Shown: one piece after another, positions 1-64,000 of the stretch | Layout: every line of letters begins with the position of its first letter | Position numbering within the stretch: the stretch's first letter is position 1 | Sequence record: OR805295.1 | Length of the DNA stretch: 64,000 bases | Strand: one strand, 5' to 3' | Program-made: the position numbers and the translations under genes | The notes under the pieces: model-generated | The model's input: only the letters and a program-made list of their open reading frames with translations | Databases searched by the model: none | What the model was told of the DNA's origin: nothing

Positions 1-2
1 TC

Positions 3-215
3 GAGGATGCAGTAAAGTATGCCGTTAGCAACGGCGAACAAGGGCAACCCCTCCCCGCGCCGGCGGCGCAGACCGATGCCCCGGCAACGGCAGAAGCGCA
101 AGCAGAAGCCCCGGCGGCGCAGACCGAGGATGCGCCGGAGACCCCGGCGGCCGAAGCTAAGCCCGCCCGCAAAGGCGGCAGCAAAGGCAGCAGCAAAGGC
201 GGCAGCAAAAAGTAA
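3..215 (+). CDS. 3' end of early protein with Ala/Pro/Glu linker and Lys/Gly/Ser-rich basic tail (5' truncated by window)
   Basis: Frame 3 is open from base 3 to TAA 213-215 and reads EDAVKYAVSNGEQGQPLPAPAAQTDAP...AKPARKGGSKGSSKGGSKK. It ends just before a terminator. More plausible than the listed 19..225 ORF. Confidence 0.75.
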   Translation, partial: EDAVKYAVSNGEQGQPLPAPAAQTDAPATAEAQAEAPAAQTEDAPETPAAEAKPARKGGSKGSSKGGSKK

Positions 216-228
216 GCGCTGCTAACAC

Positions 229-257
229 AGGAAAGGGGCAACTGCCCCTTTCCTTTT
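229..257 (+). terminator. Rho-independent terminator, family AGGAAAGGGGCAACTGCCCCTTTCCTTTT
   Basis: GC stem plus T-run; near-identical copies at 945-976 and 2231-2259. Confidence 0.85.
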
Positions 258-315
258 ATGTCCTAGTTGTAAATGCAAATTAATCTTATTTGCATTTGCA
301 CAAGTCAATCTCCTG

Positions 316-343
316 TTGCATTACTGCGGCAAGATGTTAGTAT
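316..343 (+). promoter_or_regulatory. sigma70-type early promoter
   Basis: TTGCAT-16-TAGTAT, then RBS AGGAG before 384. Confidence 0.7.
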
Positions 344-383
344 GTGCTTGGCAGTAACACATAACTAGCAGGAGCAACAGACA

Positions 384-632
384 ATGGCTAAAGTATTGCA
401 TGTTAACAGCATCGGCAACATCGCCGAAGTGTTTACATCTGTAGACCTCGATAGCGCCTTGTTGCACGCAATCAAGCGCTGTGCAATGATGGGCAAGGTT
501 AATGTTGTTGGTCCCAACGCTCCTGTGTTTGCTAGCCACTACGACGCACTGACAGCGTACGACGTGCAGTGGCGCCTTGTTCCACCAGGCTGCGGCGTTA
601 CTTTGTACGTCATCGCCGAGGACAACAACTAA
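384..632 (+). CDS. hypothetical early protein, 82 aa
   Basis: Promoter and GCAGGAG RBS upstream. Confidence 0.85.
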   Translation: MAKVLHVNSIGNIAEVFTSVDLDSALLHAIKRCAMMGKVNVVGPNAPVFASHYDALTAYDVQWRLVPPGCGVTLYVIAEDNN

Positions 633-643
633 GGAGAGACACA

Positions 644-946
644 ATGAATCTCGTACATCTGTGGATCAACGGGCGTGTTGTGACTGCCCGCAAGGTTGTA
701 AGTAAACACACTGTCCGCAATCCGAACAGTCCGATTGATATCGAGACTATCGACGTTGTTCGACTGCGTCTGCCCCGTGGTGTTCGTGCTAGCAGTTGGG
801 CACTCCGTAAGGCAGTGTACCAGCTCATGGAGCAAAGCTGTAGCTGCTCGAGTGACTGTTGTGGACACTGGTTCGGCGGCGCACGCAAGATCTACATTAA
901 AGGCAGAGACGTCAGTGTCGTTGCCGGGTACCAGCGCAATTACTAA
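644..946 (+). CDS. hypothetical early protein with Cys cluster (CSCSSDCCGH), 100 aa
   Basis: AAGGAG RBS at 631 points to ATG 644 rather than 569; terminator follows. Confidence 0.8.
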   Translation: MNLVHLWINGRVVTARKVVSKHTVRNPNSPIDIETIDVVRLRLPRGVRASSWALRKAVYQLMEQSCSCSSDCCGHWFGGARKIYIKGRDVSVVAGYQRNY

Positions 947-976
947 AGGAAAGGGGCAGTTGCCCCCTTTCCTTTT
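945..976 (+). terminator. Rho-independent terminator
   Basis: AAAGGAAAGGGGCAGTTGCCCCCTTTCCTTTT. Confidence 0.85.
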
Positions 977-1089
977 ATCCATTAATGTGCAAACGCGAAT
1001 TATTCTTATTTGCACAGGACAGTGAGATGCAAACAAGAGGCATTCTTGATGCAGTCGGGTGATAAGAATTGTTCACAAAAAGAAAAAGC

Positions 1090-1117
1090 TTGCGTTATGC
1101 TACACAGGTGCTAGTAT
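1090..1117 (+). promoter_or_regulatory. sigma70-type early promoter
   Basis: TTGCGT-16-TAGTAT with extended TG. Confidence 0.7.
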
Positions 1118-1159
1118 GTGTATTGCAGTACCTATAAACATTAATAGCAGGATAAGAAA

Positions 1160-1480
1160 ATGGTTGACTTTAAAGGTTTTAACTGGGACGCACTAGTCCC
1201 GGAGGACAACGTTTCCACAGTTTCCATTAAAAATCACTACGAGGAACTCCTACAAAGTTTTGTTGACAACGGCATAGACTATGTGTTAGTCCGGCTGTCC
1301 CAGGAACTGCCGCACTACGAGGATTCAGATTATCCCTGCTACAAATTGGTTGACAAGTATGCAGGATGGATAGTAGGCTGGGACTACTACGGATTTGTTG
1401 TGGAACGCATGGACACGCACCTTTTCTTTGACAACAGCACTGCAAAAGGTGTAATGGACTTCCTGGAAGCTAACGGCTAG
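1160..1480 (+). CDS. hypothetical acidic early protein, 106 aa
   Basis: Own promoter, RBS AGCAGGA and terminator. Confidence 0.85.
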   Translation: MVDFKGFNWDALVPEDNVSTVSIKNHYEELLQSFVDNGIDYVLVRLSQELPHYEDSDYPCYKLVDKYAGWIVGWDYYGFVVERMDTHLFFDNSTAKGVMDFLEANG

Positions 1481-1483
1481 CAC

Positions 1484-1514
1484 AAAAAGGAAGGGGCGCA
1501 AGCCCTTTTCTTTT
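1484..1514 (+). terminator. Rho-independent terminator
   Basis: AAAAAGGAAGGGGCGCAAGCCCTTTTCTTTT. Confidence 0.8.
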
Positions 1515-1670
1515 GTCTGCAATTTCTGTGCAAATAAGAACTATTACAGTTGTGGTAAAAGCACAATGCAAATAAGACGCATTCTTGATTAGGCCTGATA
1601 ATAAGTTCTTATTAACAACAAAGAAACTGAATAAGAATAATTCTGAAAAAATAACCCTGCGGCGTAACAC

Positions 1671-1699
1671 AAAGGGCTTGCAAATTGCAAGCCCTTTTT
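1671..1699. terminator. terminator-like hairpin with no gene in front
   Basis: AAAGGGCTTGCA-AAT-TGCAAGCCCTTT, 12-bp stem. Confidence 0.7.
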
Positions 1700-1706
1700 A
1701 ATATGC

Positions 1707-1782
1707 ATTTGTTCTAAGATTAGTTCTTATTTGCAATGATAATATTCCCGCCTTACAAATAAGAACTAATCTTAGAACAAAT
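1707..1782. repeat. perfect 27-bp inverted repeat with 22-bp spacer
   Basis: ATTTGTTCTAAGATTAGTTCTTATTTG (1707-1733) is the exact reverse complement of 1756-1782. Confidence 0.95.
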
Positions 1783-1863
1783 ATTCACTTGATTTTTCTC
1801 CCAATATAGTGTATGTCTATATTAGATAAGATTAAGTCTTGTTTGCTTGTTACACTTTATATG

Positions 1864-1892
1864 TTGCAATGCTAAGGCAATGACAATATTAT
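1864..1892 (+). promoter_or_regulatory. sigma70-type early promoter
   Basis: TTGCAA-17-TATTAT. Confidence 0.65.
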
Positions 1893-1923
1893 ATGTACAG
1901 CAACACAAAACAGGAGATATAAC

Positions 1924-2229
1924 ATGTCAGCAGAATTGAAGCGGTTGTTAGAGATTTTTCCAACCTTTAAATCATTCATTTATGCTGAAGGGGCATATGG
2001 CATTGATGTTTGGAAGGCTACGGGTAGTGTTACTTTGGAACAGGTATTCAATGCTGTTAATGCAGGTAATGCAGAATGGCAATGTAAAGGTGATCCAACA
2101 TGCAGCCTGGAACAAAACAGCATGTATATTTTCATTACTATTCAGGAACCAGACTACACAGGAATGGTTGACATTGATGTTTGTGTAAAGATTACTAACG
2201 GTAATGAAGTAAGTTATCAAATAGCATAA
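1924..2229 (+). CDS. hypothetical early protein, 101 aa
   Basis: CAGGAG RBS, promoter and terminator. Confidence 0.85.
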   Translation: MSAELKRLLEIFPTFKSFIYAEGAYGIDVWKATGSVTLEQVFNAVNAGNAEWQCKGDPTCSLEQNSMYIFITIQEPDYTGMVDIDVCVKITNGNEVSYQIA

Positions 2230-2230
2230 T

Positions 2231-2259
2231 AAAGGAAAGGGGCAACTGCCCTTTTTCTT
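2231..2259 (+). terminator. Rho-independent terminator
   Basis: AAAGGAAAGGGGCAACTGCCCTTTTTC. Confidence 0.8.
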
Positions 2260-2308
2260 ATGACCATTGATGCAAACTATTCTTATTTGCACATCAAAAA
2301 AATATCTA

Positions 2309-2336
2309 TTGAATTCTATTAATATGATGCTATTAT
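2309..2336 (+). promoter_or_regulatory. sigma70-type early promoter
   Basis: TTGAAT-16-TATTAT with extended TG. Confidence 0.6.
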
Positions 2337-2365
2337 ATATAGTGTAATTAACTCGGAGTAAAGTT

Positions 2366-2653
2366 ATGCAACCTCTAAAGCAATTGCCACAAAACTACGC
2401 AATAATCACTCCAACTAGTGTTACTAATTTTAACTGCACCTTTTCTCAAGCCTATTGCAGAATAAAAGCAGAATGCAAAAACGTTTTCTGTTGGGTTCGT
2501 TGGGGTGACCACGGCGTTGCAATGAAGCGCCGAATTGATCCACCGTATGTAGTGTATCGAAACAACGGACGACAACGAAAAGTAGTTCTTGTAAACGTAG
2601 ACAAAGCCCCTGTTAATTGGCAAGACGAACTTAAACAACTATACAAATGGTAA
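2366..2653 (+). CDS. hypothetical early protein, 95 aa
   Basis: GGAG RBS, terminator downstream. Confidence 0.8.
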   Translation: MQPLKQLPQNYAIITPTSVTNFNCTFSQAYCRIKAECKNVFCWVRWGDHGVAMKRRIDPPYVVYRNNGRQRKVVLVNVDKAPVNWQDELKQLYKW

Positions 2654-2655
2654 TT

Positions 2656-2684
2656 AAGAAAAGGGCTATTATAGCCCTTTTCTT
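2656..2684. terminator. Rho-independent terminator
   Basis: AAGAAAAGGGCTA-TTA-TAGCCCTTTTCTT. Confidence 0.85.
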
Positions 2685-2834
2685 ATGACCATTGATGCAA
2701 ACTATTCTTATTTGCACGATCCCGCACTTATAACACAAGTATGTTACAAAAGCAAGAATAAAATTAACTTGACACCTATATGTAGAATATAGCACAATGT
2801 GTTTATAAATTATATTACTACAGGAGCGTTAACC

Positions 2835-3206
2835 ATGTTCAAATGCAAATTGTTTGTAGTAGATCCTGTTTATAACAACCTTTGCTACACTCAACAAATA
2901 TGGCTCGAAAGTGACGTAAATGTGTGTAGCCAAATAAAGCGTATTATTTCTGACGTAGAATTGGCATGCGCAAATAGGATAGTAAATAATCCTCATAGTC
3001 CACTATGCGTTAAATCAGCAGCATTAAAAATGGTTATGGACGGGCGCATTGACATCGAACTCAAAGATGTCAATAGTTACGTTGATCAATATAAAGACAT
3101 TCTTCCTAGCACAAATATTTTGGGTGTTTTTAAACCGACGTTTTTATCTAACTGGAAAGAAGAGTGTGAACTTTATTTCCTTAGTTGCGTTGAAAAAGAC
3201 AATTAA
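2835..3206 (+). CDS. hypothetical protein
   Basis: CAGGAG RBS at 2821 favours ATG 2835 over 2799. Confidence 0.75.
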   Translation: MFKCKLFVVDPVYNNLCYTQQIWLESDVNVCSQIKRIISDVELACANRIVNNPHSPLCVKSAALKMVMDGRIDIELKDVNSYVDQYKDILPSTNILGVFKPTFLSNWKEECELYFLSCVEKDN

Positions 3207-3212
3207 TATAAT

Positions 3213-3500
3213 ATGGAAGATGATTTAAAAAATATTGTTTCGAAGACTATCTTATCTAATAAAATTAAGATAGTCTCTTTACGTACTGTAGTAAAAACTC
3301 AGTATAAAAGAGTAGACTTCCATTATAAGATAGAATGTGAAAATAGTTCTACAAAACGTAATTTGGTATTTGCCCGTATATGCAAACCATTAGAACACAC
3401 ATTAGGTTCAAAACTTGTTTATGTAGATATTGTGCCTATCAAGTTTAAGAAAGATGAAATGCCATCTACTATTCTATCGGTAAGTGTAATGACTAGTTGA
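3213..3500 (+). CDS. hypothetical protein, 95 aa
   Basis: Follows previous gene by 6 nt. Confidence 0.7.
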   Translation: MEDDLKNIVSKTILSNKIKIVSLRTVVKTQYKRVDFHYKIECENSSTKRNLVFARICKPLEHTLGSKLVYVDIVPIKFKKDEMPSTILSVSVMTS

Positions 3501-3592
3501 TATTTGGATTTGATATTTGGAAATATAATAGTAATTCTTATTTGCAATTATAATAAATTCTTGTTTACTTTTAAAATAAAAGCAAATTCTAG

Positions 3593-3621
3593 TTGCATAG
3601 CTAGCGGCAATGTGCTAGTAT
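3593..3621 (+). promoter_or_regulatory. sigma70-type early promoter
   Basis: TTGCAT-17-TAGTAT with extended TG. Confidence 0.75.
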
Positions 3622-3651
3622 ATTAAAAAATAAAGACAGGAGTGTTATTAC

Positions 3652-3834
3652 ATGCAAACCAAAGCAACCGAGTTGGCAGTAGGCGATGTTGTTTTCTACA
3701 ATGGCATGAAAATGACTATCCAGAAAATTTCTAAAGGTCGGTGTGCAATAGATATTACACTAGTAAATACTTTGGCTAAACTCACATCTTATGTGACAGT
3801 CGACTATGACGAAGAATTTGAAGAAGTATTATAA
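3652..3834 (+). CDS. small hypothetical protein, 60 aa, possibly an SH3/KOW-like beta barrel
   Basis: RBS CAGGAG; pattern ELAVGDVVFYNG. Confidence 0.75.
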   Translation: MQTKATELAVGDVVFYNGMKMTIQKISKGRCAIDITLVNTLAKLTSYVTVDYDEEFEEVL

Positions 3835-3850
3835 TGCAGAAATTATAGTC

Positions 3851-3881
3851 ATAAGAAAAGGGGCATTGCCCCTTTTCTTAT
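3851..3881. terminator. bidirectional terminator between convergent genes
   Basis: ATAAGAAAAGGGGCA-T-TGCCCCTTTTCTTAT. Confidence 0.85.
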
Positions 3882-4117
3882 AGTCCCAACAAATGCTTGC
3901 CACTTTTGACTTGCATCATACGTACTTTCTTTTTGCGCATTTGCGTTCTTACGTTCAGGCTGTTGGGACCTTTGAAGCTATACAGTATTTCAGTAGTCCC
4001 GTCTTCATAGTTGCGTACTACATTTGCAACAATTTGACTACCTTCCTGGAACGCTTCGATAAACACGCAGTAATTGAAATTTTCCTTGTTAGCGTTATGT
4101 GCGCGTAGTTGCATCAT
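3878..4117 (-). CDS. hypothetical early protein, 79 aa
   Basis: Minus-strand GCAGGAG RBS and promoter; ends in shared terminator. Confidence 0.8.
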   Translation of the reverse strand: MMQLRAHNANKENFNYCVFIEAFQEGSQIVANVVRNYEDGTTEILYSFKGPNSLNVRTQMRKKKVRMMQVKSGKHLLGL

Positions 4118-4155
4118 TTTCTGTTACTCCTGCGTTGTTTTGCTTTGTTATGTGT

Positions 4156-4183
4156 AGTATACGCTATGCGTGTGCTAATGCAA
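4156..4183 (-). promoter_or_regulatory. sigma70-type early promoter
   Basis: TTGCAT-16-TATACT on minus strand. Confidence 0.75.
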
Positions 4184-4415
4184 GAATTTTCTTCCATTTT
4201 CTTTCAAATAAAATGTTATTAGCATCTATTCTGTTATAACATTTTCTACGACTTCATGTTTTGCAAATAAGAATTAATCGCATTTGCATTCCTACCTATA
4301 TGCCTAAATTTTAGGCAGCCTGGGTGATTGTCTCCCCCGCCCTATTACTGGTCTCTGTATAAAGATAATAGCATATTTGTATCTGCATGCAAGCATTTTT
4401 TGTAGAATTTTCCTC

Positions 4416-4444
4416 TTGACATTCCTTGCTGTAGGCTACATTAT
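4416..4444 (+). promoter_or_regulatory. sigma70-type early promoter
   Basis: TTGACA-17-CATTAT. Confidence 0.65.
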
Positions 4445-4470
4445 GCACACACAGAGCAGGAGATACCATT

Positions 4471-4851
4471 ATGGCACTCATAGCATTAGTAGCAACTGCA
4501 TATGACAAAGAAGGCGATAAGTTCGACTATGTTCGATATCTTAAAGCTCATATCAATTTTGTTTCTGCTCAAGATCAACTGAAAGAATGGATCAAAAACA
4601 AAATTGATGCAAGTATAGCAGAAGTTAAAATCGGTTTACGTGCAGAAATCGAAGTATTGGCCTATTTGGGAAACTATATAAGCCATAGTCAACGGATTAT
4701 TAGTCCCGCCGGGATCATCATGTACATTGTTCTTGATGAGAAGTATGTTAACGAACTTCACGGTCAAATTTCTAATGCAATTGGTTGTGAAGAAAAGAAA
4801 CATGTAATAAAGAAAGAAGAAAACGTCACTTATATTGATTTTAAAAAATAA
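4471..4851 (+). CDS. hypothetical early protein, 126 aa
   Basis: AGCAGGAG RBS and promoter. Confidence 0.85.
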   Translation: MALIALVATAYDKEGDKFDYVRYLKAHINFVSAQDQLKEWIKNKIDASIAEVKIGLRAEIEVLAYLGNYISHSQRIISPAGIIMYIVLDEKYVNELHGQISNAIGCEEKKHVIKKEENVTYIDFKK

Positions 4852-4852
4852 C

Positions 4853-4881
4853 TTGCATTAGCTGTAATGTATATGTATTAT
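4853..4881 (+). promoter_or_regulatory. sigma70-type promoter with no ORF downstream
   Basis: TTGCAT-17-TATTAT with extended TG; predicted start near A4888. Confidence 0.7.
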
Positions 4882-4887
4882 GTACTC

Positions 4888-5044
4888 AAGTTTGCAGCAA
4901 GACGTATTAATTTGTTTTGCTGTTAGTTGTAACTCCTGCTACCAAGTATGTGTTGAGCTAATGCTCCTGACTTGGTTCTTGGTACACTGGTTTGGGTGTA
5001 CCGTTCTTGAGCTGCAAAGGGCTTGCCCGGCGCAGCTTTTTTTT
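4888..5044 (+). ncRNA. candidate structured small RNA, about 155 nt
   Basis: Own promoter; stems 4894-4903/4914-4923, 4942-4947/4970-4975, 4981-4987/4996-5002 and 5010-5015/5032-5037, then 8 T; no credible ORF seen. Confidence 0.65.
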
Positions 5045-5060
5045 GACTAATATTATTCAT

Positions 5061-5090
5061 TTGACAAAAAATAATAATTAAAAATATAAT
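5061..5090 (+). promoter_or_regulatory. sigma70-type promoter
   Basis: TTGACA-18-TATAAT. Confidence 0.7.
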
Positions 5091-5124
5091 AGCTTAGTGT
5101 ATAACTTCCCATATTAGGCTAATT

Positions 5125-5496
5125 ATGAAATTTGTTATTGCTGCTATTGCATTGTCTTTGTCCACACTAGTTTCTGCAGAATCTATTACTGAAGTTGAGA
5201 TAACTAAAGAAACATGCCTTACACTTCTGGAATTATCTAAGATTCATGTTGATATGGTAGTAAATGAACATATGAATGCAATACAAATTGCATCTCATAT
5301 GGATATTGTATCTAATTTATATAAGAATAATAATAGTAAATGGCTTGCGTTCTTGCAGGCTCAAGCAAATATTTCAAAATTAATTGATAACGTATATGAG
5401 TTTTCATCTACTGAAGAAAGAAAGATTATCCCTCTAGCCATATTTAACGGTTGTATGGAAAGAGTTGGTAATACTTTTGAAATATATAAGAAATAA
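5125..5496 (+). CDS. exported protein with Sec signal peptide, 123 aa
   Basis: MKFVIAAIALSLSTLVSA/ES: basic N-terminus, hydrophobic core, VSA cleavage site. Confidence 0.85.
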   Translation: MKFVIAAIALSLSTLVSAESITEVEITKETCLTLLELSKIHVDMVVNEHMNAIQIASHMDIVSNLYKNNNSKWLAFLQAQANISKLIDNVYEFSSTEERKIIPLAIFNGCMERVGNTFEIYKK

Positions 5497-5497
5497 T

Positions 5498-5809
5498 ATG
5501 TATGTATATGTAGTCCATAGAATAGTCAATACAGGCGTTGAGACTAATATTTGCGATATAGAACGTTACGTTACAATTAACGACGTCGGTGCTATATCAA
5601 AGTTTCTTAATTTTAAAGAACATATAGCAGCAAACCCAAACTTATATATACGATTAATTACTACTGGATTTAATACTAAAAAGAACATATTAGAATTAAA
5701 TTTATCCAAAAAAGAATATGTAGTATCAGGTTTTAGAGTTACATCAACTAATATAAATGAATGTATTGAATATTACCTGTGTAGAAGGATATTTAAGTTA
5801 TATGATTGA
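5498..5809 (+). CDS. hypothetical protein
   Basis: ATG 1 nt after previous stop, in the frame of listed ORF 5465..5809. Confidence 0.65.
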   Translation: MYVYVVHRIVNTGVETNICDIERYVTINDVGAISKFLNFKEHIAANPNLYIRLITTGFNTKKNILELNLSKKEYVVSGFRVTSTNINECIEYYLCRRIFKLYD

Positions 5810-5927
5810 ATTTATATTAAAATCCCTTTTATTAACTTCAGTTGTCAGTGTTGGCATACTACTGATATTCATTATTATTTCATTGTTAATGTTTGGCTTA
5901 GCACCGATAGTTCCATTCCTTATTTAA
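5802..5927 (+). CDS. 41-aa hydrophobic membrane peptide (below ORF-track cutoff)
   Basis: MIEFILKSLLLTSVVSVGILLIFIIISLLMFGLAPIVPFLI; overlaps previous stop. Confidence 0.65.
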   Translation: MIEFILKSLLLTSVVSVGILLIFIIISLLMFGLAPIVPFLI

Positions 5928-6141
5928 TTTTAATTATTTGCAAGCAAATGCAAATGCGAATAATTCTTATTATCCAGCAGGCTACTGTACCTAATCTTCG
6001 TTAGATAAAATCTATTAGAATCTACAAAGTCCATTAAAACGTTCAATTGTACATGGTGGCCAGATCTGCATATACTACACACATGAAGCAAGCAAACAGC
6101 GCTTCATAAACAAACCCAAATACAGCTAGGAGTTCCAAATC

Positions 6142-6603
6142 ATGTCCAAAGCAACCGTTACCGTCGAGCAATCCGCAATCAAACTGGTTCGCCGCAACCT
6201 GGAAGGGCACCGGCAAGCCCTGTTGCTGAACGGCGTCGAAGTAGGCAGCAGCGAAGCGTTCTACAAGACCAAAACCCAGCGCACCTGGTCGGCGAAGATC
6301 GACGCCAACATCAACGGCAAGGACATCGTCCTCGAACAGAAAGGCGTGTTCAGCGCGATCCGGATCGCCCGGGCGATGGAACAAGCAATCCTGTTCATCC
6401 TGACCGACGGCAAAGAAGGCGCCGAGATGCCGGCCAGCACGCTGAGCAAGGAAGAGCAAGCCCACAACCTGGTCAAGGCAGTAGTCCAGGTCGCCGACCA
6501 TGCAGTTCAGTCCGGCGGCGCCGGCAACGGCGAAACCGAGGCAGCAGCCCCGGCGAAGAAAGGCAGCTCGAAGAAGCGCAAAGAAGCCCAGCCGGAAGCA
6601 TAA
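6142..6603 (+). CDS. GC-rich early protein with acidic/basic C-terminal tail, 153 aa
   Basis: AGGAG RBS, TATACT -10 at 6071, terminator downstream, GC3-rich codons. Confidence 0.9.
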   Translation: MSKATVTVEQSAIKLVRRNLEGHRQALLLNGVEVGSSEAFYKTKTQRTWSAKIDANINGKDIVLEQKGVFSAIRIARAMEQAILFILTDGKEGAEMPASTLSKEEQAHNLVKAVVQVADHAVQSGGAGNGETEAAAPAKKGSSKKRKEAQPEA

Positions 6604-6616
6604 TCCGGACTACACC

Positions 6617-6642
6617 GAGAAAGCACCGAAAGGTGCTTTCTC
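6617..6642 (+). terminator. terminator-like hairpin
   Basis: GAGAAAGCACC-GAAA-GGTGCTTTCTC, 11-bp stem with GNRA loop. Confidence 0.75.
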
Positions 6643-6759
6643 TATGACAGTTAATAGCAAATATTCTTATTTGCATCTAACCTGAAATAATAATAACTCT
6701 TATTTACAAATCATACTGAATACTGTATTTTACACATTAAACATTGTAGGTAATATAAA

Positions 6760-7248
6760 TTGAATATATTTGTGACTGACACAAATCCTTATGTATGTGC
6801 CAAACATCATTGTGATATTCATCTAAGAAAGATGATAGTAGAAACAGCACAATTGTTAAGCACCACTCATTATATAATAAACGGATATACTCCTGCATAT
6901 AAACCTACTCATAAAAATCACCCATGTACCGTTTGGATTAGAGAAAGTTCATATAACTATAAATGGACTTATGAACTTCTTACAAGTCTTATAAATGAAT
7001 TTGAATATAGATTTGACAAACAACATGCAACTAAAATTCACCTTTCGTCATTAAAAACTATACCAAAACTCCCTAATATAGAAAGAACAGAGTTTGTCTT
7101 AGTTATGCCAGACGAATTTAAAACAGGTAATGTAACACATTCATATCAGTTATATTTAAATAACAAATTTAAAGAATGGGCATCGAGATCTAACAGACCC
7201 ATTTATGCTACATATACAAAGACACCTAAACCATATTTTATTAGTTGA
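6760..7248 (+). CDS. denV: pyrimidine dimer DNA glycosylase / endonuclease V-like family protein
   Basis: MNIF...KMIVETAQLLST and YKPTHKNHPCTVW motifs typical of the phage DenV-like family; TTG start. Confidence 0.8.
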   Translation: MNIFVTDTNPYVCAKHHCDIHLRKMIVETAQLLSTTHYIINGYTPAYKPTHKNHPCTVWIRESSYNYKWTYELLTSLINEFEYRFDKQHATKIHLSSLKTIPKLPNIERTEFVLVMPDEFKTGNVTHSYQLYLNNKFKEWASRSNRPIYATYTKTPKPYFIS

Positions 7249-7320
7249 AAAATAATAAAAATGATTGACACGTACATAAGATCATATTATGCTGTATAAA
7301 ACAGCAAGGAGTAGATATAC

Positions 7321-7554
7321 ATGTACCGCAAACTGAATACAAATCCACGCCCAATGCCAAAAACAAAGGCAATTCCAACTAAATTTGTCATTCAGTACAC
7401 TGCACGGAATAAAGCAACAGAAAGTTTGTTCAAAAAAAGAACTATTACATTACATGCGTTTGGGCGTCTCGATGCACAGACACTCCTATCAAAACATATA
7501 CGAAAAAATAATTTGGAATTAGGTGTAATTATTGATTTCGGTGAAACAGTTTAG
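7321..7554 (+). CDS. basic hypothetical early protein, 77 aa
   Basis: TTGACA-17-TATGCT at 7265-7293, AAGGAG RBS and terminator. Confidence 0.8.
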   Translation: MYRKLNTNPRPMPKTKAIPTKFVIQYTARNKATESLFKKRTITLHAFGRLDAQTLLSKHIRKNNLELGVIIDFGETV

Positions 7555-7563
7555 TTAGTGACT

Positions 7564-7594
7564 AAAGAAAGGGGATTAATTCCCCTTTCTTTTT
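7564..7594. terminator. Rho-independent terminator
   Basis: AAAGAAAGGGGA-TTAAT-TCCCCTTTCTTTTT. Confidence 0.85.
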
Positions 7595-7819
7595 ATTAAG
7601 TCAAATACAAATGCAAATACAAATTATTCTTATTTGCACAGATCAGACCGGCAATCCCAATAACATTACTAACTTAGATGAAATGGCTTACTACAATGAA
7701 CCCTGAATACTGAAAAGTGCCTAAGAAGTAATTCCAGTTGTATCTAAAACACTATGTGTTATTATACATATAGTGTTTTTATTTCTTATAATTATATTCA
7801 ATAATAATGGTAAAAATAT

Positions 7820-8143
7820 ATGATTGAAGTAATTAAATGCATTATATGTAATGAATCACCCCGTCCGGGCGCATTTGCAGCATTTATTACTCAAATGCGT
7901 CAAGTAGTAAAACCTCATGCAACTATAACTAGTTGGAATATTCTGCCCGGCATTAATGATGATCCAACTAGTTATATTCATGCATTCAGTATAAAATCAA
8001 AAACAGCATACGATATTAATCAAGCGATTACCTTATTACTAATGTCATTATATAATGCTAGTGAATATAAGACTAGCTACACACCTACTTCGTTTAAAGA
8101 CTATGAATCTACAATAAAGCATTTATCTAAGATCAAACAATAA
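7820..8143 (+). CDS. hypothetical protein, 107 aa, N-terminal CxxC
   Basis: ORF track; weak RBS. Confidence 0.6.
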   Translation: MIEVIKCIICNESPRPGAFAAFITQMRQVVKPHATITSWNILPGINDDPTSYIHAFSIKSKTAYDINQAITLLLMSLYNASEYKTSYTPTSFKDYESTIKHLSKIKQ

Positions 8144-8207
8144 CCAGTTGCATATTTACAAATATACATGTATGCTAAAACATATACACAATCATGAGTA
8201 CATTATC

Positions 8208-8363
8208 ATGACAAAAGAAATTGCTTTTACTGAAGGAGTAAAAGCAGGCACTCAAATAAAAGAAGGCAAAGCTATCCTAACTGACTTCTTTCGATATTTC
8301 AATTCCTTACCAACTAATATGAGAACTTCTTTTATCATCGGTATCAAAACCGGTAGAAACTAA
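8208..8363 (+). CDS. small hypothetical protein (start uncertain, 8148 or 8208)
   Basis: In frame with listed ORF 8148..8363. Confidence 0.5.
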   Translation: MTKEIAFTEGVKAGTQIKEGKAILTDFFRYFNSLPTNMRTSFIIGIKTGRN

Positions 8364-8544
8364 TAAGCATATTAATTTTCATATTTTGGTAGACAAGGGT
8401 ACTCACTGGATGCATACTGTACACATACAGAACATACGGAGTACAAAGGGATGGATGCGCGTAGTCTGCTTAGCCTTATCGAAGACCTTCCTATAGCTGT
8501 CACGTCTGTTTTGACACCCTCTACCTCGCTTGCAAATAAAAAGG

Positions 8545-8573
8545 TTGACGCAGACTAGCATCGGACACATAAT
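8545..8573 (+). promoter_or_regulatory. sigma70-type early promoter
   Basis: TTGACG-17-CATAAT. Confidence 0.75.
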
Positions 8574-8611
8574 AACTATAACACAACGAAACAGCCCCGG
8601 AGGGCAAGCAA

Positions 8612-8917
8612 ATGGAAACCATCGGCCAAATCATCCTGCAACAACTGGGCGGCAATAAATTCATCGCAATGACTGGGGCTAAGGATTTCGTCCGCTCCGA
8701 TGCCGGCAAGTGGCTGCAATTCAAACTGCCTTCCAACTTCGCCAAAAATAAAATCAATTGCGTGAAAATCACCCTGACCCCTGCGGATTTGTACGATGTC
8801 GAATATCTGTACATTCGCGGGATGAACGTCAAAGAAGTGTCGGTTTCCCGTAGCATTTATGCCGACATGCTGCAAAAGGATTTCACCGAAAACACCGGGC
8901 TTGATACTCATCTGTAA
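8612..8917 (+). CDS. conserved phage hypothetical protein (ILQQLGGNKFIAMTGAK type), 101 aa
   Basis: GGAGG RBS; I recognise the N-terminal motif from many phages but know no function for it. Confidence 0.9.
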   Translation: METIGQIILQQLGGNKFIAMTGAKDFVRSDAGKWLQFKLPSNFAKNKINCVKITLTPADLYDVEYLYIRGMNVKEVSVSRSIYADMLQKDFTENTGLDTHL

Positions 8918-8932
8918 AAGTTTCGAAAAGGG

Positions 8933-8961
8933 TTGCATCATATTCCGACATCCCTTATACT
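8933..8961 (+). promoter_or_regulatory. sigma70-type early promoter
   Basis: TTGCAT-17-TATACT. Confidence 0.8.
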
Positions 8962-9000
8962 ATGCCCATACACAACGAAACAGACCCGGAGGGCAAAACT

Positions 9001-9150
9001 ATGTGCAACATCCAATGCATGAACAGCAAAGCCGGCGAGTCCTACGCATGGATTTGGAGCGATAGCGATAGCGATATCTGCTACGAAGTTATCTTCCGGC
9101 ATGGCCAAGTCCTCACCCAGGTTTGGCTCGGCTATGATATTGTAGCCTAA
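9001..9150 (+). CDS. 49-aa acidic early protein
   Basis: GGAGG RBS at 8988 gives ATG 9001; terminator follows. Confidence 0.75.
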   Translation: MCNIQCMNSKAGESYAWIWSDSDSDICYEVIFRHGQVLTQVWLGYDIVA

Positions 9151-9158
9151 CACCAACT

Positions 9159-9183
9159 AAAGCCCCGTCCCAGGCGGGGCTTT
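9159..9183. terminator. terminator-like hairpin
   Basis: AAAGCCCCG...CGGGGCTTT. Confidence 0.75.
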
Positions 9184-9199
9184 ACCGAAGGAAAAGATC

Positions 9200-9409
9200 A
9201 TGATCGAACAACTGAAAGACATGCTCGTAGCGCAACGCATGCGCATGAACCAACTCGAAAAACTGCGCTACACCGGACGGGTCGCTAGCGAGTTGCATGC
9301 CCACGCCAGGGAATTGTGTGAAGCCTTGGAACTGGCAATTGCAAATGCCCAGTGCCTGGAAATGCGCAAGCCCGAAGAAGCCACCCTGCACGCCCTGTTC
9401 GCACAATAA
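9200..9409 (+). CDS. hypothetical helical protein, 69 aa
   Basis: AAGGA RBS, GC3-rich codons. Confidence 0.75.
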   Translation: MIEQLKDMLVAQRMRMNQLEKLRYTGRVASELHAHARELCEALELAIANAQCLEMRKPEEATLHALFAQ

Positions 9410-9442
9410 CCCACCACGCACAACCCGACAAGGAAACCAACC

Positions 9443-9934
9443 ATGAGCACCACAATCCCCGATACGATTCATCCGAGTGACCTTCCCGAAATCGGCCAGC
9501 CTCTGGCTGATGGAACCTTCTTTGCCCGCCAATGGCTCAATGGCAAGGAATACGCATACGTCGATCTCGGCAAAAGCGCCGAGTTCACTGAAGAATGGGG
9601 CGAGTATGGGCAGGATGTGAACGGCGCCGCCAGCTACCGAGACGGAGCTTCGAACACGATCGCTATGGCTGAAGCTGGCAGCCCGATTGCCAAGCAAGCT
9701 ATGGAGATCGGAGAAGGCGTATTCATTCCTTCTGTTCTGGAACTGGCTCTTCTGTTCTCTGCCAAGCAAGCAGACGAGCTGTCTGGTTTCGCAGATCGCT
9801 GGTACTGGTCGAGTTCGCAGTACTCCGCCTGCGGCGCCTTCCGCATGCACTTCGGCGACGGCGAGGCTAGTGTCGCCATCAAGAGCAGCGCCTGGTTGGT
9901 CCGCCCCGTTCGCAAGATTCTCATCCTTCAGTAA
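9443..9934 (+). CDS. DUF1566 / Lcl C-terminal domain (C-type-lectin-like) protein
   Basis: GxxNT..M, FIPSxxEL, WYWSSSQYS and terminal VRPVRK motifs match the Pseudomonas-prophage DUF1566 family. Confidence 0.85.
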   Translation: MSTTIPDTIHPSDLPEIGQPLADGTFFARQWLNGKEYAYVDLGKSAEFTEEWGEYGQDVNGAASYRDGASNTIAMAEAGSPIAKQAMEIGEGVFIPSVLELALLFSAKQADELSGFADRWYWSSSQYSACGAFRMHFGDGEASVAIKSSAWLVRPVRKILILQ

Positions 9935-10011
9935 TATAGCCCCGGAGATAACACGATGAACCTGCACCTCTCCAAGCATTGTCTGCGCCAACGCGGGACC
10001 AAGGAACAATC

Positions 10012-10260
10012 ATGAGCATTGCAAGCTACCTCTTGTTGTCCACCATTGTCTTCAACAACAACACCTACGCTCGTTCGACGACAGTGGACACCATTGTGGT
10101 TCGTGACCTTAGCAAGGAAGACTGCGAGGCGCTCAAGCGTGAGCGCGAAGCAGTTGTGAAGAACATCCGGGCAAGGAACTTCGGTAGCTCTGGCGATACG
10201 AGTAGTATCACTGTGGGCTTTTCCAAACATAGCTGCACAAAGATGGAGGGTACGAAATAA
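10012..10260 (+). CDS. hypothetical protein with hydrophobic N-terminus
   Basis: AAGGA RBS before ATG 10012. Confidence 0.7.
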   Translation: MSIASYLLLSTIVFNNNTYARSTTVDTIVVRDLSKEDCEALKREREAVVKNIRARNFGSSGDTSSITVGFSKHSCTKMEGTK

Positions 10261-10333
10261 CTCAACTGGCCACGGCGAGCAAACATTGCCTGGCAGGTGC
10301 TAGCTGAACGCCTGGCGGAACAATAAATAAAAG

Positions 10334-10362
10334 TTGACGTAGCCGAGCGAAGGGCGCATAAT
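10334..10362 (+). promoter_or_regulatory. sigma70-type early promoter
   Basis: TTGACG-17-CATAAT, same type as 8545. Confidence 0.75.
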
Positions 10363-10401
10363 AATTACAACACAACACAGCAAGCCCCGGAGGGCGCAAC
10401 C

Positions 10402-10602
10402 ATGACCCAGATCGTAGATGTCAAGCAAATTGCAATTGATGCAAACCGTCGCCCGGCCTACAATGCGGTCATGGTGCGCTGGTTGATGCAGGAAGCTGAA
10501 TTGCACCGTAGCTGCGGACGCACCGCTACCCTGTTCTGCATCGTTCGCAACCGCCCTGACGGCACACAGCGCCAGCTTGTGCAGCTTGTGGCTAGCGAGT
10601 AA
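10402..10602 (+). CDS. hypothetical early protein, 66 aa
   Basis: GGAGG RBS and promoter. Confidence 0.8.
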   Translation: MTQIVDVKQIAIDANRRPAYNAVMVRWLMQEAELHRSCGRTATLFCIVRNRPDGTQRQLVQLVASE

Positions 10603-10632
10603 CCTCAATCACCCTACGCCCAGGAGGCCGTC

Positions 10633-10797
10633 ATGAATGCTGCACTGGCCAGACTTCAAAACGAACGTTGCATGTTACTTCGCCGGATGCTTTGCAGCAA
10701 ATGGCACGGATTCTGTTTTGCAGGTCACCCCTGGGCAGAACAAGCCCGCAATCTGCACGACGAATCCAAGTGCATCCGAGAACATTACAGTAAGTAA
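10633..10797 (+). CDS. 54-aa Cys/His-rich protein (not in ORF track)
   Basis: CAGGAGG RBS; MNAALARLQNERCMLLRRMLCSKWHGFCFAGHPWAEQARNLHDESKCIREHYSK. The listed 10637..10936 ORF begins in the wrong frame. Confidence 0.75.
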   Translation: MNAALARLQNERCMLLRRMLCSKWHGFCFAGHPWAEQARNLHDESKCIREHYSK

Positions 10798-10831
10798 TCC
10801 AATCCCACTGGATCTTACTGAGGATAAGATA

Positions 10832-10936
10832 ATGACCTACGCAGAACTAATAAAGAAACTACATAACATAGAAGCTAGTCATTATCTTTCCAATAATGAA
10901 GTTAATTTTCAAAACACAGGCAAGCAGGAGAATTAA
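10832..10936 (+). CDS. 34-aa peptide
   Basis: GAGGA RBS before ATG 10832. Confidence 0.5.
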   Translation: MTYAELIKKLHNIEASHYLSNNEVNFQNTGKQEN

Positions 10937-10937
10937 A

Positions 10938-11234
10938 ATGAATTGTGAACATTTTTTCCTCAGTGCAGTAAAAGAACTTCTGTCCCTGTACCACATTAAG
11001 AGTACTATTCAACAGTCTTCTGATAACCTCGAAGAATTGGTAGTAGTTATTACCGATACTGCTTTTGGTACTATCAGATATGTTGGAAATAACACTGGAT
11101 CGGTTATGTGTTATACTATGGGCGGTAATTACCCGTTGTATGATACTGAGTGTTATTCCAACCGAACTATGATAGATTGTGTTATGTTGATATCAGTTTG
11201 GTATTCAATGTTTCCGGCATTTGATAATAAGTAA
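10938..11234 (+). CDS. hypothetical protein
   Basis: AGCAGGAG RBS favours ATG 10938. Confidence 0.75.
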   Translation: MNCEHFFLSAVKELLSLYHIKSTIQQSSDNLEELVVVITDTAFGTIRYVGNNTGSVMCYTMGGNYPLYDTECYSNRTMIDCVMLISVWYSMFPAFDNK

Positions 11235-11490
11235 TATAATGGTTGTTCTATATAGTGTATGATGTTAGTTGTATACTATATAGAATAATTCTATTAACTG
11301 GGAGGGATTAATAAAAATATTTTCTTGACAATAGCAGGTATAGGATAATTCTATTATACTGAAAATTGTTATAGAAAAATATAGTTGACAAATTTTGAAA
11401 GTGATGAATTCCAACACCGGGTGGCTGTAAGCTGAGACGGTTAACATTCGGTGGCTGGTGGATTGTTACGCGGGTAGATTTTGAAATTCA

Positions 11491-11725
11491 CCGTCTATAG
11501 GTTCGTTCATAACACTTTCACTTACAAGTCACTTTCATTTATAAGTCATTTCCGTCTATAGGTTCACTTATAACACATATAAGTTACTTCCATTCGCTCA
11601 TAAGTCACTTTCGTTTATAAGCCACTTTCTCACTTTCATTTATAGGTCACATTCAATACTGTTACTACACACATTCAAACCTATAAGTCATTTCACTGTA
11701 TTGTACTGTACTGTACTGTACCGTA
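11491..11725 (+). repeat. non-coding array of degenerate ATAAGTCACTTTC-like repeats plus (CTGTA)6
   Basis: Copies near 11524, 11541, 11579, 11600, 11617, 11642 and 11683; CCGTCTATAGGTTC at 11491 and 11552; pentamer tandem at 11696-11725. Confidence 0.85.
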
Positions 11726-11831
11726 TCATATATACTTCATACAATTTTCTTCTTTATCATGCTGCTAGTAAACAATCTATGTTATTATGTGTAGAAATGT
11801 TGTATAGTGTATTATAGTAAGTATAGTATGA

Positions 11832-12065
11832 TTGCTATACATTATTCCTAATCTCATATTGTTGTTTAACTTTCCAAATCTGTCTCGGCTGTTCTACTTT
11901 ATGTCTCATAGTTACGTATTTTCTTTATCTAGGCGTATACGTAATAAACAAAGTAACTTTATAAAAAATTACTATAACTCATTAAAATGGGTATACGGTG
12001 AAAGAGACATTAATAGATATATTACACGATACACACTGAATAGAGCATTATATAGAGGCCATTAA
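11832..12065 (+). CDS. AT-rich hypothetical mini-ORF
   Basis: ORF track, part of head-to-tail run, no clear RBS. Confidence 0.4.
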   Translation: MLYIIPNLILLFNFPNLSRLFYFMSHSYVFSLSRRIRNKQSNFIKNYYNSLKWVYGERDINRYITRYTLNRALYRGH

Positions 12066-12071
12066 ATAAAA

Positions 12072-12281
12072 ATGTGTAGTATAATAAAAACATCTGTGTA
12101 TTATAATAATATTAATATATCTTCATATGTTACAATTATTAAACTGGCTACAACATATAGGTTAAAAGAATTTTCATACGTTGGAAATTTAAATATATCT
12201 TTAATACGCAATAAAACTTATGTTACATTGAGTGTAAGTAAATATGGTATAAAAATTAATGTTAATATTAGAAATATCTAG
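12072..12281 (+). CDS. AT-rich hypothetical mini-ORF
   Basis: ORF track, head-to-tail run. Confidence 0.45.
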   Translation: MCSIIKTSVYYNNINISSYVTIIKLATTYRLKEFSYVGNLNISLIRNKTYVTLSVSKYGIKINVNIRNI

Positions 12282-12418
12282 GTTAGCAAGGGTTATACGA
12301 TATGATACATTCCTTAATGCTAAATATACACTTTTTAATAGTATACCGAATTTAAGCATGTATAAAATAGGCATTGATGTTGATGATAACGTTATATCTA
12401 TAATAGTTTACCAAACAT

Positions 12419-12634
12419 ATGAATAAAATATTTTTAATTTCTAACAATATTAATTTAATGAAGTATAACATACTTTACTATTATTATTCTGCTATTGCAG
12501 TTAATACACATAAATTCTGGAAGGATAGAAGCTACGATATTGAAATAACATTTACAGGAGGCAATGCAATTATTCTGGAGTTGTTATTTCTAAATTGTAG
12601 AATAAAGGTTAGGAAACAATATGACTACGAATGA
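12419..12634 (+). CDS. AT-rich hypothetical mini-ORF
   Basis: ORF track, head-to-tail run. Confidence 0.45.
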   Translation: MNKIFLISNNINLMKYNILYYYYSAIAVNTHKFWKDRSYDIEITFTGGNAIILELLFLNCRIKVRKQYDYE

Positions 12635-12815
12635 GATTATACACTGCTCGCGTATTGTAGGGATGAACAGAATACGAAAATACATTGTTGTATTTTATAG
12701 ATGTGAGTTTAAAAGTTTATATATGCAGCTTAATAACGAGCTTGGCCATTGTGGAAGTTTAGGTTTAAAGTATAGAGACTTTGATTCAGATATACTTTTT
12801 CGTATAATTCGATAA
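12621..12815 (+). CDS. AT-rich hypothetical mini-ORF
   Basis: Overlaps previous stop; AGG upstream. Confidence 0.45.
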   Translation: MTTNEIIHCSRIVGMNRIRKYIVVFYRCEFKSLYMQLNNELGHCGSLGLKYRDFDSDILFRIIR

Positions 12816-12817
12816 TT

Positions 12818-13003
12818 ATGAATATATTTAAAATTAGTGTTTTATCATATGAAACAATGCAATTAGATACATTGCTTCGATATATTACAATACCCCAACA
12901 TGTACCTATAAAGACTGTTTCTATAGTATATTTAAATGATTCAAAATTTGAAGTATACATTATCTTTGATAATATGAATTATATAATACTCACACATGAA
13001 TAG
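12818..13003 (+). CDS. AT-rich hypothetical mini-ORF
   Basis: Starts 2 nt after previous stop. Confidence 0.5.
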   Translation: MNIFKISVLSYETMQLDTLLRYITIPQHVPIKTVSIVYLNDSKFEVYIIFDNMNYIILTHE

Positions 13004-13223
13004 TATTTTATTAAGATCTAGAATTCTATCATACGAAAATATAAATTCTTTTTTTAATATACTCTCGGCTATCAGTAGTAAGCGTAATCATACCTGGTCT
13101 GCTGTACGCAGCGTATCGTGCGAGTGTTTTAGAGACAATAATTACACACGGGTAAATTTCTCTGTTGAAACCTTTGCAGATAATACATTTACTTTAGCCA
13201 AATATAGAAGTAACAAAGCATAA
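12996..13223 (+). CDS. AT-rich hypothetical mini-ORF
   Basis: 8-nt overlap with previous ORF. Confidence 0.5.
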   Translation: MNSILLRSRILSYENINSFFNILSAISSKRNHTWSAVRSVSCECFRDNNYTRVNFSVETFADNTFTLAKYRSNKA

Positions 13224-13364
13224 CTCTATAATAACCATATATCAATATACACTAAGGTGAAGGGTGAATAGTATAAAATCGAAACTTGTATATAAAGAAA
13301 GTGGATCATACATGATAAAATGAATAAACATATAGGAATGGGTTATATGTGTGATTATGCTGTA

Positions 13365-13494
13365 GTGAAGTGTTGGGAGTGAAGTGTTGGGATGGATTGA
13401 TAGGGGTGAAGTGAAGTGAAATGATTGTATGGAGTGGGTGGAGTGGATTATCTACTAGCACAATTGATTTAAAAAAATGCGTGCTAGCTCCACC
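13365..13494 (+). repeat. purine-rich GTGAAGTG repeat cluster with downstream hairpin
   Basis: GTGAAGTGTTGGGA twice (13365-13392); GTGAAGTGAAGTGAAATGA (13406-13424); GGTGGAG..CTAGCAC pairs with GTGCTAG-CTCCACC (13438-13494). Confidence 0.75.
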
Positions 13495-13582
13495 ATTCTA
13501 AAAAAATAAAATCTTGCTATGCGAATGTATGCAGTTTTGCTATAATATTATTATATTTAATCTAATATAACGGAATTTTAAA

Positions 13583-13957
13583 ATGATATTTGTTTTTGGT
13601 AGTAATGAAGCGGGTCGCCATGGTGCGGGCGCAGCAAAATTTGCACTACAGCGTAAAGGTGCAATCTACGGTATCGGTGTAGGTCATCATGGACAAAGTT
13701 ATGCAATTCCTACTAAAGATCATAACATAATTACACTACCGTATGCTGATATAGAAAAATATGTTAAGCAGTTTTTAGAATATGCGAAAAATAATCCACA
13801 ATTGCAATTTCAGGTAACCCGAATTGGTTGTGGTTTAGCAGGTTTCACTGATAACGAAATAGCTCCGCTGTTTGTTACTGCATCAGATAATTGCTATTTC
13901 GATTGCGCCTGGTCGCCTTATCTTCCTAGCAATTTTAAATTTTGGGGAAGTTTATGA
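13583..13957 (+). CDS. A1S_2505-family phage protein, macrodomain-like
   Basis: IFVFGSNxxGxHGAGAA, GQSYAIPT and FxVTRIGCGLAG motifs. Confidence 0.85.
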   Translation: MIFVFGSNEAGRHGAGAAKFALQRKGAIYGIGVGHHGQSYAIPTKDHNIITLPYADIEKYVKQFLEYAKNNPQLQFQVTRIGCGLAGFTDNEIAPLFVTASDNCYFDCAWSPYLPSNFKFWGSL

Positions 13958-14169
13958 ATATAATAGAGAAAATACAAGACTATAATAGTGTTTTTGATAG
14001 AATAACAGTCTCGTATTTATTGCAATTAATAACAGGGAGTGAAAAGTTAATTAACTTTGATTTTATCAATATAAAGATAGTAACATATAAAACTAGTGTA
14101 ACTAGTAAACCTAGTGCAACATTAGAATATAGAACATGCAGTTTTCCTATAAAAATAGGATTAGTATAG
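13954..14169 (+). CDS. AT-rich hypothetical mini-ORF
   Basis: ATGA overlap with previous stop. Confidence 0.5.
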   Translation: MNIIEKIQDYNSVFDRITVSYLLQLITGSEKLINFDFINIKIVTYKTSVTSKPSATLEYRTCSFPIKIGLV

Positions 14170-14384
14170 TGAATAAACAAGCAGAATATATTCACGCATA
14201 CATTAAGGTATTAAGCGTCTGTTCTATTAATAAAATTATTAATAAGCGTGTGAACCATTTTAGTATATACATAACAGAAGTTATTCATGATTTTGATGGA
14301 AAATATTTAATTGTGAGAGCTAAATTTTATATTGTAGGTATTTACGGTTGTTATAGCAAGCCGGTTATATACAGATGCATATAG
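14136..14384 (+). CDS. AT-rich hypothetical mini-ORF (start uncertain)
   Basis: Head-to-tail run. Confidence 0.45.
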   Translation: MQFSYKNRISIVNKQAEYIHAYIKVLSVCSINKIINKRVNHFSIYITEVIHDFDGKYLIVRAKFYIVGIYGCYSKPVIYRCI

Positions 14385-14569
14385 ATATATTAGATTATTC
14401 AGCACGTTTCGGCAGAAGGTCTAATGCCGTATCTATGTTAATTTACCTTGCGTTTTTAACGGTTAATAGTAAACATATAAAAATAAAAATAGATAAATCG
14501 TCTAGGGTTTTCTTTTCTATAATAGAAAACAACAATTTAAGATATAGTATAGGTATAGTATGTCAGTAA
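14375..14569 (+). CDS. AT-rich hypothetical mini-ORF
   Basis: Head-to-tail run. Confidence 0.45.
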   Translation: MHIDILDYSARFGRRSNAVSMLIYLAFLTVNSKHIKIKIDKSSRVFFSIIENNNLRYSIGIVCQ

Positions 14570-14817
14570 AGGATATACTAATTTTATCTAATTTCTTTAA
14601 TAAAGAAAAGTCGATTGCATCTATTTGTCCCATGCTAACAGTAAATTCAAATCTTGCTCCTTTAGAAATGCCGTTCGAAAACATAAAACTTCTAACTGTA
14701 AATATACATTTTTCCAAAGCTACCTCAAACCACATAAAATATGAGTTTACTTTTGTAACAGACAACACCGTACTTAACAACTTAAATGGATATGCAGTGT
14801 ATATAAGACATGATTAA
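14560..14817 (+). CDS. AT-rich hypothetical mini-ORF
   Basis: Head-to-tail run. Confidence 0.5.
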   Translation: MSVKDILILSNFFNKEKSIASICPMLTVNSNLAPLEMPFENIKLLTVNIHFSKATSNHIKYEFTFVTDNTVLNNLNGYAVYIRHD

Positions 14818-15031
14818 ACATTTCGACAGTGTTACTAATATCCTATTTTTATCCCATTATATTATTGTAAATGATAAACTTATATCTGCATTTGTAAAAT
14901 TTTACAATACGGATAAAAATAAAGATGTTAAACCGCATTTTATTATAGTTACAGACTATTATAATAGAATATCGAAAAATATATTTTTTGTAGTAGACGA
15001 TGCGTATTATGTAACTAGGTATAATGAATGA
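14810..15031 (+). CDS. AT-rich hypothetical mini-ORF
   Basis: 8-nt overlap. Confidence 0.5.
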   Translation: MIKHFDSVTNILFLSHYIIVNDKLISAFVKFYNTDKNKDVKPHFIIVTDYYNRISKNIFFVVDDAYYVTRYNE

Positions 15032-15267
15032 ATTATCATACCAAACTCTTTACATTAGTTAATACATTTTCTATATCACATGCTATGCACTGCAATATAT
15101 GTAATGCACATTTAGCTAACATAACGTTTTTATTTTATGTTAAGGATGCATATTGCGTCGATTTGCATCACGTTAAGTTAACAACAAAAAAATTGTTTAA
15201 TAAAGATGAAATTTATATGTTTACTAATATAAATTCTTTAAAAATATGTGAAATACGTTGTGTATAA
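15028..15267 (+). CDS. AT-rich hypothetical mini-ORF
   Basis: ATGA overlap. Confidence 0.5.
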   Translation: MNYHTKLFTLVNTFSISHAMHCNICNAHLANITFLFYVKDAYCVDLHHVKLTTKKLFNKDEIYMFTNINSLKICEIRCV

Positions 15268-15406
15268 CTTTTTATATTATAATAAAAAGATTATAGTTTT
15301 ATAACATAGTTGAGAATCATCTAAATTTATGTTCATTGTATATACTAATACCCAATAATCTTACTTATTAACGTACTATTCGACATTATAGGATTTTATA
15401 ATTGAT

Positions 15407-15592
15407 ATGTATATAATAGACCTGCAATATTTTTATTCCTACAAATCTATAATAAAATCTATAATATATATTAACACACATTCCATTAATGTACGTTTTT
15501 CATTAATAAAATACCACTACGCATGGCTAGTATATACTAGTCACGGTCATACATTATTCAACAAAATAATAACAGATAATATTGCTAAGTAA
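15407..15592 (+). CDS. AT-rich hypothetical mini-ORF
   Basis: ORF track. Confidence 0.4.
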   Translation: MYIIDLQYFYSYKSIIKSIIYINTHSINVRFSLIKYHYAWLVYTSHGHTLFNKIITDNIAK

Positions 15593-15693
15593 TCGTTTCA
15601 TATTTGCTTATAAACACAATGTTTACATAATTGTATTACATAGTATATTATTAAGTATTGTTGCAAGGATCGCAACAACGGAGATAACAAGGA

Positions 15694-15870
15694 ATGTTAA
15701 CAATTTCATCAGTAGAATTGGCATATGTAAATACTACATGCCTTTTTAGGGCATCCATGTTGCTAAGGGAAATGCCAGGTAGTAATATAAGAGTTTATCT
15801 AGGTAAAAAAGTACAAACGATGGTAATGTTGTCACGTACATTACCTGTTAAAATTGGATATATTCCGTAG
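15694..15870 (+). CDS. 58-aa hypothetical protein (not in ORF track)
   Basis: GGAG at 15680-15683 upstream; MLTISSVELAYVNTTCLFRASMLLREMPG... Confidence 0.5.
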   Translation: MLTISSVELAYVNTTCLFRASMLLREMPGSNIRVYLGKKVQTMVMLSRTLPVKIGYIP

Positions 15871-15882
15871 AAGGGTTAAGAA

Positions 15883-16860
15883 ATGACTATAGTATATGCA
15901 CATGAAATAAAAAATGATGTTTTTGTAGTTAGAACTAGTGCATATCTGTTTAACAATAATACAGTAATCCCTAGGCAAAATAACGGAAAACCTATTATTT
16001 CTGTCGATTTTGCTATACATGACGGAATAAAAGAATATGCAGTAAAAAGTAATGGTTTGATAGAATTTTATGCATCTAAAGACGACATAGAAACTAAACA
16101 GTACACAATAATAACATATATTCATTATGTTTCTCATTATATTCATTCTGTAGATAATACCATATTGTCTGTTCAAGATTATGACACATTTAAACTATGT
16201 AATGAAATAGATAAAGGATATTTAAATCTTTATTCCGAGTGCTATGCTAAGACAAAATACAAAGAAGATACAATCCAAATTGTCATACAAAATAAGCTCG
16301 AAAGTATTGAAGATGAAATGCTAAGAAAGCATGCAATGCCTGTATTTTTGCCAGATCCGCACAACGTAAGTTCTGGAAAATCAGTGTATTCTATAAATTT
16401 AGAAAATGTAATTATAGATTACATTGAAACTAATGTTAATTCTGTAGTTAAAAATAAACTTGAACAAAAAATAAAAAATCCTTCTGAACCGTATTTTTAT
16501 AAATCGAAAATTCTTAGAAATCAATATTATATAGAAAAAACAAACAATTCTATTGCACTAAGTATAGGGCAATCACTACACAATACACTCTATACTAGAG
16601 ATACATTTGTTGGGTCTATAGAAAGTATTAACATATCGTTAAAACATGCTATGAAACAACTAAAACTGATGTGCGATCTTTATATATCGTTAAATGATAC
16701 ATCAAATACCGATATGACCTTTTTAGTTAGCCATCTTGACTCACTAGCTAGAATAGTACGACAGATAGATTTTAAAATAAAAGATAAAGACAAAAGAACC
16801 TTATTAACTGATTCGATTGATAAAATAAAAGAAAGTATAATAAAAAGAAAAGAAGATTAA
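15883..16860 (+). CDS. hypothetical protein, 325 aa
   Basis: Long ORF; no motif recognised. Confidence 0.85.
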   Translation: MTIVYAHEIKNDVFVVRTSAYLFNNNTVIPRQNNGKPIISVDFAIHDGIKEYAVKSNGLIEFYASKDDIETKQYTIITYIHYVSHYIHSVDNTILSVQDYDTFKLCNEIDKGYLNLYSECYAKTKYKEDTIQIVIQNKLESIEDEMLRKHAMPVFLPDPHNVSSGKSVYSINLENVIIDYIETNVNSVVKNKLEQKIKNPSEPYFYKSKILRNQYYIEKTNNSIALSIGQSLHNTLYTRDTFVGSIESINISLKHAMKQLKLMCDLYISLNDTSNTDMTFLVSHLDSLARIVRQIDFKIKDKDKRTLLTDSIDKIKESIIKRKED

Positions 16861-16875
16861 ATCTTCTTTTCTTTT
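16843..16875. terminator. bidirectional terminator at convergent junction
   Basis: AAAAGAAAAGAAGAT-TAA-ATCTTCTTTTCTTTT. Confidence 0.75.
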
Positions 16876-18094
16876 ATATTATTAAAATTGTTTTTGTATA
16901 AGTATACGTATTATTGTCGTATGTAGTTACTCGCCATATTATGTCTTGCGTCTGTCCCACTGTGCCGGAATTTGATGAAAAAGTCCATGTTCTGTTAACT
17001 ACAACAGGATCGTTGGGTCTTACATAATTAACAGATCCCTTTGAATTTGTTCTAGTTGTATTAGATCCTACAGGCAGAGGGTATGCAACTCCGTCAAACA
17101 CTATTTCTTCAGATACAATTGCTTGATAGCCGAATGTAAATATTGCAGATCCGGTTATGCTAGCACCCTGCTGTACTTGGTTAGGACCAGAAATGTTCAT
17201 AGTAGGAACTATTGCTGCACTATTTGTTAAATTATATAACAGTGCATAAGTAGGCGATATAACAGGATATATTGCACTAGAAATATGTTCTATTACTGTA
17301 AATTGCAAATTTCCTTGAACTATAGTTTGTGTGTCAAATTCCGTAAATATTACATAAAATGATATAACAGATGGACTGTTTAACTTTGCTTGAACAGACA
17401 TCTGGACGTTGTCTATTTTAAGTATAAAAACTGTTTGATATGTATTATTTAATTCATAGAACGTTTTAGTACATAGTTTGCTGTTAGTTGGTACGCTTGG
17501 TGCAGATATTCCGAAAAATACAACAGAATTTATATTTTCTAAAAGCTCCTTCATCTTTGTAGAAATAGTAGTGCTCGGCGAGGTCAACTGAGGCGTTATT
17601 CTTATTGCGCCGCCTGTATTGAAAAATTGTCTTGCATGATTATTATCATTAAATGTGACAGTAAACTCAGAATATACAGATTGATCCCACGGAGCACTCG
17701 TTGGTCTACTAGATGTTAGTTTAGTAGTATAAGTCGGATTTGCTAATTTACCTCTATTAGTTTCTAATAAAGATAATGCATCGCCTAACGGTAATAGTGT
17801 ACCGGGCGGTTGCATTACATCATAGTTATATGCAGCAATTGTATTATTTGAAGATACAATTGCTGGCCAGGCTGCGCCTAGTAACGATGTGCCTTGATGT
17901 AATGCAATAGTTTGCATAGTAGAAAACAGTGTATTCCAGTTAGATGCACTGATTATATTTCCTATAGCAACTTGTTGTACAGGAACAGTCTGTCCGTATC
18001 CGTAACTACCTGTTCCTGTGCCTAAAATATTTTGTATTTTAGAAGAAAATAGATTATAATCGGCAGCCTGTATTACCTGATTTCTTGCGTACAT
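16874..18094 (-). CDS. virion structural protein (fibre/baseplate-associated), 406 aa
   Basis: IQAADYN...GYGQ N-terminus typical of jumbo-phage structural proteins; last gene of structural operon. Confidence 0.75.
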   Translation of the reverse strand: MYARNQVIQAADYNLFSSKIQNILGTGTGSYGYGQTVPVQQVAIGNIISASNWNTLFSTMQTIALHQGTSLLGAAWPAIVSSNNTIAAYNYDVMQPPGTLLPLGDALSLLETNRGKLANPTYTTKLTSSRPTSAPWDQSVYSEFTVTFNDNNHARQFFNTGGAIRITPQLTSPSTTISTKMKELLENINSVVFFGISAPSVPTNSKLCTKTFYELNNTYQTVFILKIDNVQMSVQAKLNSPSVISFYVIFTEFDTQTIVQGNLQFTVIEHISSAIYPVISPTYALLYNLTNSAAIVPTMNISGPNQVQQGASITGSAIFTFGYQAIVSEEIVFDGVAYPLPVGSNTTRTNSKGSVNYVRPNDPVVVNRTWTFSSNSGTVGQTQDIIWRVTTYDNNTYTYTKTILII

Positions 18095-19530
18095 TATTTA
18101 GAGCCTATTGCACATAAAACTAATTCTACATCCGATGTTGATTTAGAACTAATAGCACGTCCTATAATACTATATACACCCATAGGACCTAACTGTTGTA
18201 ATTCTGACATTGTTATTCTGCGGGCAACACCAGGAACATCACTTGCAACTAATCTATCGCCCTTAGATATGGGTCCTATTACTTTCACGGGTACTCTTCC
18301 TGCTAATGCGACAAACGGATGAGTGTCATCTGTTCCTGCGTCGGCATTCATCATTATGCCTGCACTTGTACTTATTACACCGAATACTTCTGTATCTGCA
18401 TCGAGTGTTGTCATTGTTATTTCTTTAGAACCACCCAATTTAACTACAGTTCCTGTATCTAATTCTCCATCAGCTTCATATCTTTCTGCAAGATCTGCAT
18501 ATTTACTTGATGTAGACGTACCTATTAAATTAGTTCCATAAATATTTTGGAAAGGACTAGTTTGACTTCCTATAGAAGAAGTAGTTGTTCTAGCATTTAT
18601 TTTAGATGTTGTTATTTCGTTTATGTATGATAGGCCAAATGCATTATTAACATCGCCCATTGTGGTAGTATCAGGTACACCAGGAATTATCTTATCTCTT
18701 GCATATAATTCCATACCGTATATTTTAGAATATCTATTTGTATCTGAACCTAAAGTAAACGCATTAGTTGTGCTAGGTATTAAGTTAGTAATAACACCAT
18801 AACCTGGCTGCCCGGATCCGACTGATAAACTATTAGCATACATCCCGCTTGCATATACACCTGCAATTCTACTCGAAGCACTACCTAGAGTATCAGTTGT
18901 GTTTTTCATCCCAACTGCTGTATCACTAAGAGGTATAAAACCTAAAGTAATATTACCGTTTGATCTAGAAAATACAATTTCTTGTGTTGCAAGAAATCTT
19001 CTTGCATATATATCTGCAAATGTTAAACTTGCCGAACCTATAGAATACTGAGAATTTGTACTGGGTAGTACATTACCGCCTATAGTAGTAGAACCTAATT
19101 GAGTTGTTCCTGCAACTAAATTAGTTGTATTAACTGTACTGAAATAACCGACTCTGAATCTATTTGCGGCTGCGCCTAAATCTACTGTATTTGTTGCAGG
19201 AATTATTGTAGAATCTACTGTACTTATTAATGATTTCCACGATGCATGATTTGGGTTTGCACTAGTGTTGTCTGTAGAATTGACAGGATCGTTTCCTATC
19301 CACACTTTCATTACATTAGTTCTAGTATCAAACCAAAGTTGCCCTTTTATTGCACCCCGAGGAGATGTATTATTTGCAAAGTTTTCTAATGTTCTTATTG
19401 TAGACTGTGCTAAAGATTGTCCATATGCAGGTGTTATTCTACCGACTAAGCTAGTAGAATATACGTTAGATATAGTACCATCAGGTATTGCTATTATATT
19501 TCCGTTTGACTTTGTAATTGTATATGACAT
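18094..19530 (-). CDS. tail fibre with C-terminal peptidase G2-type intramolecular chaperone
   Basis: Repeated IP...LGS...RF..IY shaft motifs; KYADLAERY...VALAGRVPVKV C-terminus. Confidence 0.8.
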   Translation of the reverse strand: MSYTITKSNGNIIAIPDGTISNVYSTSLVGRITPAYGQSLAQSTIRTLENFANNTSPRGAIKGQLWFDTRTNVMKVWIGNDPVNSTDNTSANPNHASWKSLISTVDSTIIPATNTVDLGAAANRFRVGYFSTVNTTNLVAGTTQLGSTTIGGNVLPSTNSQYSIGSASLTFADIYARRFLATQEIVFSRSNGNITLGFIPLSDTAVGMKNTTDTLGSASSRIAGVYASGMYANSLSVGSGQPGYGVITNLIPSTTNAFTLGSDTNRYSKIYGMELYARDKIIPGVPDTTTMGDVNNAFGLSYINEITTSKINARTTTSSIGSQTSPFQNIYGTNLIGTSTSSKYADLAERYEADGELDTGTVVKLGGSKEITMTTLDADTEVFGVISTSAGIMMNADAGTDDTHPFVALAGRVPVKVIGPISKGDRLVASDVPGVARRITMSELQQLGPMGVYSIIGRAISSKSTSDVELVLCAIGSK

Positions 19531-19532
19531 TA

Positions 19533-21278
19533 TTAACCTACCCTAATCCATACGTATGCACATTGCCACGGAGATTGGTTATTATGTTTTCCGTCGCCGC
19601 CGGCAGAAGAAGTTAGAGGAGCTGTGGTAACGCTCTGGAATCCGTAACCGTCTTCGACCCTAGCAGATTGACCGCCGACTGAACCGAATCTACCCGATTG
19701 CGAAACGTTATTTCCGAAACCTTGTATATGCTGATGCGCTGGCATCTCTGCTACAGTAAGTTTATGGAAATAAGTTCCTCCCGTTGATCCAGCAGCATAT
19801 CCACCCGAATCTCCATTTGCATCAGTAGTAGATCCGTTCCCGACTATAGATCTGCCCTGTGCATACGGATTCCAGACCCCGAACCCTAAATAAGTTGCTG
19901 GGTTTGCCGAATTAGTTGCGTTAATGTATACAGAACCTATAGGATATACTAATTCTCTAGTAGCTGCAATGGCAGTTAAAATTTTCTGATCTACTTGGTC
20001 TTGGGTATAAACAGTAGGAAGATTGCCAGTATGCCATATTCTTTGACCGTTTATATATAGCGCGCCGTCGTTTACGCCATCTGTATGCAGTCGGACATCG
20101 TAATCAGTAGAAGAGTTTGTGCCATGGTGAAAATCTAAATACCTAGCTATTTCTGTAACACCAGATGTACTAACAACGGGAATCTTGTTAGCCATATTTC
20201 CAGGAACACCGGGTGCTATAACATCGTGTGACGCTGCTGTGCCTAATCCAACTACAGTTGTGTTCATTGTAACGTTTGCAGTACCGTCTAATACTACTGA
20301 GCCTAAAACATTTCCAGTTAGTGTTAATGTTCTACCAAACGTCCATTTATCTGCAGAAGCTGCTCTGGTTGCATTAGTCGCACTTGATGCATTACCTACG
20401 AAATTTACAGAATACATGTTTCTATAGCGCCGAGCAGTAGAACCTAAGTCATACGTATTGTCTATTACAGGCATCAAATGAGAATTTAAACCTTGATTTG
20501 TGCCAGTTCCTAATGTTAATAACGTCGTATTTACATCTTGACCGAAGAATCTTGTTACTCTATATGAAGTACCACCTATAATCCATGTACCCCTACAGAA
20601 TAAATCGTTATTAGGCCCGTTTTCTAATGCTATAACAGAAGAACCATTAGTAAAAGTTATACCACCGGAATTAATCCATGCTTTCTTTGTATATAAATTA
20701 TCCCATTGTTTTGCAGACGAACCCAAACTAGAAGATGTTATATACTGACAAGGGTTCGGCATAGTCGATTGGGTTTCGGGTAGTATGTCACCTTGAACTG
20801 AAGTATTTCCTACAACTGTAAGAGCAGTTCTGTTAGAACTAGATGTACATTTTCTTAAAGTTGCTTCTGTTCCGAAAAAGCCTACTGCATAGATATTTTT
20901 AAATCTAAGTGTAGGAGACCCTATATTAATTGTATTATCAACCTTTGGCAATAGATCTTGTATTAATGCTCCGCCGATAGGAGTCCACATTTCGTTAGAT
21001 CTATCTGCACTAGTGTTATCGTTGGGAGATAGGGGGTCTGCTCCTTTCCATACTTTAAGTATTTCCTGCTGGGTATCATACCACAATTGGCCCTTAATAG
21101 CCCCCCGAGGCGGAATTGCATTGGCAAAATTTTCTAAATGCCTAATTGTACTCTGTGCTATTTCTCCGCCATATGGTGATATGTCTTTGCCTAGCAATGG
21201 CAAAGTATAATTCTCTAATATTGTTTGGTCTGCAACAGTAATAGGGGTGCCGTTACTTTTGGAAATATTATATGACAT
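19533..21278 (-). CDS. tail fibre / baseplate fibre with T4 gp10/gp12-like C-terminal domain
   Basis: Same N-terminal anchor as neighbour; RYLDFH..DYDVRL motif; YPIGSVY...EMPAHQH...HNNxxP C-terminus. Confidence 0.8.
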   Translation of the reverse strand: MSYNISKSNGTPITVADQTILENYTLPLLGKDISPYGGEIAQSTIRHLENFANAIPPRGAIKGQLWYDTQQEILKVWKGADPLSPNDNTSADRSNEMWTPIGGALIQDLLPKVDNTINIGSPTLRFKNIYAVGFFGTEATLRKCTSSSNRTALTVVGNTSVQGDILPETQSTMPNPCQYITSSSLGSSAKQWDNLYTKKAWINSGGITFTNGSSVIALENGPNNDLFCRGTWIIGGTSYRVTRFFGQDVNTTLLTLGTGTNQGLNSHLMPVIDNTYDLGSTARRYRNMYSVNFVGNASSATNATRAASADKWTFGRTLTLTGNVLGSVVLDGTANVTMNTTVVGLGTAASHDVIAPGVPGNMANKIPVVSTSGVTEIARYLDFHHGTNSSTDYDVRLHTDGVNDGALYINGQRIWHTGNLPTVYTQDQVDQKILTAIAATRELVYPIGSVYINATNSANPATYLGFGVWNPYAQGRSIVGNGSTTDANGDSGGYAAGSTGGTYFHKLTVAEMPAHQHIQGFGNNVSQSGRFGSVGGQSARVEDGYGFQSVTTAPLTSSAGGDGKHNNQSPWQCAYVWIRVG

Positions 21279-21281
21279 AAA

Positions 21282-21887
21282 TTACCCCATTTGCACTCTA
21301 ACAGTATATTGTATTTGTAATGCTCTATTAGATGATTTTTGTATAGGATGGAATATTACATGAGTAATCATTATTGCTTCACTTTGATCTAAATTTCCAG
21401 CTATACTAGGCGGACCTACATATAACGCAATTTCATCGAATACAGAACTATCTTTATTATCTTCTGCAAAACTAGGAGCTCTGTCTATAATTTGTTGTTG
21501 TAGTCCTGCTTCATCGTATGCAAGAGTAGTGGTTACTTTTAAATCTGAAAAGTTTGTACTTCCTAAAATAACTTCTATTTTATTTTGAAGTGTATTATCT
21601 ATTTCTTTTTTAAATGTTTCGTTATATAACGAATCGTCGGGATTGCGTATAATAGAAACATTGGGTTCCCTATAAATTATTTCACCCTCAGCAGTCACTC
21701 GAGTGCCACCGTTGCCGAAAGCCATATATCTTACGTGCCCGTTATCTTGTCCAGCCAATGCAGATACTATAGCAGCAGCCAAATTACCGAAATGAATTGC
21801 ATTCTTTTTGCTAAGAAGTATTTCACCCGTGTCTTTATCTACAATAGTAAGATGCCCAATAGCACGGATAGTTCCACTATCTTGCAT
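21282..21887 (-). CDS. conserved virion structural protein, 201 aa
   Basis: NAIH...MAFGNGG...FDEIALY...IFHPIQKS pattern; located in fibre/baseplate operon. Confidence 0.75.
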   Translation of the reverse strand: MQDSGTIRAIGHLTIVDKDTGEILLSKKNAIHFGNLAAAIVSALAGQDNGHVRYMAFGNGGTRVTAEGEIIYREPNVSIIRNPDDSLYNETFKKEIDNTLQNKIEVILGSTNFSDLKVTTTLAYDEAGLQQQIIDRAPSFAEDNKDSSVFDEIALYVGPPSIAGNLDQSEAIMITHVIFHPIQKSSNRALQIQYTVRVQMG

Positions 21888-21888
21888 A

Positions 21889-22014
21889 TTAACCCCTTTT
21901 ATTTAATAATTCTTTATTTGTTTTCAGATCTACAATTTTAACGTGATCGAGGGCGTGACCGAGCACGTCCTCGTCTGGTTTTTTATTGTTACTGTTATCT
22001 TTCTTATCATCCAT
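21889..22014 (-). CDS. 41-aa mini-protein resembling N-terminus of downstream gene (not in ORF track)
   Basis: MDDKKDNSNNKKPDEDVLGHALDHVKIVDLKTNKELLNKRG; directly behind late promoter at 22020. Confidence 0.75.
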   Translation of the reverse strand: MDDKKDNSNNKKPDEDVLGHALDHVKIVDLKTNKELLNKRG

Positions 22015-22019
22015 ATCGA

Positions 22020-22027
22020 TATTTATC
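22020..22027 (-). promoter_or_regulatory. late promoter GATAAATA
   Basis: Variant of T4 TATAAATA; recurs before many structural genes. Confidence 0.7.
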
Positions 22028-22038
22028 TGTGTTTTAAA

Positions 22039-25000
22039 CTACGGAGTTAATCCACTTCCGGGTCTGTTTTGTAAAAATATAGCCCAGGGAGTTGTACTTA
22101 GAGCAAGTCCACCGTTATTATTTTCCCATATGTACTTACCAGTATCTTCTTGTTCTTGTTTATACGAACCGTCAAATACTCTAGTATATAGAGGCACAGT
22201 TGTATCTCCGTTTGTTCCGGTATATACAGATGTCCCTAATGATCCCCTAGTCAATCCATGTAATTTATTACCGCGTTTATATAAGAATTCTATACGTTCT
22301 GTTCCTATCCAAACTACACCGGGTTTACTACTAGACGGATCTACTATTGCAGATGCATCTACTAACTCTATAGATTTATCTGTAAGTTTTAATGGTTTAG
22401 CTAATCTAGTGCTATAATAATCAGAAATCCTAACATAGTGTGTTTCGCCCATTTCATCTAGGTGTACCCTAAAACTTAGTGGTTTGGCAGGATATTTGAT
22501 TACAACATTATCACCTTGCATTGTAACTGGATTTATGAAATTGTGTTGTTCATTGAATACAGCTACCCACGAATTATTAACAATATCGGTTACTTTTTGA
22601 ATGTTTGTTTCAGTCCAATCGATTCGTATAATATCGCCTGCGTTAAGAGTACCCTTATATACTACTAATAACTTAGCATTATCACCTGTTATATTTGTAA
22701 ATTCTATAGTGTAGTCTTTGTCTTTAGTTTTACTAATTCCATTTATATAAACTGTCTCTCCTACAAAATTACGTATACTAGTATCTACAGTGAAAAGTTT
22801 TGTATTTGTATACAACATTTCTTTACTCTTACGAGTATATAAATTATTAGACACACTGATCATTCTTTTGTTAGCAGCAACAAACATGTCTATTGTTTGC
22901 AACTTATATTCAGACGTAGTAACAGAAGTTATGTTATATTTGTTCATTACATATGAAACATAATCATCTAACTTCATTATAGAATAAGATTGATACTTAA
23001 CTGTAATTACAGTTCCTGCACTCGGTGCAATTTCAAAATTAATAACAAGTTCAGGAGTAATTCCACTATTATCTACAACTACTGTATAGCCATACATTGC
23101 AACTCCGCTCGAATAAACACCCTGGACTCTGTTGGGGAGAATATTCATACCTGTATGTATCATAGTATCTACACCATTTGCAGTAATATCTACGAACTTG
23201 TATGTAAGTTGTCCCGATGCCTGTGCGACTACTTCGTCAGGATTAGCAATAGTTGGCATATCTATAGGTAGTAAATACACACTATCTGCATTTTCTGGAG
23301 AATCTATGCTTGGATCCCAAGCAAATGTATCCCATGTGTTTATATCTTTATTTTGTTTTGTATTTCTTAAATCTACAGTTATGTATCCTTGAGTATTATC
23401 CCTTACTACTGAATTAGTATCAAACCTATAATCGTTAGCTACAGTAGTTTGTGAAGTATAATTATCTTTATAGACTACTGATATAATATCACCTGTACTG
23501 AAACTAGTAGGATATGCAATGACTACGGTATTAATGCCGTTGTTATCTATATTAAACTTCAATTTGTCTTCAGTATTAGGATCTCCGTTTATAACTAACC
23601 CTATTATGTCCTGTAACACTATTTTTTCAGTTAATACTATTTTAACAAACGGATTCGAAGTATCTGTATTAGTAACAACATACTGAACTTCTGTAGTTTT
23701 CGCATTAGAATCTACAATAATAACCATATTCTCTGTAGGAGATACTAATGCTTGTTCTTCCGGGATTCCTTCTCTTACGTTAGTATCTTCAAAATATGCA
23801 CCATCTATTATAGGCTTACTAGTGTCACTGTTAAATGTATTAGTAACAGGATTAAAAGTAAATACTATTTCGTCACCTTCTGCCGCGCCAGGAACTTCTA
23901 TAGATGTGAAATTAGAACCTTTTGTAGCAGTGTATTGTGTAGAAGATCCATTTAGTGTTACGCCAGTTATATCTACTACATATCGTATGACAAATGTTGT
24001 TTTTCCTTCCGATATAACTGTTGCACTTGTTTCAGTATAATTAGGAGTAATAACATACGTAGCAGTAGAGGCATCCCATGCATATTCGTCCCACTTTGTA
24101 CTATCCCACGGTCTGCTAAATATGTACTCAAAATCTTTAGCATCTATTACCTTACCTTCATAGTCACAACCATATTCGTCGCCGAATCGTTCATTGAATT
24201 GGAATAAAACATCTCTCTCGCCGGCTGAACTTTCGTATAGACGTTCAGTAAACGAACTGTATGGATATGAACCGTTTATGGGTGCGGCACTTAAAATATC
24301 CCGTTGGAGGTCAGTTTGATATAAGATATATCTTCCAGCAGCGCCAGAATATTGTAAGTATTCAGTCCATAATTGACGATTACCTTCTTGTATTGTGCCC
24401 GGTATACCCCAACGTAATTGACCCCACTTAGGTATACCCCAGCCGCCTGCGATTTTACCAGCCGGATCTATTGCTAAATCAAATATAGGTTTAAGTACTT
24501 TACCGGGTTGTCTAGCATTATATTCTAACCTCATTTCCTCTAACGGAGTTTGGGTGAATTCTGTACCAGAATATAATTTTATTTTAGATCCTATTTTAAT
24601 AAGAGTATTTGATTTAAATGTTACTTGTAGATAACCATTCTCGTTTATTTCTACATCATATTGCTCTTTAGTAATGGTTTTTCCATCTACCTTAATTTTC
24701 CAAACAGATTTTATATCAGTGTAATTTACTATTATTACATCACCTGCATCAGGAGTAGATGGAAGTATTATAAATGTTGCATTTAATATTGTAGTGAATG
24801 TATAACCTTCTATTTCTTGCCCATTTATTGTTACAGATGTTATTCTAGAAATATCTTTATTAGCACCTAATTGATATTGAGAAATTCCATCTAATGCTAT
24901 AAATTCATCATTAGGAGTATTTGCTATAAGAACTACTTGACCACCGGTACCGATAAATGTTTGGTCGCCTAAGTCTATATAATTCGGTTTAGTTATGTAA

Positions 25001-28000
25001 CCGCATTGTACTCGATCGTATAACGAATTTATATCAAATAATCTAGGTACTTCTATCGGACGGAACGGTGCTTGTTCTCCCTCGTGATCGTCTGGCCAAT
25101 CATATAATGAATCATAGTCATACGCTGTTCCGTTCGCGATATCCATAGGAACATTATATTTTACCCCTAAGTCTCTTATTTTTGTAGTATACGGTTTAAT
25201 TTCTTTTATATAAGAAATAAAACTCTGTATAGGATCAGTTGTAACCGATTCTTGCTGAGTTAAACTTTCTCCTTCTTGATTAACTTTTATATAAGTAGTC
25301 TTGAATACCCAATCTAAGTTTTGTTGCTCAGATAAAATATAATTTATTAACGCAAAGAACACTAAGTTCCTCATTACTAAGTTTGCGTCTTTAAATACAT
25401 TGTTATAAAGAGCAAATATTAGTTCTCGCAGTGCATTATCATTTGTATATGATCTAGATACTGTATAGATTGCAGGCAACAACTGAATAGCACTGTTCTG
25501 ACGTCCAATTAGCGTAAAATTTTGATTACTGTATTGATAAAGTGTAAATTCTTCAGGTCTTACTAATTTAACTATATCGCCGTCTTTTAGTTTTCCTACA
25601 AGTCCTGTTAATTCACCTACAGTAGACACTTGTTTTACAGGTGTTGTATTAAATTGATTAAATCCGTCAGCATACCAGTTTACATATCTCCAAAGAACAG
25701 AAGACGCTAATCCGTCAGCCCATGCAGGATTAAAATCTTTTATAGATATAGTAGACAGAAGACTGTTTGCATTTTGAACAAATACTTTTCTTGCTGCCAT
25801 TCTGTTATCTATCATAGATTGTCTAGGTCTTACTTTTATACCTAATTTACTAAATTCAGACAACGTAGGATCAGGAACTATATCTCCGTTTATGTTATAT
25901 CCAACTAAACTATCTACTAATCTATTCCATAGATATGTAGGGATAACCGAAACTTCGTCGCCTTCCCTTAGTAGTTTCCATTCTGTGTGTTTCTCGTTTA
26001 TATTTTTAGTGTATCTATAATTAACCTGGAATACTGGTGTTTTTCCATTAATAGTTTTTGATACATTAGAAAATACAAACGAATTATTTCCTATAAACGA
26101 GAACCATTTATAACCCTGTGATTTAGGATTAGTTATAAGATTTTCTACACTAGTAGAAGTCATATTTCTACTTTTTATATTATTAGGTATTTCTTGTTTA
26201 CCTTTTACCCAATAATAATATATAGGTGTTGCTTGGCCAGCAGAATTAGTGTCATACCTGACAACATAATCTGTTAACGATTTCGGTGTGCCAGTGCCGT
26301 TGTATAAATCAGGCGTAAACGGACTCGAAACCCATTCGTAAACATTTATTACTGAACCTGGGAATAGTTTACCCCAATTATCTCTTCTATATTCTAGAAT
26401 TTGTTCTTTGGTTTCAGATCCATCTAATTTCCCGGGTTGTTCATATTGTAAATACCTGCAAGTAGATGTATCCCACCATAATCTTCCCACTTCAGAATCT
26501 GTAAATGCTAATTCGTCGTCTATATTTGCAGAATTAGCCGAAACAGAATATGTAGTAGGATCTATTTCTGATTTATAGTGAATGTTTCTATCAGCAGTTC
26601 CCGGTATTAATCCTTTGACTGGATCGTAAACTGGTAGAAAATCTATAGTTTGTTTAGTGTCTTTATCATAGAAGTATGCATTTTCGAATAATTTACTATC
26701 TACTAAATTTTGTCTAGAACGAATATTTGTTATAGTAGATCCGGAAACAACAGCAACTGCCCAGTCATTATCTGAATTTATACTATCAATCCATACTTTA
26801 CCTGATGTTACGTTAACAGTTGCATTATTTTTAAATCTCACATTTTTAAAGAATAAAGGATTCTGTATAGGTACATTAGTTACTTGTTTACCTTCTTTAT
26901 CAAATATTGCATCTATAACACCGTCCGAATCTACAGTATACGAATATACCATGTTGTTTATAACACAATACGGATATAGCGCATTAGTAGCAGGTGTTAG
27001 TCCAGAGTATATAACAAATACACCCCAGTCGATACCTACTGACGAGGCATTACCTACCCAAATGTAACTAGTTAGACTCGGTTTAGAAACATCTTTTCTT
27101 TCCCACAATGTAAATATATTTTTAGGATATAGTATTTGATGAGTAACATCTTTAGTGTTTACATACCCAGCTGTAGGTATATTTCCGTCTAGCTGTTTTG
27201 TAGTAGGAACTAATCTATCATTATACTTAATCTCATTACCTACAATTACTGGCATTCTGCCATTAGGTTTAGATAGCCAACGCTCGTTGTCATCGCTATC
27301 TATAGTAATAATCATATCATATGGACTATCTTCGTCTATTTTATTTTTTATAATAGAAATTAACTTATCTATAGTTATGACAGTCTGGTTATAAATTATT
27401 GCTATTTTGGGAGGTTTTATATAACCGTATCCCGGTTCAGTTATAGTAACAGAATCAATTCTTCCATTTTTTAATACAACCTGTCCTGTTGCTCTAATTT
27501 CCTCTACAATACTATTATTGGGGCTATTTAATTGATTGCCTTGCAAATACGCATCTACATTAGGATCTAAGCCAGCATTAGCTTCTTCAGGTGTAGCAAA
27601 TACTATTATAGGTGTAGTAGTATAAATCATTTCTGAACTTAATACTCTAACTTCAGAAACTTTACCTGTTCCATATGATACAGGATATGATAATTCTACT
27701 ATTTGCGGATCACTTTTTACTAAATCGCCGTCGATTAATACTTCTAATTGTGCATTACTATTAGTAGCACCAAAATCTGCTAACTTAAATGCAAATTCCT
27801 CGTAAATCTGAATATTTTCATTACTTTTAATAAATTCAGATCGTAAGAGTTTATCTACAGACTGCTTTGTACCTTTCTGAGAAATCATGCCTTTATAGAA
27901 TAGATATTGCTGATCGCCTGTAATACGTAGATTGTTTAAATACTCTCTATCTTGGAATCCTATTAAATGTCTAGCAGTTTGTTCTATTATGGGATTATCT

Positions 28001-31000
28001 AATGTATTTTCAGTATCGTAATAATGCCATATCGAATCAGTTAAATTCTCAAAGTTTTGTAATAGATTATCATCTTGTATTAAATAACCATCCGCCTCAA
28101 ATTTACCGTACCAATCGTTTGTGCGAATGCCGCGTAACTGAAGTCTTTTTTGTCTAGAGTATAGTAACGGATCGTATATAGTATCATTAAATATAGTTTT
28201 GTTATCAAATAGTATAGCGTGTTCTGTATCGCTTGTAGAAACACGGAATAGATATATTCCAATTTGATCGCTTTCGTGAGATACAGAGATAGTTCTTCTG
28301 TCCCTATCTATAATAGTATCATTGGGCGATATAGCATATCCATTTTGATCTAATATACTATAAACACCATTTGATATTCTTTCTACCTTCTCAGGATAAC
28401 CTTCGTTTACTTCTAATGTAATTTTAGAAGCACCTGGGGCAACGAATAAAGTGTTATTTGGTGCCCATTGAGTAGTTGCCCAGAATAAGAATCCCTTAGC
28501 AGAAGTAACCCAATTTAATACTTCTCCTGTAGTTTGGTCTATTTCGTTAAATTTCCATCCGTTTAATTCTAAATACTGACCATATCCTATTAGGAAATCA
28601 AATACATCCTGAGGAGTATCTAATTCACTTCCGTATTCTATTTCGTAGAATTCGCTATAATCGCCTTCATTAATATAGTTTACTGTTATACCGCCAGTTG
28701 CAGGAAGTGATTTTAGACGCATCCAGTTATCTTGATTAAATTTTCCCTGTGCTGCAATAACAACGCATTGATAGTAGACTCCGTTATACCGAACTACATC
28801 TCCGTAATTGTACTGAACATTAGTGTCATAAATTGTGAAATTAGAAGTTGTTCCGCCTACATTTATTGTAGTTCCAGATACTAACGTACTTCTAGGAACA
28901 ACTTTAAATACAGGATTTAATACATCATATCCTCTTACTTCAAATTTTCCATATTCGTTCACACGTATTGCAACACCGCTGAATACGTATTCAGTTATAG
29001 GTTTGCCGGTGTATACTCTTACATGTATATTTTCGTTAGGTAACAACATGCTAGAATTAGTAGAGCCGCCAGATATACTATCAGCATATACGTTCAATGT
29101 ATCTACATTGGTATATCCTGCAAGTCTATGTGCTAAACAAACATCTAACGAACGTATCTTACTACCGAAATTGTATGTAATATCTTGTTTACCCATGAAG
29201 GACAATCTATCAAATACATATTGTTGATATCCAGAGTTTAACACTATATTTCCATTTACTACTTCGCCGTGGGCATATGTGTTACTATTAGCAATTCTGG
29301 TATATGTAGAACTCGATATATACTGCTTCGCGTTTATGGGTGCTCTTGTATCGTCAAGTGGATTCCAGTATCTTTCTCCGAAATCTGCAGGTTTCATTAA
29401 ATATAACAATTCTAACTGAACAAATGGCCATTCCGAATTGGTATACCATGCTTCTTCTACAGGACTATTGTCCCCGAATATCCATTCGTCTTGAAGTGTT
29501 TCTATTTCTTGATTAGAAAGCTGCGGAACTATACCTAACTCTTCTGGTGTTTTTAAATCACCAGAAGCATCTGACGGTATTAGATTTGGAACTAATCCAG
29601 TTCTTTTATACTTTTCGTGGGTGCCTGCTCTATTGCCACGGCGAATTATACCGTTTTCAATATCAGTCCACATATCAGTATTTTGTGAAGTATAATCTCC
29701 ATTATATTCTTCATCCCACCAGGTCGGCTTTTCTACAAACCCTAACATTTCCCATGGTGTTTTATTAGGTGTTAGTGTGTTATAGTAGTATTTGTATAAT
29801 CCGCGCCAGGATCCGATAGAATCGTTACTAACTGGACGATAATTCCAGGTTTTCCAGTTTAACGAATTAAATCCAGAATATAATTTATAATTAAGACTAT
29901 TCTTTAAACACCATTTTAAGAAATAAGGTTTTACTATTTCATTATATTGTTGCAGAGTATACCCGTTTTCATAAAATTTTGTCGGTTTTACATCGTCTAA
30001 TTTAAGTAATAAATTGTAATCTAGTCTAAATTTGTCGGCAATATTGTTATATATTCTTGTTTCGAATTCTAATAATAGATCATCCCTAATATCGCCGTAG
30101 GTGGGTATTTTAGAACCATCATGACCTAAAATTACTTCTGTAGGAGTAACATAACTAGTATCTACAATTATTTTAGGTTGATATACAGGATAACATCCTA
30201 TTTTAGAAGGTGTTGCAGGTATTTTTGCAGAAAGTATGTTATTGTATATACGAACAATATACGACGTATTCGAAGGTGTGCTAGACAGTTTAACAACTAA
30301 ATTATTATTAGAATACGATAGTGTATAGTCTTTATCTATTGTTAATGTATTGTAATCAACAGAAGTGCCAGTTCTTCTAAATACAAGAACAGAAGAATCC
30401 ATTTTACCTAATATGTTATTAGTCGGTACTAATAATGTATTTCCTACTGATGCGCTAGAGAAATTGTATTCATCGTATACATCACCCCATGCAGCCATAT
30501 ATGATTGCGTGAAGGCACCATTGTATTCGAACGTACTAGTAACGCGATTTATCACATACGTAAACAATGCATCTATGTTTACTGGGTTTGTATTTTGATT
30601 TAAAGGCGCTGCTATTAATTCTTTTGCATATTTTATGAACTTATCTTTATATCTAGTATACTCGTCGCGTGCAAATCTTATAGCAGAATTTATATTTAAT
30701 TCTTCGCTAGAAGATACAAGCATTGTTTTTAACAATGGACTTCTATTTTGTAGAATAAATGTACCTAAAGATTTGTCTTCTGCAGTATCTCTGTAATTAT
30801 TATTAGAACTATAAGGATCTCCTTTAAATCCTATTTGATTAGTCATTATACTAACAAAATGGTTTGTTAACTCATTCGACGAGTATTCATTTACTTCTAA
30901 GTTGTTAGGGTTATTCTCTAATTGTTGTGGAATTTGATAATACCCTAGTGCGTTATCTGGCAAAGCTTCTTTAGAATAGGTGTATGTTTGAATAACATCA

Positions 31001-33612
31001 GTTGCAGAGAGTGATCTTAGTATTTTTATAGTTTTAGTAGGTTTCCCGTCGTTATCTAGGACTATAGTAAATTCCACATTCTGTGCAAGGGTAGATTTAT
31101 TGTATTCTACTCTTATGTCAAATATACCCGGTTCCAATTCTTCGGGTGTTACGCTTAGTTCGTATTCTTTTTGCGAAGAATCCGATACTACAAATCTATC
31201 TATTACTCTTTGTTTAGAATTTCCGTCAAATGGCACCCAGGTATGCTCATACGTGGGATTAGAGCCAGATATTGTATAATTCCATTGTTTAAAATAATAA
31301 TAACCTTTTATTGGTTCAAATTCATTTCCATTGAAGTATTGGAATACATCCATGTGAAGATCGTGTCTAAACACAATATCGGATATTTGACCTAAGTTTT
31401 TTACTTCAATAGGAAATCCTAGTATTTCATCGTCGTATGCACTTTCTTCATTTACTTTATATGAAAAAATCTTAGATCCAGCAAATGTAGATTGCGGGAA
31501 ACTATCCAACGAAATTGCATTGTTATTAGAGTCTAAATCGGTATAATATAAATTAAATAAAGGAGCTTGGTTAGCATTTGTTTTTCTATTATAAGTCCTT
31601 TCCCATTGTACTCCAGTATAATAGAACATGTCTCCTGCAAATGTATCTCCTTCAGTTACTAATACTACATCTCCTTTAGCAACTTTTGTATATTTGTTAG
31701 GAACAGGGATTATACTGTTTACTACAGTATTGTCTGGCTGTTCTACTTTAACTATTTTCCATATATAGTCTGTTGCATTTAGTGTAAGAGTTTCGTTATC
31801 TCTTACTATTAATTTAACAATACTATCGTCGGGCACTATATTTTTAAATTCTACTAATAGTGCATTATCTTGTTCTATTGTAAAACTAACAAAATCATCT
31901 GCAGGATTATATAAGTAGTCATACGATACTGGATCATTGTTTGCATCTCTTGTATATGCATCTATTTGAATACCTATTATATGATTACCTATATTTTGTT
32001 GAGTAAAATTAAAAGTAAAATCATTATTAAATAAAAATGTTCTTCTAGCGCCTGGTCCTTCTATTGCTTCGGCAGCAGGCTTCTTATACATGTTTACTTT
32101 ATTGTTTACATTTATTTCTACTTGGTCACCAGGCAATAACCCATCTATGTTATCATTTATGATTACATCAAATGCTAAATTAGTAGGTAAGGTAGTTCCT
32201 GTAATGGTTACAATGCTATTATTCTTGCCAACAGGTGTATTTAATGTTTCTACATTAAATGTAAACGAAGTTCTTGGCTGTCTTATAGATGTTCCTCTGT
32301 TAACTACATCTATAGTCTTAATAGTTCCTACGCTAGATGGTGTATAAAATTTATATTCAATGCCATTTGTTATGTTTTCAAAACTAACATTGTTTATATC
32401 ATACGAAATAGGATTCCATTGCAATCCTTTTGTGTCTGCAATGAAATTCATTTGGTTTAATTCATCTTCGTACGAATACCATTCGGGATTGTAAAACATT
32501 TTGTTACCACGTTTTACAATTACAAATATATCATCTGTATCAGTAAATGGTTTTCGTAATATTATATTGTATGGTGCTGCATCTGCAATAAATGTATCTA
32601 CAATTGGATAAGTTATTGTGCTATTAGATAAGAAAATTAACTTATCTTGATCTTCTAATAGTTTTCCATCAATAGTGTATGATGCAGAATTTGATATACT
32701 AGAAATATTATCAGACTCGGCTACTAGATTGACTTCACCTAAGTAATTATTTCCAGATTTAAATAACTCTATATCTCTATCAAACTCTATAATAGGTCTT
32801 CTTGCCTTAACTGCGTTGTTATACGTAGATGTATTAGTTGCAGAGGCAGAAGTTGCCATTACAGATTTATGATACCATTTGTTAGTGCGCGACCAGGCGT
32901 TGCCATCTCTGCAGCCACGCTCTATAGTGATATAATCTACCGAACCGACCGTATCTACTAAGTGAGATTCATCTTTTACTAAAATAATACCTTTTCCAAC
33001 ACCTTCTACAGTTAACGGTCTATTAAATGAAGACGAGTTAGTATATTGTATTCTGAGTCCGTTAGAAAGCTGAATAGTATTACCGTTTTCTAATGTTATA
33101 CTGGCGTTCTTTTTTCCTATTATATTGTTTATTATCCATTCGTCTGCGTTTATACCACTTTCGTTTTCTACTGTTAACATAATAACAGGCAGCCGATCTT
33201 CTATCCAATAATAATTTTGGAAATTTATAAATTTATCTAAATCTATCGGCGGACCGAAAGAATAATATCCACCAGAAAATAAAGTGTCATTATTCTTTGT
33301 ATTGGCACCATAATAATTTAACCTGTTTAACAAGTCTTGGTAAAACATTATATTTGTTTGATCTAACGTAGTAGAATCAATACTATACGAGGTTGCTTCT
33401 AACTGATACCAAGTCCGTTCTTTAGTAGGTTCTGCTAAGTAATAATCGTTTATGGGATCATGTCTACCAGGAACTCTTCTACCTATGTAAGCAGTTATAT
33501 CCTCTACATTCTTTTTAGAAAATAGTTGCTCAAATGTAGCTAAAAAGAATCTTTTTTGGGTATCTGTTCTAAATATACCAGGTAACTTGTTAAACGTTTT
33601 TAATGTTGCCAT
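22039..33612 (-). CDS. giant virion structural protein, 3857 aa, probable baseplate wedge (gp7-like position)
   Basis: Uninterrupted 11.6-kb ORF directly after gp6-like gene; no enzyme motif recognised. Confidence 0.85.
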   Translation of the reverse strand: MATLKTFNKLPGIFRTDTQKRFFLATFEQLFSKKNVEDITAYIGRRVPGRHDPINDYYLAEPTKERTWYQLEATSYSIDSTTLDQTNIMFYQDLLNRLNYYGANTKNNDTLFSGGYYSFGPPIDLDKFINFQNYYWIEDRLPVIMLTVENESGINADEWIINNIIGKKNASITLENGNTIQLSNGLRIQYTNSSSFNRPLTVEGVGKGIILVKDESHLVDTVGSVDYITIERGCRDGNAWSRTNKWYHKSVMATSASATNTSTYNNAVKARRPIIEFDRDIELFKSGNNYLGEVNLVAESDNISSISNSASYTIDGKLLEDQDKLIFLSNSTITYPIVDTFIADAAPYNIILRKPFTDTDDIFVIVKRGNKMFYNPEWYSYEDELNQMNFIADTKGLQWNPISYDINNVSFENITNGIEYKFYTPSSVGTIKTIDVVNRGTSIRQPRTSFTFNVETLNTPVGKNNSIVTITGTTLPTNLAFDVIINDNIDGLLPGDQVEINVNNKVNMYKKPAAEAIEGPGARRTFLFNNDFTFNFTQQNIGNHIIGIQIDAYTRDANNDPVSYDYLYNPADDFVSFTIEQDNALLVEFKNIVPDDSIVKLIVRDNETLTLNATDYIWKIVKVEQPDNTVVNSIIPVPNKYTKVAKGDVVLVTEGDTFAGDMFYYTGVQWERTYNRKTNANQAPLFNLYYTDLDSNNNAISLDSFPQSTFAGSKIFSYKVNEESAYDDEILGFPIEVKNLGQISDIVFRHDLHMDVFQYFNGNEFEPIKGYYYFKQWNYTISGSNPTYEHTWVPFDGNSKQRVIDRFVVSDSSQKEYELSVTPEELEPGIFDIRVEYNKSTLAQNVEFTIVLDNDGKPTKTIKILRSLSATDVIQTYTYSKEALPDNALGYYQIPQQLENNPNNLEVNEYSSNELTNHFVSIMTNQIGFKGDPYSSNNNYRDTAEDKSLGTFILQNRSPLLKTMLVSSSEELNINSAIRFARDEYTRYKDKFIKYAKELIAAPLNQNTNPVNIDALFTYVINRVTSTFEYNGAFTQSYMAAWGDVYDEYNFSSASVGNTLLVPTNNILGKMDSSVLVFRRTGTSVDYNTLTIDKDYTLSYSNNNLVVKLSSTPSNTSYIVRIYNNILSAKIPATPSKIGCYPVYQPKIIVDTSYVTPTEVILGHDGSKIPTYGDIRDDLLLEFETRIYNNIADKFRLDYNLLLKLDDVKPTKFYENGYTLQQYNEIVKPYFLKWCLKNSLNYKLYSGFNSLNWKTWNYRPVSNDSIGSWRGLYKYYYNTLTPNKTPWEMLGFVEKPTWWDEEYNGDYTSQNTDMWTDIENGIIRRGNRAGTHEKYKRTGLVPNLIPSDASGDLKTPEELGIVPQLSNQEIETLQDEWIFGDNSPVEEAWYTNSEWPFVQLELLYLMKPADFGERYWNPLDDTRAPINAKQYISSSTYTRIANSNTYAHGEVVNGNIVLNSGYQQYVFDRLSFMGKQDITYNFGSKIRSLDVCLAHRLAGYTNVDTLNVYADSISGGSTNSSMLLPNENIHVRVYTGKPITEYVFSGVAIRVNEYGKFEVRGYDVLNPVFKVVPRSTLVSGTTINVGGTTSNFTIYDTNVQYNYGDVVRYNGVYYQCVVIAAQGKFNQDNWMRLKSLPATGGITVNYINEGDYSEFYEIEYGSELDTPQDVFDFLIGYGQYLELNGWKFNEIDQTTGEVLNWVTSAKGFLFWATTQWAPNNTLFVAPGASKITLEVNEGYPEKVERISNGVYSILDQNGYAISPNDTIIDRDRRTISVSHESDQIGIYLFRVSTSDTEHAILFDNKTIFNDTIYDPLLYSRQKRLQLRGIRTNDWYGKFEADGYLIQDDNLLQNFENLTDSIWHYYDTENTLDNPIIEQTARHLIGFQDREYLNNLRITGDQQYLFYKGMISQKGTKQSVDKLLRSEFIKSNENIQIYEEFAFKLADFGATNSNAQLEVLIDGDLVKSDPQIVELSYPVSYGTGKVSEVRVLSSEMIYTTTPIIVFATPEEANAGLDPNVDAYLQGNQLNSPNNSIVEEIRATGQVVLKNGRIDSVTITEPGYGYIKPPKIAIIYNQTVITIDKLISIIKNKIDEDSPYDMIITIDSDDNERWLSKPNGRMPVIVGNEIKYNDRLVPTTKQLDGNIPTAGYVNTKDVTHQILYPKNIFTLWERKDVSKPSLTSYIWVGNASSVGIDWGVFVIYSGLTPATNALYPYCVINNMVYSYTVDSDGVIDAIFDKEGKQVTNVPIQNPLFFKNVRFKNNATVNVTSGKVWIDSINSDNDWAVAVVSGSTITNIRSRQNLVDSKLFENAYFYDKDTKQTIDFLPVYDPVKGLIPGTADRNIHYKSEIDPTTYSVSANSANIDDELAFTDSEVGRLWWDTSTCRYLQYEQPGKLDGSETKEQILEYRRDNWGKLFPGSVINVYEWVSSPFTPDLYNGTGTPKSLTDYVVRYDTNSAGQATPIYYYWVKGKQEIPNNIKSRNMTSTSVENLITNPKSQGYKWFSFIGNNSFVFSNVSKTINGKTPVFQVNYRYTKNINEKHTEWKLLREGDEVSVIPTYLWNRLVDSLVGYNINGDIVPDPTLSEFSKLGIKVRPRQSMIDNRMAARKVFVQNANSLLSTISIKDFNPAWADGLASSVLWRYVNWYADGFNQFNTTPVKQVSTVGELTGLVGKLKDGDIVKLVRPEEFTLYQYSNQNFTLIGRQNSAIQLLPAIYTVSRSYTNDNALRELIFALYNNVFKDANLVMRNLVFFALINYILSEQQNLDWVFKTTYIKVNQEGESLTQQESVTTDPIQSFISYIKEIKPYTTKIRDLGVKYNVPMDIANGTAYDYDSLYDWPDDHEGEQAPFRPIEVPRLFDINSLYDRVQCGYITKPNYIDLGDQTFIGTGGQVVLIANTPNDEFIALDGISQYQLGANKDISRITSVTINGQEIEGYTFTTILNATFIILPSTPDAGDVIIVNYTDIKSVWKIKVDGKTITKEQYDVEINENGYLQVTFKSNTLIKIGSKIKLYSGTEFTQTPLEEMRLEYNARQPGKVLKPIFDLAIDPAGKIAGGWGIPKWGQLRWGIPGTIQEGNRQLWTEYLQYSGAAGRYILYQTDLQRDILSAAPINGSYPYSSFTERLYESSAGERDVLFQFNERFGDEYGCDYEGKVIDAKDFEYIFSRPWDSTKWDEYAWDASTATYVITPNYTETSATVISEGKTTFVIRYVVDITGVTLNGSSTQYTATKGSNFTSIEVPGAAEGDEIVFTFNPVTNTFNSDTSKPIIDGAYFEDTNVREGIPEEQALVSPTENMVIIVDSNAKTTEVQYVVTNTDTSNPFVKIVLTEKIVLQDIIGLVINGDPNTEDKLKFNIDNNGINTVVIAYPTSFSTGDIISVVYKDNYTSQTTVANDYRFDTNSVVRDNTQGYITVDLRNTKQNKDINTWDTFAWDPSIDSPENADSVYLLPIDMPTIANPDEVVAQASGQLTYKFVDITANGVDTMIHTGMNILPNRVQGVYSSGVAMYGYTVVVDNSGITPELVINFEIAPSAGTVITVKYQSYSIMKLDDYVSYVMNKYNITSVTTSEYKLQTIDMFVAANKRMISVSNNLYTRKSKEMLYTNTKLFTVDTSIRNFVGETVYINGISKTKDKDYTIEFTNITGDNAKLLVVYKGTLNAGDIIRIDWTETNIQKVTDIVNNSWVAVFNEQHNFINPVTMQGDNVVIKYPAKPLSFRVHLDEMGETHYVRISDYYSTRLAKPLKLTDKSIELVDASAIVDPSSSKPGVVWIGTERIEFLYKRGNKLHGLTRGSLGTSVYTGTNGDTTVPLYTRVFDGSYKQEQEDTGKYIWENNNGGLALSTTPWAIFLQNRPGSGLTP

Positions 33613-33618
33613 TTTTGG

Positions 33619-36600
33619 TTAAATTCTCATATTCATTTCTGTTAAGTTATTTACTATCTCTACATTAGCTACAGTTGCAGTAGATATAAACAATTCATCC
33701 GATTCTGCTCTAATTTGGAATAAATTACCAAATTTAGAAGTTTGTTCTATAGGTACTATAACAACCGAACCTATAACTCCCGCTAGGGTTTGGTGAATGT
33801 ATGCTGCTAATTCTGTATAATAGAATGATTCACCGAAATCCCAGTTGTTTATGTTAAAATATTCGTCTATTGCAGAAACAACTTTAGATTTTATTTCGTT
33901 ATCAGTTAAAGTAGTAGAACCTACTTTAACTACTTTGAATGTACATTTGTATTCTTCTCTTGCTTGCTGACCAAATAATACTTTAAATCTAGCAGGCTGG
34001 AATACAATTTGGTCTGACAGCATTTTGTATGTACTAAGATCACCAAATTGTATTCTTAGTTCTTCAGTAGTAGGCGATTCAGGGAAACGTTCGATAGGTA
34101 AATTTTGATTTTTCCATTTAAGGATATCGTCATAATACGATTGTGTTAAAGTTACCATATCTACAATATTACTTATACTAGGATCTATTCTGTTATCTGA
34201 AGGAGCATAGTGTTTCCATTTATAATGCAATGGATAAAACTGAGAATCCTCATTCTGTGTATAACCCCTTCCGTTACTAACACTATGGTCATCATCAAAC
34301 ACATATGATAATACAGCATAACTTGCAGTTAATGTCATAAACTGTGCTAATGAAGACGAATTAGCCTTCGCTGCGGTTATACCTGTTATTTCGTTAATAG
34401 TTTGGTTATTTCCATTGTTAATACGTATTGTTTCGAAAATACGACTACCGGGAGAATCTAAATTCTGTGTTACAATATTTATTCCGTCATTTTCTATGCG
34501 TTCTATAAAAATAGTTGTCCCATCAACACTATTATTACTATTATAATTATCAGAATATATTGCTTCTAATACTTTAGTCCTTAGCAATGATTTAAAAGAT
34601 GATTCTGCTGCACTTGCAATTAAAACTAAGTCCCTTGCAACAACATCATTATAATTAAAATCTAAACTATTAGGATTCTGTTGGCGAAGATCTAGCCAAG
34701 ATGCTTGCCATAATCTATTATATTCATACCCGTCGTAATCTGTAGTTTTTTCGTGAAAAACTAAATCAGTGGGTGAAACAAATTGTTCGAAAATAAAAGT
34801 ATTATCTGGTATACCGTCTCTATCTCTGTCTGCAGGAACTACTACTATTTTTCTGGGATCACTATATCCGTCAGATTCTATAAATGTTTGGAAAGAATTC
34901 CAGACAATAGAATTACCTAATTGGCCTTGATTAGAATAAAATATTCGTATAATATCGTTAACTTGTTGTCCTACGTATTCTGCATCTAAAACGCCAGCAG
35001 ATGCAGCTCCAGTTGGCAATGCACCCGGTAATAATATGCCGTTTTGCCAATACTGAATTTCTTTAGGTAAAGTATCTCTGTATTTTAAAATTATTTTGTT
35101 GTCGGGATAAGTTAAACTAACTATACCATTAACCAAACGCCATTGACCGTTTCCGATAAACTGCCAATTTTCTACTATAGTAGGACCTGTGTTAATTCCT
35201 AGTATTTCTATTTCATCTCTTTGTGCAGAACCAGTGTTTATGTCATATTCGGTTTCGTCTGTATCGTAATAAAATTCTACAGTACCGTTTGTTTCAAATA
35301 TAAACTTTGTTCCTCTCGATAAAAATGTATAATTATCTGTTTCAGTAGAATATGTTAAAACAAGCATCCAGTCTTTTCTAACTGCAGGCTGAGATAAAGA
35401 TAAATCGAATTCAAAATTATCTAAATTTGTAGTAGGTACGCCTAATACAATAAACCACGAACCTTCTGGATCTACATCTATATCGTACTTTAAACCAAAT
35501 TCATTTCTTCTAAATAGTTGATTTGCTATATCTGTAGTTTCTTCTGTATCAAACGTTGTTTTATATCTAGGATATACACTATCTACATACCAATTTGCTG
35601 GAATTTCTATATCAAATACAAATAAACTTGCGTTTAATCTAGTTGCAATAAACTCATTATCTGTAGTTGCATCCCCTTGTGACACCGGGTTGGTAATACT
35701 TTTAACGGTTACTTCTTTATATTCTGTACCGTTTGTAAATTTAATTTTAGATCCGACAGAAAGGAATCTAAATTCCCCTTCTGGTCTATTATTATAATTC
35801 GTAGGGTATATATAGTTGGTAGATCCTTTAACTAAGTATCCTGTATTAGTTGCATCAGACGACGGATACGTTACCCACCTTGCTTGAGTAGAAGTGTATC
35901 TAAATATATTAGGAACTCCAGGGCGAACAATGGAGGTATTTATGGGGTTAGGAGTTGGGTTTTGTCTATATCTTATATACTCACTTAGGTAATTATTCCA
36001 ATAAAAGTTGATTAAATCTTGATTTCTGATAAATGTCTGTAAATTATTTCTAACTACTATATTTTCGCTAACTAATTTATCACCCATTGCTACTGTAGTA
36101 GAAGGCACAGTACTCTGATTGTATATAGAACCATCTTCGCCGAAAATATTTAAATTTTGATGAAATCCAGTTGGATCGTTAATATCTATGTATCTAGAAT
36201 GTCCAGAATGAGTTCTATTGATAGCATGAACTTTTGCAATAGAACTACCCTGCGTTAACGGGAAAACATTATAGTCCTCGTTGTTTACCATTCTATCTTG
36301 GGTATAGTATACTTGAGGTGCTCTGGTTTTTATCTCATCGTTTGTTTCTGTAGGCGAAGAATTAGATATAGTTTGTTCTAAACTAAAAATTAATCGAAGA
36401 TCATATTGTTGAGAATCCGCACCTATATACGGTATTACTAATTCCATCCCGGATGCTTCTTCCGGACGTAAAGTAAAAGTAGTGTTAGATGAAACTCTAT
36501 ACCATACTCTAAATGTACCTGTAGGAATAGTACCGAAATTTCCATCAGAGAATTTAACAGAAATTTGATCATTAACTCTAGAAACTACTTCAAATATATT

Positions 36601-37578
36601 TCTTATACCTAAGTTAATACTATTATAAATTATATTTGTTCCGCCAGAAACGTTAGGTACCTTAGTCCATTTTTCTTCAACAGTTCCGATTTCGTTAATC
36701 TCTTGGACCCACACATCAGTTTCATTTATATTTCTATCATTTATATCTATAATTCTATTTTGAACAGGGAAATCGAATGCAAAATCTTTAAATGCAAGAG
36801 TACCCTGTTTAAATTGCAAAAAGAAACCTGTGTTTGCAGAATCTAGCCCCTGGCCATCGTTCCTGTATATAACATGAAACGCATCGTCTGGATCGGGTTG
36901 TCTTTCCGTAAATGTTTCGTCAAAATCTGAGTTAACTACTTCAAACGGTAGGGCGACATTATTAACAACTATCGGTATAGGAAATGCAACGTTTACCCTT
37001 TTTACGTTGTTTAATTGATATAAGCTAGTAGGTATATTACCTACTGTTCCACTTTTAAATGGTCTACCGAATGGATTAGTAGAAGCAAATGCCGCATTTA
37101 ATATAGTTATAAACTTGTCATAACTATCTATATCGTTAGGATCATTCCAAAATACAGTTCTATTATTTAAATTCCTTTCTTGAGAATCTGTAACTGGTTC
37201 TGACGTTTGCACACCTATTAATTTAAATAACCCTTTAGCAGGTATATTTCGTTTAGGCTGATAGTTTATCATTCTAGCTAAACGTATAATGCTATCCCTA
37301 CGCTCAGCAGTATCCATAAAGTTTTCTCTAGAATTTAAATCCATTCTGAATGCAAGACTAGTTCCCAGATATGCAAGTAATTCTATAATAGCAATAAATT
37401 CAGAGCTTTCTATGTAATCATTAAAATCTTCAGGATAATGGATTTGAACATAATTAACTAACGCAGTCTTTAAGGAATCAAAATCATATGCTTTGAAATC
37501 GACGTCCTTGAAACTTTTATATATTTTTCTATAATCTTCCGCTGCGAACAGATTAGATTGTCTTACGTCTTGTGACAT
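33619..37578 (-). CDS. gp6: baseplate wedge subunit, T4 gp6-like, 1319 aa
   Basis: YDFDSLK...DFNDYIESSE...ENFMDTAERRDSIIRLA N-terminus; QDRMVNNEDY motif. Confidence 0.85.
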   Translation of the reverse strand: MSQDVRQSNLFAAEDYRKIYKSFKDVDFKAYDFDSLKTALVNYVQIHYPEDFNDYIESSEFIAIIELLAYLGTSLAFRMDLNSRENFMDTAERRDSIIRLARMINYQPKRNIPAKGLFKLIGVQTSEPVTDSQERNLNNRTVFWNDPNDIDSYDKFITILNAAFASTNPFGRPFKSGTVGNIPTSLYQLNNVKRVNVAFPIPIVVNNVALPFEVVNSDFDETFTERQPDPDDAFHVIYRNDGQGLDSANTGFFLQFKQGTLAFKDFAFDFPVQNRIIDINDRNINETDVWVQEINEIGTVEEKWTKVPNVSGGTNIIYNSINLGIRNIFEVVSRVNDQISVKFSDGNFGTIPTGTFRVWYRVSSNTTFTLRPEEASGMELVIPYIGADSQQYDLRLIFSLEQTISNSSPTETNDEIKTRAPQVYYTQDRMVNNEDYNVFPLTQGSSIAKVHAINRTHSGHSRYIDINDPTGFHQNLNIFGEDGSIYNQSTVPSTTVAMGDKLVSENIVVRNNLQTFIRNQDLINFYWNNYLSEYIRYRQNPTPNPINTSIVRPGVPNIFRYTSTQARWVTYPSSDATNTGYLVKGSTNYIYPTNYNNRPEGEFRFLSVGSKIKFTNGTEYKEVTVKSITNPVSQGDATTDNEFIATRLNASLFVFDIEIPANWYVDSVYPRYKTTFDTEETTDIANQLFRRNEFGLKYDIDVDPEGSWFIVLGVPTTNLDNFEFDLSLSQPAVRKDWMLVLTYSTETDNYTFLSRGTKFIFETNGTVEFYYDTDETEYDINTGSAQRDEIEILGINTGPTIVENWQFIGNGQWRLVNGIVSLTYPDNKIILKYRDTLPKEIQYWQNGILLPGALPTGAASAGVLDAEYVGQQVNDIIRIFYSNQGQLGNSIVWNSFQTFIESDGYSDPRKIVVVPADRDRDGIPDNTFIFEQFVSPTDLVFHEKTTDYDGYEYNRLWQASWLDLRQQNPNSLDFNYNDVVARDLVLIASAAESSFKSLLRTKVLEAIYSDNYNSNNSVDGTTIFIERIENDGINIVTQNLDSPGSRIFETIRINNGNNQTINEITGITAAKANSSSLAQFMTLTASYAVLSYVFDDDHSVSNGRGYTQNEDSQFYPLHYKWKHYAPSDNRIDPSISNIVDMVTLTQSYYDDILKWKNQNLPIERFPESPTTEELRIQFGDLSTYKMLSDQIVFQPARFKVLFGQQAREEYKCTFKVVKVGSTTLTDNEIKSKVVSAIDEYFNINNWDFGESFYYTELAAYIHQTLAGVIGSVVIVPIEQTSKFGNLFQIRAESDELFISTATVANVEIVNNLTEMNMRI

Positions 37579-37592
37579 GAATTAATTCCTAC

Positions 37593-37985
37593 TTATAATC
37601 TATCTATGTTAGAACTATTTTCTTGAGTAAAAATAGCAATAAGCCTTTCTGGTGTTTGGTATGGCAAAAATGTAAGTAATACCTCTATTCTTATTCCGTT
37701 GTGAAGTTGTATTACTTTTATATCGTCATCGCTATTTAATTGAACTCTCGGATCAGAACCAATTACGTCCTTGACATCATCTACAACTATTCCTACTGTA
37801 TATTCGTCTAGGGGATCCATTACATAGTCGTGTATGATACTTCCGAATTCGGGTAACATAACTCGTTCGCCCTTTCTTGTATAGAAATGATTCATTAAAT
37901 CTACTTTAACTAAATCTATGTCATTTACTTGATACGGTGGCCTAACTTTACCTACCGTAGAAAATCCAATAAACACTTTTGCCAC
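37593..37985 (-). CDS. gp25: baseplate wedge subunit, gp25-like
   Basis: DLMNHFYTRKGERVMLPEFGSII...DPL...DPRV. Confidence 0.9.
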   Translation of the reverse strand: MAKVFIGFSTVGKVRPPYQVNDIDLVKVDLMNHFYTRKGERVMLPEFGSIIHDYVMDPLDEYTVGIVVDDVKDVIGSDPRVQLNSDDDIKVIQLHNGIRIEVLLTFLPYQTPERLIAIFTQENSSNIDRL

Positions 37986-38008
37986 TTTATTATTCCTGTT
38001 TATTTCAA

Positions 38009-38016
38009 TATTTATC
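38009..38016 (-). promoter_or_regulatory. late promoter GATAAATA
   Basis: About 25 nt upstream of gp25. Confidence 0.7.
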
Positions 38017-38040
38017 TGGATATTTTTCTACATACTTAAC

Positions 38041-38069
38041 TTGACGGATAACAGTAAAATTAGTATACT
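38041..38069 (+). promoter_or_regulatory. sigma70-type promoter
   Basis: TTGACG-17-TATACT. Confidence 0.75.
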
Positions 38070-38121
38070 GTGTACATGTTAAGTAATTCCGCTTAACAGT
38101 AACTAAGCAAAGAAAAAGAAA

Positions 38122-38364
38122 ATGGCAAAAGAAAAAGTAACTTTCCCTATCTATAAATTCAACCGCATTGCAGAAATGGCTGACAAATATAATTCTAAAA
38201 CTAAGACACAACGGTTTCAAGTTATGTCTAAGTTTAAAGGAACTCAGCTTATAGAAGTTGGACTGTACGATACTAAAGATAAGAAATATGTACTAGTAGA
38301 TACACGCCATTATACAATGGATGATTGTATAAAAGAAATGGAATCTATGATTTCGGGAAAGTAA
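38122..38364 (+). CDS. small hypothetical protein inserted antisense in baseplate operon
   Basis: Own promoter and terminator. Confidence 0.8.
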   Translation: MAKEKVTFPIYKFNRIAEMADKYNSKTKTQRFQVMSKFKGTQLIEVGLYDTKDKKYVLVDTRHYTMDDCIKEMESMISGK

Positions 38365-38378
38365 CTTAAACAGAAGGG

Positions 38379-38408
38379 AGGGGGTTAAGTAACTAACCCC
38401 CTATTTTT
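38379..38408 (+). terminator. Rho-independent terminator
   Basis: AGGGGGTTA-AGTAAC-TAACCCCCT then T-run. Confidence 0.7.
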
Positions 38409-38693
38409 ATGCCCGGAAAATTAAAGTATCATAATAGCTATGACTTTGTATACGGCGTCTATGTTATCGCAAAAGATTCCCACAAAGGACAATATGTATG
38501 CATAGCTTTATCTGAAGACTTAGACGAAGAATATATATTTAATGAAATCAATTTTTATAGTGTACGCTATATAAAAGATAATTTCTACGATGTATATTGC
38601 AAATTCGATTTATTTACTTTTGCTAGAATGTTGGCAACACATTTAGAATTATTGTACGACAGAAGATACAATTATTTTAATGATGATTTATAA
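38409..38693 (+). CDS. hypothetical protein, 94 aa
   Basis: Fills gap up to the gp5-like stop. Confidence 0.6.
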   Translation: MPGKLKYHNSYDFVYGVYVIAKDSHKGQYVCIALSEDLDEEYIFNEINFYSVRYIKDNFYDVYCKFDLFTFARMLATHLELLYDRRYNYFNDDL

Positions 38694-38700
38694 AGGAGCA

Positions 38701-40134
38701 TTATGCTCCTTTATTTTTGTGCTCAGGACACGGTTCGAATGTATTAAATCTAGATACTATAGTAGTTACTCCTGGCTGAGACATTCTATTATATCTATTT
38801 GCATCACTAAACTCAGGCAATATATTAGTTTTGCCATTAGTAGTAGGTGTACTTGCTTCAGTAGGAGAATCAGGTGCCGGCGGCTGCGGACCGTTCATAT
38901 GTATATTAGCACCTAACTCGATAATATCCCCGCCTGCACTTAATCCATATGTTCCGTTAGTAGCAGTTGCTATCTGTCCTGCAGCTTGTAAATTATAATT
39001 AGAACCTGCTTTTAAAGATATATCAACTCCAGCAGTGTTATGCAAACTGCCTCCTAATTGATTTAGTAATGTATCTTTTTGCGATTGAATATTTAAATTA
39101 TTATTAGCTTGTATAAATATATCTCCGCCTTGACCTGTTAGTTCCGGTGCTATGCCTCCGGTAGAAACAGTAGTATAATCTTTAGATGCTTTAATGTTTA
39201 TATTTCTTCCTGCCTCTATATTAATATCTCTATCTGCTCGTATATTGAAATCTTCCATAAAACGTAAAGATCCGGATTTTGCACCAAACACATCTACGTT
39301 ACCTGAGTTATCTAATTCTATCCAAGCAGTGCCCAATTTATTAATTATATAAATTATTCCATTAGTTTCATCTAATCTTATTTGAGCACCAGATCTAGTT
39401 CTTAATGTGATATGTTCGGATGTGGGTGCATCATCCATGACGAACTGATGGCCGCCATGCCTTCTTACATTTGCACCGTCTATTACTGGACCTGGGGTAA
39501 GAATACCGAATACCTGGCTAGGTGCTTCCCTGCGTGCAGATGATGAAGATACACCCCGTATATTATCGTTAATAAGCCCTTGCGTTTTTAATCCTTGGGC
39601 AAGACTAGCAACAGGTTTATTAATAGTTTGTGCATTTACTTTTTCTAGTGTGTTTTTATTATATTCACCTACAGGTAAAGATTTTCCTGCTGTCTCATAA
39701 TTATTAACACTGCCAGCAACTGCAGGAATCATATGATTCATCTGTTGTTGCCATATGCATCCAAACCAAAATCCCTTTGCAGGGTCGCCGTTAGCAAACA
39801 TTACAGCTACCTGATTTTCAAGATCTGGCGGAACTGCCCACATACCGTAAGATGTTTGTGTTTCGTGGAATGCAGATACATCTTGTGAGCCGCCGATTGT
39901 CATAGGATTAGTTGCGCCAGCAAATGGCGAACAGTATCCAACTAACAACCAACCAGATTCATCGCTCGGATCAGTACCAAATTCCGGTACCCAAACCCTA
40001 AGTCTTCCCATTCTGTTGCTATCGACATTATCTTTGACAAACCCAATATACATTCCGTAATATTTTTGTGCTCTGCCTGTCGGTGTTTTGCTAGCAGACG
40101 GATTTACACCTACTGTTCTAGAATATGTACTCAT
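38701..40134 (-). CDS. gp5: baseplate central spike, gp5/VgrG-like with OB fold, no lysozyme domain
   Basis: GFVKDNVDSNRMGRLRVWVP, MWAVPPDLENQVAVMF and GHQFVMDD...LRTRSG motifs; beta-helix repeats. Confidence 0.85.
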   Translation of the reverse strand: MSTYSRTVGVNPSASKTPTGRAQKYYGMYIGFVKDNVDSNRMGRLRVWVPEFGTDPSDESGWLLVGYCSPFAGATNPMTIGGSQDVSAFHETQTSYGMWAVPPDLENQVAVMFANGDPAKGFWFGCIWQQQMNHMIPAVAGSVNNYETAGKSLPVGEYNKNTLEKVNAQTINKPVASLAQGLKTQGLINDNIRGVSSSSARREAPSQVFGILTPGPVIDGANVRRHGGHQFVMDDAPTSEHITLRTRSGAQIRLDETNGIIYIINKLGTAWIELDNSGNVDVFGAKSGSLRFMEDFNIRADRDINIEAGRNINIKASKDYTTVSTGGIAPELTGQGGDIFIQANNNLNIQSQKDTLLNQLGGSLHNTAGVDISLKAGSNYNLQAAGQIATATNGTYGLSAGGDIIELGANIHMNGPQPPAPDSPTEASTPTTNGKTNILPEFSDANRYNRMSQPGVTTIVSRFNTFEPCPEHKNKGA

Positions 40135-42158
40135 TATTGATTAAACCTTTGGATGTCTATGTCTGTTATATCAGTTAATTTATCTCTTACTGCTTGCAAT
40201 TCTTGGCGGAATATGCCTTTGGAAAAAACATGCTTCACTACTATAACTTGATATATGCCATTTATAATAGTATTTTGTTTCATGGAAGATGTTACTGTTC
40301 CTTCTATATAATTTAAATTAGGAGTCTGACTAGTAAACAAAAAGAATACCTGAGACGAAGTAGGATTAACATAAGATGTATTTGTACTGTTTATCCTATC
40401 CTCTACTGTACTTATTTTATTAGTTGTGGGCGGACCTAGCCAATAAGGATCTCCTTTTATAGATAAATCTATTTTAAGCAATTCGGCATTATCATCATAC
40501 ATTATTTGAGAAAATAATGAAGATAAAAAAGATTTACCTGCATGATAGTTGTCTTCTACACCTATATCATCATTTGAAGTATCTGGGGTTTCTATAGTTG
40601 TAATAGGAAGTTTACTTAATGAATCTGCAGTAGCATCTTCTATAAATTGTATGGCATTTTGCCTTACTTCAGTTTCTTGATCTGTGTCGGGATCTGCATT
40701 TGTATTTTCTCTAATCCTTGCTTGCCTTCCTTTTGACACTAGAGACGATTGTTCTGTATTTGTATCTACAGTAGATACATTTCTAGGATCCTGGCGATCT
40801 GTACCAGGAGTAACTGTTGAATTAAATTTGCTTTTCACAGATGCACTTGTTGACATCTTCTGTTTTAATAATAACTGATCAGGAGACATTCTTCTACCTG
40901 GATCAACAGATGTATAGGTATCTACTGTTCCTGTTTGCCTAGGTAGCGTAGCATACCACATGAAATTAAATTTCAAATTAAAATCTAATATTTGATCATT
41001 TAATCCAGTAAATAGATAATTATAATGCTTTCTTAGAACACTTCTACCTAAATATTCATTAAATCTGTTTTCTGAAGACTCGGGTGTAACTCTAGATTCA
41101 TCCTTCGATGCAACTATTGTCATTGTATCGTACGGTACGATAACATACCTAAAATTCCTAGCATAATCCCCTCTTCCTGGGTCATATTCTAGCGTGTCTA
41201 CTTGAGACAAAACCCTATATAATTTTTTAACCATAGACCTATTCGGATCTGGATTAAATTGGGGGTGAGCCGGAACATCCGAACCTGCAATTTCCTTTTC
41301 AATAACTTCTGTAGAATTTATTATAGTTTCAATTATATACTGAATACTAGTATTATCATAAAATTGAACAGTAGTTACTGAGTTATCATCCACTACATAG
41401 TCAGATAATCTGTCAATTGTTTGGTCGGAATTAGATATTTTTAACGGAGCATTTATTAATCTCTCATCCGAAATTATTATTTCGTACTTATCTGGCTTCA
41501 ATTGTTTATTAGATGCTCGCTGTGGCTGTCTATCATTGAGTGATTGTTTTAATTTTTCTAACATTTCGCCTACAGTTTTGCCAGAAAGAGATATACCTTG
41601 TTGCATATCGCCGTATTGGTTTGTATATCCTAGTTCACTGTATACTGCTCCTACAAAATCATAAGTTGTACCCGATCCTGTAACAACCATATCCATTTTA
41701 GTTATAGTAATAGGAAATACCCATTTTGCCTTCATAACAGACGGCAACGAAGAAGTTGTTGTTCTACCTTTAAAAGTCAATTCCATAAAATATGGTGCTT
41801 TTAAGTAATTATCTATACCTAAACTAACAGCAGATGCATATAACTGATCTAACATACTACTGCCATGAGGTTCTTGAATTTTAAAAGATAATGTTGTAGA
41901 CTCACCCGTGCCGGTTTCTACTGTCATTCCAGGAACAGTTGTTAATATGAAGTCATCTATACCTAATCCAGTAACACCCGATTCTGCAATTGTTATTTGC
42001 CTGGACCTGTCTAATACATTATTGTTTACTATATCTTCTATAGAGCACATATATAGTCGCAAATGATAAGTAGTGCTAGTTATAGAATCTAATGGATTAG
42101 GTAAAAACGGATACATATTTGTATCCGTATTAGTAGGAGTAGGTTTGTTTAATGACAT
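40134..42158 (-). CDS. baseplate hub protein (gp27/VgrG-N-like), 674 aa
   Basis: Position between gp53-like and gp5-like genes; IKGDPYWL...GIYQVIxVKHxF..G.F.Q.L C-terminus. Confidence 0.7.
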   Translation of the reverse strand: MSLNKPTPTNTDTNMYPFLPNPLDSITSTTYHLRLYMCSIEDIVNNNVLDRSRQITIAESGVTGLGIDDFILTTVPGMTVETGTGESTTLSFKIQEPHGSSMLDQLYASAVSLGIDNYLKAPYFMELTFKGRTTTSSLPSVMKAKWVFPITITKMDMVVTGSGTTYDFVGAVYSELGYTNQYGDMQQGISLSGKTVGEMLEKLKQSLNDRQPQRASNKQLKPDKYEIIISDERLINAPLKISNSDQTIDRLSDYVVDDNSVTTVQFYDNTSIQYIIETIINSTEVIEKEIAGSDVPAHPQFNPDPNRSMVKKLYRVLSQVDTLEYDPGRGDYARNFRYVIVPYDTMTIVASKDESRVTPESSENRFNEYLGRSVLRKHYNYLFTGLNDQILDFNLKFNFMWYATLPRQTGTVDTYTSVDPGRRMSPDQLLLKQKMSTSASVKSKFNSTVTPGTDRQDPRNVSTVDTNTEQSSLVSKGRQARIRENTNADPDTDQETEVRQNAIQFIEDATADSLSKLPITTIETPDTSNDDIGVEDNYHAGKSFLSSLFSQIMYDDNAELLKIDLSIKGDPYWLGPPTTNKISTVEDRINSTNTSYVNPTSSQVFFLFTSQTPNLNYIEGTVTSSMKQNTIINGIYQVIVVKHVFSKGIFRQELQAVRDKLTDITDIDIQRFNQ

Positions 42159-42457
42159 TAAATTATACCTTCTAACGATTCTATAGTGGGTGCATATATA
42201 GATTTTCCTGCAGTAAAATCGTATATAGGATCGATTAATTCATCCATATTTCTTACCGCAAATACCCACCAAAGTTCTTCTGTTCCGTATAAATCATACG
42301 AAAGCAAATCAGGTCTTTGATCATATTTAGGTGCAATAACAATTAATTCATCAGTTATATTAGGTAATATTTTCCTAGGAACCCATAAATCTAAATAAAA
42401 ATCTTTTATAGGTGTATCATAATATCGGCTTTTCGTAGAAGAAATGTTATTTGCCAT
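42158..42457 (-). CDS. gp53: baseplate wedge subunit, gp53/LysM-like
   Basis: YDQRPDLLSYDLYGTEELWWVF. Confidence 0.85.
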   Translation of the reverse strand: MANNISSTKSRYYDTPIKDFYLDLWVPRKILPNITDELIVIAPKYDQRPDLLSYDLYGTEELWWVFAVRNMDELIDPIYDFTAGKSIYAPTIESLEGII

Positions 42458-43092
42458 TATATAAATCCTTTATTATTCTTCAGTAACTCACCTGTCCTAA
42501 ATTTACTTAGATCAAATGTCTGTCTAACCTCTTGGGGGTTATATTGAGGTTCTAACGTTATCGTCATAGTTAATTGAGTAGGAACATCTGTATTTTCACT
42601 TATGTTGTTAAATCTTACAGGGACATAATCTACTTTGTTGTCTAAAATAATACTGAAATTTTTAACAACTACTGGCACATTTTTGAACATGTATGTTCCT
42701 AAGTAATTAAATGATAAAATAGGCGGCGGTGTGCCTGCTCTTACTAAATCTGTTTGTCCAAAGTAATTTTTTGTTACTGTTCGCATAAAATGCATTGCTG
42801 CTAATGTATACCTTGCCTCTACATCTGTTTGTGATGTAAATATTGCTTCTACTGATATAGGCTGAGGTGCAGATTTAACATATGCAAGGTATTTGTAGTT
42901 AGTATGAGTAAAATGAAAGGATTCATCGTATTCTGCATCTGCTGCTAATGTAACTATCGGTCTGAACGGAAATATCAAACCGCCTGTCTTTTTTAGAGGT
43001 GCAAGAATGTTAACAAGCTGGTCGTTACTTTCTCCAAATAAATCATTTGCAGCTAACGCATTCTTTGGTTTTAAAATTGCTCTACTATCCAC
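42457..43092 (-). CDS. tail tube initiator / baseplate-tail junction (gp48/gp54-like)
   Basis: GLIFP...HTNY...GTPPPIL...NVPVVVKNF...DVDY-like...VPT pattern. Confidence 0.75.
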   Translation of the reverse strand: MDSRAILKPKNALAANDLFGESNDQLVNILAPLKKTGGLIFPFRPIVTLAADAEYDESFHFTHTNYKYLAYVKSAPQPISVEAIFTSQTDVEARYTLAAMHFMRTVTKNYFGQTDLVRAGTPPPILSFNYLGTYMFKNVPVVVKNFSIILDNKVDYVPVRFNNISENTDVPTQLTMTITLEPQYNPQEVRQTFDLSKFRTGELLKNNKGFI

Positions 43093-43112
43093 GATATATA
43101 ATCTCTTTTATA

Positions 43113-43120
43113 TATTTATC
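43113..43120 (-). promoter_or_regulatory. late promoter GATAAATA
   Basis: Heads the minus-strand baseplate operon. Confidence 0.75.
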
Positions 43121-43141
43121 AGTAGGTTTATATGCTAATAT

Positions 43142-43170
43142 TTGACTTTGAAAATATTTTGTTGTAAAAT
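43142..43170 (+). promoter_or_regulatory. sigma70-type promoter for gp55-47-46
   Basis: TTGACT-17-TAAAAT with extended TG. Confidence 0.7.
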
Positions 43171-43194
43171 AATAATAAAAAGCATGGATGCACA

Positions 43195-44037
43195 ATGAAT
43201 ACAAAAATTGTAGTTAATTATATTAATAATAAAGAAATGTTAAAGGAAATACATCGTAGTAAAAATTCATTCTGCGAATATATTTCCCCAGAGTATAAAG
43301 ATTACGATATTATCTTTACTTCAAAAGAAGACTGTCTGAAACAAGAAAATATAAACGCAGCAATACTTAAACGAGCAGAGCGTTTAACTCAAGTACAGAT
43401 AGATGAATATGCATTAAGAACAAATACTAGTTCTAAAAAAGCAAAAGCATCTATAACCCAAGTAGATCCTGCAACAATAAATAAACATGATGTTGTTTTT
43501 CGTGTTATAACATACGAACATATTCCAGAAGATCATGATAGGAAAAAGACAAAAAAATCAATTAAAGACTATCATGTTAAGTTAAATTTTACTCCTTTTA
43601 AACATTTTATTATAGACGAAAATAATAACTTAGTAGAAGTAGGCAGAAGTCACAGCAAAAAAGGAGAGTTTTGCTTAACTGGAGGATCTATATCAGATAG
43701 ATTAGCAAAAATGTTTATGTTGTTAATTGACAAATTCGGTCAAAAAAGCAACTGGCGTGGATATTCATATCTAGATGAAATGAAGGGACAAGCTTTACTT
43801 CAGTTAGCGTCTATGGGGTTGCAATTCGACGAACATTTAAGCGATAATCCCTTTGCATATTACACTTCGTCTATAAACAATTCTTTTACTAGGGTATTCA
43901 ACATAGAAAAACGTAATCAAATAATCAGGGACGATTTATTACAAAATATGGGACAAAATCCTAGCCTTACTAGACAATTAGAACACGATGAGCAAATTCG
44001 GTTGCTCAGAGAATTAAATGATTCTAAAGATGATTAA
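43195..44037 (+). CDS. gp55: late transcription sigma factor, T4 gp55-like
   Basis: NYINNKEML; NWRGYSYLDEM; FD...SDNPFAYYT...NSF...EK; adjacent to gp47/46 as in T4. Confidence 0.9.
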   Translation: MNTKIVVNYINNKEMLKEIHRSKNSFCEYISPEYKDYDIIFTSKEDCLKQENINAAILKRAERLTQVQIDEYALRTNTSSKKAKASITQVDPATINKHDVVFRVITYEHIPEDHDRKKTKKSIKDYHVKLNFTPFKHFIIDENNNLVEVGRSHSKKGEFCLTGGSISDRLAKMFMLLIDKFGQKSNWRGYSYLDEMKGQALLQLASMGLQFDEHLSDNPFAYYTSSINNSFTRVFNIEKRNQIIRDDLLQNMGQNPSLTRQLEHDEQIRLLRELNDSKDD

Positions 44038-44048
44038 AAGGATTTAAA

Positions 44049-45062
44049 GTGGGTAATTTATTTAAGAAAGTTGCATGTTTTAGTGATATTCACTTCGGAT
44101 TGCATCATAACTCTAAAATTCACAATCAAGACTGTGAAGATTTCATTAAGTGGTTTTGTAAAACTGCTAAAGAAAAAAATGCAGAAACATGTATATTTTT
44201 AGGCGATTGGCATCATACAAGAAACACCATTAATGTATCTACGCTAAACTACACTATGTCTAGTTTAGAACTACTAAACGATACGTTCGAAAAAGTATAT
44301 TTTATCACTGGCAATCATGACCTTATGTATAGAGAAAAAAGAGAAGTACATTCTATTCCGATGGGTCACAAATATCCTAATATAGTTATGATAGAAGATC
44401 CGTTCGAACAAGGAGATGTATCTATTCTACCGTGGTTAGTAGGAGATGAATGGAAAGATGTTCCTAAAATAAAAGCAAAATATTTGTTCGGGCATTTAGA
44501 AATTCCAGGATTTAAACTAAATGCAATGGTAGAAATGCCAGATGTAGGAGAAATAAAATCCGAACATTTTGTTAATCAAACATATGTATTTTCTGGACAT
44601 TTTCATAAGAGACAAGTAAATGGAAAAATTAATTATATCGGCAATCCATTTGGTCACAACTATTCTGATGTATGGGATTTTGATAGGGGTGCAATGTTTT
44701 TAGAATGGGGAGGGGAGCCTGAATATGTTAATTACGAAGACGGACCTAGATTCATATCCACTACATTGAAACAAATACTAGAAAATCCAGATTATTATCT
44801 TAAGCCAAAAACTCACGTAAAAGCAACTATAGATGTAGATATAACATACGAAGAAGCCAATTTCTTACGTGAAACATTCTTGTCTTCATATAAAGTTAGA
44901 GAATTTAAATTATTACAGTCTAAATATAGCGAACACGAAATAGAAAGTGATACTGAAACTGAATTCGAAACTGTAGATGAAATTGTTATTTCCGAACTAA
45001 CTAATATCCAAAGTGATAACTTTGATAAAAACATACTTATAAGCATTTACACAAACCTATAA
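44049..45062 (+). CDS. gp47: recombination endonuclease subunit (Mre11/SbcD-like)
   Basis: DIH, GD, GNHD, GH and SGHFH metallophosphoesterase motifs. Confidence 0.95.
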   Translation: MGNLFKKVACFSDIHFGLHHNSKIHNQDCEDFIKWFCKTAKEKNAETCIFLGDWHHTRNTINVSTLNYTMSSLELLNDTFEKVYFITGNHDLMYREKREVHSIPMGHKYPNIVMIEDPFEQGDVSILPWLVGDEWKDVPKIKAKYLFGHLEIPGFKLNAMVEMPDVGEIKSEHFVNQTYVFSGHFHKRQVNGKINYIGNPFGHNYSDVWDFDRGAMFLEWGGEPEYVNYEDGPRFISTTLKQILENPDYYLKPKTHVKATIDVDITYEEANFLRETFLSSYKVREFKLLQSKYSEHEIESDTETEFETVDEIVISELTNIQSDNFDKNILISIYTNL

Positions 45063-46816
45063 TGTTAAAATTTAAATCTATATCAATGCGAAATTTTATG
45101 TCTGTCGGTAATAATACACAGACTATATTGCTAGACGAAAACGATCTAACATTAGTTTTAGGAGAAAATTTAGATCTCGGTGGCAATGACAGTAAAAACG
45201 GAACCGGTAAGACTGCAAAATTAAATGCACTTTCATACGCACTCTTTGGTACAGCATTAACTAATATAAGAAAAGAAAATCTAATTAATAAAACAAATGA
45301 AAAAAATATGTATGTTAAATTAGAATTTTCGTTGAATAATAAAGAATACAAAATAGAAAGGGGAAGAAAACCCAATATATTTAAAGTTATAATCAACAAC
45401 AAAGAATTAGAAACAGACGAAACTGACGAAGCGCAAGGCGACAGCAGACAAACACAACTTGCATTAGAAAAGGAATTAGGTTTTAGTCATAATATGTTTA
45501 AAAACATAATTGCACTAAACACTTATTCCACTCCTTTTCTCTCTATGAAAACTACCGAACAAAGAGAATTAATAGAACAACTGCTAGGCATAACTAAACT
45601 AAGTGAAAAAGCAGATATTCTAAAAAATTTAGTTAAAGATACTAAAGATAGAATTAAAGAAGAAGAATTTAGAATTAAAGCAATCCAAGAAGCAAATAAA
45701 AGCATAGAACAAAACATTGCTTCTATGGAACTTAGAAGCAAAGCCTGGGATAAAAGACATTTAGATACTTTACAAGAATACAGAGAATCGCTAGAGCATC
45801 TAAATAAAATAGATATAGATACTGAAATAGAAATGCATAAAGTTTTAAAAGAGATTTCTATTAAAGAAAGAGAAAAAAATGATATTTTAAAAGAATATAA
45901 TATTGTAGAACGAGAAATACAGTCATTATCTACAACAGTATCTCACCTTTCGTCACAATTACTAAAAACTACAGAACACAACGAATGTCCTACATGCGGA
46001 CAAGAATTAAATGATAGTCATACTTCATTAACTGAATCTTTAAAATTAAAGTTAGAATCTGCAACTAATTCACTTAAAGAAAAAGAAAATGAAAAAGAAT
46101 TAATTTTAAATACATTGAATTCTATTTTTATACCGGAAAAACCATCTACGTTTTATTCGTCTTTAGATGATGTTTATAATCATAAAACTATGATTAATAC
46201 ACTAGAGCATTCTATAGAAAAAGAAGAAATGCTAACTAACCCTCACGTAGAAAATGTTTCTATTTTACGGGATAGTATAAAACCAGTGGATTTCGAAACT
46301 ATTAATACGTTAGTTTCGCTGCGAGATCATCAAGAATTTTTATTAAAACTACTAACTTCAAAAGACAGTTTTATAAGAAAAAAGATTATAGATCAAAATT
46401 TATCTTATCTAAATACAAGACTTGCACACTACTTAATAAAAATAGGATTGCCACATGAAGTAAAATTTATGTCTGACCTAGAAGTTCAGATTACAGAACA
46501 CGGCAGAGAATTAGATTTTGATAATTTAAGTAGAGGTGAACGCACCCGTTTAATTCTTTCACTAAGTTGGGCATTCAGGGATGTATTTGAAAGTCTTAAC
46601 TATAAAATAAATCTGCTGTATATAGACGAATTAATAGACAATGGATTAGATACCAGAGGTGTAGAATCTGCTTTAAGCATTCTAAAACAAATGTCAAGGG
46701 ATTCTAGCAGAAAAGTATTTTTAGTGTCACACAGAGAAGAATTAATTGGACGAGTTGATGTTCAACTAAAAGCAGTAAAAGAAGGTGGATTTACTTCCTA
46801 TACAATTGAAGGATAA
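45062..46816 (+). CDS. gp46: recombination ATPase subunit (Rad50/SbcC-like)
   Basis: GTGKT Walker A, CPTC zinc hook, LSRGE signature, YIDE Walker B, VSH. Confidence 0.95.
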   Translation: MLKFKSISMRNFMSVGNNTQTILLDENDLTLVLGENLDLGGNDSKNGTGKTAKLNALSYALFGTALTNIRKENLINKTNEKNMYVKLEFSLNNKEYKIERGRKPNIFKVIINNKELETDETDEAQGDSRQTQLALEKELGFSHNMFKNIIALNTYSTPFLSMKTTEQRELIEQLLGITKLSEKADILKNLVKDTKDRIKEEEFRIKAIQEANKSIEQNIASMELRSKAWDKRHLDTLQEYRESLEHLNKIDIDTEIEMHKVLKEISIKEREKNDILKEYNIVEREIQSLSTTVSHLSSQLLKTTEHNECPTCGQELNDSHTSLTESLKLKLESATNSLKEKENEKELILNTLNSIFIPEKPSTFYSSLDDVYNHKTMINTLEHSIEKEEMLTNPHVENVSILRDSIKPVDFETINTLVSLRDHQEFLLKLLTSKDSFIRKKIIDQNLSYLNTRLAHYLIKIGLPHEVKFMSDLEVQITEHGRELDFDNLSRGERTRLILSLSWAFRDVFESLNYKINLLYIDELIDNGLDTRGVESALSILKQMSRDSSRKVFLVSHREELIGRVDVQLKAVKEGGFTSYTIEG

Positions 46817-46847
46817 TAAAAAAGAGGCTTAAGCCTCTTTTTTATTA
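46814..46847. terminator. perfect 34-bp palindrome, bidirectional terminator
   Basis: TAATAAAAAAGAGGCTTAAGCCTCTTTTTTATTA contains both convergent stop codons. Confidence 0.85.
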
Positions 46848-47578
46848 GTTTCTATTTTTGCTTTATCTAGTTGCTGTTTACTAATATATTTCGCATTAAT
46901 TGTTATATTTTTGTTATCTTTTGCTTTAGTTAACCTATGAGCACCGTCTATTACATATAGTTTACCGTTGTCTTTATACACTATTATAGGGATGCTCACA
47001 TCGGCAGCTTTTACTCTCGACGGCGCTAATTTGGTATATCGTAATATCCATGTTAAGTCTTTTATTTTAACACTTTCTACAGGAGCATGCTCTGTACTTC
47101 TAAAAATATCATCTAATCTATATTCATTACCATTATGCGTTAATGTACTATGTTTACCTTCTGTATAAGATTCAGAAATAGTATTAATGTTGTTGCCTAT
47201 GTTAGATATTCTTGTTAAACTAGATTCAGTATCAGAAGCTATTATGTCTCTACTATCTCCTGATCCTTTAAAATCGTAAACAATTATTCTTACTACATTA
47301 GGGAATATAGAAGATTTATTTACTTTAAGTCTTTTTATACGGTTACCCTGGGTGTCGTATAATGTTTCGTCAATTATATTAATATTAAAAGATTTTGCTA
47401 AATCCTTTGCAGTAATACCTACCTCTGCGGGCGATTCTTTAGAATATCTAGCCCTATTATCTATTACTAACTCGGTATTGTTAAAAAATGGATATTTATT
47501 CAATACATTGTTTAGTATTTTTTTAAATTTTGTATCTATAGGCTTAAACGGTAAAATCTCACCTTCTATAAATCTCAT
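46829..47578 (-). CDS. protein with C-terminal ParB/sulfiredoxin-like domain
   Basis: PIIVYKDNGKLYVIDGAHRL. Confidence 0.8.
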   Translation of the reverse strand: MRFIEGEILPFKPIDTKFKKILNNVLNKYPFFNNTELVIDNRARYSKESPAEVGITAKDLAKSFNINIIDETLYDTQGNRIKRLKVNKSSIFPNVVRIIVYDFKGSGDSRDIIASDTESSLTRISNIGNNINTISESYTEGKHSTLTHNGNEYRLDDIFRSTEHAPVESVKIKDLTWILRYTKLAPSRVKAADVSIPIIVYKDNGKLYVIDGAHRLTKAKDNKNITINAKYISKQQLDKAKIETNKKEA

Positions 47579-47580
47579 TA

Positions 47581-48078
47581 TTATTTACTCAGCTGTTTTA
47601 CTTTCTCTTTATTCTCTTCTGTCCAGAAATTATTCCAACTACAGAATACCCAACCCTTATAATCTATACTATTATTTACTTTAATACCGGTTTTTTCTTC
47701 AAATACTACCCATTTGCCTTGCCGCGTTATTTTTATAAAAATAATATTAAAATCACCCTCGCTAGCAGTATCGCGTACCTGTGATATCCATGTATCTAAC
47801 TGTTTGCACTCTCCTTCGAACAACGAAGTAAATGAAAATTTTGCATACGATTTACATTCAGAATTAAAATGTTCCCATGTATCCGGAGGGAAAATATCAC
47901 CTTTATAGGATTTGATTTGATTATTACCTAGTGATGTTTTTCTGACAGAATTTTGTCCTCCTATAAAGGCACCTGAATGTGCTGTTCTGGTAAAGGGTTC
48001 GTTGTAAAATGAGGTAAGATCTTTTGCTACATCTCGTTCCCAGCTACTACCTTTAATTTTACTTTTCGATCCAGACAT
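47581..48078 (-). CDS. Holliday junction resolvase, PD-(D/E)XK type
   Basis: SKIKGSSWERDVAK, SGAFIGG, GDI and ECKSY motifs. Confidence 0.85.
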   Translation of the reverse strand: MSGSKSKIKGSSWERDVAKDLTSFYNEPFTRTAHSGAFIGGQNSVRKTSLGNNQIKSYKGDIFPPDTWEHFNSECKSYAKFSFTSLFEGECKQLDTWISQVRDTASEGDFNIIFIKITRQGKWVVFEEKTGIKVNNSIDYKGWVFCSWNNFWTEENKEKVKQLSK

Positions 48079-48152
48079 GTTTTGTTAACCTTTTATATAC
48101 CTGTTAAATTTTACATTATTTAGTTAATTTTATACCCATATAATACTGTCGA

Positions 48153-48160
48153 GATAAATA
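48153..48160 (+). promoter_or_regulatory. late promoter GATAAATA upstream of large ncRNA candidate
   Basis: No ORF downstream for 1.4 kb. Confidence 0.6.
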
Positions 48161-48209
48161 TGTGTGTAGATAACTTATAGCATTATTTTTAACGATTTTA
48201 GTACAATGG

Positions 48210-48238
48210 TTGACAGTATTAATGTCGTATGCTATAAT
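48210..48238 (+). promoter_or_regulatory. consensus sigma70 promoter
   Basis: TTGACA-17-TATAAT with extended TG; no ORF downstream. Confidence 0.9.
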
Positions 48239-48243
48239 CCGCA

Positions 48244-49146
48244 ACATAATAAAACTAAAGGACGTATGTAACAAAACAGACGTTCTCCTAAGTGTTTTAA
48301 AGTTTTTGCTTAGGAAGACCCAGTTGTATGTTTAAAGGGTGAACGGTAACGGGCATTCTTGTTTAAGACTAGTTCTTATGAAGACATTGGCAACTAACAT
48401 AGCAGCTTTGTTCCATCATTGGATATTGGTAGTAGAAACTATCCCCATCGTGCCTTTACTGTAGTACCGTTAGAGACGGAGATAACGCAGGAAAAAAGGT
48501 TATTTAAATTATGATTTTGGGTGCTGCAGAACACTTTCGTAAACAAAAGGAATATAGTTTACGTATACACAACGGGAACGGGAAAAAGCTTTTTAAGCAA
48601 AAACGAGTCCCTGGTAATTGGTGTTTAACGGGAGTGACGTCCCAAATGTTATTCATTGATTAACACTGTAAGAAGGTTGTAAGGGTTATTGTGTTCGAAG
48701 TGGTTTACACAACTGTTCTTCCTACATTTATGTACAGAAGTGTAAACGAAAGGATGTTGCTCTGGTAGAAAAAGATCAACGTACTTTATGACACTATCCT
48801 TGTGACATATGTACTTGTACCAACAACAGCCGCAGGTTACGGATATGGTATTACAAACTGTACTGCGGTTCCGGGAGTTGAAAGTGGATGTTAGCTTAGG
48901 TGGCTGTTTGCTTAATTATAATGTTTAATTTAGGCAATATAAGCGTCGGGTGAGGCTTTCGTAGGTTGCGTGTTTATGCTACGGTGTAAATGGGCTAGAC
49001 TACTGGCGCATACATGAGTATTGTAGGATTGGCGCTTTAATAAAGAAATTTGTTAAAGTTTGAGTTTAGCTCCCCGCTCATTAGCAATAAACGTTGCTAG
49101 TCGATAGTATACCCACGCCTAAATAATGCCGTCATTGTTTAGTTTT
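48244..49146 (+). ncRNA. candidate large structured non-coding RNA, about 900 nt
   Basis: Consensus promoter; 5' AAAACTAAA(48251)..GACG pairs with 3' CGTC..TTTAGTTTT(49146); more than 15 internal helices; GC about 42-45 percent in two sampled lines; no ORF of 60 aa or more. Confidence 0.75.
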
Positions 49147-49154
49147 TTTAAAAA

Positions 49155-49439
49155 ATATAATTGTCAATTATATGTCGTACGCATCTACCCCGAAAAGGGG
49201 TAGATGTTTATGACTTTCGTTTACACTCATGTCATAATCAGTACACGCCATTTTAGGCCATTCTACATCAATACACTGCTTCTAGCAGTGTATTGGACAT
49301 ACAAAATAATCTTAAATTATATCAAATTTGTTTAATTACTTTAATTTTGTTACTTTAGTAACTTGTATTTTGTTTATATGAGTTGTAGTTTACGAAAACG
49401 AATATAAACAAAATACATATGTGAACTGTAGTTCACATA
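49155..49439. repeat. cluster of seven inverted repeats
   Basis: Stems at 49155-49173, 49182-49206, 49208-49237, 49269-49295, 49349-49362, 49364-49417 (16 bp) and 49418-49439. Confidence 0.9.
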
Positions 49440-49551
49440 CTTACTAACGTTGTATATTACGGTAATTCTATAAAATATCTCTATATAATTATAAACGTTT
49501 TATGGCATACTACGACTAAACGAAATTGAAAATTAACTAGAGATTTAATTA

Positions 49552-49559
49552 GATAAATA
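49552..49559 (+). promoter_or_regulatory. late promoter GATAAATA
   Basis: Upstream of 49592. Confidence 0.65.
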
Positions 49560-49591
49560 ATATTGTAAAAATTGTATAGAGGTATACATCA

Positions 49592-50044
49592 ATGAACGAT
49601 TACACACATTACACAGAGGAAGATTTCATATTTTTAGCATATGATTTAAATACTCAGCTTATAAATGATGGATATCCTGACGCTGCTGTAAAATTTATTA
49701 CTAATCAGTTTATTTTAGAGCATAGACATCCTGACGAAATAAAACGTTGTATAGGATGTAATTCTAAAATGTATGAAGATGTTATTGCTACTAAGAGAAA
49801 TTTATCTGGTAAATCGCATTGCAGACATTGCGAATCGAAACTTAGTATGTATAAGGAAGTTGTTAAGGAAGTAGCAAATACAACACAAATACTTCGCATA
49901 CCAGAAAAACATTTAAATTCAGTTAAACGATTAATTAGAATATATAATGAGCAAAACAAAACTGGTGCATATCAGAGTATATTAGTTAAAACAAAGAAAC
50001 TTAACACAGGAGTTTCTAAAAAGTCAAAAAGAAAGGGACGTTAA
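49592..50044 (+). CDS. hypothetical protein with CxxC...CxxC zinc finger and basic tail
   Basis: CIGC...CRHC; GAGG RBS. Confidence 0.85.
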   Translation: MNDYTHYTEEDFIFLAYDLNTQLINDGYPDAAVKFITNQFILEHRHPDEIKRCIGCNSKMYEDVIATKRNLSGKSHCRHCESKLSMYKEVVKEVANTTQILRIPEKHLNSVKRLIRIYNEQNKTGAYQSILVKTKKLNTGVSKKSKRKGR

Positions 50045-50060
50045 TTGTCCCTTTCTTTTT
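50026..50060. terminator. bidirectional terminator
   Basis: AAAAAGAAAGGGAC-GTTAATT-GTCCCTTTCTTTTT. Confidence 0.85.
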
Positions 50061-50286
50061 ATAGGAAGCTTCTACCTGTTTCTGCTTCAATTTTTTGTTT
50101 AATAAATTCTCCTAAACGTACCCGCTCTTGATATGATAAAGACCAAGCAGTGTGCCAGTCAAATCCATTAATTTTATCACATATTTGGACTATTTCGCCT
50201 TCTAATCCCAGTGATTCTTGTTCATATTCTTGTATAACGTTCCTAATATCATCTGGGGTTCCCGATACTAGGATTCTCTGAAAAAA
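50059..50286 (-). CDS. start-less ORF (gp51-like) reached by predicted -1 frameshift from gp26-like gene
   Basis: 73 codons QRILVSGTPDDIRNVIQEYEQE...WHTAWSLSYQERVRLGEFIKQKIEAETGRSFL; no in-frame ATG/GTG/TTG; T TTT TTC slip site. Confidence 0.75.
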   Translation of the reverse strand, partial: FFQRILVSGTPDDIRNVIQEYEQESLGLEGEIVQICDKINGFDWHTAWSLSYQERVRLGEFIKQKIEAETGRSFL

Positions 50287-51122
50287 CTTACTGGATTAAA
50301 ATCTACAGGTACTACAAAACTTTTATTACAGTTGTCACATACTGCATCAAAGTCGCCATTAACTCCTACTTGATTTATTTCTTTTAAAAGACTATCTATT
50401 TTATTAACATCTGCTCTATCTATATTTGCTATAAATTCTTTTATATCAGCCAGTGTCTGAGGAGTATTATTAACTATATCTATACCGTTAGTTTCATCTA
50501 CAATACGAACTATTGTTTTTGCAATTAATTCGAAATTTAATGATGACAGTTCATTTATTGTGTTAGAAAATGCAGAAAGTTTTTCTTCATCTGAATACAT
50601 ATCGCTTTGCATTATTCTAATAAATTTTGCTTGTTCTAATGCAGTTTTTGCAACTGTCATATTATCTGAAAAATCATATGGTCTAATAAATATAGATAGA
50701 CCGTTATCGAGGTTCACGACGTATTGATCTTCTAAATAAGTGGACGTATTAATAACATTTAATAAGTCTATTCCATATAAATTTTTATGATTACAATGCG
50801 GGCACGTAGAAGAAATATCTATTGTGTTACCGTATGATGCTGCTTTTATAGCAACACATATCATATGAATGTCATTAATTAAGAGTTTATTTACATCTTT
50901 AATTCCCGGTACACAACTCTTAATTACTTCTTTTAAGCCTTCACCGTTCACTAATGCATCAGGATTTTTTATTAATACTTCATCTTTTCCTGTCATAGCA
51001 TATACCCCTAGTTCTCCGGAATCGGTGTATTCTACAACATTTGATGGATAAAATGAATTTCCGCTGGGCAAACGAATATAAGATTTGAATGTTCTGTAAT
51101 ATTGATGTAATTTGTTGCTCAT
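50268..51122 (-). CDS. gp26: baseplate hub assembly protein / chaperone, T4 gp26-like
   Basis: YIRLPS...VYAMTGKDE...KNPDAL..G; D...I.VAIKAASYG; CPHC and CxxC. Confidence 0.85.
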   Translation of the reverse strand: MSNKLHQYYRTFKSYIRLPSGNSFYPSNVVEYTDSGELGVYAMTGKDEVLIKNPDALVNGEGLKEVIKSCVPGIKDVNKLLINDIHMICVAIKAASYGNTIDISSTCPHCNHKNLYGIDLLNVINTSTYLEDQYVVNLDNGLSIFIRPYDFSDNMTVAKTALEQAKFIRIMQSDMYSDEEKLSAFSNTINELSSLNFELIAKTIVRIVDETNGIDIVNNTPQTLADIKEFIANIDRADVNKIDSLLKEINQVGVNGDFDAVCDNCNKSFVVPVDFNPVSFFRES

Positions 51123-51141
51123 AATGTGTATATGCTCTTTT

Positions 51142-51169
51142 GATAAATATGCTATATACCGTATTTATC
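51142..51169. promoter_or_regulatory. back-to-back late promoters GATAAATA (+ 51142-51149; - 51162-51169)
   Basis: Between divergent gp26-like and tape-measure genes. Confidence 0.75.
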
Positions 51170-51191
51170 ATAGCATTTTATAGAGGTTCTT

Positions 51192-53588
51192 GTGGCAGAA
51201 GATATTAGAATTGTTGGCGTTGATCCTAGTGTCCCTGGCTGGGCTCGAGAAGAAACTCTTAATAAAATAGTATCTGAGTTAAAAAAACTCAATGGATCTA
51301 ATACAAGAGAAAACGACGAACTAAAAGATGCAGTAGATGAACTAGTTAGGGTAACCCGTAGATCTAACGAAGATACATCTAGAACAGATAATAACACTGA
51401 AATAAAAGAAGCATTAAATAGATTATCTTCTTCGTTAAAACAACAGAAAAAATCTGATAATTCTTTATCTGCAAAGCAAGGGGGAAACAAACCTCCCGTA
51501 TTGCCGCCTGACAATAAGAAATCTAAATTAGATACAGATACTATAGGCGCATTTATTACTGCCGTCGGTACTGCTTCAAAGGCAGTAGCAAAATTTACTT
51601 TAAGTATGGCATCTTTTGCAGTTGGCGGAAGTATATATGCTGCATTAAAGCAAGCTGCATCGTCGCAACTTACTTTATCTAGAGATTTATATAAATCAGG
51701 TTGGAACTTCGGAACGGTATTAGACGATGCATCTGGTATTATTAAATCTACCAACTTAGACGGTATTTCGTATGCCATAAAAGGTTTAGGTATAAATTCA
51801 TCTGCACTATCTGAAGTATTAAAAGGCAATGAATTAGCAATACAAAAATACGGAATAAAATCGTTTGTAGATTTGTCTTCTAGCTTAAAAAGACAAGGCA
51901 ATAGCTTAGGTATGTCTTTAAAAGAAACAGCAGATTATGTAGGAGAATATTTAGAATCTCAACGTTTAATGGGTACATTTGATAAAATGCGCCAAGTAAA
52001 CATGACTGCCCTTGCATCTAAAGCACTTAAAGATACCCAAGCATTTGCTACTGCGTTAAGAATGTCTACAGAAGACCTACAGGCAAAAATGAATGAAAGT
52101 TTAAAAGATGTAGACTTTCGTGTAGCAATAGAATCAGTTAACGCAAATTCTAAAGAAGCCGCTGCCCAAATTTATGCTGCTTTGCCAGAACAATTGCAAA
52201 CTATGTTTAAGGTAGCTCTTAAAGATACTCCGTCTTTTATGGCATCTAAAGAATACGCCGATTTGATAAAATCCGGGCAAGGAGAATTAGCTAGACAAAT
52301 AATTGCAGTATCATCTGGACTGAAATCTGGTAATATAACTAACGGTCAGGCAGATGATGCAATGAAACGACTTATAAAATCTACTAGTTTTGCAGAAAGT
52401 ACAATGCGTAGACTTGCTATGCTAGATGCTCGTGGACTAATAGATAGTAATGTTGCTGCTGCTGCGTATGGATTAAAAGACCTTAGAGATAAAATGGATG
52501 GTCATTATGAAGGAATCCAAAATACAGAAGCTACAAATTTAGCAAAAGTTGAAGATGTAAGAAATAGAGCATTAGCTGTATTAGATACGTTTGTATCATC
52601 TATAATGAGAGCAGGATTCGAATCTGACGAATTTGCTAAATTATTAGATAATGCAAATGAAATGTTAAAAACAATTCATAATACAGCAGAAGACTTAGGT
52701 AAACAATTAGGTCCGGAATTATTTAAATTTGTTAACAATGCTATGGAATATCTAAATGGTTTATTTAGTAAAGATGTAGCAGGAAATATAAATGTAAATT
52801 ATTCTAAAATAATAGGAGATATTTTAACAAGTTCCGGTGCTGCTATAGTAGTTGGCGTTCTTGCTATTATGACTACATTTAAAGGTGTTGTTATTTCTTC
52901 GTTATCGTCGTGGCTTAAAGGTGCATCAGGACCTATGTCATCATTAGGTGGCACAGTAAAAACTATAGCAGGAAGATTAGGGGCATTTGCAGCACTAGCA
53001 GTATCGTTTACGAATGGAATAGGTAGATTAAGTCAATCAATTTCAGAAGGCGGCGATGCAATAGAATCTGCATTGAATTTTTTATCGGGCGCAGGCGAAG
53101 GTATAATAGATCCTGTGTTTAAATCCCTTACATGGGCAGCTAACAAATTAGGTATAGTATCTGATGAAGCAGCAGATGGATTTAGTAAATACATCAGTGA
53201 TACTAATTTGCAACAGTTCTTGGGTCTACAAGATATACCTATAAAAGTAGAAACTACTAATAAACCTGCATATACACCGCCTGGACCTACTGCTACTAAA
53301 ACATCTGCATACGGTAAAATAGAAACTCCGAAAGCTCCTGCTATAATTCCTACAGCTCAGCCAGATGTAGCAGATGCAGCAAAACAAAGTCCTACTCCTG
53401 TAGATCCTACTAGCAATATAAAGCCTATAGAAAATACAGGAATGAGTTCTCAAGACATGCTAAATAGAAGTACAGATAAACTTATACGTTTACAAGAAGA
53501 ACAAATACGACAGTTACAAGAGCTTGTAGATATTCAGCGCAGAGCATTAGCTGCTACTAGAGAAACTGGATTTACAAGAACTAGGTAA
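51192..53588 (+). CDS. probable tape measure protein, 798 aa
   Basis: Long helical Ala/Leu/Ser/Gly-rich protein with Pro-rich C-terminus next to gp26-like gene; no diagnostic motif. Confidence 0.7.
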   Translation: MAEDIRIVGVDPSVPGWAREETLNKIVSELKKLNGSNTRENDELKDAVDELVRVTRRSNEDTSRTDNNTEIKEALNRLSSSLKQQKKSDNSLSAKQGGNKPPVLPPDNKKSKLDTDTIGAFITAVGTASKAVAKFTLSMASFAVGGSIYAALKQAASSQLTLSRDLYKSGWNFGTVLDDASGIIKSTNLDGISYAIKGLGINSSALSEVLKGNELAIQKYGIKSFVDLSSSLKRQGNSLGMSLKETADYVGEYLESQRLMGTFDKMRQVNMTALASKALKDTQAFATALRMSTEDLQAKMNESLKDVDFRVAIESVNANSKEAAAQIYAALPEQLQTMFKVALKDTPSFMASKEYADLIKSGQGELARQIIAVSSGLKSGNITNGQADDAMKRLIKSTSFAESTMRRLAMLDARGLIDSNVAAAAYGLKDLRDKMDGHYEGIQNTEATNLAKVEDVRNRALAVLDTFVSSIMRAGFESDEFAKLLDNANEMLKTIHNTAEDLGKQLGPELFKFVNNAMEYLNGLFSKDVAGNINVNYSKIIGDILTSSGAAIVVGVLAIMTTFKGVVISSLSSWLKGASGPMSSLGGTVKTIAGRLGAFAALAVSFTNGIGRLSQSISEGGDAIESALNFLSGAGEGIIDPVFKSLTWAANKLGIVSDEAADGFSKYISDTNLQQFLGLQDIPIKVETTNKPAYTPPGPTATKTSAYGKIETPKAPAIIPTAQPDVADAAKQSPTPVDPTSNIKPIENTGMSSQDMLNRSTDKLIRLQEEQIRQLQELVDIQRRALAATRETGFTRTR

Positions 53589-53617
53589 TAAACACAATAT
53601 ATATTGAGATAGAGTAC

Positions 53618-55333
53618 ATGTCTAGTTGGAAAAAACATTTTAAGCCTGCATCAAATTCAGCGCTGCCTATACAAACTAAAAATACATCTGGTTATGCTTC
53701 TGCTGTTTCAAAATATAACACATGGCTTCCTGAAGTTTATATGGGTCCGCCTAACAGATTGGAGCGGTACATTCAGTATGAACAAATGGATCTAGATCAC
53801 GAAGTAAACACTGCATTAGATACTATAGCAGAGTTTTCCACACAACCGGACGGTGTAACCGGGTTGCCATTAAATATAAAATTTACAGAAGAACCTACTG
53901 AAACAGAATTAAAAATTTTAACAAAAAGCTTAAAAAGATGGATACATCTTAATAAGTTTGAAGATAGGCTTTTCGGTATTTTTAGATCTACAATAATGTA
54001 TGGAGATCAATTCTTTATAAGAGATCCGGAAACTTACGAATTATATTGGGTAGACCCGCACAAAGTAGAAAAAATAATTGTTAACGAAAGTAAAGGAAAA
54101 GAAATAGAGACCTATTTCATTAAAGATGTCGATTTAAATACTGCAGAGTTAGTAGGATCTAATGTAACTAATAAAATACAAATAGGATACGGAAACACAG
54201 CATCTGCTTTCCCCCAAGCAACTATGGGAATAAATCCTGCAGGACCATACGCATCTGCAAATAATCCTAGTCAGAATGGCTCATTAGCTAACAGCGAAGC
54301 TATGCCGATAAATGCAAAGCATATAGTTCATTTTTCTATGACGGAAGGTATGAATTCTGCGTGGCCGTTTGGTACTAGTGAATTAGAGACTATATTTAAA
54401 GTATATAAGCAAAAAGAAATGCTTGAAGATGCAATGCTTATATATAGAATTCATCGCGCACCAGAAAGACGTGTGTTTATTATTGACACAGGTAACTTAC
54501 CTCCTAACAAAGCTCAGCAAGTGTTAGAGCGCGTTAAATATGAAGTACAACAAAAAAGGATTCCTAATAAAACCGGCGGCGGAAGTAACATTCTAGACTC
54601 GTCATATAACCCTCTTTCTACTCTTGAAGATTATTATTTTGCTCAGTCAGCAGACGGCAGAGGATCGAAAGTAGATGTTTTACCGGGAGGTTCTAATCTA
54701 GGCGAAATAGATGATATGCGTTATTTTAATAATAAAATGATGCGTGCGTTAGGAGTTCCTAGTTCGTATCTGCCTACAGGACCCGATGATGGTACAGCAG
54801 GGTATAATGACGGAAGAGTAGGAACTGCATATATACAAGAATTTAGATTTAGTGAAAGATGCAAAAGACATCAACGCCAAATAGTAAAAACATTAGATAA
54901 AGAATTTAAACTATATCTTAAGTTTAGTGGTATTACTATAGACAATAGTATATTTAATATAACATTTGTAGAGCCACAAAATTTTGCTAAATATCGACAA
55001 ATAGATATGGATTCTGCTCAAGTTGCAGTTTTCAATGGGATTGCCGATGTCCCCTACATAAGTAAGCGGTTTGCATTGAAACGTTATTTAGGTTGGGGAG
55101 AAGCTGAAATTCTAGAAAACGAAAAGATGTATGCAGAAGAGCAGAGTCTTAAAAACAAACGTGGTAAAAAAGCTGATGCTGGTATGAGACAAGTGGGTAT
55201 TTCGCCAGCTGCGCTAGCTGGTGTTGGGGAGTTTGATACCAGTGCAGTTAGTGATAGTTCTGACTTCGGTGATGACGATATAGTCGATGATATCGATTTA
55301 GATCAAACAGTAGAAGACTTTGGGAAAGAATAA
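53618..55333 (+). CDS. gp20: portal protein
   Basis: LEDAMLIYRIHRAPERRVFIIDTGNLPP..A; EDYYF...GRGSKVDVLPGG.NLGEIDD. Confidence 0.95.
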   Translation: MSSWKKHFKPASNSALPIQTKNTSGYASAVSKYNTWLPEVYMGPPNRLERYIQYEQMDLDHEVNTALDTIAEFSTQPDGVTGLPLNIKFTEEPTETELKILTKSLKRWIHLNKFEDRLFGIFRSTIMYGDQFFIRDPETYELYWVDPHKVEKIIVNESKGKEIETYFIKDVDLNTAELVGSNVTNKIQIGYGNTASAFPQATMGINPAGPYASANNPSQNGSLANSEAMPINAKHIVHFSMTEGMNSAWPFGTSELETIFKVYKQKEMLEDAMLIYRIHRAPERRVFIIDTGNLPPNKAQQVLERVKYEVQQKRIPNKTGGGSNILDSSYNPLSTLEDYYFAQSADGRGSKVDVLPGGSNLGEIDDMRYFNNKMMRALGVPSSYLPTGPDDGTAGYNDGRVGTAYIQEFRFSERCKRHQRQIVKTLDKEFKLYLKFSGITIDNSIFNITFVEPQNFAKYRQIDMDSAQVAVFNGIADVPYISKRFALKRYLGWGEAEILENEKMYAEEQSLKNKRGKKADAGMRQVGISPAALAGVGEFDTSAVSDSSDFGDDDIVDDIDLDQTVEDFGKE

Positions 55334-55554
55334 TGAAAATTAATGATATTATAACAGAAGGTTATTATAATCCTGCAGACGATTCTAGTGCAATTGCACA
55401 TAAGTCAGATACACGTAGACCTAGACTAACATTTTCTCATTTAAATAAGCTTAGAAAAATGAGAGAATTGCGTAAAGTAGAAACAGAAGAACATTTAGTG
55501 TTGGTTAGACAAATGTATAGCCAACCGACACAATCAGACGATACATTTGGATAA
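55333..55554 (+). CDS. small conserved prohead-region protein, 73 aa
   Basis: DTRRPRLT...LNKLRKM; between portal and core genes. Confidence 0.85.
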   Translation: MKINDIITEGYYNPADDSSAIAHKSDTRRPRLTFSHLNKLRKMRELRKVETEEHLVLVRQMYSQPTQSDDTFG

Positions 55555-55577
55555 AATTTCTAAAAATGTTAGTTTTT

Positions 55578-55599
55578 GGGGCATAAATGCCCCTTTTTT
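55578..55599 (+). terminator. Rho-independent terminator
   Basis: GGGGCA-TAAA-TGCCCC-TTTTTT. Confidence 0.8.
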
Positions 55600-55620
55600 A
55601 ATATTAAGTGTAAATACCGA

Positions 55621-55628
55621 TATAAATA
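55621..55628 (+). promoter_or_regulatory. late promoter TATAAATA (exact T4 consensus)
   Basis: Heads the core-protease-scaffold-capsid operon. Confidence 0.75.
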
Positions 55629-55659
55629 ATATACAACGTTTTCCTAAAGGAGTAAAAAC

Positions 55660-56472
55660 ATGTCTCATCGTAAGGAACTAGAAAAAGTTCTAGATCTTCT
55701 ACTAAATGAAAATGCAGAACAAGCTTCGGCATTATTACATCAGATTGTTGTAGCTAAAGCTCGCGATATTTACGAACAAGAATCTGCAGATTTTGAAGAA
55801 GATTTTGTAAATGAAGAAGTAGGTGGCGACAGCCGCGAATCGTTTATTGACGACATTAAATCTGACGAAGAAGAAATCGATGCAGATGAAATGTTTGATG
55901 ATCAGTCTAGCGAATTAAATTCTGAAGATGAAGAAGAAGCTGATGCTGATCAAGATATAGAAGATAAAGTAGAAGATCTAGAAGCTCAGTTAGCTGCATT
56001 AAAAGCAGAATTTGAGACTCTAGTAAGTCAAGAGGAAGATGAACCGTATCATCCTAATTTAGAACAAGATTTAGATGATGCTGCCGCTGATGCCCTAGAA
56101 AAATTTGAAAGTTTAGAAGAAGCAACTAAGTTTAGTGATTCTGTAAACGTAGATATGAAACAAGAAGGTAAATTAGCAGGAACAGGTAATAAAAGTAAAA
56201 CTGGTTCTGTAGATAAAGAATCACCTTTTAGTAAACCTACTCAAAAGAAAAATTACGGAGTAGATCCTGTTAAATTTGCTAAATCTACTAATCAAGGCGC
56301 TGAAGCTTCAAAGAAAGCAGACGAATCGTGTGATTTGAATACAGAAGCTACTCCTGAAAAAGTTAGCGATCCTGCAATGAAACAAGAAGGTAAATTAGCA
56401 GGAACAGGTAATAAAAGTAAAACTGGTTCTGTAGATAAAGAATCACCCCTATCTAAAGCACCTAAGAAGTAA
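55660..56472 (+). CDS. acidic prohead core protein, 270 aa
   Basis: Very Asp/Glu-rich; between portal and protease (T4 gp67/68 position). Confidence 0.85.
   Translation: MSHRKELEKVLDLLLNENAEQASALLHQIVVAKARDIYEQESADFEEDFVNEEVGGDSRESFIDDIKSDEEEIDADEMFDDQSSELNSEDEEEADADQDIEDKVEDLEAQLAALKAEFETLVSQEEDEPYHPNLEQDLDDAAADALEKFESLEEATKFSDSVNVDMKQEGKLAGTGNKSKTGSVDKESPFSKPTQKKNYGVDPVKFAKSTNQGAEASKKADESCDLNTEATPEKVSDPAMKQEGKLAGTGNKSKTGSVDKESPLSKAPKK
56155..56447 (+). repeat. exact 71-bp intragenic duplication (56155-56225 and 56377-56447)
   Basis: Encodes MKQEGKLAGTGNKSKTGSVDKESP twice. Confidence 0.95.
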
Positions 56473-56490
56473 TTTAGGATAAGTATAAGT

Positions 56491-57123
56491 ATGGCTAGAC
56501 AGCTTTACGAATATATGTCCCAATCTAAGGGATCGATAATAATAGAACACGGCACCGGACCTGACGGTGCCCGTGATCTATTTATGCGCGGAATATTTAT
56601 TCAAGGTGATGTAAAAAATCATAATCAGCGCATCTATCCCCTACATGAAATATCTCATGCAGTTGAATCAGTAAAAGCAAAAATACAGGAAGGGTTTTCT
56701 GTTTTAGGAGAACTCGATCATCCAGAAGAATTAACTATTAATTTAGACAGAGTGTCTCATATAATCACAGAAATGTGGATGGAAGGCAACTGCGGCTACG
56801 GCAAATTAAAATTATTAGATACTCCTACTGGAATTATTGCTAAAAGCTTATTAACTGCCGGAGCCAAATTGGGCGTAAGTTCTCGCGGCTCAGGTAATGT
56901 AGGTTATGACGGTGTAGTGAGCGACTTTGATATTGTAACAGTTGACATTGTTGCACAACCGAGCGCGCCTAATGCATATCCTAAACCTATATATGAAAGT
57001 TTATACAACATGAAAGGCGGCGAAATCATTATGGATTTAGCCCGTAACACACCACAGGATCCTAGTGCAGATAAATATCTCAGTAGGGAAATAATAAAAC
57101 TTATATCCGAATTGAAAAAATAG
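56491..57123 (+). CDS. gp21: prohead protease
   Basis: GIFIQG..KNHNQRIYP, LGELDHP, GVSSRGSG and DIVAQPSAP motifs. Confidence 0.95.
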   Translation: MARQLYEYMSQSKGSIIIEHGTGPDGARDLFMRGIFIQGDVKNHNQRIYPLHEISHAVESVKAKIQEGFSVLGELDHPEELTINLDRVSHIITEMWMEGNCGYGKLKLLDTPTGIIAKSLLTAGAKLGVSSRGSGNVGYDGVVSDFDIVTVDIVAQPSAPNAYPKPIYESLYNMKGGEIIMDLARNTPQDPSADKYLSREIIKLISELKK

Positions 57124-57135
57124 TAGGAGATTTAA

Positions 57136-58242
57136 ATGACAGTGAAGTTCGAACATATCCTAAACGAACAAACTTCTTTAAGTGCAGAAGTAAAATCTGC
57201 TATTACAGAAGCATGGGAAGCTCGTATAGGACAAGTAAAAGAAGAACTCACTGCTGAGCTTCGTGAAGAATTTGCTCGTAAGTTTGCACACGACAAAGAA
57301 CAACTTGTCGAAGCAATGGACAAATTCTTAGAAGAAAAAATCCGCAGTGAAATCGAAGAATTTGCTCAAGACAAACGAGAACTAGCTGCCGAACGAGTTC
57401 AAGCTAAAATGCAAGTAAAAGAACATATCGAAATGCTCGATAAGTTCTTAATAGATGCAGTTTCTAAAGAAGTCAAAGAACTTCGTGAAGATCGCCGTGC
57501 AATTAAAGGCAATCTAGAGAAACTAGAAGAGTTTGCACTCACTAATCTTGCAACCGAAGTTAAAGAGCTTCGGGAAGAAAAGCAAGCATTAGTTCGTCAG
57601 AAAGTTAAATTAATTAGTGAAGCAAAAAAACAACTAGCAGAAACTAAAAAGCAGTTCATAAAGAAAGCGTCGCAAATAGTAGACACAAACATTAATAGCG
57701 TATTGCAAGAAGAAATAAAGCAATATAAAGAAGATATTGATGCTGCTCGTCGAAATGACTTTGGACGTCGTTTATTTGAAGCTTTTGCTGCAGAGTACAT
57801 GACTTCGCATCTAAACGAAGGTAGTGAACTTAAGAAACTCAAAAATATTCTTATACAAAAAGAAGAAGCCCTTAATGAAGCTTTATCTCATGTAGAAGAA
57901 CGTGAAGCACTTGCAGAAAATCTACGCACTCGCATTTCTGTATTAGAAGAGCGTGTTAAACGTAGCTCTGTAATGTCTGAATTGTTAGCTCCGCTAAATA
58001 AAGAAAAGCGTAGTGTAATGCAAGATCTTTTAGAGTCTGTAAAAACAGAACATTTAAAAGTTGCATATAACAAATATTTGCCAGCAGTGCTAGATTGTAG
58101 TGCAGCACCGGCAAGTAAAAAAGAAGCTCTAACTGAGTCAGCAAGAGCTGTAAAAACTGGTAACAGGGCGTCTAGCGTTGCCCAGCAAGATGACTCATCT
58201 GTAGGCGTTGAAGAATTAAGACGCCTAGCAGGCATTAAGTAA
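57136..58242 (+). CDS. gp22: prohead scaffolding protein
   Basis: Coiled-coil, Glu/Lys-rich, between protease and capsid; FGRRLFEAF and RRLAGI. Confidence 0.9.
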   Translation: MTVKFEHILNEQTSLSAEVKSAITEAWEARIGQVKEELTAELREEFARKFAHDKEQLVEAMDKFLEEKIRSEIEEFAQDKRELAAERVQAKMQVKEHIEMLDKFLIDAVSKEVKELREDRRAIKGNLEKLEEFALTNLATEVKELREEKQALVRQKVKLISEAKKQLAETKKQFIKKASQIVDTNINSVLQEEIKQYKEDIDAARRNDFGRRLFEAFAAEYMTSHLNEGSELKKLKNILIQKEEALNEALSHVEEREALAENLRTRISVLEERVKRSSVMSELLAPLNKEKRSVMQDLLESVKTEHLKVAYNKYLPAVLDCSAAPASKKEALTESARAVKTGNRASSVAQQDDSSVGVEELRRLAGIK

Positions 58243-58261
58243 TTAGGAGAATAACTTAAAA

Positions 58262-59449
58262 ATGTCTAATCGTCTATTTGAAAGCAACTGGGCTGCTACT
58301 AAAAGCGCCCTCACTGAAGGTCTAAAAGGTCAACGTAAGTCGACTATGGACGCAGTAATGGAAAACACTAAGCGTTTCTTAGTTGAAAATGCTTCCGCCG
58401 GTGCTACCCAAGCCGGTAACATAGCTACTATCAACAAAGTAATGCTACCCCTAATCCGTCGTGTTATGCCTTCCGTTATTGCTAACGAAATTATGGGTGT
58501 ACAGCCTATGACTGGTCCCGTAGGTCAGATACATACCCTACGTGTTCGTTATGCTGATACTGCATCTGGTGTTCAAGCTGGCACTGAAGCACTAAGCCCG
58601 TTCGATATTGCAAAAGCATATTCTGGTAACGAAGCTTTAAACAACAGCACTAACCCAGTTCCAGGCGCTGCCAACACTTCTCGTATGGAAGGTTTTGCCG
58701 GTAATCGCATGAACATTCAAATTCTAAAAGAAACCGTAGAAGCACGTACTCGTCGTCTAAGCGCTCGCTGGACCTTCGAATCTGCACAGGATGCTAATGC
58801 TCTTCACGGTATAGATATAGAAGCTGAAATCATGCAAGCTTTAGCTCAAGAAATTACCGTCGAAATCGACCAAGAAATGCTAAATCGTCTACGTATTTTA
58901 GCTGGTCCGGCTCCTGTAACTTATAACCAAGCTGCTGTATCTGGTACTGCTACTTATGTTGGTGATGAACATGCTGCATTAGCTGTAATGATCAACCAAC
59001 AGGCTAACTTAGTTGCTGCTCGTACTCGTCGCGGCGCTGCTAACTGGGCTGTTATTTCGCCTAACGCACTAACTGTTCTACAGTCTGCAACTACTTCGAC
59101 TTTTGCTCGTACTACTGAAGGTGTATTTGAAGCGCCTACTAACGTTAAATTTGCAGGTACCTTAAACGGAACTATGCGCATTTATGTAGATACTTATGCT
59201 GCTGAAGATGAAAAAGTTTTAATCGGTTATAAAGGTTCGACCGAAACTGATGCTGCTGCATTCTTCTGCCCGTATATTCCGTTAATGAGCACTGGTCCGG
59301 TAATTGATCCTACTACTTTCGAGCCTGTAGTATCATTTATGTCCAGATACGGTTACTTAGAACTCACCAATACTGCTAACTCGCTGGGTAACGGTGCTGA
59401 CTATCTAAGTTCGATTGCTATAGATGCATCCACTCTTAAATTCTTCTAA
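58262..59449 (+). CDS. gp23: major capsid protein
   Basis: LIRRVMP..IA.EI.GVQPMTGP.GQI..LR; ARW..E.AQD...HG.D.EAE; FFCPYIPL; FMSRYG. Confidence 0.97.
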   Translation: MSNRLFESNWAATKSALTEGLKGQRKSTMDAVMENTKRFLVENASAGATQAGNIATINKVMLPLIRRVMPSVIANEIMGVQPMTGPVGQIHTLRVRYADTASGVQAGTEALSPFDIAKAYSGNEALNNSTNPVPGAANTSRMEGFAGNRMNIQILKETVEARTRRLSARWTFESAQDANALHGIDIEAEIMQALAQEITVEIDQEMLNRLRILAGPAPVTYNQAAVSGTATYVGDEHAALAVMINQQANLVAARTRRGAANWAVISPNALTVLQSATTSTFARTTEGVFEAPTNVKFAGTLNGTMRIYVDTYAAEDEKVLIGYKGSTETDAAAFFCPYIPLMSTGPVIDPTTFEPVVSFMSRYGYLELTNTANSLGNGADYLSSIAIDASTLKFF

Positions 59450-59485
59450 TAATAACAAGTTATACTTGTTATTCGAAGAATACCA

Positions 59486-59517
59486 AAAAAAGTGTAGTAG
59501 AAATACTACACTTTTTT
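59486..59517 (+). terminator. Rho-independent terminator after capsid gene
   Basis: AAAAAAGTGTAGTA-GAAA-TACTACACTTTTTT. Confidence 0.9.
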
Positions 59518-59518
59518 A

Positions 59519-59547
59519 TTGACTAGAAAAAAATAATTTGTTAGTAT
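59519..59547 (+). promoter_or_regulatory. sigma70-type promoter
   Basis: TTGACT-17-TAGTAT. Confidence 0.65.
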
Positions 59548-59567
59548 TATAAAAAACTATTTTATAT

Positions 59568-61145
59568 ATGTCAGACTTAATAATACAAATAAAAGAATTG
59601 ATAAAAAGTAAACCAAAGCATTTCAGTGTTTTGATTAAAAAAGATTTAAAATTAGCAGAATTTGTAGAGCAACACTGCACTAATCCCTATAATACTGTGT
59701 ATGCTGCTAAAGTGTATACTGCTATAACCGGCGAAAAAGAAGAATGCAAATACGGAAACACAAAAAAATTTAATTCAATAAATGACGGGTTTAGATTTTG
59801 TGGTACTGCATCCTCGTGCAAGTGTTGTAAAGAAAGTGTATCTAATAACTTAGTGCAATCAAAAAAGATAGAAAATAAAGAAATATCAAAGAAAAAGCGT
59901 GAAAAAACTAATCTAAAAAAATACGGAGTATCAAATACTGGGCAATCTGCTATTGCTCTACAAAATCATGCAAAATTTTACGAAAATAAACAAAATGTAG
60001 ACAAAGTAACGTCTAAGATAAAGCACACTAAGTCAATAAAATACGGTAACAAAAATTTTAATGGTAATAAATGGTATTCTAAAATATCGGAAAAACTAAA
60101 AGAAAATAATTTATCTTTTACTATACAAGAACATGAATATAAAGGTATGGCAGAAACATATTGCATAAAATGTGGAACCTGTAATACCACTTTTATGTCT
60201 AAGGTTAGATATAGTAGTATACCGACTTGTGCAATATGTATGCCAGAATTGACAGTATGTAATTCAACACAAGAACAAGAATTATTTAATTTTATAAGAC
60301 AACATTATTCTGGAGAAATAATAACTGGATCTAGAAAAATATTAGATTCTGGAAAAAGTTTAGATATATACCTTCCTGAAAAAAATCTTGCGATAGAATA
60401 TAATGAGCTTTATTGGCATGTAATGGATAACGATCGTTTACCGCACATAACCAAAACGTATCATTATGACAAATATATAGGTTGTAAAGAAAAGGGAATA
60501 TCGTTAATTACTATATATGGACATTTGTATAACTCTAAAAAAACTATAATAGAAAACAGATTACTTCATAAATTAGGCTATACACAAGAGACGGTATATG
60601 CTAGAAAATGTATTATTAAAGATGTGCCTTCTGCAGAAGAAAAAGAATTTTTGAATAAAACGCATATACAAGGTTATGTTCCGTCATCTATAAAATACGG
60701 ATTGTATTTTAATGATGTATTAGTTGCATTAATGAGTTTTATAAAATCATCTAACAGAAACATTTCGGGAAATAACAGATACGACTACGAATTGCTTAGA
60801 TATGCAACATCTTGTTCGGTACTAGGCGGTGCATCTAAATTGTTTTCTCATTTTGTAAAGAATAATATTCCTAATTCTATAGTTTCATATTCACAAAACG
60901 AATGGAATACAGGCAATGTTTACCGTATATTAGGGTTCAAACAAGAACCTAAAATAAACATAGGATATTGGTATGTAAGTCCGGATTTTTGTAAAGTATA
61001 TCATAGGACTAATTATACTAAAAAGAAATTAATAGAACATGGCTTTAATTCAAATAAGTCAGAACACCAGATAATGGAAGAGCGTGGATTTAGACGACTA
61101 TATGATTGTGGTAATACCAAATGGGTGTGGGAAAACAAAATATAA
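59568..61145 (+). mobile_element. free-standing putative homing endonuclease (Hef-like, Vsr/DUF559-type nuclease core)
   Basis: EKTNLKKYGV repeat, CxxC pairs, LDIYLP...AIEYN..YWH, VYARKC, ELLRYA..GGASKL and YDCG motifs. Confidence 0.75.
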
Positions 61146-61196
61146 GTTTTTAAAATACAGAGTTGTGTTATACTTTAAAAATAAAAGGGGTTTTTA

Positions 61197-61661
61197 GTGT
61201 CAGACATAGTTGATATACGTTTTGAGTTTGTAGGATACGATTCAGACATAAAATACGTAAATAATTGCGAAAATAGTGGATGTTATGATGAGGGTATATG
61301 TCGTTGTGGACATTTTGAAGATACAGATATAAATGGTATACCAGATGATCCCGAATATATTTTTCCAACTAAAATGTCTGTATGGAGACGAGTAGGATAT
61401 AATGGAATATATGATGATTACAAACATAGTTACTATGAAATCACTGAATCCGATAGAAAATATTTTGCAAAAATAATGCATTTTATCGGTTATACACTAG
61501 ATTCTTTTTATTTTGATATCGAATCGGGGTACTATGGCGAAGAAGGCGGAGATCTAGTACACGATAAACAGGGCTTGTTAAAATCTGCCATGATTGACAT
61601 TTTAAACAGACCCGACGAAGAAGACAGATTGGTGTATTTATTATCTAAAACTTGGGAATAA
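61197..61661 (+). CDS. acidic Cys-cluster protein, paralogue of next gene
   Basis: CENSGCYDEGICRC and GYYGEEG. Confidence 0.8.
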   Translation: MSDIVDIRFEFVGYDSDIKYVNNCENSGCYDEGICRCGHFEDTDINGIPDDPEYIFPTKMSVWRRVGYNGIYDDYKHSYYEITESDRKYFAKIMHFIGYTLDSFYFDIESGYYGEEGGDLVHDKQGLLKSAMIDILNRPDEEDRLVYLLSKTWE

Positions 61662-61662
61662 T

Positions 61663-62361
61663 ATGGATACATTCATTACATTTTATGGCAGATACTATGC
61701 AACTTTAGATTACGAACTGCAACACAATTGTAATAACGATTGTATAGAAAGCGGAATATGCAGATGTTCTGTAATAACATCCCCTGTAGTGGTATCTATC
61801 AATAACTATAAAGTGTATGATATGGTCGAGGTGTTAGTAAATAAACCCGATTTAAACGGAACACCTAGATGTGTTAGATATATGTATAGTCAAATAGAGC
61901 AATATTGTGTAGAAAGAATCATAACAAAACATAAAATTTTAGACGGTTCACTATATTATGTAACTGTAGAACGTGGTTATTACGGTGATGAAATCGGTGA
62001 CATAATCCATGAAAATGAACAAAATGCAATGGATGATATATTAACGATGATTTCATTAAAAACCGATATAGAAAAACTACATTATGTTTTAATGTTAGAA
62101 TACGGGTATATTGCTCCTATAATTTCTGAGTGTAAAAACTTGGCTATTAAAAAAGTATGTATAAACGATATAGTTCCTACTATTGCATATAAAAGTATGG
62201 AACCTCAGCATACCTATCATTTAGATGTATATGATGATATGATAATGGGTGTGCTAAAGGGAAATAAATTGATTGATGGTAATCATAGATATTCATTTTA
62301 TATGAATAAAATGAGAGATAAAAATAAAGATAACTTTGTATATTATATAGAATTATCTTAA
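61663..62361 (+). CDS. Cys-cluster protein with C-terminal ParB-like motif
   Basis: CNNDCIESGICRC, GYYGDEIG and LIDGNHRY. Confidence 0.8.
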   Translation: MDTFITFYGRYYATLDYELQHNCNNDCIESGICRCSVITSPVVVSINNYKVYDMVEVLVNKPDLNGTPRCVRYMYSQIEQYCVERIITKHKILDGSLYYVTVERGYYGDEIGDIIHENEQNAMDDILTMISLKTDIEKLHYVLMLEYGYIAPIISECKNLAIKKVCINDIVPTIAYKSMEPQHTYHLDVYDDMIMGVLKGNKLIDGNHRYSFYMNKMRDKNKDNFVYYIELS

Positions 62362-62371
62362 CGGTGTATAT

Positions 62372-62677
62372 ATGAAAACAATAGGCGTGGATTATGATGA
62401 CACTATATCACAAGATGATAACGGATGGTTATCTGTATTACTTGCACTTGAGCACATTGGATACAGGGTTGTTATTGTTACTTACCGTAATCCTACCTGC
62501 TATCCAGAAGATCTTCAATTTTTAATAGATAAAGGATATAAGGTATACTTTACAAGTCAACATGCTAAAAGAACGTATATGGAAAATCTTGGCATAGATA
62601 TAGATATTTGGATAGACGATAGTCCCGAATCTATATTATATAATTATGATTCATATTTAGGTAAGTATATAAAATAA
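62372..62677 (+). CDS. HAD-superfamily phosphatase, minimal
   Basis: IGVDYDDT motif I, VT motif II, K motif III, WIDDSP motif IV. Confidence 0.85.
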   Translation: MKTIGVDYDDTISQDDNGWLSVLLALEHIGYRVVIVTYRNPTCYPEDLQFLIDKGYKVYFTSQHAKRTYMENLGIDIDIWIDDSPESILYNYDSYLGKYIK

Positions 62678-62702
62678 AAAAGGAGCATAATGCTCCTTTT
62701 TT
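62676..62702. terminator. Rho-independent terminator
   Basis: AAAAAAGGAGCA-TAA-TGCTCCTTTTTT. Confidence 0.85.
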
Positions 62703-62705
62703 ATT

Positions 62706-62713
62706 GATAAATA
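62706..62713 (+). promoter_or_regulatory. late promoter GATAAATA
   Basis: 25 nt upstream of ATG 62738. Confidence 0.75.
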
Positions 62714-62737
62714 TATGCATCTTAAGGAATAAGGTGT

Positions 62738-64000
62738 ATGTCGAGTAAAATTAAATTCACGGATCAATATATCCTATCTAGTGTTGGGCAAACTTCTAAT
62801 AATATAGTATATTTGCAAGTAAATGATGATCAGCAATTAGTTGTTACTCATCCTATGTATGCAACTGAATGGTCTACATTAGGTGGGCTTAGAGTAACAG
62901 GTGATCAGTCTAAATTTGATGGATCATTAGAAGTTGGATATGAATTGCTAGTAGGACAAACATCTACCTTTAACAACGACATGGTAGTAAACGGTTTAGT
63001 TACAGTAAACAGAGATTCTCTAGATGCAATGCTCATTCACGGGAATGTTACATTACATGGCAACTTAACTGTAGTAGGTAGCAGCTCAGGGACTACACCC
63101 GGGCAAGTAACTATTTCCGACAACATTATGGTCGTGAATACAGATGACGTAGGTCCGGGCGTCACTGCAACATATTCTGGTTTTGAAGTCCAGCGTGGAA
63201 TTCCCGTAGGCGAAACTAATAGTCACGGTGAACCTGGCCAAGGTAAATTGCCTTCTGCTGGATTAGTTTGGAATGAAGTGCAAAAATCCTGGGATCTTAA
63301 TTATAACCCTATTCTTTCTGAAAAATTACCACAAAATCCTAGAATAATTAACTTAGGGCAGCCAGTTGCTGACAACGATGCTTCTACAAAAAAATATGTG
63401 AATGATAGCATAACTGCTGCACTTGACGATGATATTTATTTAGATAGACTTACTGATGTAACAATTTCTTCTCCGGCTAATAAAAATATACTACAGTACG
63501 ATTCTTCTACATCGCAATGGAGAAATTTACCATATTCGTTTATACGATTAACGGATGTAACTGGTGTATCTGTCCCGAGAGGATATGTAAGATGGAATGC
63601 AGCAGGAACACAGTTAGTATATGAAACCACTATAGATTATGCACAGTTAACTGGATTGTCTGATGTAGCTAAAGCAGGACAAGGGGCTCTAAGTTTTCTT
63701 AGTGATGTAACGTTATCATCGTTATCTAATACACAGGCATTATTTTATAATGGAACCTCTTGGGTTAATAGACTAATTAATTACTCCGACATTCAAAATA
63801 CTCCTACTAACAATTCGTATAGTTTTATTGGATTAAATGATACAAATAATACAGTTGTTAATAACGGATATGTAAGATGGAATGCAGCAGGAACACAGTT
63901 AGTATATGAAACCACTATAGATTATGCACAGTTAACTGGATTGTCTGATGTAGCTAAAGCAGGACAAGGATCGTTAGATTATTTAACAGATGTTAGTATA
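62738..64000 (+). CDS. fibre-like structural protein, runs off window end (absent from ORF track)
   Basis: MSSKIKFTDQY...; GNLTVVG, DNIMVVN, DASTKKYV and repeated LxxLxDVxI motifs; late promoter and AAGG RBS. Confidence 0.85.
   Translation, partial: MSSKIKFTDQYILSSVGQTSNNIVYLQVNDDQQLVVTHPMYATEWSTLGGLRVTGDQSKFDGSLEVGYELLVGQTSTFNNDMVVNGLVTVNRDSLDAMLIHGNVTLHGNLTVVGSSSGTTPGQVTISDNIMVVNTDDVGPGVTATYSGFEVQRGIPVGETNSHGEPGQGKLPSAGLVWNEVQKSWDLNYNPILSEKLPQNPRIINLGQPVADNDASTKKYVNDSITAALDDDIYLDRLTDVTISSPANKNILQYDSSTSQWRNLPYSFIRLTDVTGVSVPRGYVRWNAAGTQLVYETTIDYAQLTGLSDVAKAGQGALSFLSDVTLSSLSNTQALFYNGTSWVNRLINYSDIQNTPTNNSYSFIGLNDTNNTVVNNGYVRWNAAGTQLVYETTIDYAQLTGLSDVAKAGQGSLDYLTDVSI
63581..63969 (+). repeat. 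exact 104-bp intragenic duplication, period 285 bp
   Basis: 63581-63684 equals 63866-63969; encodes GYVRWNAAGTQLVYETTIDYAQLTGLSDVAKAGQG. Confidence 0.95.

Follow-up and report, generated by a model that had tools for sequence, protein, structure and literature searches.

Repeats resembling bacterial Fur operators accompany early gene cassettes of the Pseudomonas jumbo phage Paride

A repeat array in the early region of Paride

The window, the whole 64,000-nt stretch of sequence record OR805295.1 that was analyzed, is part of Pseudomonas phage Paride, a PA5oct-like jumbo phage with a 287-kb genome. Window positions 1-11,460 are the last part of a region that in PA5oct makes up the 39-kb terminal repeat. 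Early genes are carried in this long terminal repeat, and the repeats of the array described here, which lies inside it, are doubled (PMC7318152). The PA5oct gp52 protein, an anti-END nuclease inhibitor, also maps within the array. The features recognized in the window are as follows (window coordinates unless stated otherwise).

229..259, plus strand: intrinsic terminator of the module family AAAGGGGC..GCCCCTTT followed by T (repeat families D3 and D5); other copies of this module family at 951-977, 1489-1515, 2236-2262, 2660-2686, 3850-3882 and 7569-7596
269..300, plus strand: candidate Fur-type box 1, GTAAAT GCAAAT TA ATCTTA TTTGCA plus one additional TTTGCA hexamer, 10 nt past the terminator T-tract and 21 nt ahead of the -35 at 316
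316..343, plus strand: box-associated early promoter, TTGCAT-N16-TAGTAT preceded by TG; others like it at 1090-1117, 2309-2336 and 3593-3621
989..1014, plus strand: candidate Fur-type box; 995-1014 is the exact 20-mer GCGAATTATTCTTATTTGCA of bacterial iron-uptake loci
1027..1054, unstranded: degenerate box TGCAAACAAGAGGCATTCTTGATGCA between the box at 989 and the promoter at 1090 (repeat D8)
1529..1592, minus strand: two boxes, half-sites 1529-1540 and 1567-1578, directly past the terminator at 1489-1515
1592..1650, unstranded: two weak sites, namely TTCTTATTAACA (1606) and, near 1628, the palindrome GAATAAGAATAATTCTGAA, the site scored below as 1630
1707..1782, unstranded: two inverted boxes forming inverted repeat I3 (30-nt arms, 97% complementary, 16-nt spacer)
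2266..2291, plus strand: box that opens a Paride-specific cassette, within a 43-nt direct repeat (D2) shared with 2675-2717
2243..2703 (Paride 188,243-188,703), plus strand: gene cassette found only in Paride, with ORF 2366-2653 and a duplicated terminator-tail plus box module at both ends
2691..2716, plus strand: box; homology to Ettore, Callisto and PA5oct restarts exactly at its half-site
3521..3569, plus strand: box with a perfect half-site (3535-3546) and a proximal, weak copy ATTCTTGTTTAC; the promoter at 3593 (TTGCAT-N-TGCTAGTAT) follows
4262..4287, minus strand: box in the intergenic region between divergent genes, upstream of gene 3878-4117 (minus strand)
5941..5973, plus strand: hexamer array GCAAAT GCAAAT GCGAAT A ATTCTT ATTATC, whose best E. 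coli match is the fhuE promoter
6650..6708, plus strand: box (half-site 6664-6675) and weak second box CTCTTATTTACA (6697-6708)
7602..7638, plus strand: final box of the array, with four CAAAT(A/G) hexamers upstream

The full site is a palindromic hexamer array of 25-26 bp, [GCAAAT][GCGAAT]TA[TTCTTA][TTTGCA]. Each cassette is ordered as an intrinsic terminator, 4-12 nt, the box, 14-21 nt, a sigma-70 promoter, a 5′ UTR, and a small early gene. The genes flanking the modules gave no informative Pfam match. The box-associated promoters combine a weak -35 (mostly TTGCAT) with an extended -10, although the association of boxes with weak -35 hexamers is only a trend (p = 0.26). The gap of 14-21 nt between box and -35 is kept in Paride despite unrelated spacer sequences, and it places the box centre at approximately -63 to -71, away from the core promoter. 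An overlap with the -35 or -10, as in classical repression, was found neither in Paride nor in its relatives. A previous interpretation made from the window alone, here called the sequence-only reading, had correctly placed most boxes upstream of the -35 rather than on it; its description of the sites as lying just after a terminator applies to seven in the window (269, 989, 1529, 2266, 2691, 6650, and 7602). Some intergenic regions contain tandem clusters of three to five boxes, and those at Paride 166,977-167,096, Paride 185,282-185,400 and window 1,529-1,780 lack one-to-one pairing with promoters.

The array is non-random and restricted to the early region of the terminal-repeat equivalent. 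With at most one mismatch, TTCTTATTTGC occurs 15 times in the window, where 3.0 ± 1.8 are expected, and none of 100 shuffles reached 15; the 10-mer CTTATTTGCA is found 11 times in window 1-8,000 and never in the other 56 kb. In the whole 287-kb genome there are 22 copies of the 9-mer CTTATTTGC, 19 of them at 166,978-193,629, and all 10 perfect copies of the 12-mer half-site TTCTTATTTGCA fall within Paride 185,303-193,627. Allowing two mismatches, the 26.8-kb array stretch contains 43 half-sites, compared with 6.2 (maximum 9) in shuffles of that stretch that preserved local composition; allowing one, it contains 24, and the other 260 kb contain eight. The sequence-only reading counted about 19 palindromes in the first 7.7 kb. 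That number is reproduced for half-sites (TTCTTATTTGCA, ≤2 mismatches, window 1-7,700), but several of these are two arms of one palindrome. Its scores against AATGAGAAT-n-ATTCTCATT were likewise recovered (16/18 at 5953, 15/18 at 992 and 4266, 14/18 at 272, 1630, 6686, and 7616), as were the 6-bp hexamer runs at 5944 and 7602. The array does not begin at 269, however, and its upstream limit is Paride 166,977, 19 kb beyond the window start. The first 8.5 kb of the repeat is free of boxes.

Resemblance to bacterial Fur operators

Identification of the repeats as Fur-type boxes is supported by the recurrence of the phage 20-mer GCGAATTAWTCTTATTTGCA exactly beside bacterial iron-uptake genes. Exact copies are present in 17 metagenome contigs and 15 genomes of bacterial species, 32 unrelated contigs in all, whose GC contents span 31-71% and which show no similarity to the phage; an iron-acquisition gene adjoins the 20-mer at 21 of these 32 loci. 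The neighbors are TonB-dependent receptors (eight loci), TonB (two), a cupredoxin/P19-like protein plus an FTR1 iron permease (eight), an iron-type periplasmic binding protein (one), and Bfd (two). No Pseudomonas species genome was among those with an exact match. The best E. coli match is the promoter of the Fur-regulated gene fhuE, which contains GCAAAT hexamer runs. These matches bear out the proposal of the sequence-only reading that the sites are of the Fur-box type.

The architecture of the sites is consistent with this identification. Overlapping sites spaced by 6 bp, or extension by 6-bp hexamers, are a hallmark of Fur site clusters (PMC2189734), and a central AANNNTT is another feature of Fur sites, the recognition of which is conserved between Fur of E. 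coli and Fur of P. aeruginosa (PMC2189734, PMC6922518, PMC4506495). The phage boxes have inverted hexamers around a central AATTATT and, at 5944 and 7602, hexamer runs with sites 6 bp apart. Like proteobacterial Fur boxes, they are AT-rich with fixed G/C positions. By contrast, comparison with the E. coli Fur 19-mer consensus GATAATGATAATCATTATC proved too blunt for the phage sites, which match at 10-14 of 19 positions (mean 11.5, against 10.8 for an AT-matched background of the Paride genome); even the idealized palindrome reaches only 13/19, and the sites as a group fall short of the rule of at least 14/19 for a Fur box (PMC6922518). That rule is insensitive: applied to a Pseudomonas Fur regulon, it recovers a single box (PMC6922518). 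Counting mismatches in Fur boxes has also been criticized (PMC2189734).

The phage boxes differ from the bacterial ones in position and number. Bacterial copies lie on the core promoter at a distance of 24-76 nt to the start codon, whereas phage copies lie 14-21 nt upstream of the -35, and bacteria have one box per locus where the phage has dozens within 27 kb, partly as tandem clusters. The phage DNA may also be modified: in PA5oct, a modified G in GA or GG context has been reported (preprint 10.1101/2025.03.31.646159), the box has both of its inner-hexamer Gs in such a GA context, and Arg57 of Fur reads the O6/N7 of a conserved G (PMC4506495). Virion DNA may therefore bind Fur poorly.

Conservation and cassette exchange among relatives

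Conservation of the motif in related phages, which the sequence-only reading had named as a check, extends to four divergent metagenomic relatives (L132, L133, L134, and L136) with a GC content of 47-52% and little or no DNA similarity to Paride. Eight perfect half-sites occur in 7.2 kb of L132. The gap between box and -35 in the divergent relatives is 15-21 nt, the same as in Paride; the constancy of this distance may be due in part to common descent of whole modules.

Related phages gain, lose, and swap early gene cassettes at the short homologies that boxes and modules provide. Where Paride, Ettore, Callisto, and PA5oct differ by a cassette indel, it ends at the edge of a box or module, and in the box-dense 9 kb five of eight breakpoints are within 5 nt of a half-site. 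An insertion in Ettore and Callisto is flanked by the duplicated 186,231-186,343, and the junction of a deletion in Callisto (187,015-187,718) is inside a box. Breakpoints in the 174-180 kb part of the Paride region do not coincide with boxes. In integrons, attC cassettes are promoterless and have a conserved GTTRRRY core and a neighboring tyrosine recombinase. We rejected attC-type sites as an explanation for the Paride modules because the cassettes have their own promoters, the core differs from GTTRRRY, and no integrase is annotated in the genome.

The modules resemble the PeSL (promoter-early stem-loop) cassettes of T4-type phages (PMC2839356, PMC4122927). In both, a G-run/C-run stem-loop terminator adjoins an early promoter of sigma-70 type whose upstream part is AT-rich, copies of the module surround small ORFans in an early region that is plastic (D2, D3, and D5 in Paride), and indels between close relatives end in the repeats. 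In Paride, however, a sharply conserved 25-bp host-operator palindrome replaces the generic AT-rich upstream region, and the modules belong to the terminal repeat of a jumbo phage that is not of the T4 type.

Possible roles of the boxes in infection

We consider it somewhat better than even (probability about 0.55) that these repeats are true operators of the Fur type, which the phage lineage has incorporated into the regulatory cassettes of its early genes. Most likely, the phage would engage host Fur for early-gene control, for Fur soak-up, or for both. Dimers of iron-loaded host Fur would occupy the near-optimal boxes and extend from them along the 6-bp runs of hexamers, most likely giving a subclass of early promoters an iron-status input. 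At 5 min in iron-replete LB, the box-bearing units rank among those with the highest transcription, and the box centre lies off the core promoter; therefore Fur is probably not a simple occluding repressor. Possible routes would be upstream activation or relief of MvaT/MvaU silencing of AT-rich DNA. For E. coli ftnA and in Neisseria meningitidis, Fur is described as an upstream activator or anti-silencer in work cited in PMC6922518 and PMC2189734, and in ftnA-type activation, upstream-bound Fur can raise transcription by displacing an H-NS-type silencer. Most E. coli Fur clusters overlap promoters, and cases of direct activation from upstream are uncommon (PMC2189734). With rising genome copy number, the many boxes (doubled in the terminal repeat) would in addition draw Fur away from host promoters, as in FURTA, where many copies of a good box lower free Fur.

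The sequence-only reading favored a decoy, in which the boxes mainly sequester Fur so that host iron uptake and PrrF small RNAs are derepressed for phage replication. Closeness to promoters would then be incidental, with intergenic DNA the sole free space and modules spreading with the cassettes. Boxes that are near-optimal, identical to bacterial operators over an exact 20-mer, numerous, positioned off the core promoter, partly clustered without one-to-one promoter pairing, and doubled in the terminal repeat (PMC7318152) speak for such a decoy, and iron-dependent enzymes, e.g., ribonucleotide reductase and QueE, are encoded by the phage. A pure sponge, however, has no need for a constrained gap between box and -35 in Paride and distant relatives. 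Thousands of Fur molecules have been reported in E. coli, against a few dozen boxes per incoming genome. Titration would therefore be relevant only after replication, and the suggestion that early DNA soaks up Fur does not hold for a single incoming genome. In its main text, the PA5oct RNA-seq paper makes no mention of an iron-regulon change, nor does it highlight induction of that regulon. Since the distance between box and promoter is constrained across unrelated spacers and divergent relatives, cis-regulatory use, which the sequence-only reading had offered as its second option (tuning early genes to iron status), is at least as indicated as a decoy. The Fur-type identity and off-promoter position from that reading are supported. 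We regard sequestration as the main role as unlikely, and are equally doubtful of its full form, a purpose-built, replication-amplified DNA sponge that strips the host of its essential iron repressor and so forces iron import and iron-sparing for the phage.

It is less probable still that the repeats are operators of a phage protein or a non-Fur host protein that switches this early promoter class, with the likeness to Fur boxes a coincidence of AT-rich hexamer palindromes. Phages and plasmids commonly have dispersed sets of operators for a single regulator (P1 C1 and RK2 KorB, for example), and both the weak match to the classical Fur consensus and the lack of an exact 20-mer in the Pseudomonas genomes would fit; against this, identity at 20/20 positions beside iron genes in six independent gene contexts makes coincidence very unlikely, Pfam recognizes no DNA-binding or Fur domain in any of 61 proteins of the terminal-repeat region, and the late sigma factor is the sole annotated transcription regulator in the genome. 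Breakpoints exactly at half-site edges and the duplication of whole terminator-box-promoter modules around cassettes could also be explained by pure recombination linkers, bound by no regulator and kept only for cassette shuffling through PeSL-type exchange or a site-specific recombinase. Linkers require no particular sequence, yet the box equals a bacterial iron operator and is kept in relatives of very different GC content; moreover, no integrase or other site-specific recombinase is annotated, and breakpoints are off the boxes at 174-180 kb, so that this explanation appears highly improbable. A role in staged injection or DNA entry has been proposed for the first-step-transfer region of T5. 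Such signals would suit sites inside a long terminal repeat with early genes (PMC7318152), but the sites are spread over 27 kb, are tied to individual promoters rather than to a single boundary, and are lacking in the first 8.5 kb of the repeat, and we give this possibility hardly any weight.

Fur-type operators in early cassettes would resemble other cases in which phage genes are wired to a host nutrient or stress regulator. These include the Fur-controlled stx1 promoter of Shiga-toxin phages, PhoB and NtcA sites in cyanophages, and LexA boxes in several temperate phages. To our knowledge, in those cases particular promoters have a single site or a few, whereas Paride, a virulent jumbo phage, has an array of some 20-40 near-optimal sites throughout its early region. 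We know of no phage example of Fur titration or of Fur anti-silencing, both of which we infer for Paride.

Paride and PA5oct are phage-therapy candidates, and Paride kills dormant, antibiotic-tolerant P. aeruginosa in a manner dependent on host stress signaling (PMC10761892). As control elements of early genes, the PA5oct study described -35/-10 boxes and terminators only. The array is a concrete case of regulatory modules driving cassette exchange in an anti-defence and host-takeover region. A sponge, if true, would be the first natural viral DNA decoy array against a bacterial global regulator. If Fur sites do precede a class of early promoters, the start of infection would be linked to iron status, in which broth, stationary phase, and infected tissue are sharply different, and host iron homeostasis might be disturbed.

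The box array of the Paride early region

The window matches positions 186,001-250,000 of Pseudomonas phage Paride (OR805295.1) with 100% identity. Paride belongs to Wroclawvirus, the sole genus of Arenbergviridae, and ten more genomes on record share 96-97% identity with it over their aligning parts. The type phage PA5oct has a 39,080-bp direct terminal repeat holding 105 small genes, of which gp34 to gp105 show the top transcription at 5 min. Transcription of that repeat is almost exclusively from the plus strand and depends on the rifampicin-sensitive host RNA polymerase, and the regulatory motifs given for PA5oct are -35/-10 hexamers and terminators only (PMC7318152). Window positions 1-11,460 correspond to the right-hand end of the PA5oct terminal repeat. 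Paride 158,126-158,490 (L003 18126-18490), a tandem repeat located upstream of the window, is annotated as "CRISPR"; it lies at the position of the left boundary of the PA5oct repeat and is more likely to be a repeat of the genome end than a true CRISPR.

A sequence-only reading had described about 19 Fur-box-like palindromes at window 269-7637; its match scores were reproduced exactly, and motif counts above expectation confirm and extend the repeat that it observed. With at most one mismatch, TTCTTATTTGC is present in 15 copies in the window against 3.0 expected, and CTTATTTGCA occurs 11 times within the first 8 kb of the window and not at all in the remaining 56 kb. In the whole Paride genome there are 22 copies of the 9-mer CTTATTTGC, 19 of them at 166,978-193,629. 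The same interval contains 43 copies of the 12-mer half-site TTCTTATTTGCA with at most two mismatches, compared with 6.2 in local-composition shuffles; 19 of the 43 fall in window 1-7,700, and all ten perfect copies lie at Paride 185,303-193,627. These positions place the start of the array 19 kb upstream of the window. The array spans the highly expressed part of the terminal repeat, the first 8.5 kb of the repeat being without boxes. Scanning IMG/VR with AATTAWTCTTATTTGC returned single chance matches only, and with the 20-mer GCGAATTAWTCTTATTTGCA three matches, each a single site.

The aligned sites form a pseudo-palindrome of 25-26 bp, [GCAAAT][GCGAAT or AAGAAT]-TA-[TTCTTA][TTTGCA], with its centre 4 nt 5' of the C in CTTATTTGC and no information in the flanks. 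Fifteen of 19 exact-9-mer sites run with the direction of transcription. The typical module consists of a terminator of one family, 4-12 nt, the box, 14-21 nt, a promoter with a TTGCAT-like -35 and an extended -10 (TGnTAGTAT), a 5' UTR and the gene, a spacing that puts the box centre at about -63 to -71; across five Paride modules of this kind, the spacer sequences show no relationship to one another. No box lies within 250 nt of the promoters with consensus TTGACA/TTGACG hexamers (window 5061 and 7265; Paride 171,153). Overall, boxes are not significantly associated with weak -35 hexamers, and a generic sigma-70 scan was uninformative, with 41 matches against 36.8 expected. A MotA-type middle promoter, a -35 element and a sigma-54 promoter were each rejected as readings of the motif, there being no consistent -10 at 11-13 or 16-18 nt and no GG at -24. 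Boxes are clustered at three places:

Paride 166,977-167,096: box cluster, three palindromes 47 bp apart
Paride 185,282-185,400: box cluster, four sites
Window 1,529-1,780: box cluster, six sites including an inverted repeat with 30-nt arms

Tandem repeats of the AATGAATAAGGAAGTG type at Paride 166,800-166,980, upstream of the window, directly adjoin the triple cluster.

Likeness to Fur operators and conservation in relatives

Against the classical E. coli Fur 19-mer the boxes score 10-14/19, and scores of at least 12/19 occur at 3.5 per kb throughout the 33% GC Paride genome. A view that the boxes have no specific likeness to Fur sites, drawn from match counts against this 19-mer and the 7-1-7 core, was overturned by genomic contexts, and match counting of this kind is too blunt a method here. 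Consensus mismatch counts predict Fur sites poorly, the sites occur as clusters of overlapping sites spaced by exactly 6 bp, and the Fur models of P. aeruginosa and E. coli are highly similar (PMC2189734). For one Pseudomonas Fur regulon, the 14/19 rule detects one box only, and the invariant element is a central AANNNTT (PMC6922518). The centre of the phage box, AATTATT, fits this element.

The 20-mer GCGAATTAWTCTTATTTGCA, present in Paride at window 995-1014 and at 180,304, was found as an exact match in 17 metagenome contigs and 15 species-representative genomes in public collections. Each of these bacterial sequences has a single copy; they span 31-71% GC and show no similarity to the phage. 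A chance copy is not expected in contigs of 63-71% GC. Iron-related neighbours are present at 21 of the 32 loci and make up at least six independent gene contexts; they include TonB-dependent receptors, TonB, a cupredoxin/P19-like protein with the FTR1 iron permease, an iron-type periplasmic binding protein, and a Bfd that matches P. aeruginosa Bfd structures (E = 1e-8). Named carriers are Gamma- and Betaproteobacteria (Steroidobacteraceae, Limnohabitans, Comamonadaceae, Burkholderiales, Thioglobus and Pseudohongiella); the scan of species-representative genomes found the exact 20-mer in no Pseudomonas genome. When window 5936-5975 was compared with 28 Gb of E. coli genomes, the sole matches were 80 nt upstream of fhuE, reading GCGAATAATTTTGCATGCAAATGCAAATGCAAATGAGAAAT.

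Distant homologs of the GC-rich early protein encoded at window 6142-6600 led to metagenome contigs with divergent relatives of the early region. Four of them (L132, L133, L134 and L136), which have 47-52% GC and resemble Paride little or not at all at the DNA level, contain the same boxes in the same modules, with eight perfect half-sites over 7.2 kb in L132, and the gap from box to -35 in these divergent relatives is 15-21 nt. A further contig, L137, has the gene for the GC-rich protein and is almost without boxes; its repeated promoters read CTCCTGTTGACGCTA, and their -35 is better than the TTGCAT found in modules with boxes. In a comparison within Wroclawvirus aimed at purifying selection, the right half-site diverges by 0.7% versus about 2.9% in the flanks, a gap that mostly vanishes after allowing for sites having been chosen as perfect in Paride, and the left arm of the box by 3.55%. 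Because divergent relatives keep the boxes, and because of the iron-gene contexts in bacteria, the fhuE match and the published features of Fur sites, we conclude that the phage boxes are predicted Fur-type operators of high quality. Comparative genomics thus supports the initial description of the palindromes as Fur-box-like.

Cassette exchange and other early-region elements

Cassettes were compared between Paride and its relatives Ettore, Callisto and PA5oct. A gene found only in Paride (window 2366-2653) is flanked by two copies of a 43-nt repeat of terminator tail plus box, and an extra 765-bp cassette in Ettore and Callisto is flanked by a duplicated 112-bp terminator-box-promoter module. 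Paride 187,015-187,718 is missing from Callisto, with the junction inside a box. The box-dense 9 kb has eight breakpoints, five of them no more than 5 nt from a half-site edge and the remaining three at module terminator or promoter edges; in the 174-180 kb stretch, further upstream, box positions and breakpoints do not match. The cassettes compared here behave like the PeSL cassettes of T4-type phages (PMC2839356, PMC4122927).

Within the array, gp52 (PA5oct record L131, 15016-15573) is anti-END1, an experimentally shown inhibitor of END nucleases (preprint 10.1101/2025.03.31.646159), which puts the boxes among anti-defense genes. Window 4855-5045 (+), annotated in Paride as the 56-aa ORF Paride_0387, is a candidate small RNA of the phage: after a promoter-like TTGCAT-N17-TATTAT come about 160 nt of four hairpins, the last a GC hairpin plus T8. 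Its predicted fold has an MFE of -57 kcal/mol (z = -4.27), a value that none of 200 shuffles equaled, and it has no Rfam match. A 68-aa early protein of PA5oct (record L131, 23200-23403), which corresponds to Paride_0351 (181,065-181,271, upstream of the window), weakly matches ribosome modulation factor (Pfam RMF E = 2.5e-5, 24.7 bits vs a cutoff of 27.9), an intriguing likeness given that the phage replicates in dormant cells.

Candidate binding proteins and function of the boxes

Among 61 proteins of the terminal-repeat region, Pfam detected no DNA-binding or Fur domain, and the Paride genome annotation lists no regulator besides a gp55-like late sigma factor. The latter, Paride_0446 (window 43,195-44,037, +), is followed by SbcCD-like nuclease genes and gives the phage a T4-style late program on the host polymerase. 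Window 6760-7248 (+) is annotated as a "DNA binding protein"; its product matches pyrimidine-dimer DNA glycosylases of the T4 endonuclease V type, with Pfam Pyr_excise just under cutoff (E = 1.7e-4). Two paralogous early genes of about 54% GC, at window 19-225 (the end of Paride_0369) and 6142-6603, encode proteins with 39% identity. Both proteins combine a beta-rich N-domain with an Ala/Glu/Gln linker and end in a basic tail (KGGSK/KKRK), and a box cluster lies upstream of each gene. They belong to a small metagenome family whose members are all uncharacterized; they have no Pfam match, and an AlphaFold model (pLDDT 72; N-domain 85-90) has no PDB fold match. The negative results of this search are consistent with binding by a host protein.

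The literature search for the motif sequence found nothing relevant, and in the literature searched there is no prior description of what these boxes are predicted to form, a host iron-repressor operator array within the early-gene region of a virulent jumbo phage. PA5oct DNA is reported to have a modified G in GA/GG context, inferred to be of the 7-deaza type (preprint 10.1101/2025.03.31.646159), and Arg57 of Fur reads O6/N7 of a conserved G (PMC4506495); modification as reported for PA5oct would affect both inner-hexamer G's of the box. No iron genes are highlighted among the host changes in the main text of the PA5oct paper (PMC7318152).

The identical bacterial 20-mers lie on the core promoter, 24-76 nt from start codons, whereas the phage boxes lie upstream of the -35. 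Simple occlusion is unlikely, given this position and the strong expression of box-bearing units in LB. That the boxes are a dedicated Fur sponge or decoy, the main proposal of the sequence-only reading, is one of the two leading interpretations, though at low probability. E. coli is reported to contain thousands of Fur molecules. Against such numbers, each phage genome brings a few dozen boxes, which the terminal repeat doubles, so that titration would take effect only once genomes multiply, at which stage it is plausible. Coupling of the boxes to the adjacent promoter is indicated by their constrained distance from it, their biased orientation and their conservation in relatives. Of the functions considered, we rate as most likely, at a probability of about 0.55, promoter control coupled to Fur, titration being a by-product. 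In the examples cited in PMC6922518 and PMC2189734, ftnA and Neisseria, Fur bound upstream activates transcription or relieves H-NS-type silencing. Fur at the phage boxes may likewise relieve silencing by MvaT/MvaU, for which a phage of 33% GC in a host of 66% GC would be an obvious target.

Follow-up and report, generated by a model that had tools for sequence, protein, structure and literature searches.

A structured 3' untranslated region with an open anti-Shine-Dalgarno linker in the early region of Pseudomonas phage Paride, and its possible processing into a small RNA

The early terminal-repeat region of Pseudomonas phage Paride, a PA5oct-like jumbo phage, carries among its early genes a structured element at positions 4853–5044 of the window (the whole 64,000-nucleotide stretch of record OR805295.1 that was analysed). 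Our data support the conclusion that this segment is non-coding, strongly structured and transcribed on the + strand, and that it ends at a working terminator. The element is the 3' untranslated region (3'UTR) of the early gene at 4471..4851. We tentatively favour, with somewhat less than even confidence, the interpretation that a small RNA is processed from this 3'UTR and acts against the ribosome-binding sites (RBSs) of its own and other early mRNAs. The original prediction was of a small RNA (sRNA) gene; a non-coding, structured, + strand transcript with an open linker that favours early leaders was recovered, and the independent gene with a 5' end at ~4888 was not.

Results

Genomic context

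The upstream early gene (4471..4851, + strand; Paride_0386, equivalent to PA5oct gp095) is annotated as encoding a 126-aa protein of unassigned function, for which no PHROG match was obtained and whose relatives are confined to PA5oct-like phages. The promoter scan placed a sigma-70-type promoter, TTGACA-17 nt-CATTAT (10/12 matches), upstream of this gene at 4416..4444 (+ strand). This promoter probably drives the element-bearing transcript, and RNA contigs continue unbroken from the gene into the element. The GC content is 45–49% across the structured element, compared with 34% for the window. In PA5oct coordinates, the locus lies at 32,7xx–32,86x. A strong promoter is present downstream of the element, at 5061–5090.

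Predicted fold, linker and terminator

Folding of 4888–5044 bore out the four helices that had been proposed (4894–4923, 4941–4976, 4981–5002, and 5009–5038), with an energy of -55.6 kcal/mol vs -41.5 +/- 3.5 kcal/mol for shuffled sequences (z = -4.0). Hairpin 1 (4894..4923, + strand) has an 11-bp stem and an 8-nt loop and lies upstream of the cleavage site inferred below. Hairpin 2 (4941..4976, + strand) holds the second CUCCUG motif (CTCCTG in the DNA, 4964–4969), which is present as originally described and is mostly paired in the ensemble (P(unpaired) 0.36). Hairpin 3 (4981..5002, + strand) consists of eight perfect pairs, is invariant in nine genomes, and is flanked on both sides by a single-stranded GUUCUUG repeat (4975–4981 and 5003–5009). 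The intrinsic terminator (5009..5044, + strand), which is supported by both the fold and a drop in RNA depth, comprises an interrupted stem followed by U8, the predicted run of eight T residues being located at 5037–5044. In sequence and fold, the succession of hairpin 3, GUUCUU, the stem at 5009–5038, and U8 has the architecture of an Hfq-binding module. The 77-nt piece at 4943–5019 was also considered as a tRNA-like RNA or RNase P substrate, and this was rejected: the piece forms two hairpins and no cloverleaf, and ARAGORN was negative.

The linker TGTAACTCCTGCTA (4928..4941, + strand), i.e. the putative anti-Shine-Dalgarno (anti-SD) seed UGUAACUCCUGCUA in the RNA, is found where it had been reported and is unpaired in all predicted folds, with modelled P(unpaired) values of 0.71 for the linker and 0.75 for its CUCCUGC core. 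With accessibility judged from the fold, the seed is single-stranded and conserved, and it has complementary leaders among the early genes. The reverse complement of the linker resembles an early leader (GCAGGAGTTACA vs GCAGGAGTAACA at 4122–4133). This reverse-complemented linker is accompanied by neither a start codon nor a minus-strand promoter, as examined by sequence inspection and promoter scan, and a search for paralogues in the whole 287-kb genome (blastn-short and a covariance model), performed as a check for an inverted remnant, returned the locus itself alone.

Conservation and homologue searches

In a blastn search of 50,697 phage records, matches to the element were obtained in 11 genomes alone, all with at least 97% identity. 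No homologues were found in IMG/VR (searched by protein and two DNA patterns) or in GTDB genomes; JGI metagenomes yielded no match to a 22-mer, and the 120 matches to a 15-mer were all due to chance, sharing at most 18 nt. The whole window gave no Rfam 15 match at the gathering threshold, and the sole match near the locus at E<10 was a chance miRNA match (5031–5097; 14.8 bits vs 90). A tRNA/tmRNA scan identified none.

In the alignment of nine genomes, 3.8% of the columns of the element are variable, compared with 7.6–11% in adjoining intergenic DNA. The variable columns number six and include one one-sided compatible stem change and no double changes. This sole stem change, G4904A in phage Deifobo, preserves its pair by converting a G.U pair of hairpin 1 to A-U. 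T4954C (two phages) falls in the internal loop of hairpin 2, and C5031A falls in the internal loop of the terminator. None of the 17 columns of 4924–4940 is variable, and the CUCCUGC linker is invariant in all nine aligned relatives; this conservation counts for little because divergence among the genomes is low.

The annotated 56-aa ORF

The original prediction noted no credible ORF in this segment. An ATG ORF of 56 aa does exist (4880..5050, + strand) and is annotated as Paride_0387, but we likewise judge it to be non-coding. It lacks a Shine-Dalgarno (SD) sequence, and its ATG overlaps the -10-like hexamer discussed below. Its stop codon is not conserved: six of the nine genomes have it missing or displaced, giving ORF lengths of 168, 171, or 195 nt, and an indel in the T-run shifts its C-terminus. 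Across the nine genomes, three nonsynonymous changes were counted against one synonymous change. The ORF is annotated in 5 of 11 genomes; no gene is present there in the records of PA5oct, MIJ3, Callisto, phi30-2, and phi30-3, and the curated, RNA-seq-based PA5oct annotation leaves it out. It had no PHROG match. The features of a small-protein gene, i.e. an RBS, a conserved frame and stop, and purifying selection, were not found in Paride_0387. It is thus very improbable that the locus encodes this protein, for which the open frame and its annotation in five records are the points in favour.

Candidate promoter at 4853–4881

The promoter-like letters TTGCAT-17-TG-TATTAT, which had been put forward as the element's own promoter, are present as described (4853..4881, + strand), with TTGCAT at 4853–4858 and a 17-nt spacer ending in TG before TATTAT at 4876–4881. 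Their function as a promoter is not supported. The candidate matches the consensus at eight of 12 positions, plus the TG, and fails the criteria of the promoter scan; its -35 hexamer matches at three of six positions. A relaxed pattern that contains the candidate (TTGNNN, a 16–18-nt spacer ending in TG, and TANNNT), occurs 16 times vs 15.0 +/- 3.7 in shuffled sequences. Two of 36 columns at the candidate are variable in the alignment of nine genomes, the -35 element included, and the -35 change A4857G is tolerated in phage Callisto.

Transcription across the element

Transcription was analysed in public RNA-seq contigs from four runs (X1, X4, X25, and X26) of PA5oct-type infections. The material consisted of assembled contigs rather than reads; ends were placed by breaks between k-mers, and each depth is the mean of a contig. 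The RNA alleles are those of PA5oct itself in three runs and of a related strain in the fourth. The libraries were TruSeq Stranded (PMC7318152, PMC4933390), and the element RNA is assigned to the + sense because adapter orientation places the + strand on read 2 of such libraries.

The upstream gene and the element are joined in all four runs by contigs that pass the putative promoter and start site without a break. Contigs 4856–4954, 4584–4955, 4663–5019, and 4350–5228 all span 4888, and neither a contig break nor a depth step was detected near 4888 in any run. A transcript of ~155 nt starting at 4888 had been predicted; the only sharp 5' boundary given by the RNA contigs is at 4925/4926 (4925..4926, + strand), as defined by contig breaks and depth steps in X25 and X26. 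This boundary stands two nt before the seed. The low-depth contigs stop at 4954 in X26 and 4955 in X25, corresponding to last 31-mers that start at 4924 and 4925, respectively; from 4925/4926 onward the depth increases 4-fold in X26 and 70- to 190-fold in X25, and error-variant contigs of the abundant species begin at 4926 and 4930. The depth across 4883–4923 is below that downstream, and in X26 hairpin 1 is less deeply covered than both of its neighbours. The element RNA exceeds hairpin 1 by 4-fold in X26 and is 70–190 times deeper than either flank in X25; in X1 and X4 it is not more abundant than the upstream gene.

Since no break is present at 4888 and the boundary at 4925/4926 is sharp, the RNA looks like a processed product of the 3'UTR that would begin with the seed. 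In being co-transcribed with the upstream ORF and having no supported promoter of its own, it fits a 3'UTR-derived processed sRNA. A primary start at 4925/4926 was considered and rejected: sequence inspection and the promoter scan gave no plausible -10/-35 pair at the right distance. A primary sigma-70 sRNA gene would be marked by an above-chance promoter and a 5' end 5–9 nt past the -10 element, and neither was found. An independent primary sRNA of ~155 nt, driven by its own extended -10 promoter at 4853–4881, starting at ~4888, and bearing the seed as an internal linker, is consequently quite unlikely; TG-TATTAT is reasonable as an extended -10 element and the 157-nt fold is stable with the linker open, but the poor -35 match, the chance frequency of the pattern, the change tolerated in Callisto, and the uninterrupted RNA around 4888 all speak against it.

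In one run, an adapter-joined 5' end was also found at 4943, and an RNA with that end would lack the seed. One contig has a chimeric end at 4941, which might have marked a chimera with a target; its partner sequence is absent from Paride and from PA5oct 1–50,000. At the 3' side, the depth drops 10- to 40-fold between ~5020 and 5087 (X4, X25, and X26); the terminator at 5009–5044 therefore works. The apparent 3' ends (5015–5022) fall within the terminator hairpin, which we assume to be an effect of random-primed cDNA; the U-tail is not seen in the contigs.

Complementarity to early leaders

The complementarities that had been listed for the leaders at 366, 4455, 10923, 1145, and 4122 (minus strand) are all present. 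The best predicted trans target is the leader of gene 384–632 (TAGCAGGAGCAACA, 366..379, + strand; duplex -20.6 kcal/mol), which ranks first of 132 leaders and is complementary at 12 of 14 positions overall, including nine contiguous nt, TAGCAGGAG, at 366–374. The RBS/leader of gene 4471 itself (AGCAGGAGAUAC, 4455..4466, + strand) is complementary to 4929–4940 at 11 of 12 positions, with a duplex energy of -18.7 kcal/mol, and in the modelled fold of the mRNA at 4451–5044, the probability that the SD sequence of this gene is paired to 4933–4940 is 0.98. Its contiguous match, AGCAGGAG at 4455–4462, recurs at 10923..10930 (+ strand) in the leader of gene 10938–11234, another predicted target. Further predicted targets are the leaders of gene 1160–1480, by complementarity to TAGCAGGA (1145..1152, + strand), and of gene 3878–4117 (4122..4135, minus strand; 11/14 positions, duplex -18.2 kcal/mol, rank 4).

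For the statistical evaluation, leaders were derived from ORFs over the whole Paride genome. Because every AGGAG site can pair with a CUCCU, the control consisted of 1000 seeds in which CUCCU was kept and the flanks were shuffled. In a test run after the matches had already been seen, at least eight contiguous complementary nt occurred in seven of 84 terminal-repeat leaders vs 1.57 +/- 1.45 for the control seeds (p = 0.006). Leaders outside the terminal-repeat region showed no excess (4 of 259 vs 5.6 +/- 3.6 expected, p = 0.67). The excess in duplex energy is weaker and not significant (top-10 mean, p = 0.08); early leaders, that of the RNA's own gene among them, account for six of the best ten duplexes. 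Early leaders have a distinctive (G)CAGGAG motif, C preceding AGGAG in 14 of 19 early leaders vs 11 of 38 elsewhere. Anti-SD matches 8–11 nt long are generic, and early leaders might carry (G)CAGGAG for reasons unconnected with the RNA.

These results bear on a substantial possibility, which we nonetheless regard as less than probable, that the element is a passive 3'UTR. The hairpins and terminator would then end transcription of gene 4471, insulate the promoter at 5061–5090, and shield the mRNA from 3' exonucleases; the accumulating fragment would be a decay intermediate that resists nucleases, and pairing of the CUCCU motifs with RBSs would be generic. Such a role is consistent with co-transcription with the upstream gene and the missing independent start, with the working terminator, and with the insignificant enrichment in duplex energy. 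Stable structured fragments commonly accumulate, and X1 and X4 showed no excess over the mRNA; Lood et al., who inspected these PA5oct data, called no ncRNA at the locus in their published analysis. However, typical terminators of the region are single hairpins immediately 3' of the stop codon, and 190 nt with three helices besides the terminator far exceed the other cassettes here. The invariant linker (set against the 7.6–11% variable columns of nearby intergenic DNA), the confinement of the contiguous-complementarity excess to the early region, and the sharp 5' end exactly two nt before the seed are also at odds with a purely passive role.

The RNA might instead act elsewhere than on phage early leaders, by silencing host mRNAs with AGGAG sites or by titrating either the 30S subunit or a protein (Hfq, S1, or a decoy function), which we consider unlikely. 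An abundant, stable structured RNA with U-rich spacers, the GUUCUUG repeat, and CUCCUG present twice would suit this role, and PA5oct progressively takes over host expression (PMC7318152). Against it, the GGA or CA-rich motifs of known Pseudomonas sponges were not seen in the element sequence, no Rfam match was obtained, and it is early leaders of the phage itself for which the enrichment is specific.

Discussion

Proposed origin and action of the RNA

In the processed anti-RBS small RNA that we tentatively favour, an early transcript running from the promoter of gene 4471–4851 to the terminator at 5009–5044 would carry the element as its structured 3' part. An endonucleolytic cut at ~4925/4926, just past hairpin 1, would free a stable RNA of ~95–120 nt, and the upstream mRNA would keep hairpin 1 at its 3' end. 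The first 16 nt of the released RNA would form the single-stranded anti-SD seed GUUGUAACUCCUGCUA, followed by two hairpins and then the terminator with its U-tail, as in a typical Hfq-binding 3' module. In the uncut mRNA, the seed may fold back onto its own RBS; after the cut, it could act in trans on those terminal-repeat early genes whose RBSs are of the (G)CAGGAG type. Pairing in cis or in trans would keep the 30S subunit from binding, and less early protein would be made as the RNA builds up. The sequence features, the predicted fold, transcription, the effect of the terminator, the 5' boundary as read from contig breaks, and the complementarity with its enrichment come from the analyses above, whereas we infer the nuclease, a part played by Hfq, the actual 3' end, and regulation of any kind.

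A broader model, which is doubtful at present, is that the jumbo phage gives some of its immediate-early genes an RBS type of their own, (G)CAGGAG, and that a stable anti-RBS RNA recognising this type, released from the tail of an early mRNA, provides an RNA-only, self-timed shut-off of early translation, as an RNA counterpart of T4 RegB. Such an RNA might act alongside the phage-encoded homologue of ribosomal protein S21.

To our knowledge, virulent phages have hardly been explored for regulatory RNAs. Paride kills dormant P. aeruginosa, and a confirmed regulator would offer a means of controlling gene expression in the phage; it would also show that lytic phages make sRNAs from 3'UTRs. The list of ncRNAs for PA5oct-like phages has just four entries so far, this locus not being one of them. 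If the element is merely a structured 3'UTR, an over-called ORF in five genome records is still corrected.

Comparison with known systems

CpxQ, SroC, NarS, SdhX, and MicL are 3'UTR-derived, RNase E-processed, Hfq-dependent sRNAs of enterobacteria. The Paride element resembles them in that an upstream ORF is co-transcribed, the intrinsic terminator is shared, and a putative internal cut would leave the seed at the 5' end; hairpins, U-rich spacers, and a poly-U tail are further common features. In contrast to these sRNAs, it belongs to a virulent jumbo phage, its anti-SD seed would address a class of RBSs rather than one regulon, and its apparent 3' end in the RNA-seq data lies within the terminator.

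In the icaR mRNA of Staphylococcus aureus, a UCCCCUG motif in the 3'UTR pairs with the SD sequence of the same mRNA. Similarly, a CU-rich anti-SD sequence in the long Paride 3'UTR complements the SD sequence of its own mRNA, with the 5'–3' pairing predicted as given above. The two systems differ in organism and sequence, and the 3' part of the Paride mRNA is seemingly released and matches several other leaders. The early endoribonuclease RegB of phage T4 acts on the GGAG in the RBSs of early mRNAs and so inactivates these mRNAs. The proposed logic is the same, i.e. an early phage product that inactivates early mRNAs at their RBSs, but RegB is a protein nuclease, whereas an antisense RNA is proposed in Paride, and there is no sequence relationship. 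PrrF1, PrrF2, and other sRNAs with CU-rich seeds act in trans through a pyrimidine-rich seed placed over RBSs. The proposed trans action of the Paride RNA would likewise direct a pyrimidine-rich seed against RBSs, in an RNA that differs from PrrF in architecture and shows neither an Rfam match nor sequence similarity.

Within the same phage group, four ncRNAs (ncRNA001–004) have been annotated in PA5oct as ORF-free transcribed regions, two of which map to the terminal repeat and show high transcription (PMC7318152). The Paride locus corresponds to none of them; comparison of the element with ncRNA001–004 revealed no similarity in sequence or structure, including direct comparisons with ncRNA001 and ncRNA002. 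In the lytic P. aeruginosa phage PAK_P3, sRNA1 and sRNA2 are abundant intergenic RNAs of ~100 nt, which are late and encoded near tRNA genes, one of them having a tRNA T-loop-like motif (PMC4933390). The Paride RNA, unlike these, is early, apparently derived from a 3'UTR, and anti-SD-bearing.

Genomic setting and conservation

Across positions 4400–5500, the window matches Pseudomonas phage Paride (OR805295.1) at 100% identity and ten further PA5oct-like jumbo phages, members of the genus Wroclawvirus, at 97.5–98.9%; adding 186,000 to a window position gives the position in the Paride record. The PA5oct counterpart of the locus lies at ~32,668–32,865, within the 39-kb terminal repeat, which is packed with small early genes without known function; most of these are on the + strand, and each has a promoter and a terminator. 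PA5oct relies on the RNA polymerase of its host, and nearly all of its early transcription is from this strand (PMC7318152). The structured element (4888–5044), which follows the early gene 4471–4851, forms a GC island (45–49% GC vs 34% in the window and 29–34% in the flanking genes).

In the nine aligned genomes, 6 of the 157 columns of the element differ (3.8%) and none of the 17 linker columns does; variable columns amount to 3.4% in the upstream gene, 8.6% in the downstream gene, and 7.6–11% in neighbouring intergenic DNA. The G4904A change in Deifobo converts a G.U pair of hairpin 1 (4894–4923) to A-U, and the remaining changes fall in loops or spacers; double compensatory changes were absent from these nine genomes. 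Searches of phage records, IMG/VR, JGI metagenomes, and GTDB genomes, and of a 5.8-billion-protein set probed through the neighbouring gene, revealed no more distant homologues, and no paralogue was found within the phage genome.

The downstream gene (5125–5496), the most variable in the neighbourhood, is driven by a perfect consensus promoter (TTGACA-18 nt-TATAAT, 5061–5090), and its product has an N-terminal Sec-type signal peptide (MKFVIAAIALSLSTLVSA/ES) and a weak match to a PHROG family whose function is not known. Further upstream, a + strand ORF is annotated at 3893–4108 in Paride (Paride_0384), where PA5oct instead has an overlapping minus-strand ORF (3878–4117; gp094) preceded by a strong AACGCAGGAG leader. 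Annotations of the Paride type are rich in tiny ORFs (528 features vs 462 in PA5oct) and probably over-call them. A repeat_region labelled 'CRISPR' (Paride record 158126–158490, outside the window) lies within ~60 bp of the position equivalent to the start of the PA5oct terminal repeat; a tandem repeat located at the end of the genome is more likely here than a CRISPR array.

Predicted fold and coding potential

The sequence elements on which the original prediction was built are all present on the + strand, namely a promoter-like TTGCAT-17 nt-TG-TATTAT (4853–4881), the linker TGTAACTCCTGCTA (4928–4941), a second CTCCTG (4964–4969), and a T8 run (5037–5044). Folding of 4888–5044 yields four helices, as had been described (4894–4923, 4941–4976, 4981–5002, and 5009–5038), with a predicted energy of −55.6 kcal/mol vs −41.5 ± 3.5 kcal/mol for dinucleotide shuffles (z = −4.0), and sub-fragments are predicted to fold into the same helices as the whole element. 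In the predicted ensemble, the linker is mostly unpaired, as had been proposed (P(unpaired) 0.71, and 0.75 for its CUCCUGC), and the second CUCCUG is largely paired (P(unpaired) 0.36).

An ATG ORF of 56 codons (4880–5050) overlies the element and appears as a hypothetical protein in the annotations of Paride, Ettore, Deifobo, PAC2, and Cassandra; no gene is annotated there in MIJ3, Callisto, phi30-2, phi30-3, or PA5oct, the annotation of which was RNA-seq-curated. No Shine–Dalgarno (SD) sequence precedes this ORF, and its ATG overlaps the −10-like hexamer. Its stop is altered in six of nine genomes (annotated lengths of 168, 171, or 195 nt), a T-run indel in Ettore displaces its C-terminus, three of the four substitutions inside it are nonsynonymous and one is synonymous, and its product matches no PHROG family. 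On the grounds of the missing SD, the unstable stop, the 3:1 substitution ratio, and the lack of a PHROG match, we agree that 4880–5050 is not a gene, and consider it very improbable that the element encodes a small protein.

Transcription and proposed processing of the element

The element had been proposed to be an independent sRNA of ~155 nt, starting at ~4888 from its own promoter at 4853–4881. The −35 hexamer of this site matches TTGACA at three of six positions, and the site fails a consensus scan that was itself not above chance (41 sites in the window vs 36.8 in shuffled DNA). A relaxed pattern that covers the site (TTGNNN, a 16–18 nt spacer ending in TG, and TANNNT) occurs at chance frequency (16 in the window vs 15.0 ± 3.7 in shuffles), and the promoter-like sequence is therefore no evidence for anything.

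Public RNA-seq runs containing the locus come from a 2020 study, and four were aligned to 4350–5550; these data are assembled contigs (k = 31), depths are contig means, and the observations refer to the contigs listed. Runs X1, X4, and X26 carry the exact private alleles of PA5oct (5031 C>A, 5053 T>A, and an extra T after 5105) and thus represent PA5oct infections, and the alleles of X25 are those of another PA5oct-like strain. The element is transcribed, being joined to the upstream gene by an unbroken contig in all four runs, and contigs 4350–5228, 4663–5019, 4584–4955, and 4856–4954 cross the putative promoter and start site. A strong 5′ end at ~4888 would break such contigs, and their continuity argues against one. 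An independent promoter-driven sRNA is quite unlikely.

Low-depth contigs end at 4955 (X25) and 4954 (X26), where depth rises 70- to 190-fold in X25 (from ~320 to 22,000–60,000) and 4-fold in X26, and error-variant contigs of the abundant species start at 4926 and 4930. The last low-depth 31-mers have their first bases at 4925 and 4924, which suggests that the abundant molecules begin at 4926 or 4925, 2–3 nt ahead of the seed and immediately 3′ of hairpin 1. Low-depth contigs restart at 4986–4993 and adapter-joined ends lie at 5019 and 5022, giving apparent 3′ ends at 5015–5022, past which depth is 10- to 40-fold lower. With random priming, an insert has a true RNA end on its 5′ side, and its 3′ end is the priming site; we infer that the 5015–5022 boundary reflects priming failure in the GC-rich hairpin of the terminator (5009–5044) and that the real 3′ end is probably the terminator U-tract. 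The + strand is on the read-2 side at both adapter junctions, which, given the TruSeq Stranded libraries of the same laboratory (PMC7318152 referring to PMC4933390), indicates a + sense RNA. Such an RNA species probably exists, which is far surer than any regulation by it. Among the contigs listed, the element shows no excess over the mRNA in X1 and X4, and a further 5′ end in X26, adapter-joined and at 4943, would belong to a molecule without the seed. A passive structured 3′UTR that leaves a stable decay fragment is a possible, if somewhat doubtful, account of the element and the main rival to a regulatory one.

In one X26 contig (depth ~1970), sequence from window 4456 on is preceded by 21 nt (TGTAGTTGTACATAAAACAAC) from the leader of another early gene, which starts at window −3411 (Paride record ~182,589), the two meeting at a shared 9-mer (GCAGGAGAT). 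Either strand transfer by reverse transcriptase at the 5′ end of the mRNA or a sub-population of recombinants between paralogous cassettes could explain this fusion. An X26 contig also carries 25 foreign nt (AAATCATAATAAAAACAAAGCACGC) directly 5′ of 4941, the last base of the seed; this sequence was found neither in the whole Paride genome nor in PA5oct 1–50,000, and may derive from the host or from an insert specific to PA5oct, or be an artefact.

Sequence inspection and the promoter scan revealed no promoter-like site fitting a primary start at 4926, which makes co-transcription followed by endonucleolytic release the simplest reading. The element would be made together with the early gene 4471–4851 (Paride_0386) from the promoter at 4416–4444 and cut at ~4925/4926, with hairpin 1 retained by the mRNA as a 3′ cap. 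The inferred cut reads UUA/GUU, in which U occupies +2 and +3, only a partial agreement with the known preference of RNase E. The freed RNA would carry a single-stranded anti-SD seed at its 5′ end, followed by two hairpins, and the U-rich spacers (GUUCUUG, twice) and U8-ending terminator of its 3′ part would provide a standard Hfq-binding layout.

Complementarity to early leaders

The leader complementarities listed in the original prediction are all present. Leaders were predicted genome-wide in Paride, and the linker region (4921–4945) was compared with 1000 control seeds with CUCCU fixed and flanks shuffled. In a test run post hoc, when matches had already been noticed, 7 of 84 terminal-repeat leaders contained at least 8 contiguous complementary nt vs 1.57 ± 1.45 for controls (p = 0.006; p = 0.017 in an earlier 100-kb version). 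No excess was seen outside the terminal-repeat region (4 of 259 leaders vs 5.6 ± 3.6, p = 0.67), and duplex-energy enrichment alone was not significant (p = 0.08). The top duplex partners by predicted energy were, in this order, the leaders of the gene starting at 384 (−20.6 kcal/mol), the gene at window −5600, the element's own gene (4471; −18.7 kcal/mol), the minus-strand gene 3878–4117, and the gene at window −3411. We consider the enrichment real but modest.

The contiguous-match signal reflects a genuine feature of these leaders: the base before AGGAG is C in 14 of 19 early leaders vs 11 of 38 others genome-wide, and six early leaders contain GCAGGAG. This flavour is not accounted for by pairing with the 16S 3′ end, and could serve to enhance translation, provide an Hfq/Crc site, or be the motif targeted by the element's RNA. 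The early leaders (window 1–12000, Paride record 158186–197265) are CA-rich, and several have longer strings in common, e.g. AACAACGCAGGAG.

In the predicted fold of the whole mRNA (4451–5044), a long-range prediction of a kind unreliable for translated mRNA, the gene's own SD (4455–4462 and 4464–4466) pairs with 4933–4940 and 4929–4931 (P = 0.98); with the linker shuffled, it is still predicted to pair with the 3′ region (mean P 0.57), probably via the second CUCCUG or a CU-rich shuffled linker.

The released RNA would block (G)CAGGAG-type ribosome-binding sites (RBSs) of some early genes, its own included, and early translation would fall as it accumulates. The original observation was largely right, although its promoter and transcript boundaries were wrong; the anti-RBS interpretation is plausible, if unproven, and is somewhat strengthened by the position of the seed, at the 5′ end of the RNA that accumulates, and by complementarity specific to early leaders. 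We tentatively favour a 3′UTR-derived, processed small RNA that damps early translation, and regard a host-directed or protein-titrating RNA as unlikely.

Paride also encodes a homologue of ribosomal protein S21 (Paride_0054, as annotated; record 42244–42450, outside the window). S21 adjoins the anti-SD of 16S rRNA, and the phage may thus reprogramme translation initiation at the protein level too.

Comparison with known systems

The element matches no Rfam family and was not mentioned in the literature searched; it coincides with none of the four published PA5oct ncRNAs (8263–8498, 21951–22401, 103065–103368, and 246116–246734; PMC7318152). The first of these, the very abundant ncRNA001 (Paride ~window −19,386), contains, 8–16 nt from its annotated start, ACCUCCUAU, which matches the 16S anti-SD core over 7 nt, and has a promoter-like TTTACA-18 nt-TATACT ~30 nt upstream; this RNA runs directly up to gp037, the following gene, and may therefore be a long 5′UTR.

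In its proposed working mode, the RNA would resemble the RNase E-processed 3′UTR sRNAs of enterobacteria, and the predicted 4451–5044 fold parallels the cis pairing between 3′UTR and SD in the icaR mRNA of S. aureus. Self-directed shut-off of an early gene class would be new, if shown. T4 RegB targets the GGAG of RBSs to inactivate early mRNAs, and the logic proposed here is the same, with early mRNAs hit at the RBS by the element's RNA instead of a nuclease.

Follow-up and report, generated by a model that had tools for sequence, protein, structure and literature searches.

A non-coding RNA of ~965 nt, whose fold is complex and conserved, is very probably encoded at positions 48246-49211 (plus strand) of the stretch of the Paride genome analysed here; it has two smaller paralogues and a putative role in trans. 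The stretch, hereafter the window, is 64 kb long and corresponds to Paride ~186001-250000 in record OR805295.1, where the locus occupies 234150-235250; Paride is a 287-kb jumbo myovirus of P. aeruginosa, a PA5oct-like Wroclawvirus. As judged by sequence comparison, the region is non-coding, and both sequence blocks and base-pairing are conserved across five phage lineages and the three paralogues. The signals that surround it delineate an independent transcription unit, with its own consensus sigma70 promoter, a conserved terminal hairpin and a late motif upstream. The family of large, structured phage RNAs to which it belongs is new, lies outside GOLLD and ROOL and is in no database; it has been glimpsed in part in the literature, as the PA5oct transcript ncRNA004, and never recognised as a family. 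The original prediction of a large, highly structured RNA on the plus strand is therefore upheld, by the lack of a conserved ORF, by fold z-scores and by covariation.

The gene lies in a gap, 48079-49591, in which, as the original prediction had it, an ORF scan finds no ORF of at least 60 aa (the longest is 52 aa). No other genuine gap in the window reaches 450 nt; a second listed gap (62678-63435) is not real, given that an ORF there runs past the window end. The GC content also exceeds that of the surroundings as proposed, at 0.36-0.41 within the gap versus 0.24-0.30 on either side, with a positive GC skew. The gene context had been only half anticipated: a RusA-like resolvase gene (47581-48078, minus strand) does border the gap on the left, but the expected tape-measure gene is not on the other side, where the neighbour is a 150-aa ORF (49592-50044, plus strand) that has no relatives in IMG/VR, the baseplate hub being adjacent as well. 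The portal gene is ~4.4 kb from the RNA, within a structural and packaging module; the recombination and repair genes RusA and SbcCD are close to the locus, the gene for a gp55-like late sigma lies at 43195-44037, and ARAGORN detects neither tRNA nor tmRNA in the 64-kb window. RusA and the adjacent 249-aa gene are inverted in the Paride lineage compared to relatives.

Over the 1.1 kb around the RNA, ten further Wroclawvirus records, PA5oct and MIJ3 among them, are 99.5-99.8% identical to Paride, and blastn against GenBank phages gives no match beyond these 11 near-identical genomes, leaving no variation to compare. Because the cultured genomes are nearly identical, homologues were sought via the proteins encoded next to the RNA. 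SRA and ENA assemblies contain relatives of RusA at 70%, 64% and 53% identity, and on each of their contigs (L168-170, L171/172 and L173) a stretch devoid of ORFs matches the window RNA. The match to L168-170 is found by nhmmer (E 5e-22), while L171/172, L173 and an IMG/VR contig found by motif scan (L182) are matched by covariance model with E values of 1e-12 to 1e-29. All of these homologues, which represent four uncultured relatives, sit on jumbo-phage contigs; the RNA is syntenic with RusA and/or the baseplate hub in L168-170, L171 and L182, and it is ~5 kb from RusA in L173, with other genes between. Conservation is blocky, near-invariant strands alternating with stretches that vary in sequence and length, which is the usual pattern of structured RNAs. 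None of 43 IMG/VR loci reached via RusA is similar in sequence to the window RNA, and Salicola phage SCTP-2, which has the closest cultured RusA (49% identity), has no gap beside RusA. A domain-1 motif of 19 specified bases yielded a single true match (L182) among 9 viral and 10 metagenome matches, most of the others appearing to fall in one conserved coding-gene family; a locus recovered with a two-anchor pattern (L204) and the sole match of a GTDB genome scan (L207) were chance matches.

Two elements make up the conserved core. The first, domain 1 (48400-48529, plus strand), is a four-way junction closed by P1 (GCAGC/GCUGC), with variable P2 and P5, a conserved P3 that forms the GGUAGU-AGAA-ACUAUC hairpin, and P4 (CCCA/UGGG); Paride, L168 and L171, each folded independently as a single sequence by MFE, arrive at an identical architecture for it. 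A covariance model of this domain (R1; 112 positions, 18 pairs) scores 94.6 bits at 48400-48529 and 56-117 bits in six other members, with nothing significant in unrelated loci, and the window copy has the feature that marks membership in the family, a domain 1 with P3 and the UAUGAUYUUGGGUG strand. Over the seven sequences 96.8% of the cells are paired, double-sided changes affect 9 of the 18 pairs, and covariation scores 0.447, compared with 0.203 ± 0.033 in shuffled alignments (0 of 500 shuffles reach 0.447; partner-slid controls, at most 0.122), bearing in mind that these statistics favour the structure because the seven-sequence alignment was fitted to a model built from four of the seven. 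The arms of P1 themselves read GCAGC/GCUGC, GCUGC/GCAGC, GUAGC/GCUAC, GCGAC/GUCGC, GUGAC/GUCAC and GUGGC/GCCAC in six of the seven sequences. The second element is the long-range helix D/E (48755-48828, plus strand), in which UGUUG (48755-48759) pairs with CAACA (48824-48828) to enclose a conserved GCUCUGG...AGA hairpin. All five pairs form in all six sequences that have block D, which was not found in L171, and this with five arm combinations: UGUUG/CAACA, UGAUG/CAUCA, UGAAG/CUUCA, UCCUG/CAGGA and UCCUG/CAGGG. Homologues thus display the covariation that the original prediction proposed to look for, both in domain 1 and in the five arm variants of D/E.

The RNA is not a unique element, since its body matches three places in every Wroclawvirus record and thus has two paralogues in the same genome. 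These were located in PA5oct with R1 and nhmmer: copy B (~620 nt, 246116-246734; R1 88.6 bits) lies inside ncRNA004, and copy C (~530 nt, ~12867-13399; R1 82.7 bits) falls within a 911-nt gap of the terminal repeat that carries no annotation. The three copies are 79-83% identical in domain 1 and 89-93% identical in block D and share little else; each ends in a terminal hairpin. Copy C has a perfect TTGACA-17-TATAAT promoter, ncRNA004 has TTGACA-17-TAAACT, and the late motif precedes the window copy only. ncRNA004 (EST35_0353) was annotated from RNA-seq as a "putative lncRNA" with a discrete transcript (Lood et al. 2020, PMC7318152), amounting to 0.02-0.08% of phage reads (PMC7318152). It resembles the window copy in domain 1 (83% identical), in block D (89%), in a D/E helix maintained by compensatory changes, and in having a sigma70-type promoter and a terminal hairpin; it differs in its length (~620 nt versus ~965 nt), its genomic region and the lack of a late motif upstream, and the two do not align outside the two shared blocks. 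The PA5oct paper describes four ncRNAs, none of them at the window locus, where small CDSs are annotated instead, and it does not report a structure, family or paralogy for ncRNA004 (PMC7318152); the Paride paper makes no mention of RNAs. That a paralogue was already annotated as an lncRNA nevertheless lowers the novelty of the finding.

Folding was also examined over the whole RNA. The plus strand reaches an MFE of -277.5 kcal/mol (z -4.4) and the minus strand -210.3 (z -2.1), in line with the strand that had been proposed. The RNAalifold consensus of Paride and L168 contains 137 pairs, 36 of which changed on both sides, with an energy of -91.3 kcal/mol versus -49.0 ± 6.1 in 60 column-shuffled Paride/L168 alignments (z -7.0) and -65.9 on the opposite strand. 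In this consensus, a 5' hairpin at 48262-48283 (ACGUAUGU / ACAGACGU, plus strand) has two double-sided changes; a long hairpin at 48703-48747 (GUUUACAC / GUGUAAAC, plus strand) keeps 8 of 8 pairs, in the MFE as well, with several double-sided changes; and a CCGCAG/CUGCGG hairpin with a UACGG/CUGUA inner stem (48830-48868, plus strand), also common to MFE and consensus, reads CAUCUG/CAGAUG in L168, that is, with three double-sided changes. The complementary segments listed in the original prediction are all present at or near the positions given for them, and compensatory change in a homologue backs the GGTAGT/ACTATC, GTTTACAC/GTGTAAAC and CCGCAG/CTGCGG helices. For the TCCTAAG/CTTAGGA helix (UCCUAAG/CUUAGGA, 48286-48315, plus strand) the arms are there and covariation support is partial, 4 of 7 pairs being in the L168 consensus, where the L168 arms are GUAGG/CCUAC. 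Two of the proposed long-range pairings are not supported: the closing helix AAAACTAAA/TTTAGTTTT, thought to bound an 890-nt molecule, occurs in the single-sequence MFE only and is not conserved in L168, and the bases of the GACG/CGTC pair instead form the local covarying hairpin at 48262-48283. The 3' third (~48900-49180) has little comparative support.

The sigma70 promoter (48210-48238, plus strand), TTGACA-17-(TG)TATAAT with a TG extension, scores 12/12 and is the only zero-mismatch TTGACA-17-TATAAT in the 64 kb; a sigma70-type promoter is kept in position in L168 (TATACT), L171 (TATAGT) and L182 (TTGATA/TATAAT), and none was found upstream of the homologous RNA in L173. A late-promoter-like motif, GATAAATA, lies at 48153-48160 (plus strand), ~85 nt upstream of the sigma70 start site, and again upstream of the orthologous RNA in L168 and L171. 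It has 9 copies in the window, this one included, and all 8 others precede a same-strand gene start within a region of structural genes, even on both sides of the divergent pair formed by the hub and 51192; the spacing is 21-133 nt for the seven copies measured by script and ~26 nt before the ATG for the eighth, read at 62739. Because all eight are so placed, GATAAATA behaves as the late promoter of the phage, and both promoters foreseen ahead of the gap are therefore substantiated. At the other end, a GC-rich hairpin at 49182-49206 (inverted repeat I7, plus strand) followed by UUUAU is a probable terminator or 3'-end protector; its U-tract is weak and a terminator scan left it unlisted, yet equivalent hairpins with compensatory change are found in L168, L171 and L182. 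The RNA most likely ends after this hairpin and not at 49146, where its 3' end had first been placed. The 5' end derived from the promoter and the 3' end derived from the hairpin are supported by ncRNA004, since the ends published for it agree with those expected from its promoter and terminal hairpin: the first lies ~11 nt downstream of the predicted start, the second ~24 nt past the hairpin. Further downstream, a cluster of palindromes (49269-49440; inverted repeats I14, I1 and I21), with a terminator-like site on the minus strand at 49440-49417, likely corresponds to bidirectional terminators, and another GATAAATA (49552-49559, plus strand), 33 nt before the ATG, serves as late promoter of ORF 49592-50044 and closes the RNA unit.

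Could such a promoter-driven transcript instead serve DNA replication? T4 oriF/oriG and ColE1 RNA II are known cases of transcript-primed replication, and the locus might by analogy be a transcription-primed origin, in which a G-rich transcript would stay as an R-loop and prime DNA synthesis, the three paralogues being three origins. The resemblance is real in that these origin transcripts are also promoter-driven, structured, G-rich and near replication or recombination genes, and several local features agree with it: the positive skew and raised GC of the transcribed strand, the presence in each genome of three copies of promoter plus transcript, of which the terminal repeat holds one, the proximity of RusA and SbcCD, and an RNase H-like protein encoded by PA5oct (PMC7318152). 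We nevertheless find it improbable, because a simple R-loop has no need for the selection detected on long-range RNA pairing (P1, D/E) and on a four-way junction; the known origin transcripts are cis-acting primers that lack a large, junction-rich conserved fold. In addition, neither iterons nor an AT-rich unwinding element turned up within the RNA body, the conserved terminal hairpin points to a released transcript, and the paralogue ncRNA004 was seen as a discrete RNA.

The GenBank annotation suggests another reading, a long structured leader or an mRNA for very small proteins, to which we assign a still lower probability. Four to six CDSs of 31-52 aa are indeed called in the gap in the Paride and PA5oct records, and a same-strand gene follows at 49592. 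However, none of the nine small gap ORFs has a Pfam or PHROG match, no peptide is kept in L168, L171, L182, L173 or the paralogues, where large indels cut through the ORFs, and codon periodicity is absent between Paride and its closest homologue (substitutions 0.426/0.453/0.416). A leader function is likewise difficult to accommodate when gene 49592 has its own late promoter, when hairpins separate it from the RNA and when, in L168, an opposite-strand gene intervenes between the RNA and the homologue of ORF 49592-50044.

It is also very unlikely, slightly more so than a leader, that the region has no function and is what a decayed gene or a mobile element left behind, folding by chance. The locus is variable among relatives, which have unrelated sequences in the same slot, and the inversion of RusA and its 249-aa neighbour in the Paride lineage could be taken as a sign of such decay. 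But blocks, promoter, terminal hairpin and pairs are kept by compensatory change in genomes whose RusA is only 53-70% identical, three paralogues are maintained, and no protein-level similarity betrays a former gene.

Whether the RNA might be a known class in disguise was addressed with Rfam 15, which at gathering thresholds gives zero matches in the whole window, the relatives and the paralogues. At E ≤ 10, a search of 47900-49700 returns unrelated families only, with E of at least 0.5 (the best being nqrA-II, E 0.5). The GOLLD and ROOL covariance models do not reach their gathering score in the window and have no match on the locus at E ≤ 10, and those of OLE, RNase P, tmRNA, 6S and group I/II introns have no match either. 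The window RNA is therefore not GOLLD, ROOL or OLE, and no strong match emerges that would remove its novelty, the outcome that the original prediction had proposed to check. Of the two options it had left, a divergent member or a new class, these comparisons support the second and speak against a divergent GOLLD or ROOL. A very divergent GOLLD, ROOL, OLE, RNase P or group I/II intron is the least probable reading of all, for the size range and phage origin that recall GOLLD and ROOL are outweighed by Rfam scores below gathering in window, paralogues and relatives, by the unrelated families of the relaxed search and by the lack of nearby tRNA genes that usually accompany those RNAs.

GOLLD and ROOL remain useful points of comparison. 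They too are multi-domain phage-encoded ncRNAs of 0.5-1 kb, usually neighbouring tRNA genes and often borne by phages or prophages. The window RNA differs from them by the absence of adjacent tRNA genes and of any covariance-model match, by its host group (a Pseudomonas jumbo myovirus) and by its unrelated conserved motifs. A cryo-EM preprint reports that both GOLLD and ROOL self-assemble (bioRxiv 10.1101/2024.12.08.627333). A conserved core with variable peripheral hairpins fits an RNA that would work through its three-dimensional shape, and we hypothesize that the window RNA folds into a stable, trans-acting particle, which may self-assemble as these ornate RNAs do. Any activity that the copies have in common would reside in the shared core (domain 1 and the D/E domain), and the expansions particular to each copy would adjust timing or partners. 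Our best guess from the sequence is a putative scaffold or decoy for proteins of the host or the phage, possibly self-assembling. The location in the structural and packaging module recalls the prohead RNA of phi29, which is also phage-encoded, structured and transcribed from a host-polymerase promoter; phi29 pRNA, however, is ~170 nt with a well-known fold, whereas the window RNA is ~965 nt without an Rfam match. With respect to timing, the promoters suggest expression at both early and late stages of infection. Since PA5oct relies on the RNA polymerase of its host (PMC7318152), a consensus sigma70 promoter suits immediate expression: the host enzyme would transcribe the RNA from the first minutes of infection, and the gp55-like late sigma could sustain its expression later via the late motif of the window copy.

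In distant relatives the slot beside the baseplate hub is filled by other ORF-free elements. Family X, which came to light among the loci reached via RusA, is a ~530-nt element located between RusA and hub in uncultured relatives, ~75% identical among four contigs and present at at least 120 IMG/VR loci reached via one 16-mer, 120 of the 120 listed matches being real by nhmmer. Over 85 distinct sequences, 89.2% of its 92 predicted pairs are canonical, and 67 of the 92 change on both sides versus 44.6 ± 2.4 in shuffles; it has no Rfam match and no GenBank phage match. It is thus like the window RNA in its genomic slot, its lack of ORFs, its strong, covarying structure and its absence from Rfam, but it is shorter and has no detectable sequence or domain-1 similarity. 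In particular, the 85-sequence profile of family X finds no match in window positions 48000-49600 (nhmmer --max) and R1 finds none in the family X loci. Family Y (~640 nt; consensus fold z -8.4) occupies the slot in the L194/L197/L199/L200 clade. No shared sequence is detectable between X, Y and the window family, and domain 1 is absent from both X and Y. A superfamily uniting families X, Y and W was considered and rejected, as they share no conserved k-mers and no nhmmer or CM cross-matches, and a resemblance seen in L193 did not hold.

Large junction-rich ncRNAs are, to our knowledge, rare, and every class described to date (RNase P, group I/II introns, OLE, GOLLD and ROOL) has proved to be a ribozyme, the core of a ribonucleoprotein or a cage that self-assembles. 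Because the phage is cultivable, the RNA described here is open to direct study, unlike most RNAs that are known from metagenomes only, and its host phage infects P. aeruginosa PAO1 and is studied for phage therapy and for the killing of dormant cells. At the level of annotation, eleven GenBank genomes can be corrected for four to six spurious small "hypothetical proteins", and an orphan lncRNA, ncRNA004, is now tied to a family whose core structure can be tested. That unrelated structured elements fill the same slot in related phages may further point to a broader need for RNA in this clade that has gone unrecognised. It is conceivable, although we advance this only as a tentative idea that is less likely to be right than wrong, that the T4-like jumbo phages of the clade need a large folded RNA adjacent to the hub and that their lineages use unrelated families for it (Paride/PA5oct, X and Y); if so, these would be new ornate-RNA classes that form particles, of RNA alone or of RNA and protein, and take part in infection, for instance as assembly scaffolds or anti-defence decoys.

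The structured RNA gene of phage Paride is preceded by GATAAATA (window 48153), one of nine copies of this motif in the window. The other eight (22020, 38009, 43113, 49552, 51142, 51162, 57070 and 62706) each stand before the start of a co-oriented gene, at a distance of 21-133 nt in the copies measured. GATAAATA is thus a likely late-promoter consensus for the gp55-like sigma factor in this phage group. The T4 motif TATAAATA occurs only twice. At the other end, three strong palindromes separate the RNA from the next gene (49269-49295, 49364-49417 and 49418-49439, with arms of 12, 26 and 10 nt), and are probably bidirectional terminators. The database records annotate hypothetical CDSs over the RNA gene, four to six of them, each 31-52 aa long (window 48116-49335; Paride_0451-0456 in GenBank OR805295.1, EST35_0142-0145 in PA5oct, MK797984.1); judged on comparative evidence, these small CDSs are probably spurious.

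The neighboring resolvase gene differs in orientation among relatives. RusA is co-oriented with SbcCD in relatives carrying another ORF-free element, family X (L004, L007, L008, L045), whereas in Paride (window 46829-48078) and two uncultured relatives with homologues of the window RNA (L168, L171) RusA and an adjoining gene, which encodes 249 aa in Paride, are inverted; RusA is therefore divergent from the RNA gene. Family X itself is a conserved element of ~530 nt that, in uncultured jumbo-phage contigs, lies in the interval from RusA to the baseplate hub (L004:6553-7073, L007:5667-6216, L008:6523-7050, L045:6523-7049 and L047-L166; at least 120 IMG/VR loci), with strong covariation and no match in Rfam or among GenBank phages. 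A partial match to its 5' part (profile positions 16-93, E 4e-10) lies at L202:6629-6710, within a called gene of 173 aa; the contig is otherwise devoid of the element.

In another clade, a second element, family Y (~640 nt), lies close to the hub and lysozyme genes, on the minus strand of the loci (L194:7110-7819, L197:6659-7308, L199:6659-7289, L200:6659-7294). It contains no called gene, its members are 71-84% identical and its consensus fold has a z of -8.4. Codon periodicity is absent from family Y, though its stop-free stretches of 70-111 aa leave a small chance that it codes for protein. A 23-nt exact match is also shared by a 1.4-kb gap in a further locus, L201. Separately, the portal gene of L201 (L201:1-2392) carries an intein, seen as a Pfam Intein_splicing domain flanked by two Portal_T4 matches.

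Beyond the window bounds, the window RNA has two paralogues in PA5oct. One is the putative lncRNA ncRNA004 (L206:2606-3235, MK797984.1 ~246105-246734), which is followed by a 'gagttgtagtttacgaaaacgaatata' palindrome (L206, ~3290-3320) similar to those downstream of the window RNA. The other, unannotated (L003:12867-13399, the same coordinates in PA5oct), is located within the 39-kb terminal repeat and has its own promoter, a perfect TTGACA-17-TATAAT. Because the terminal repeat is present twice in virion DNA, four copies of the family are expected per virion.
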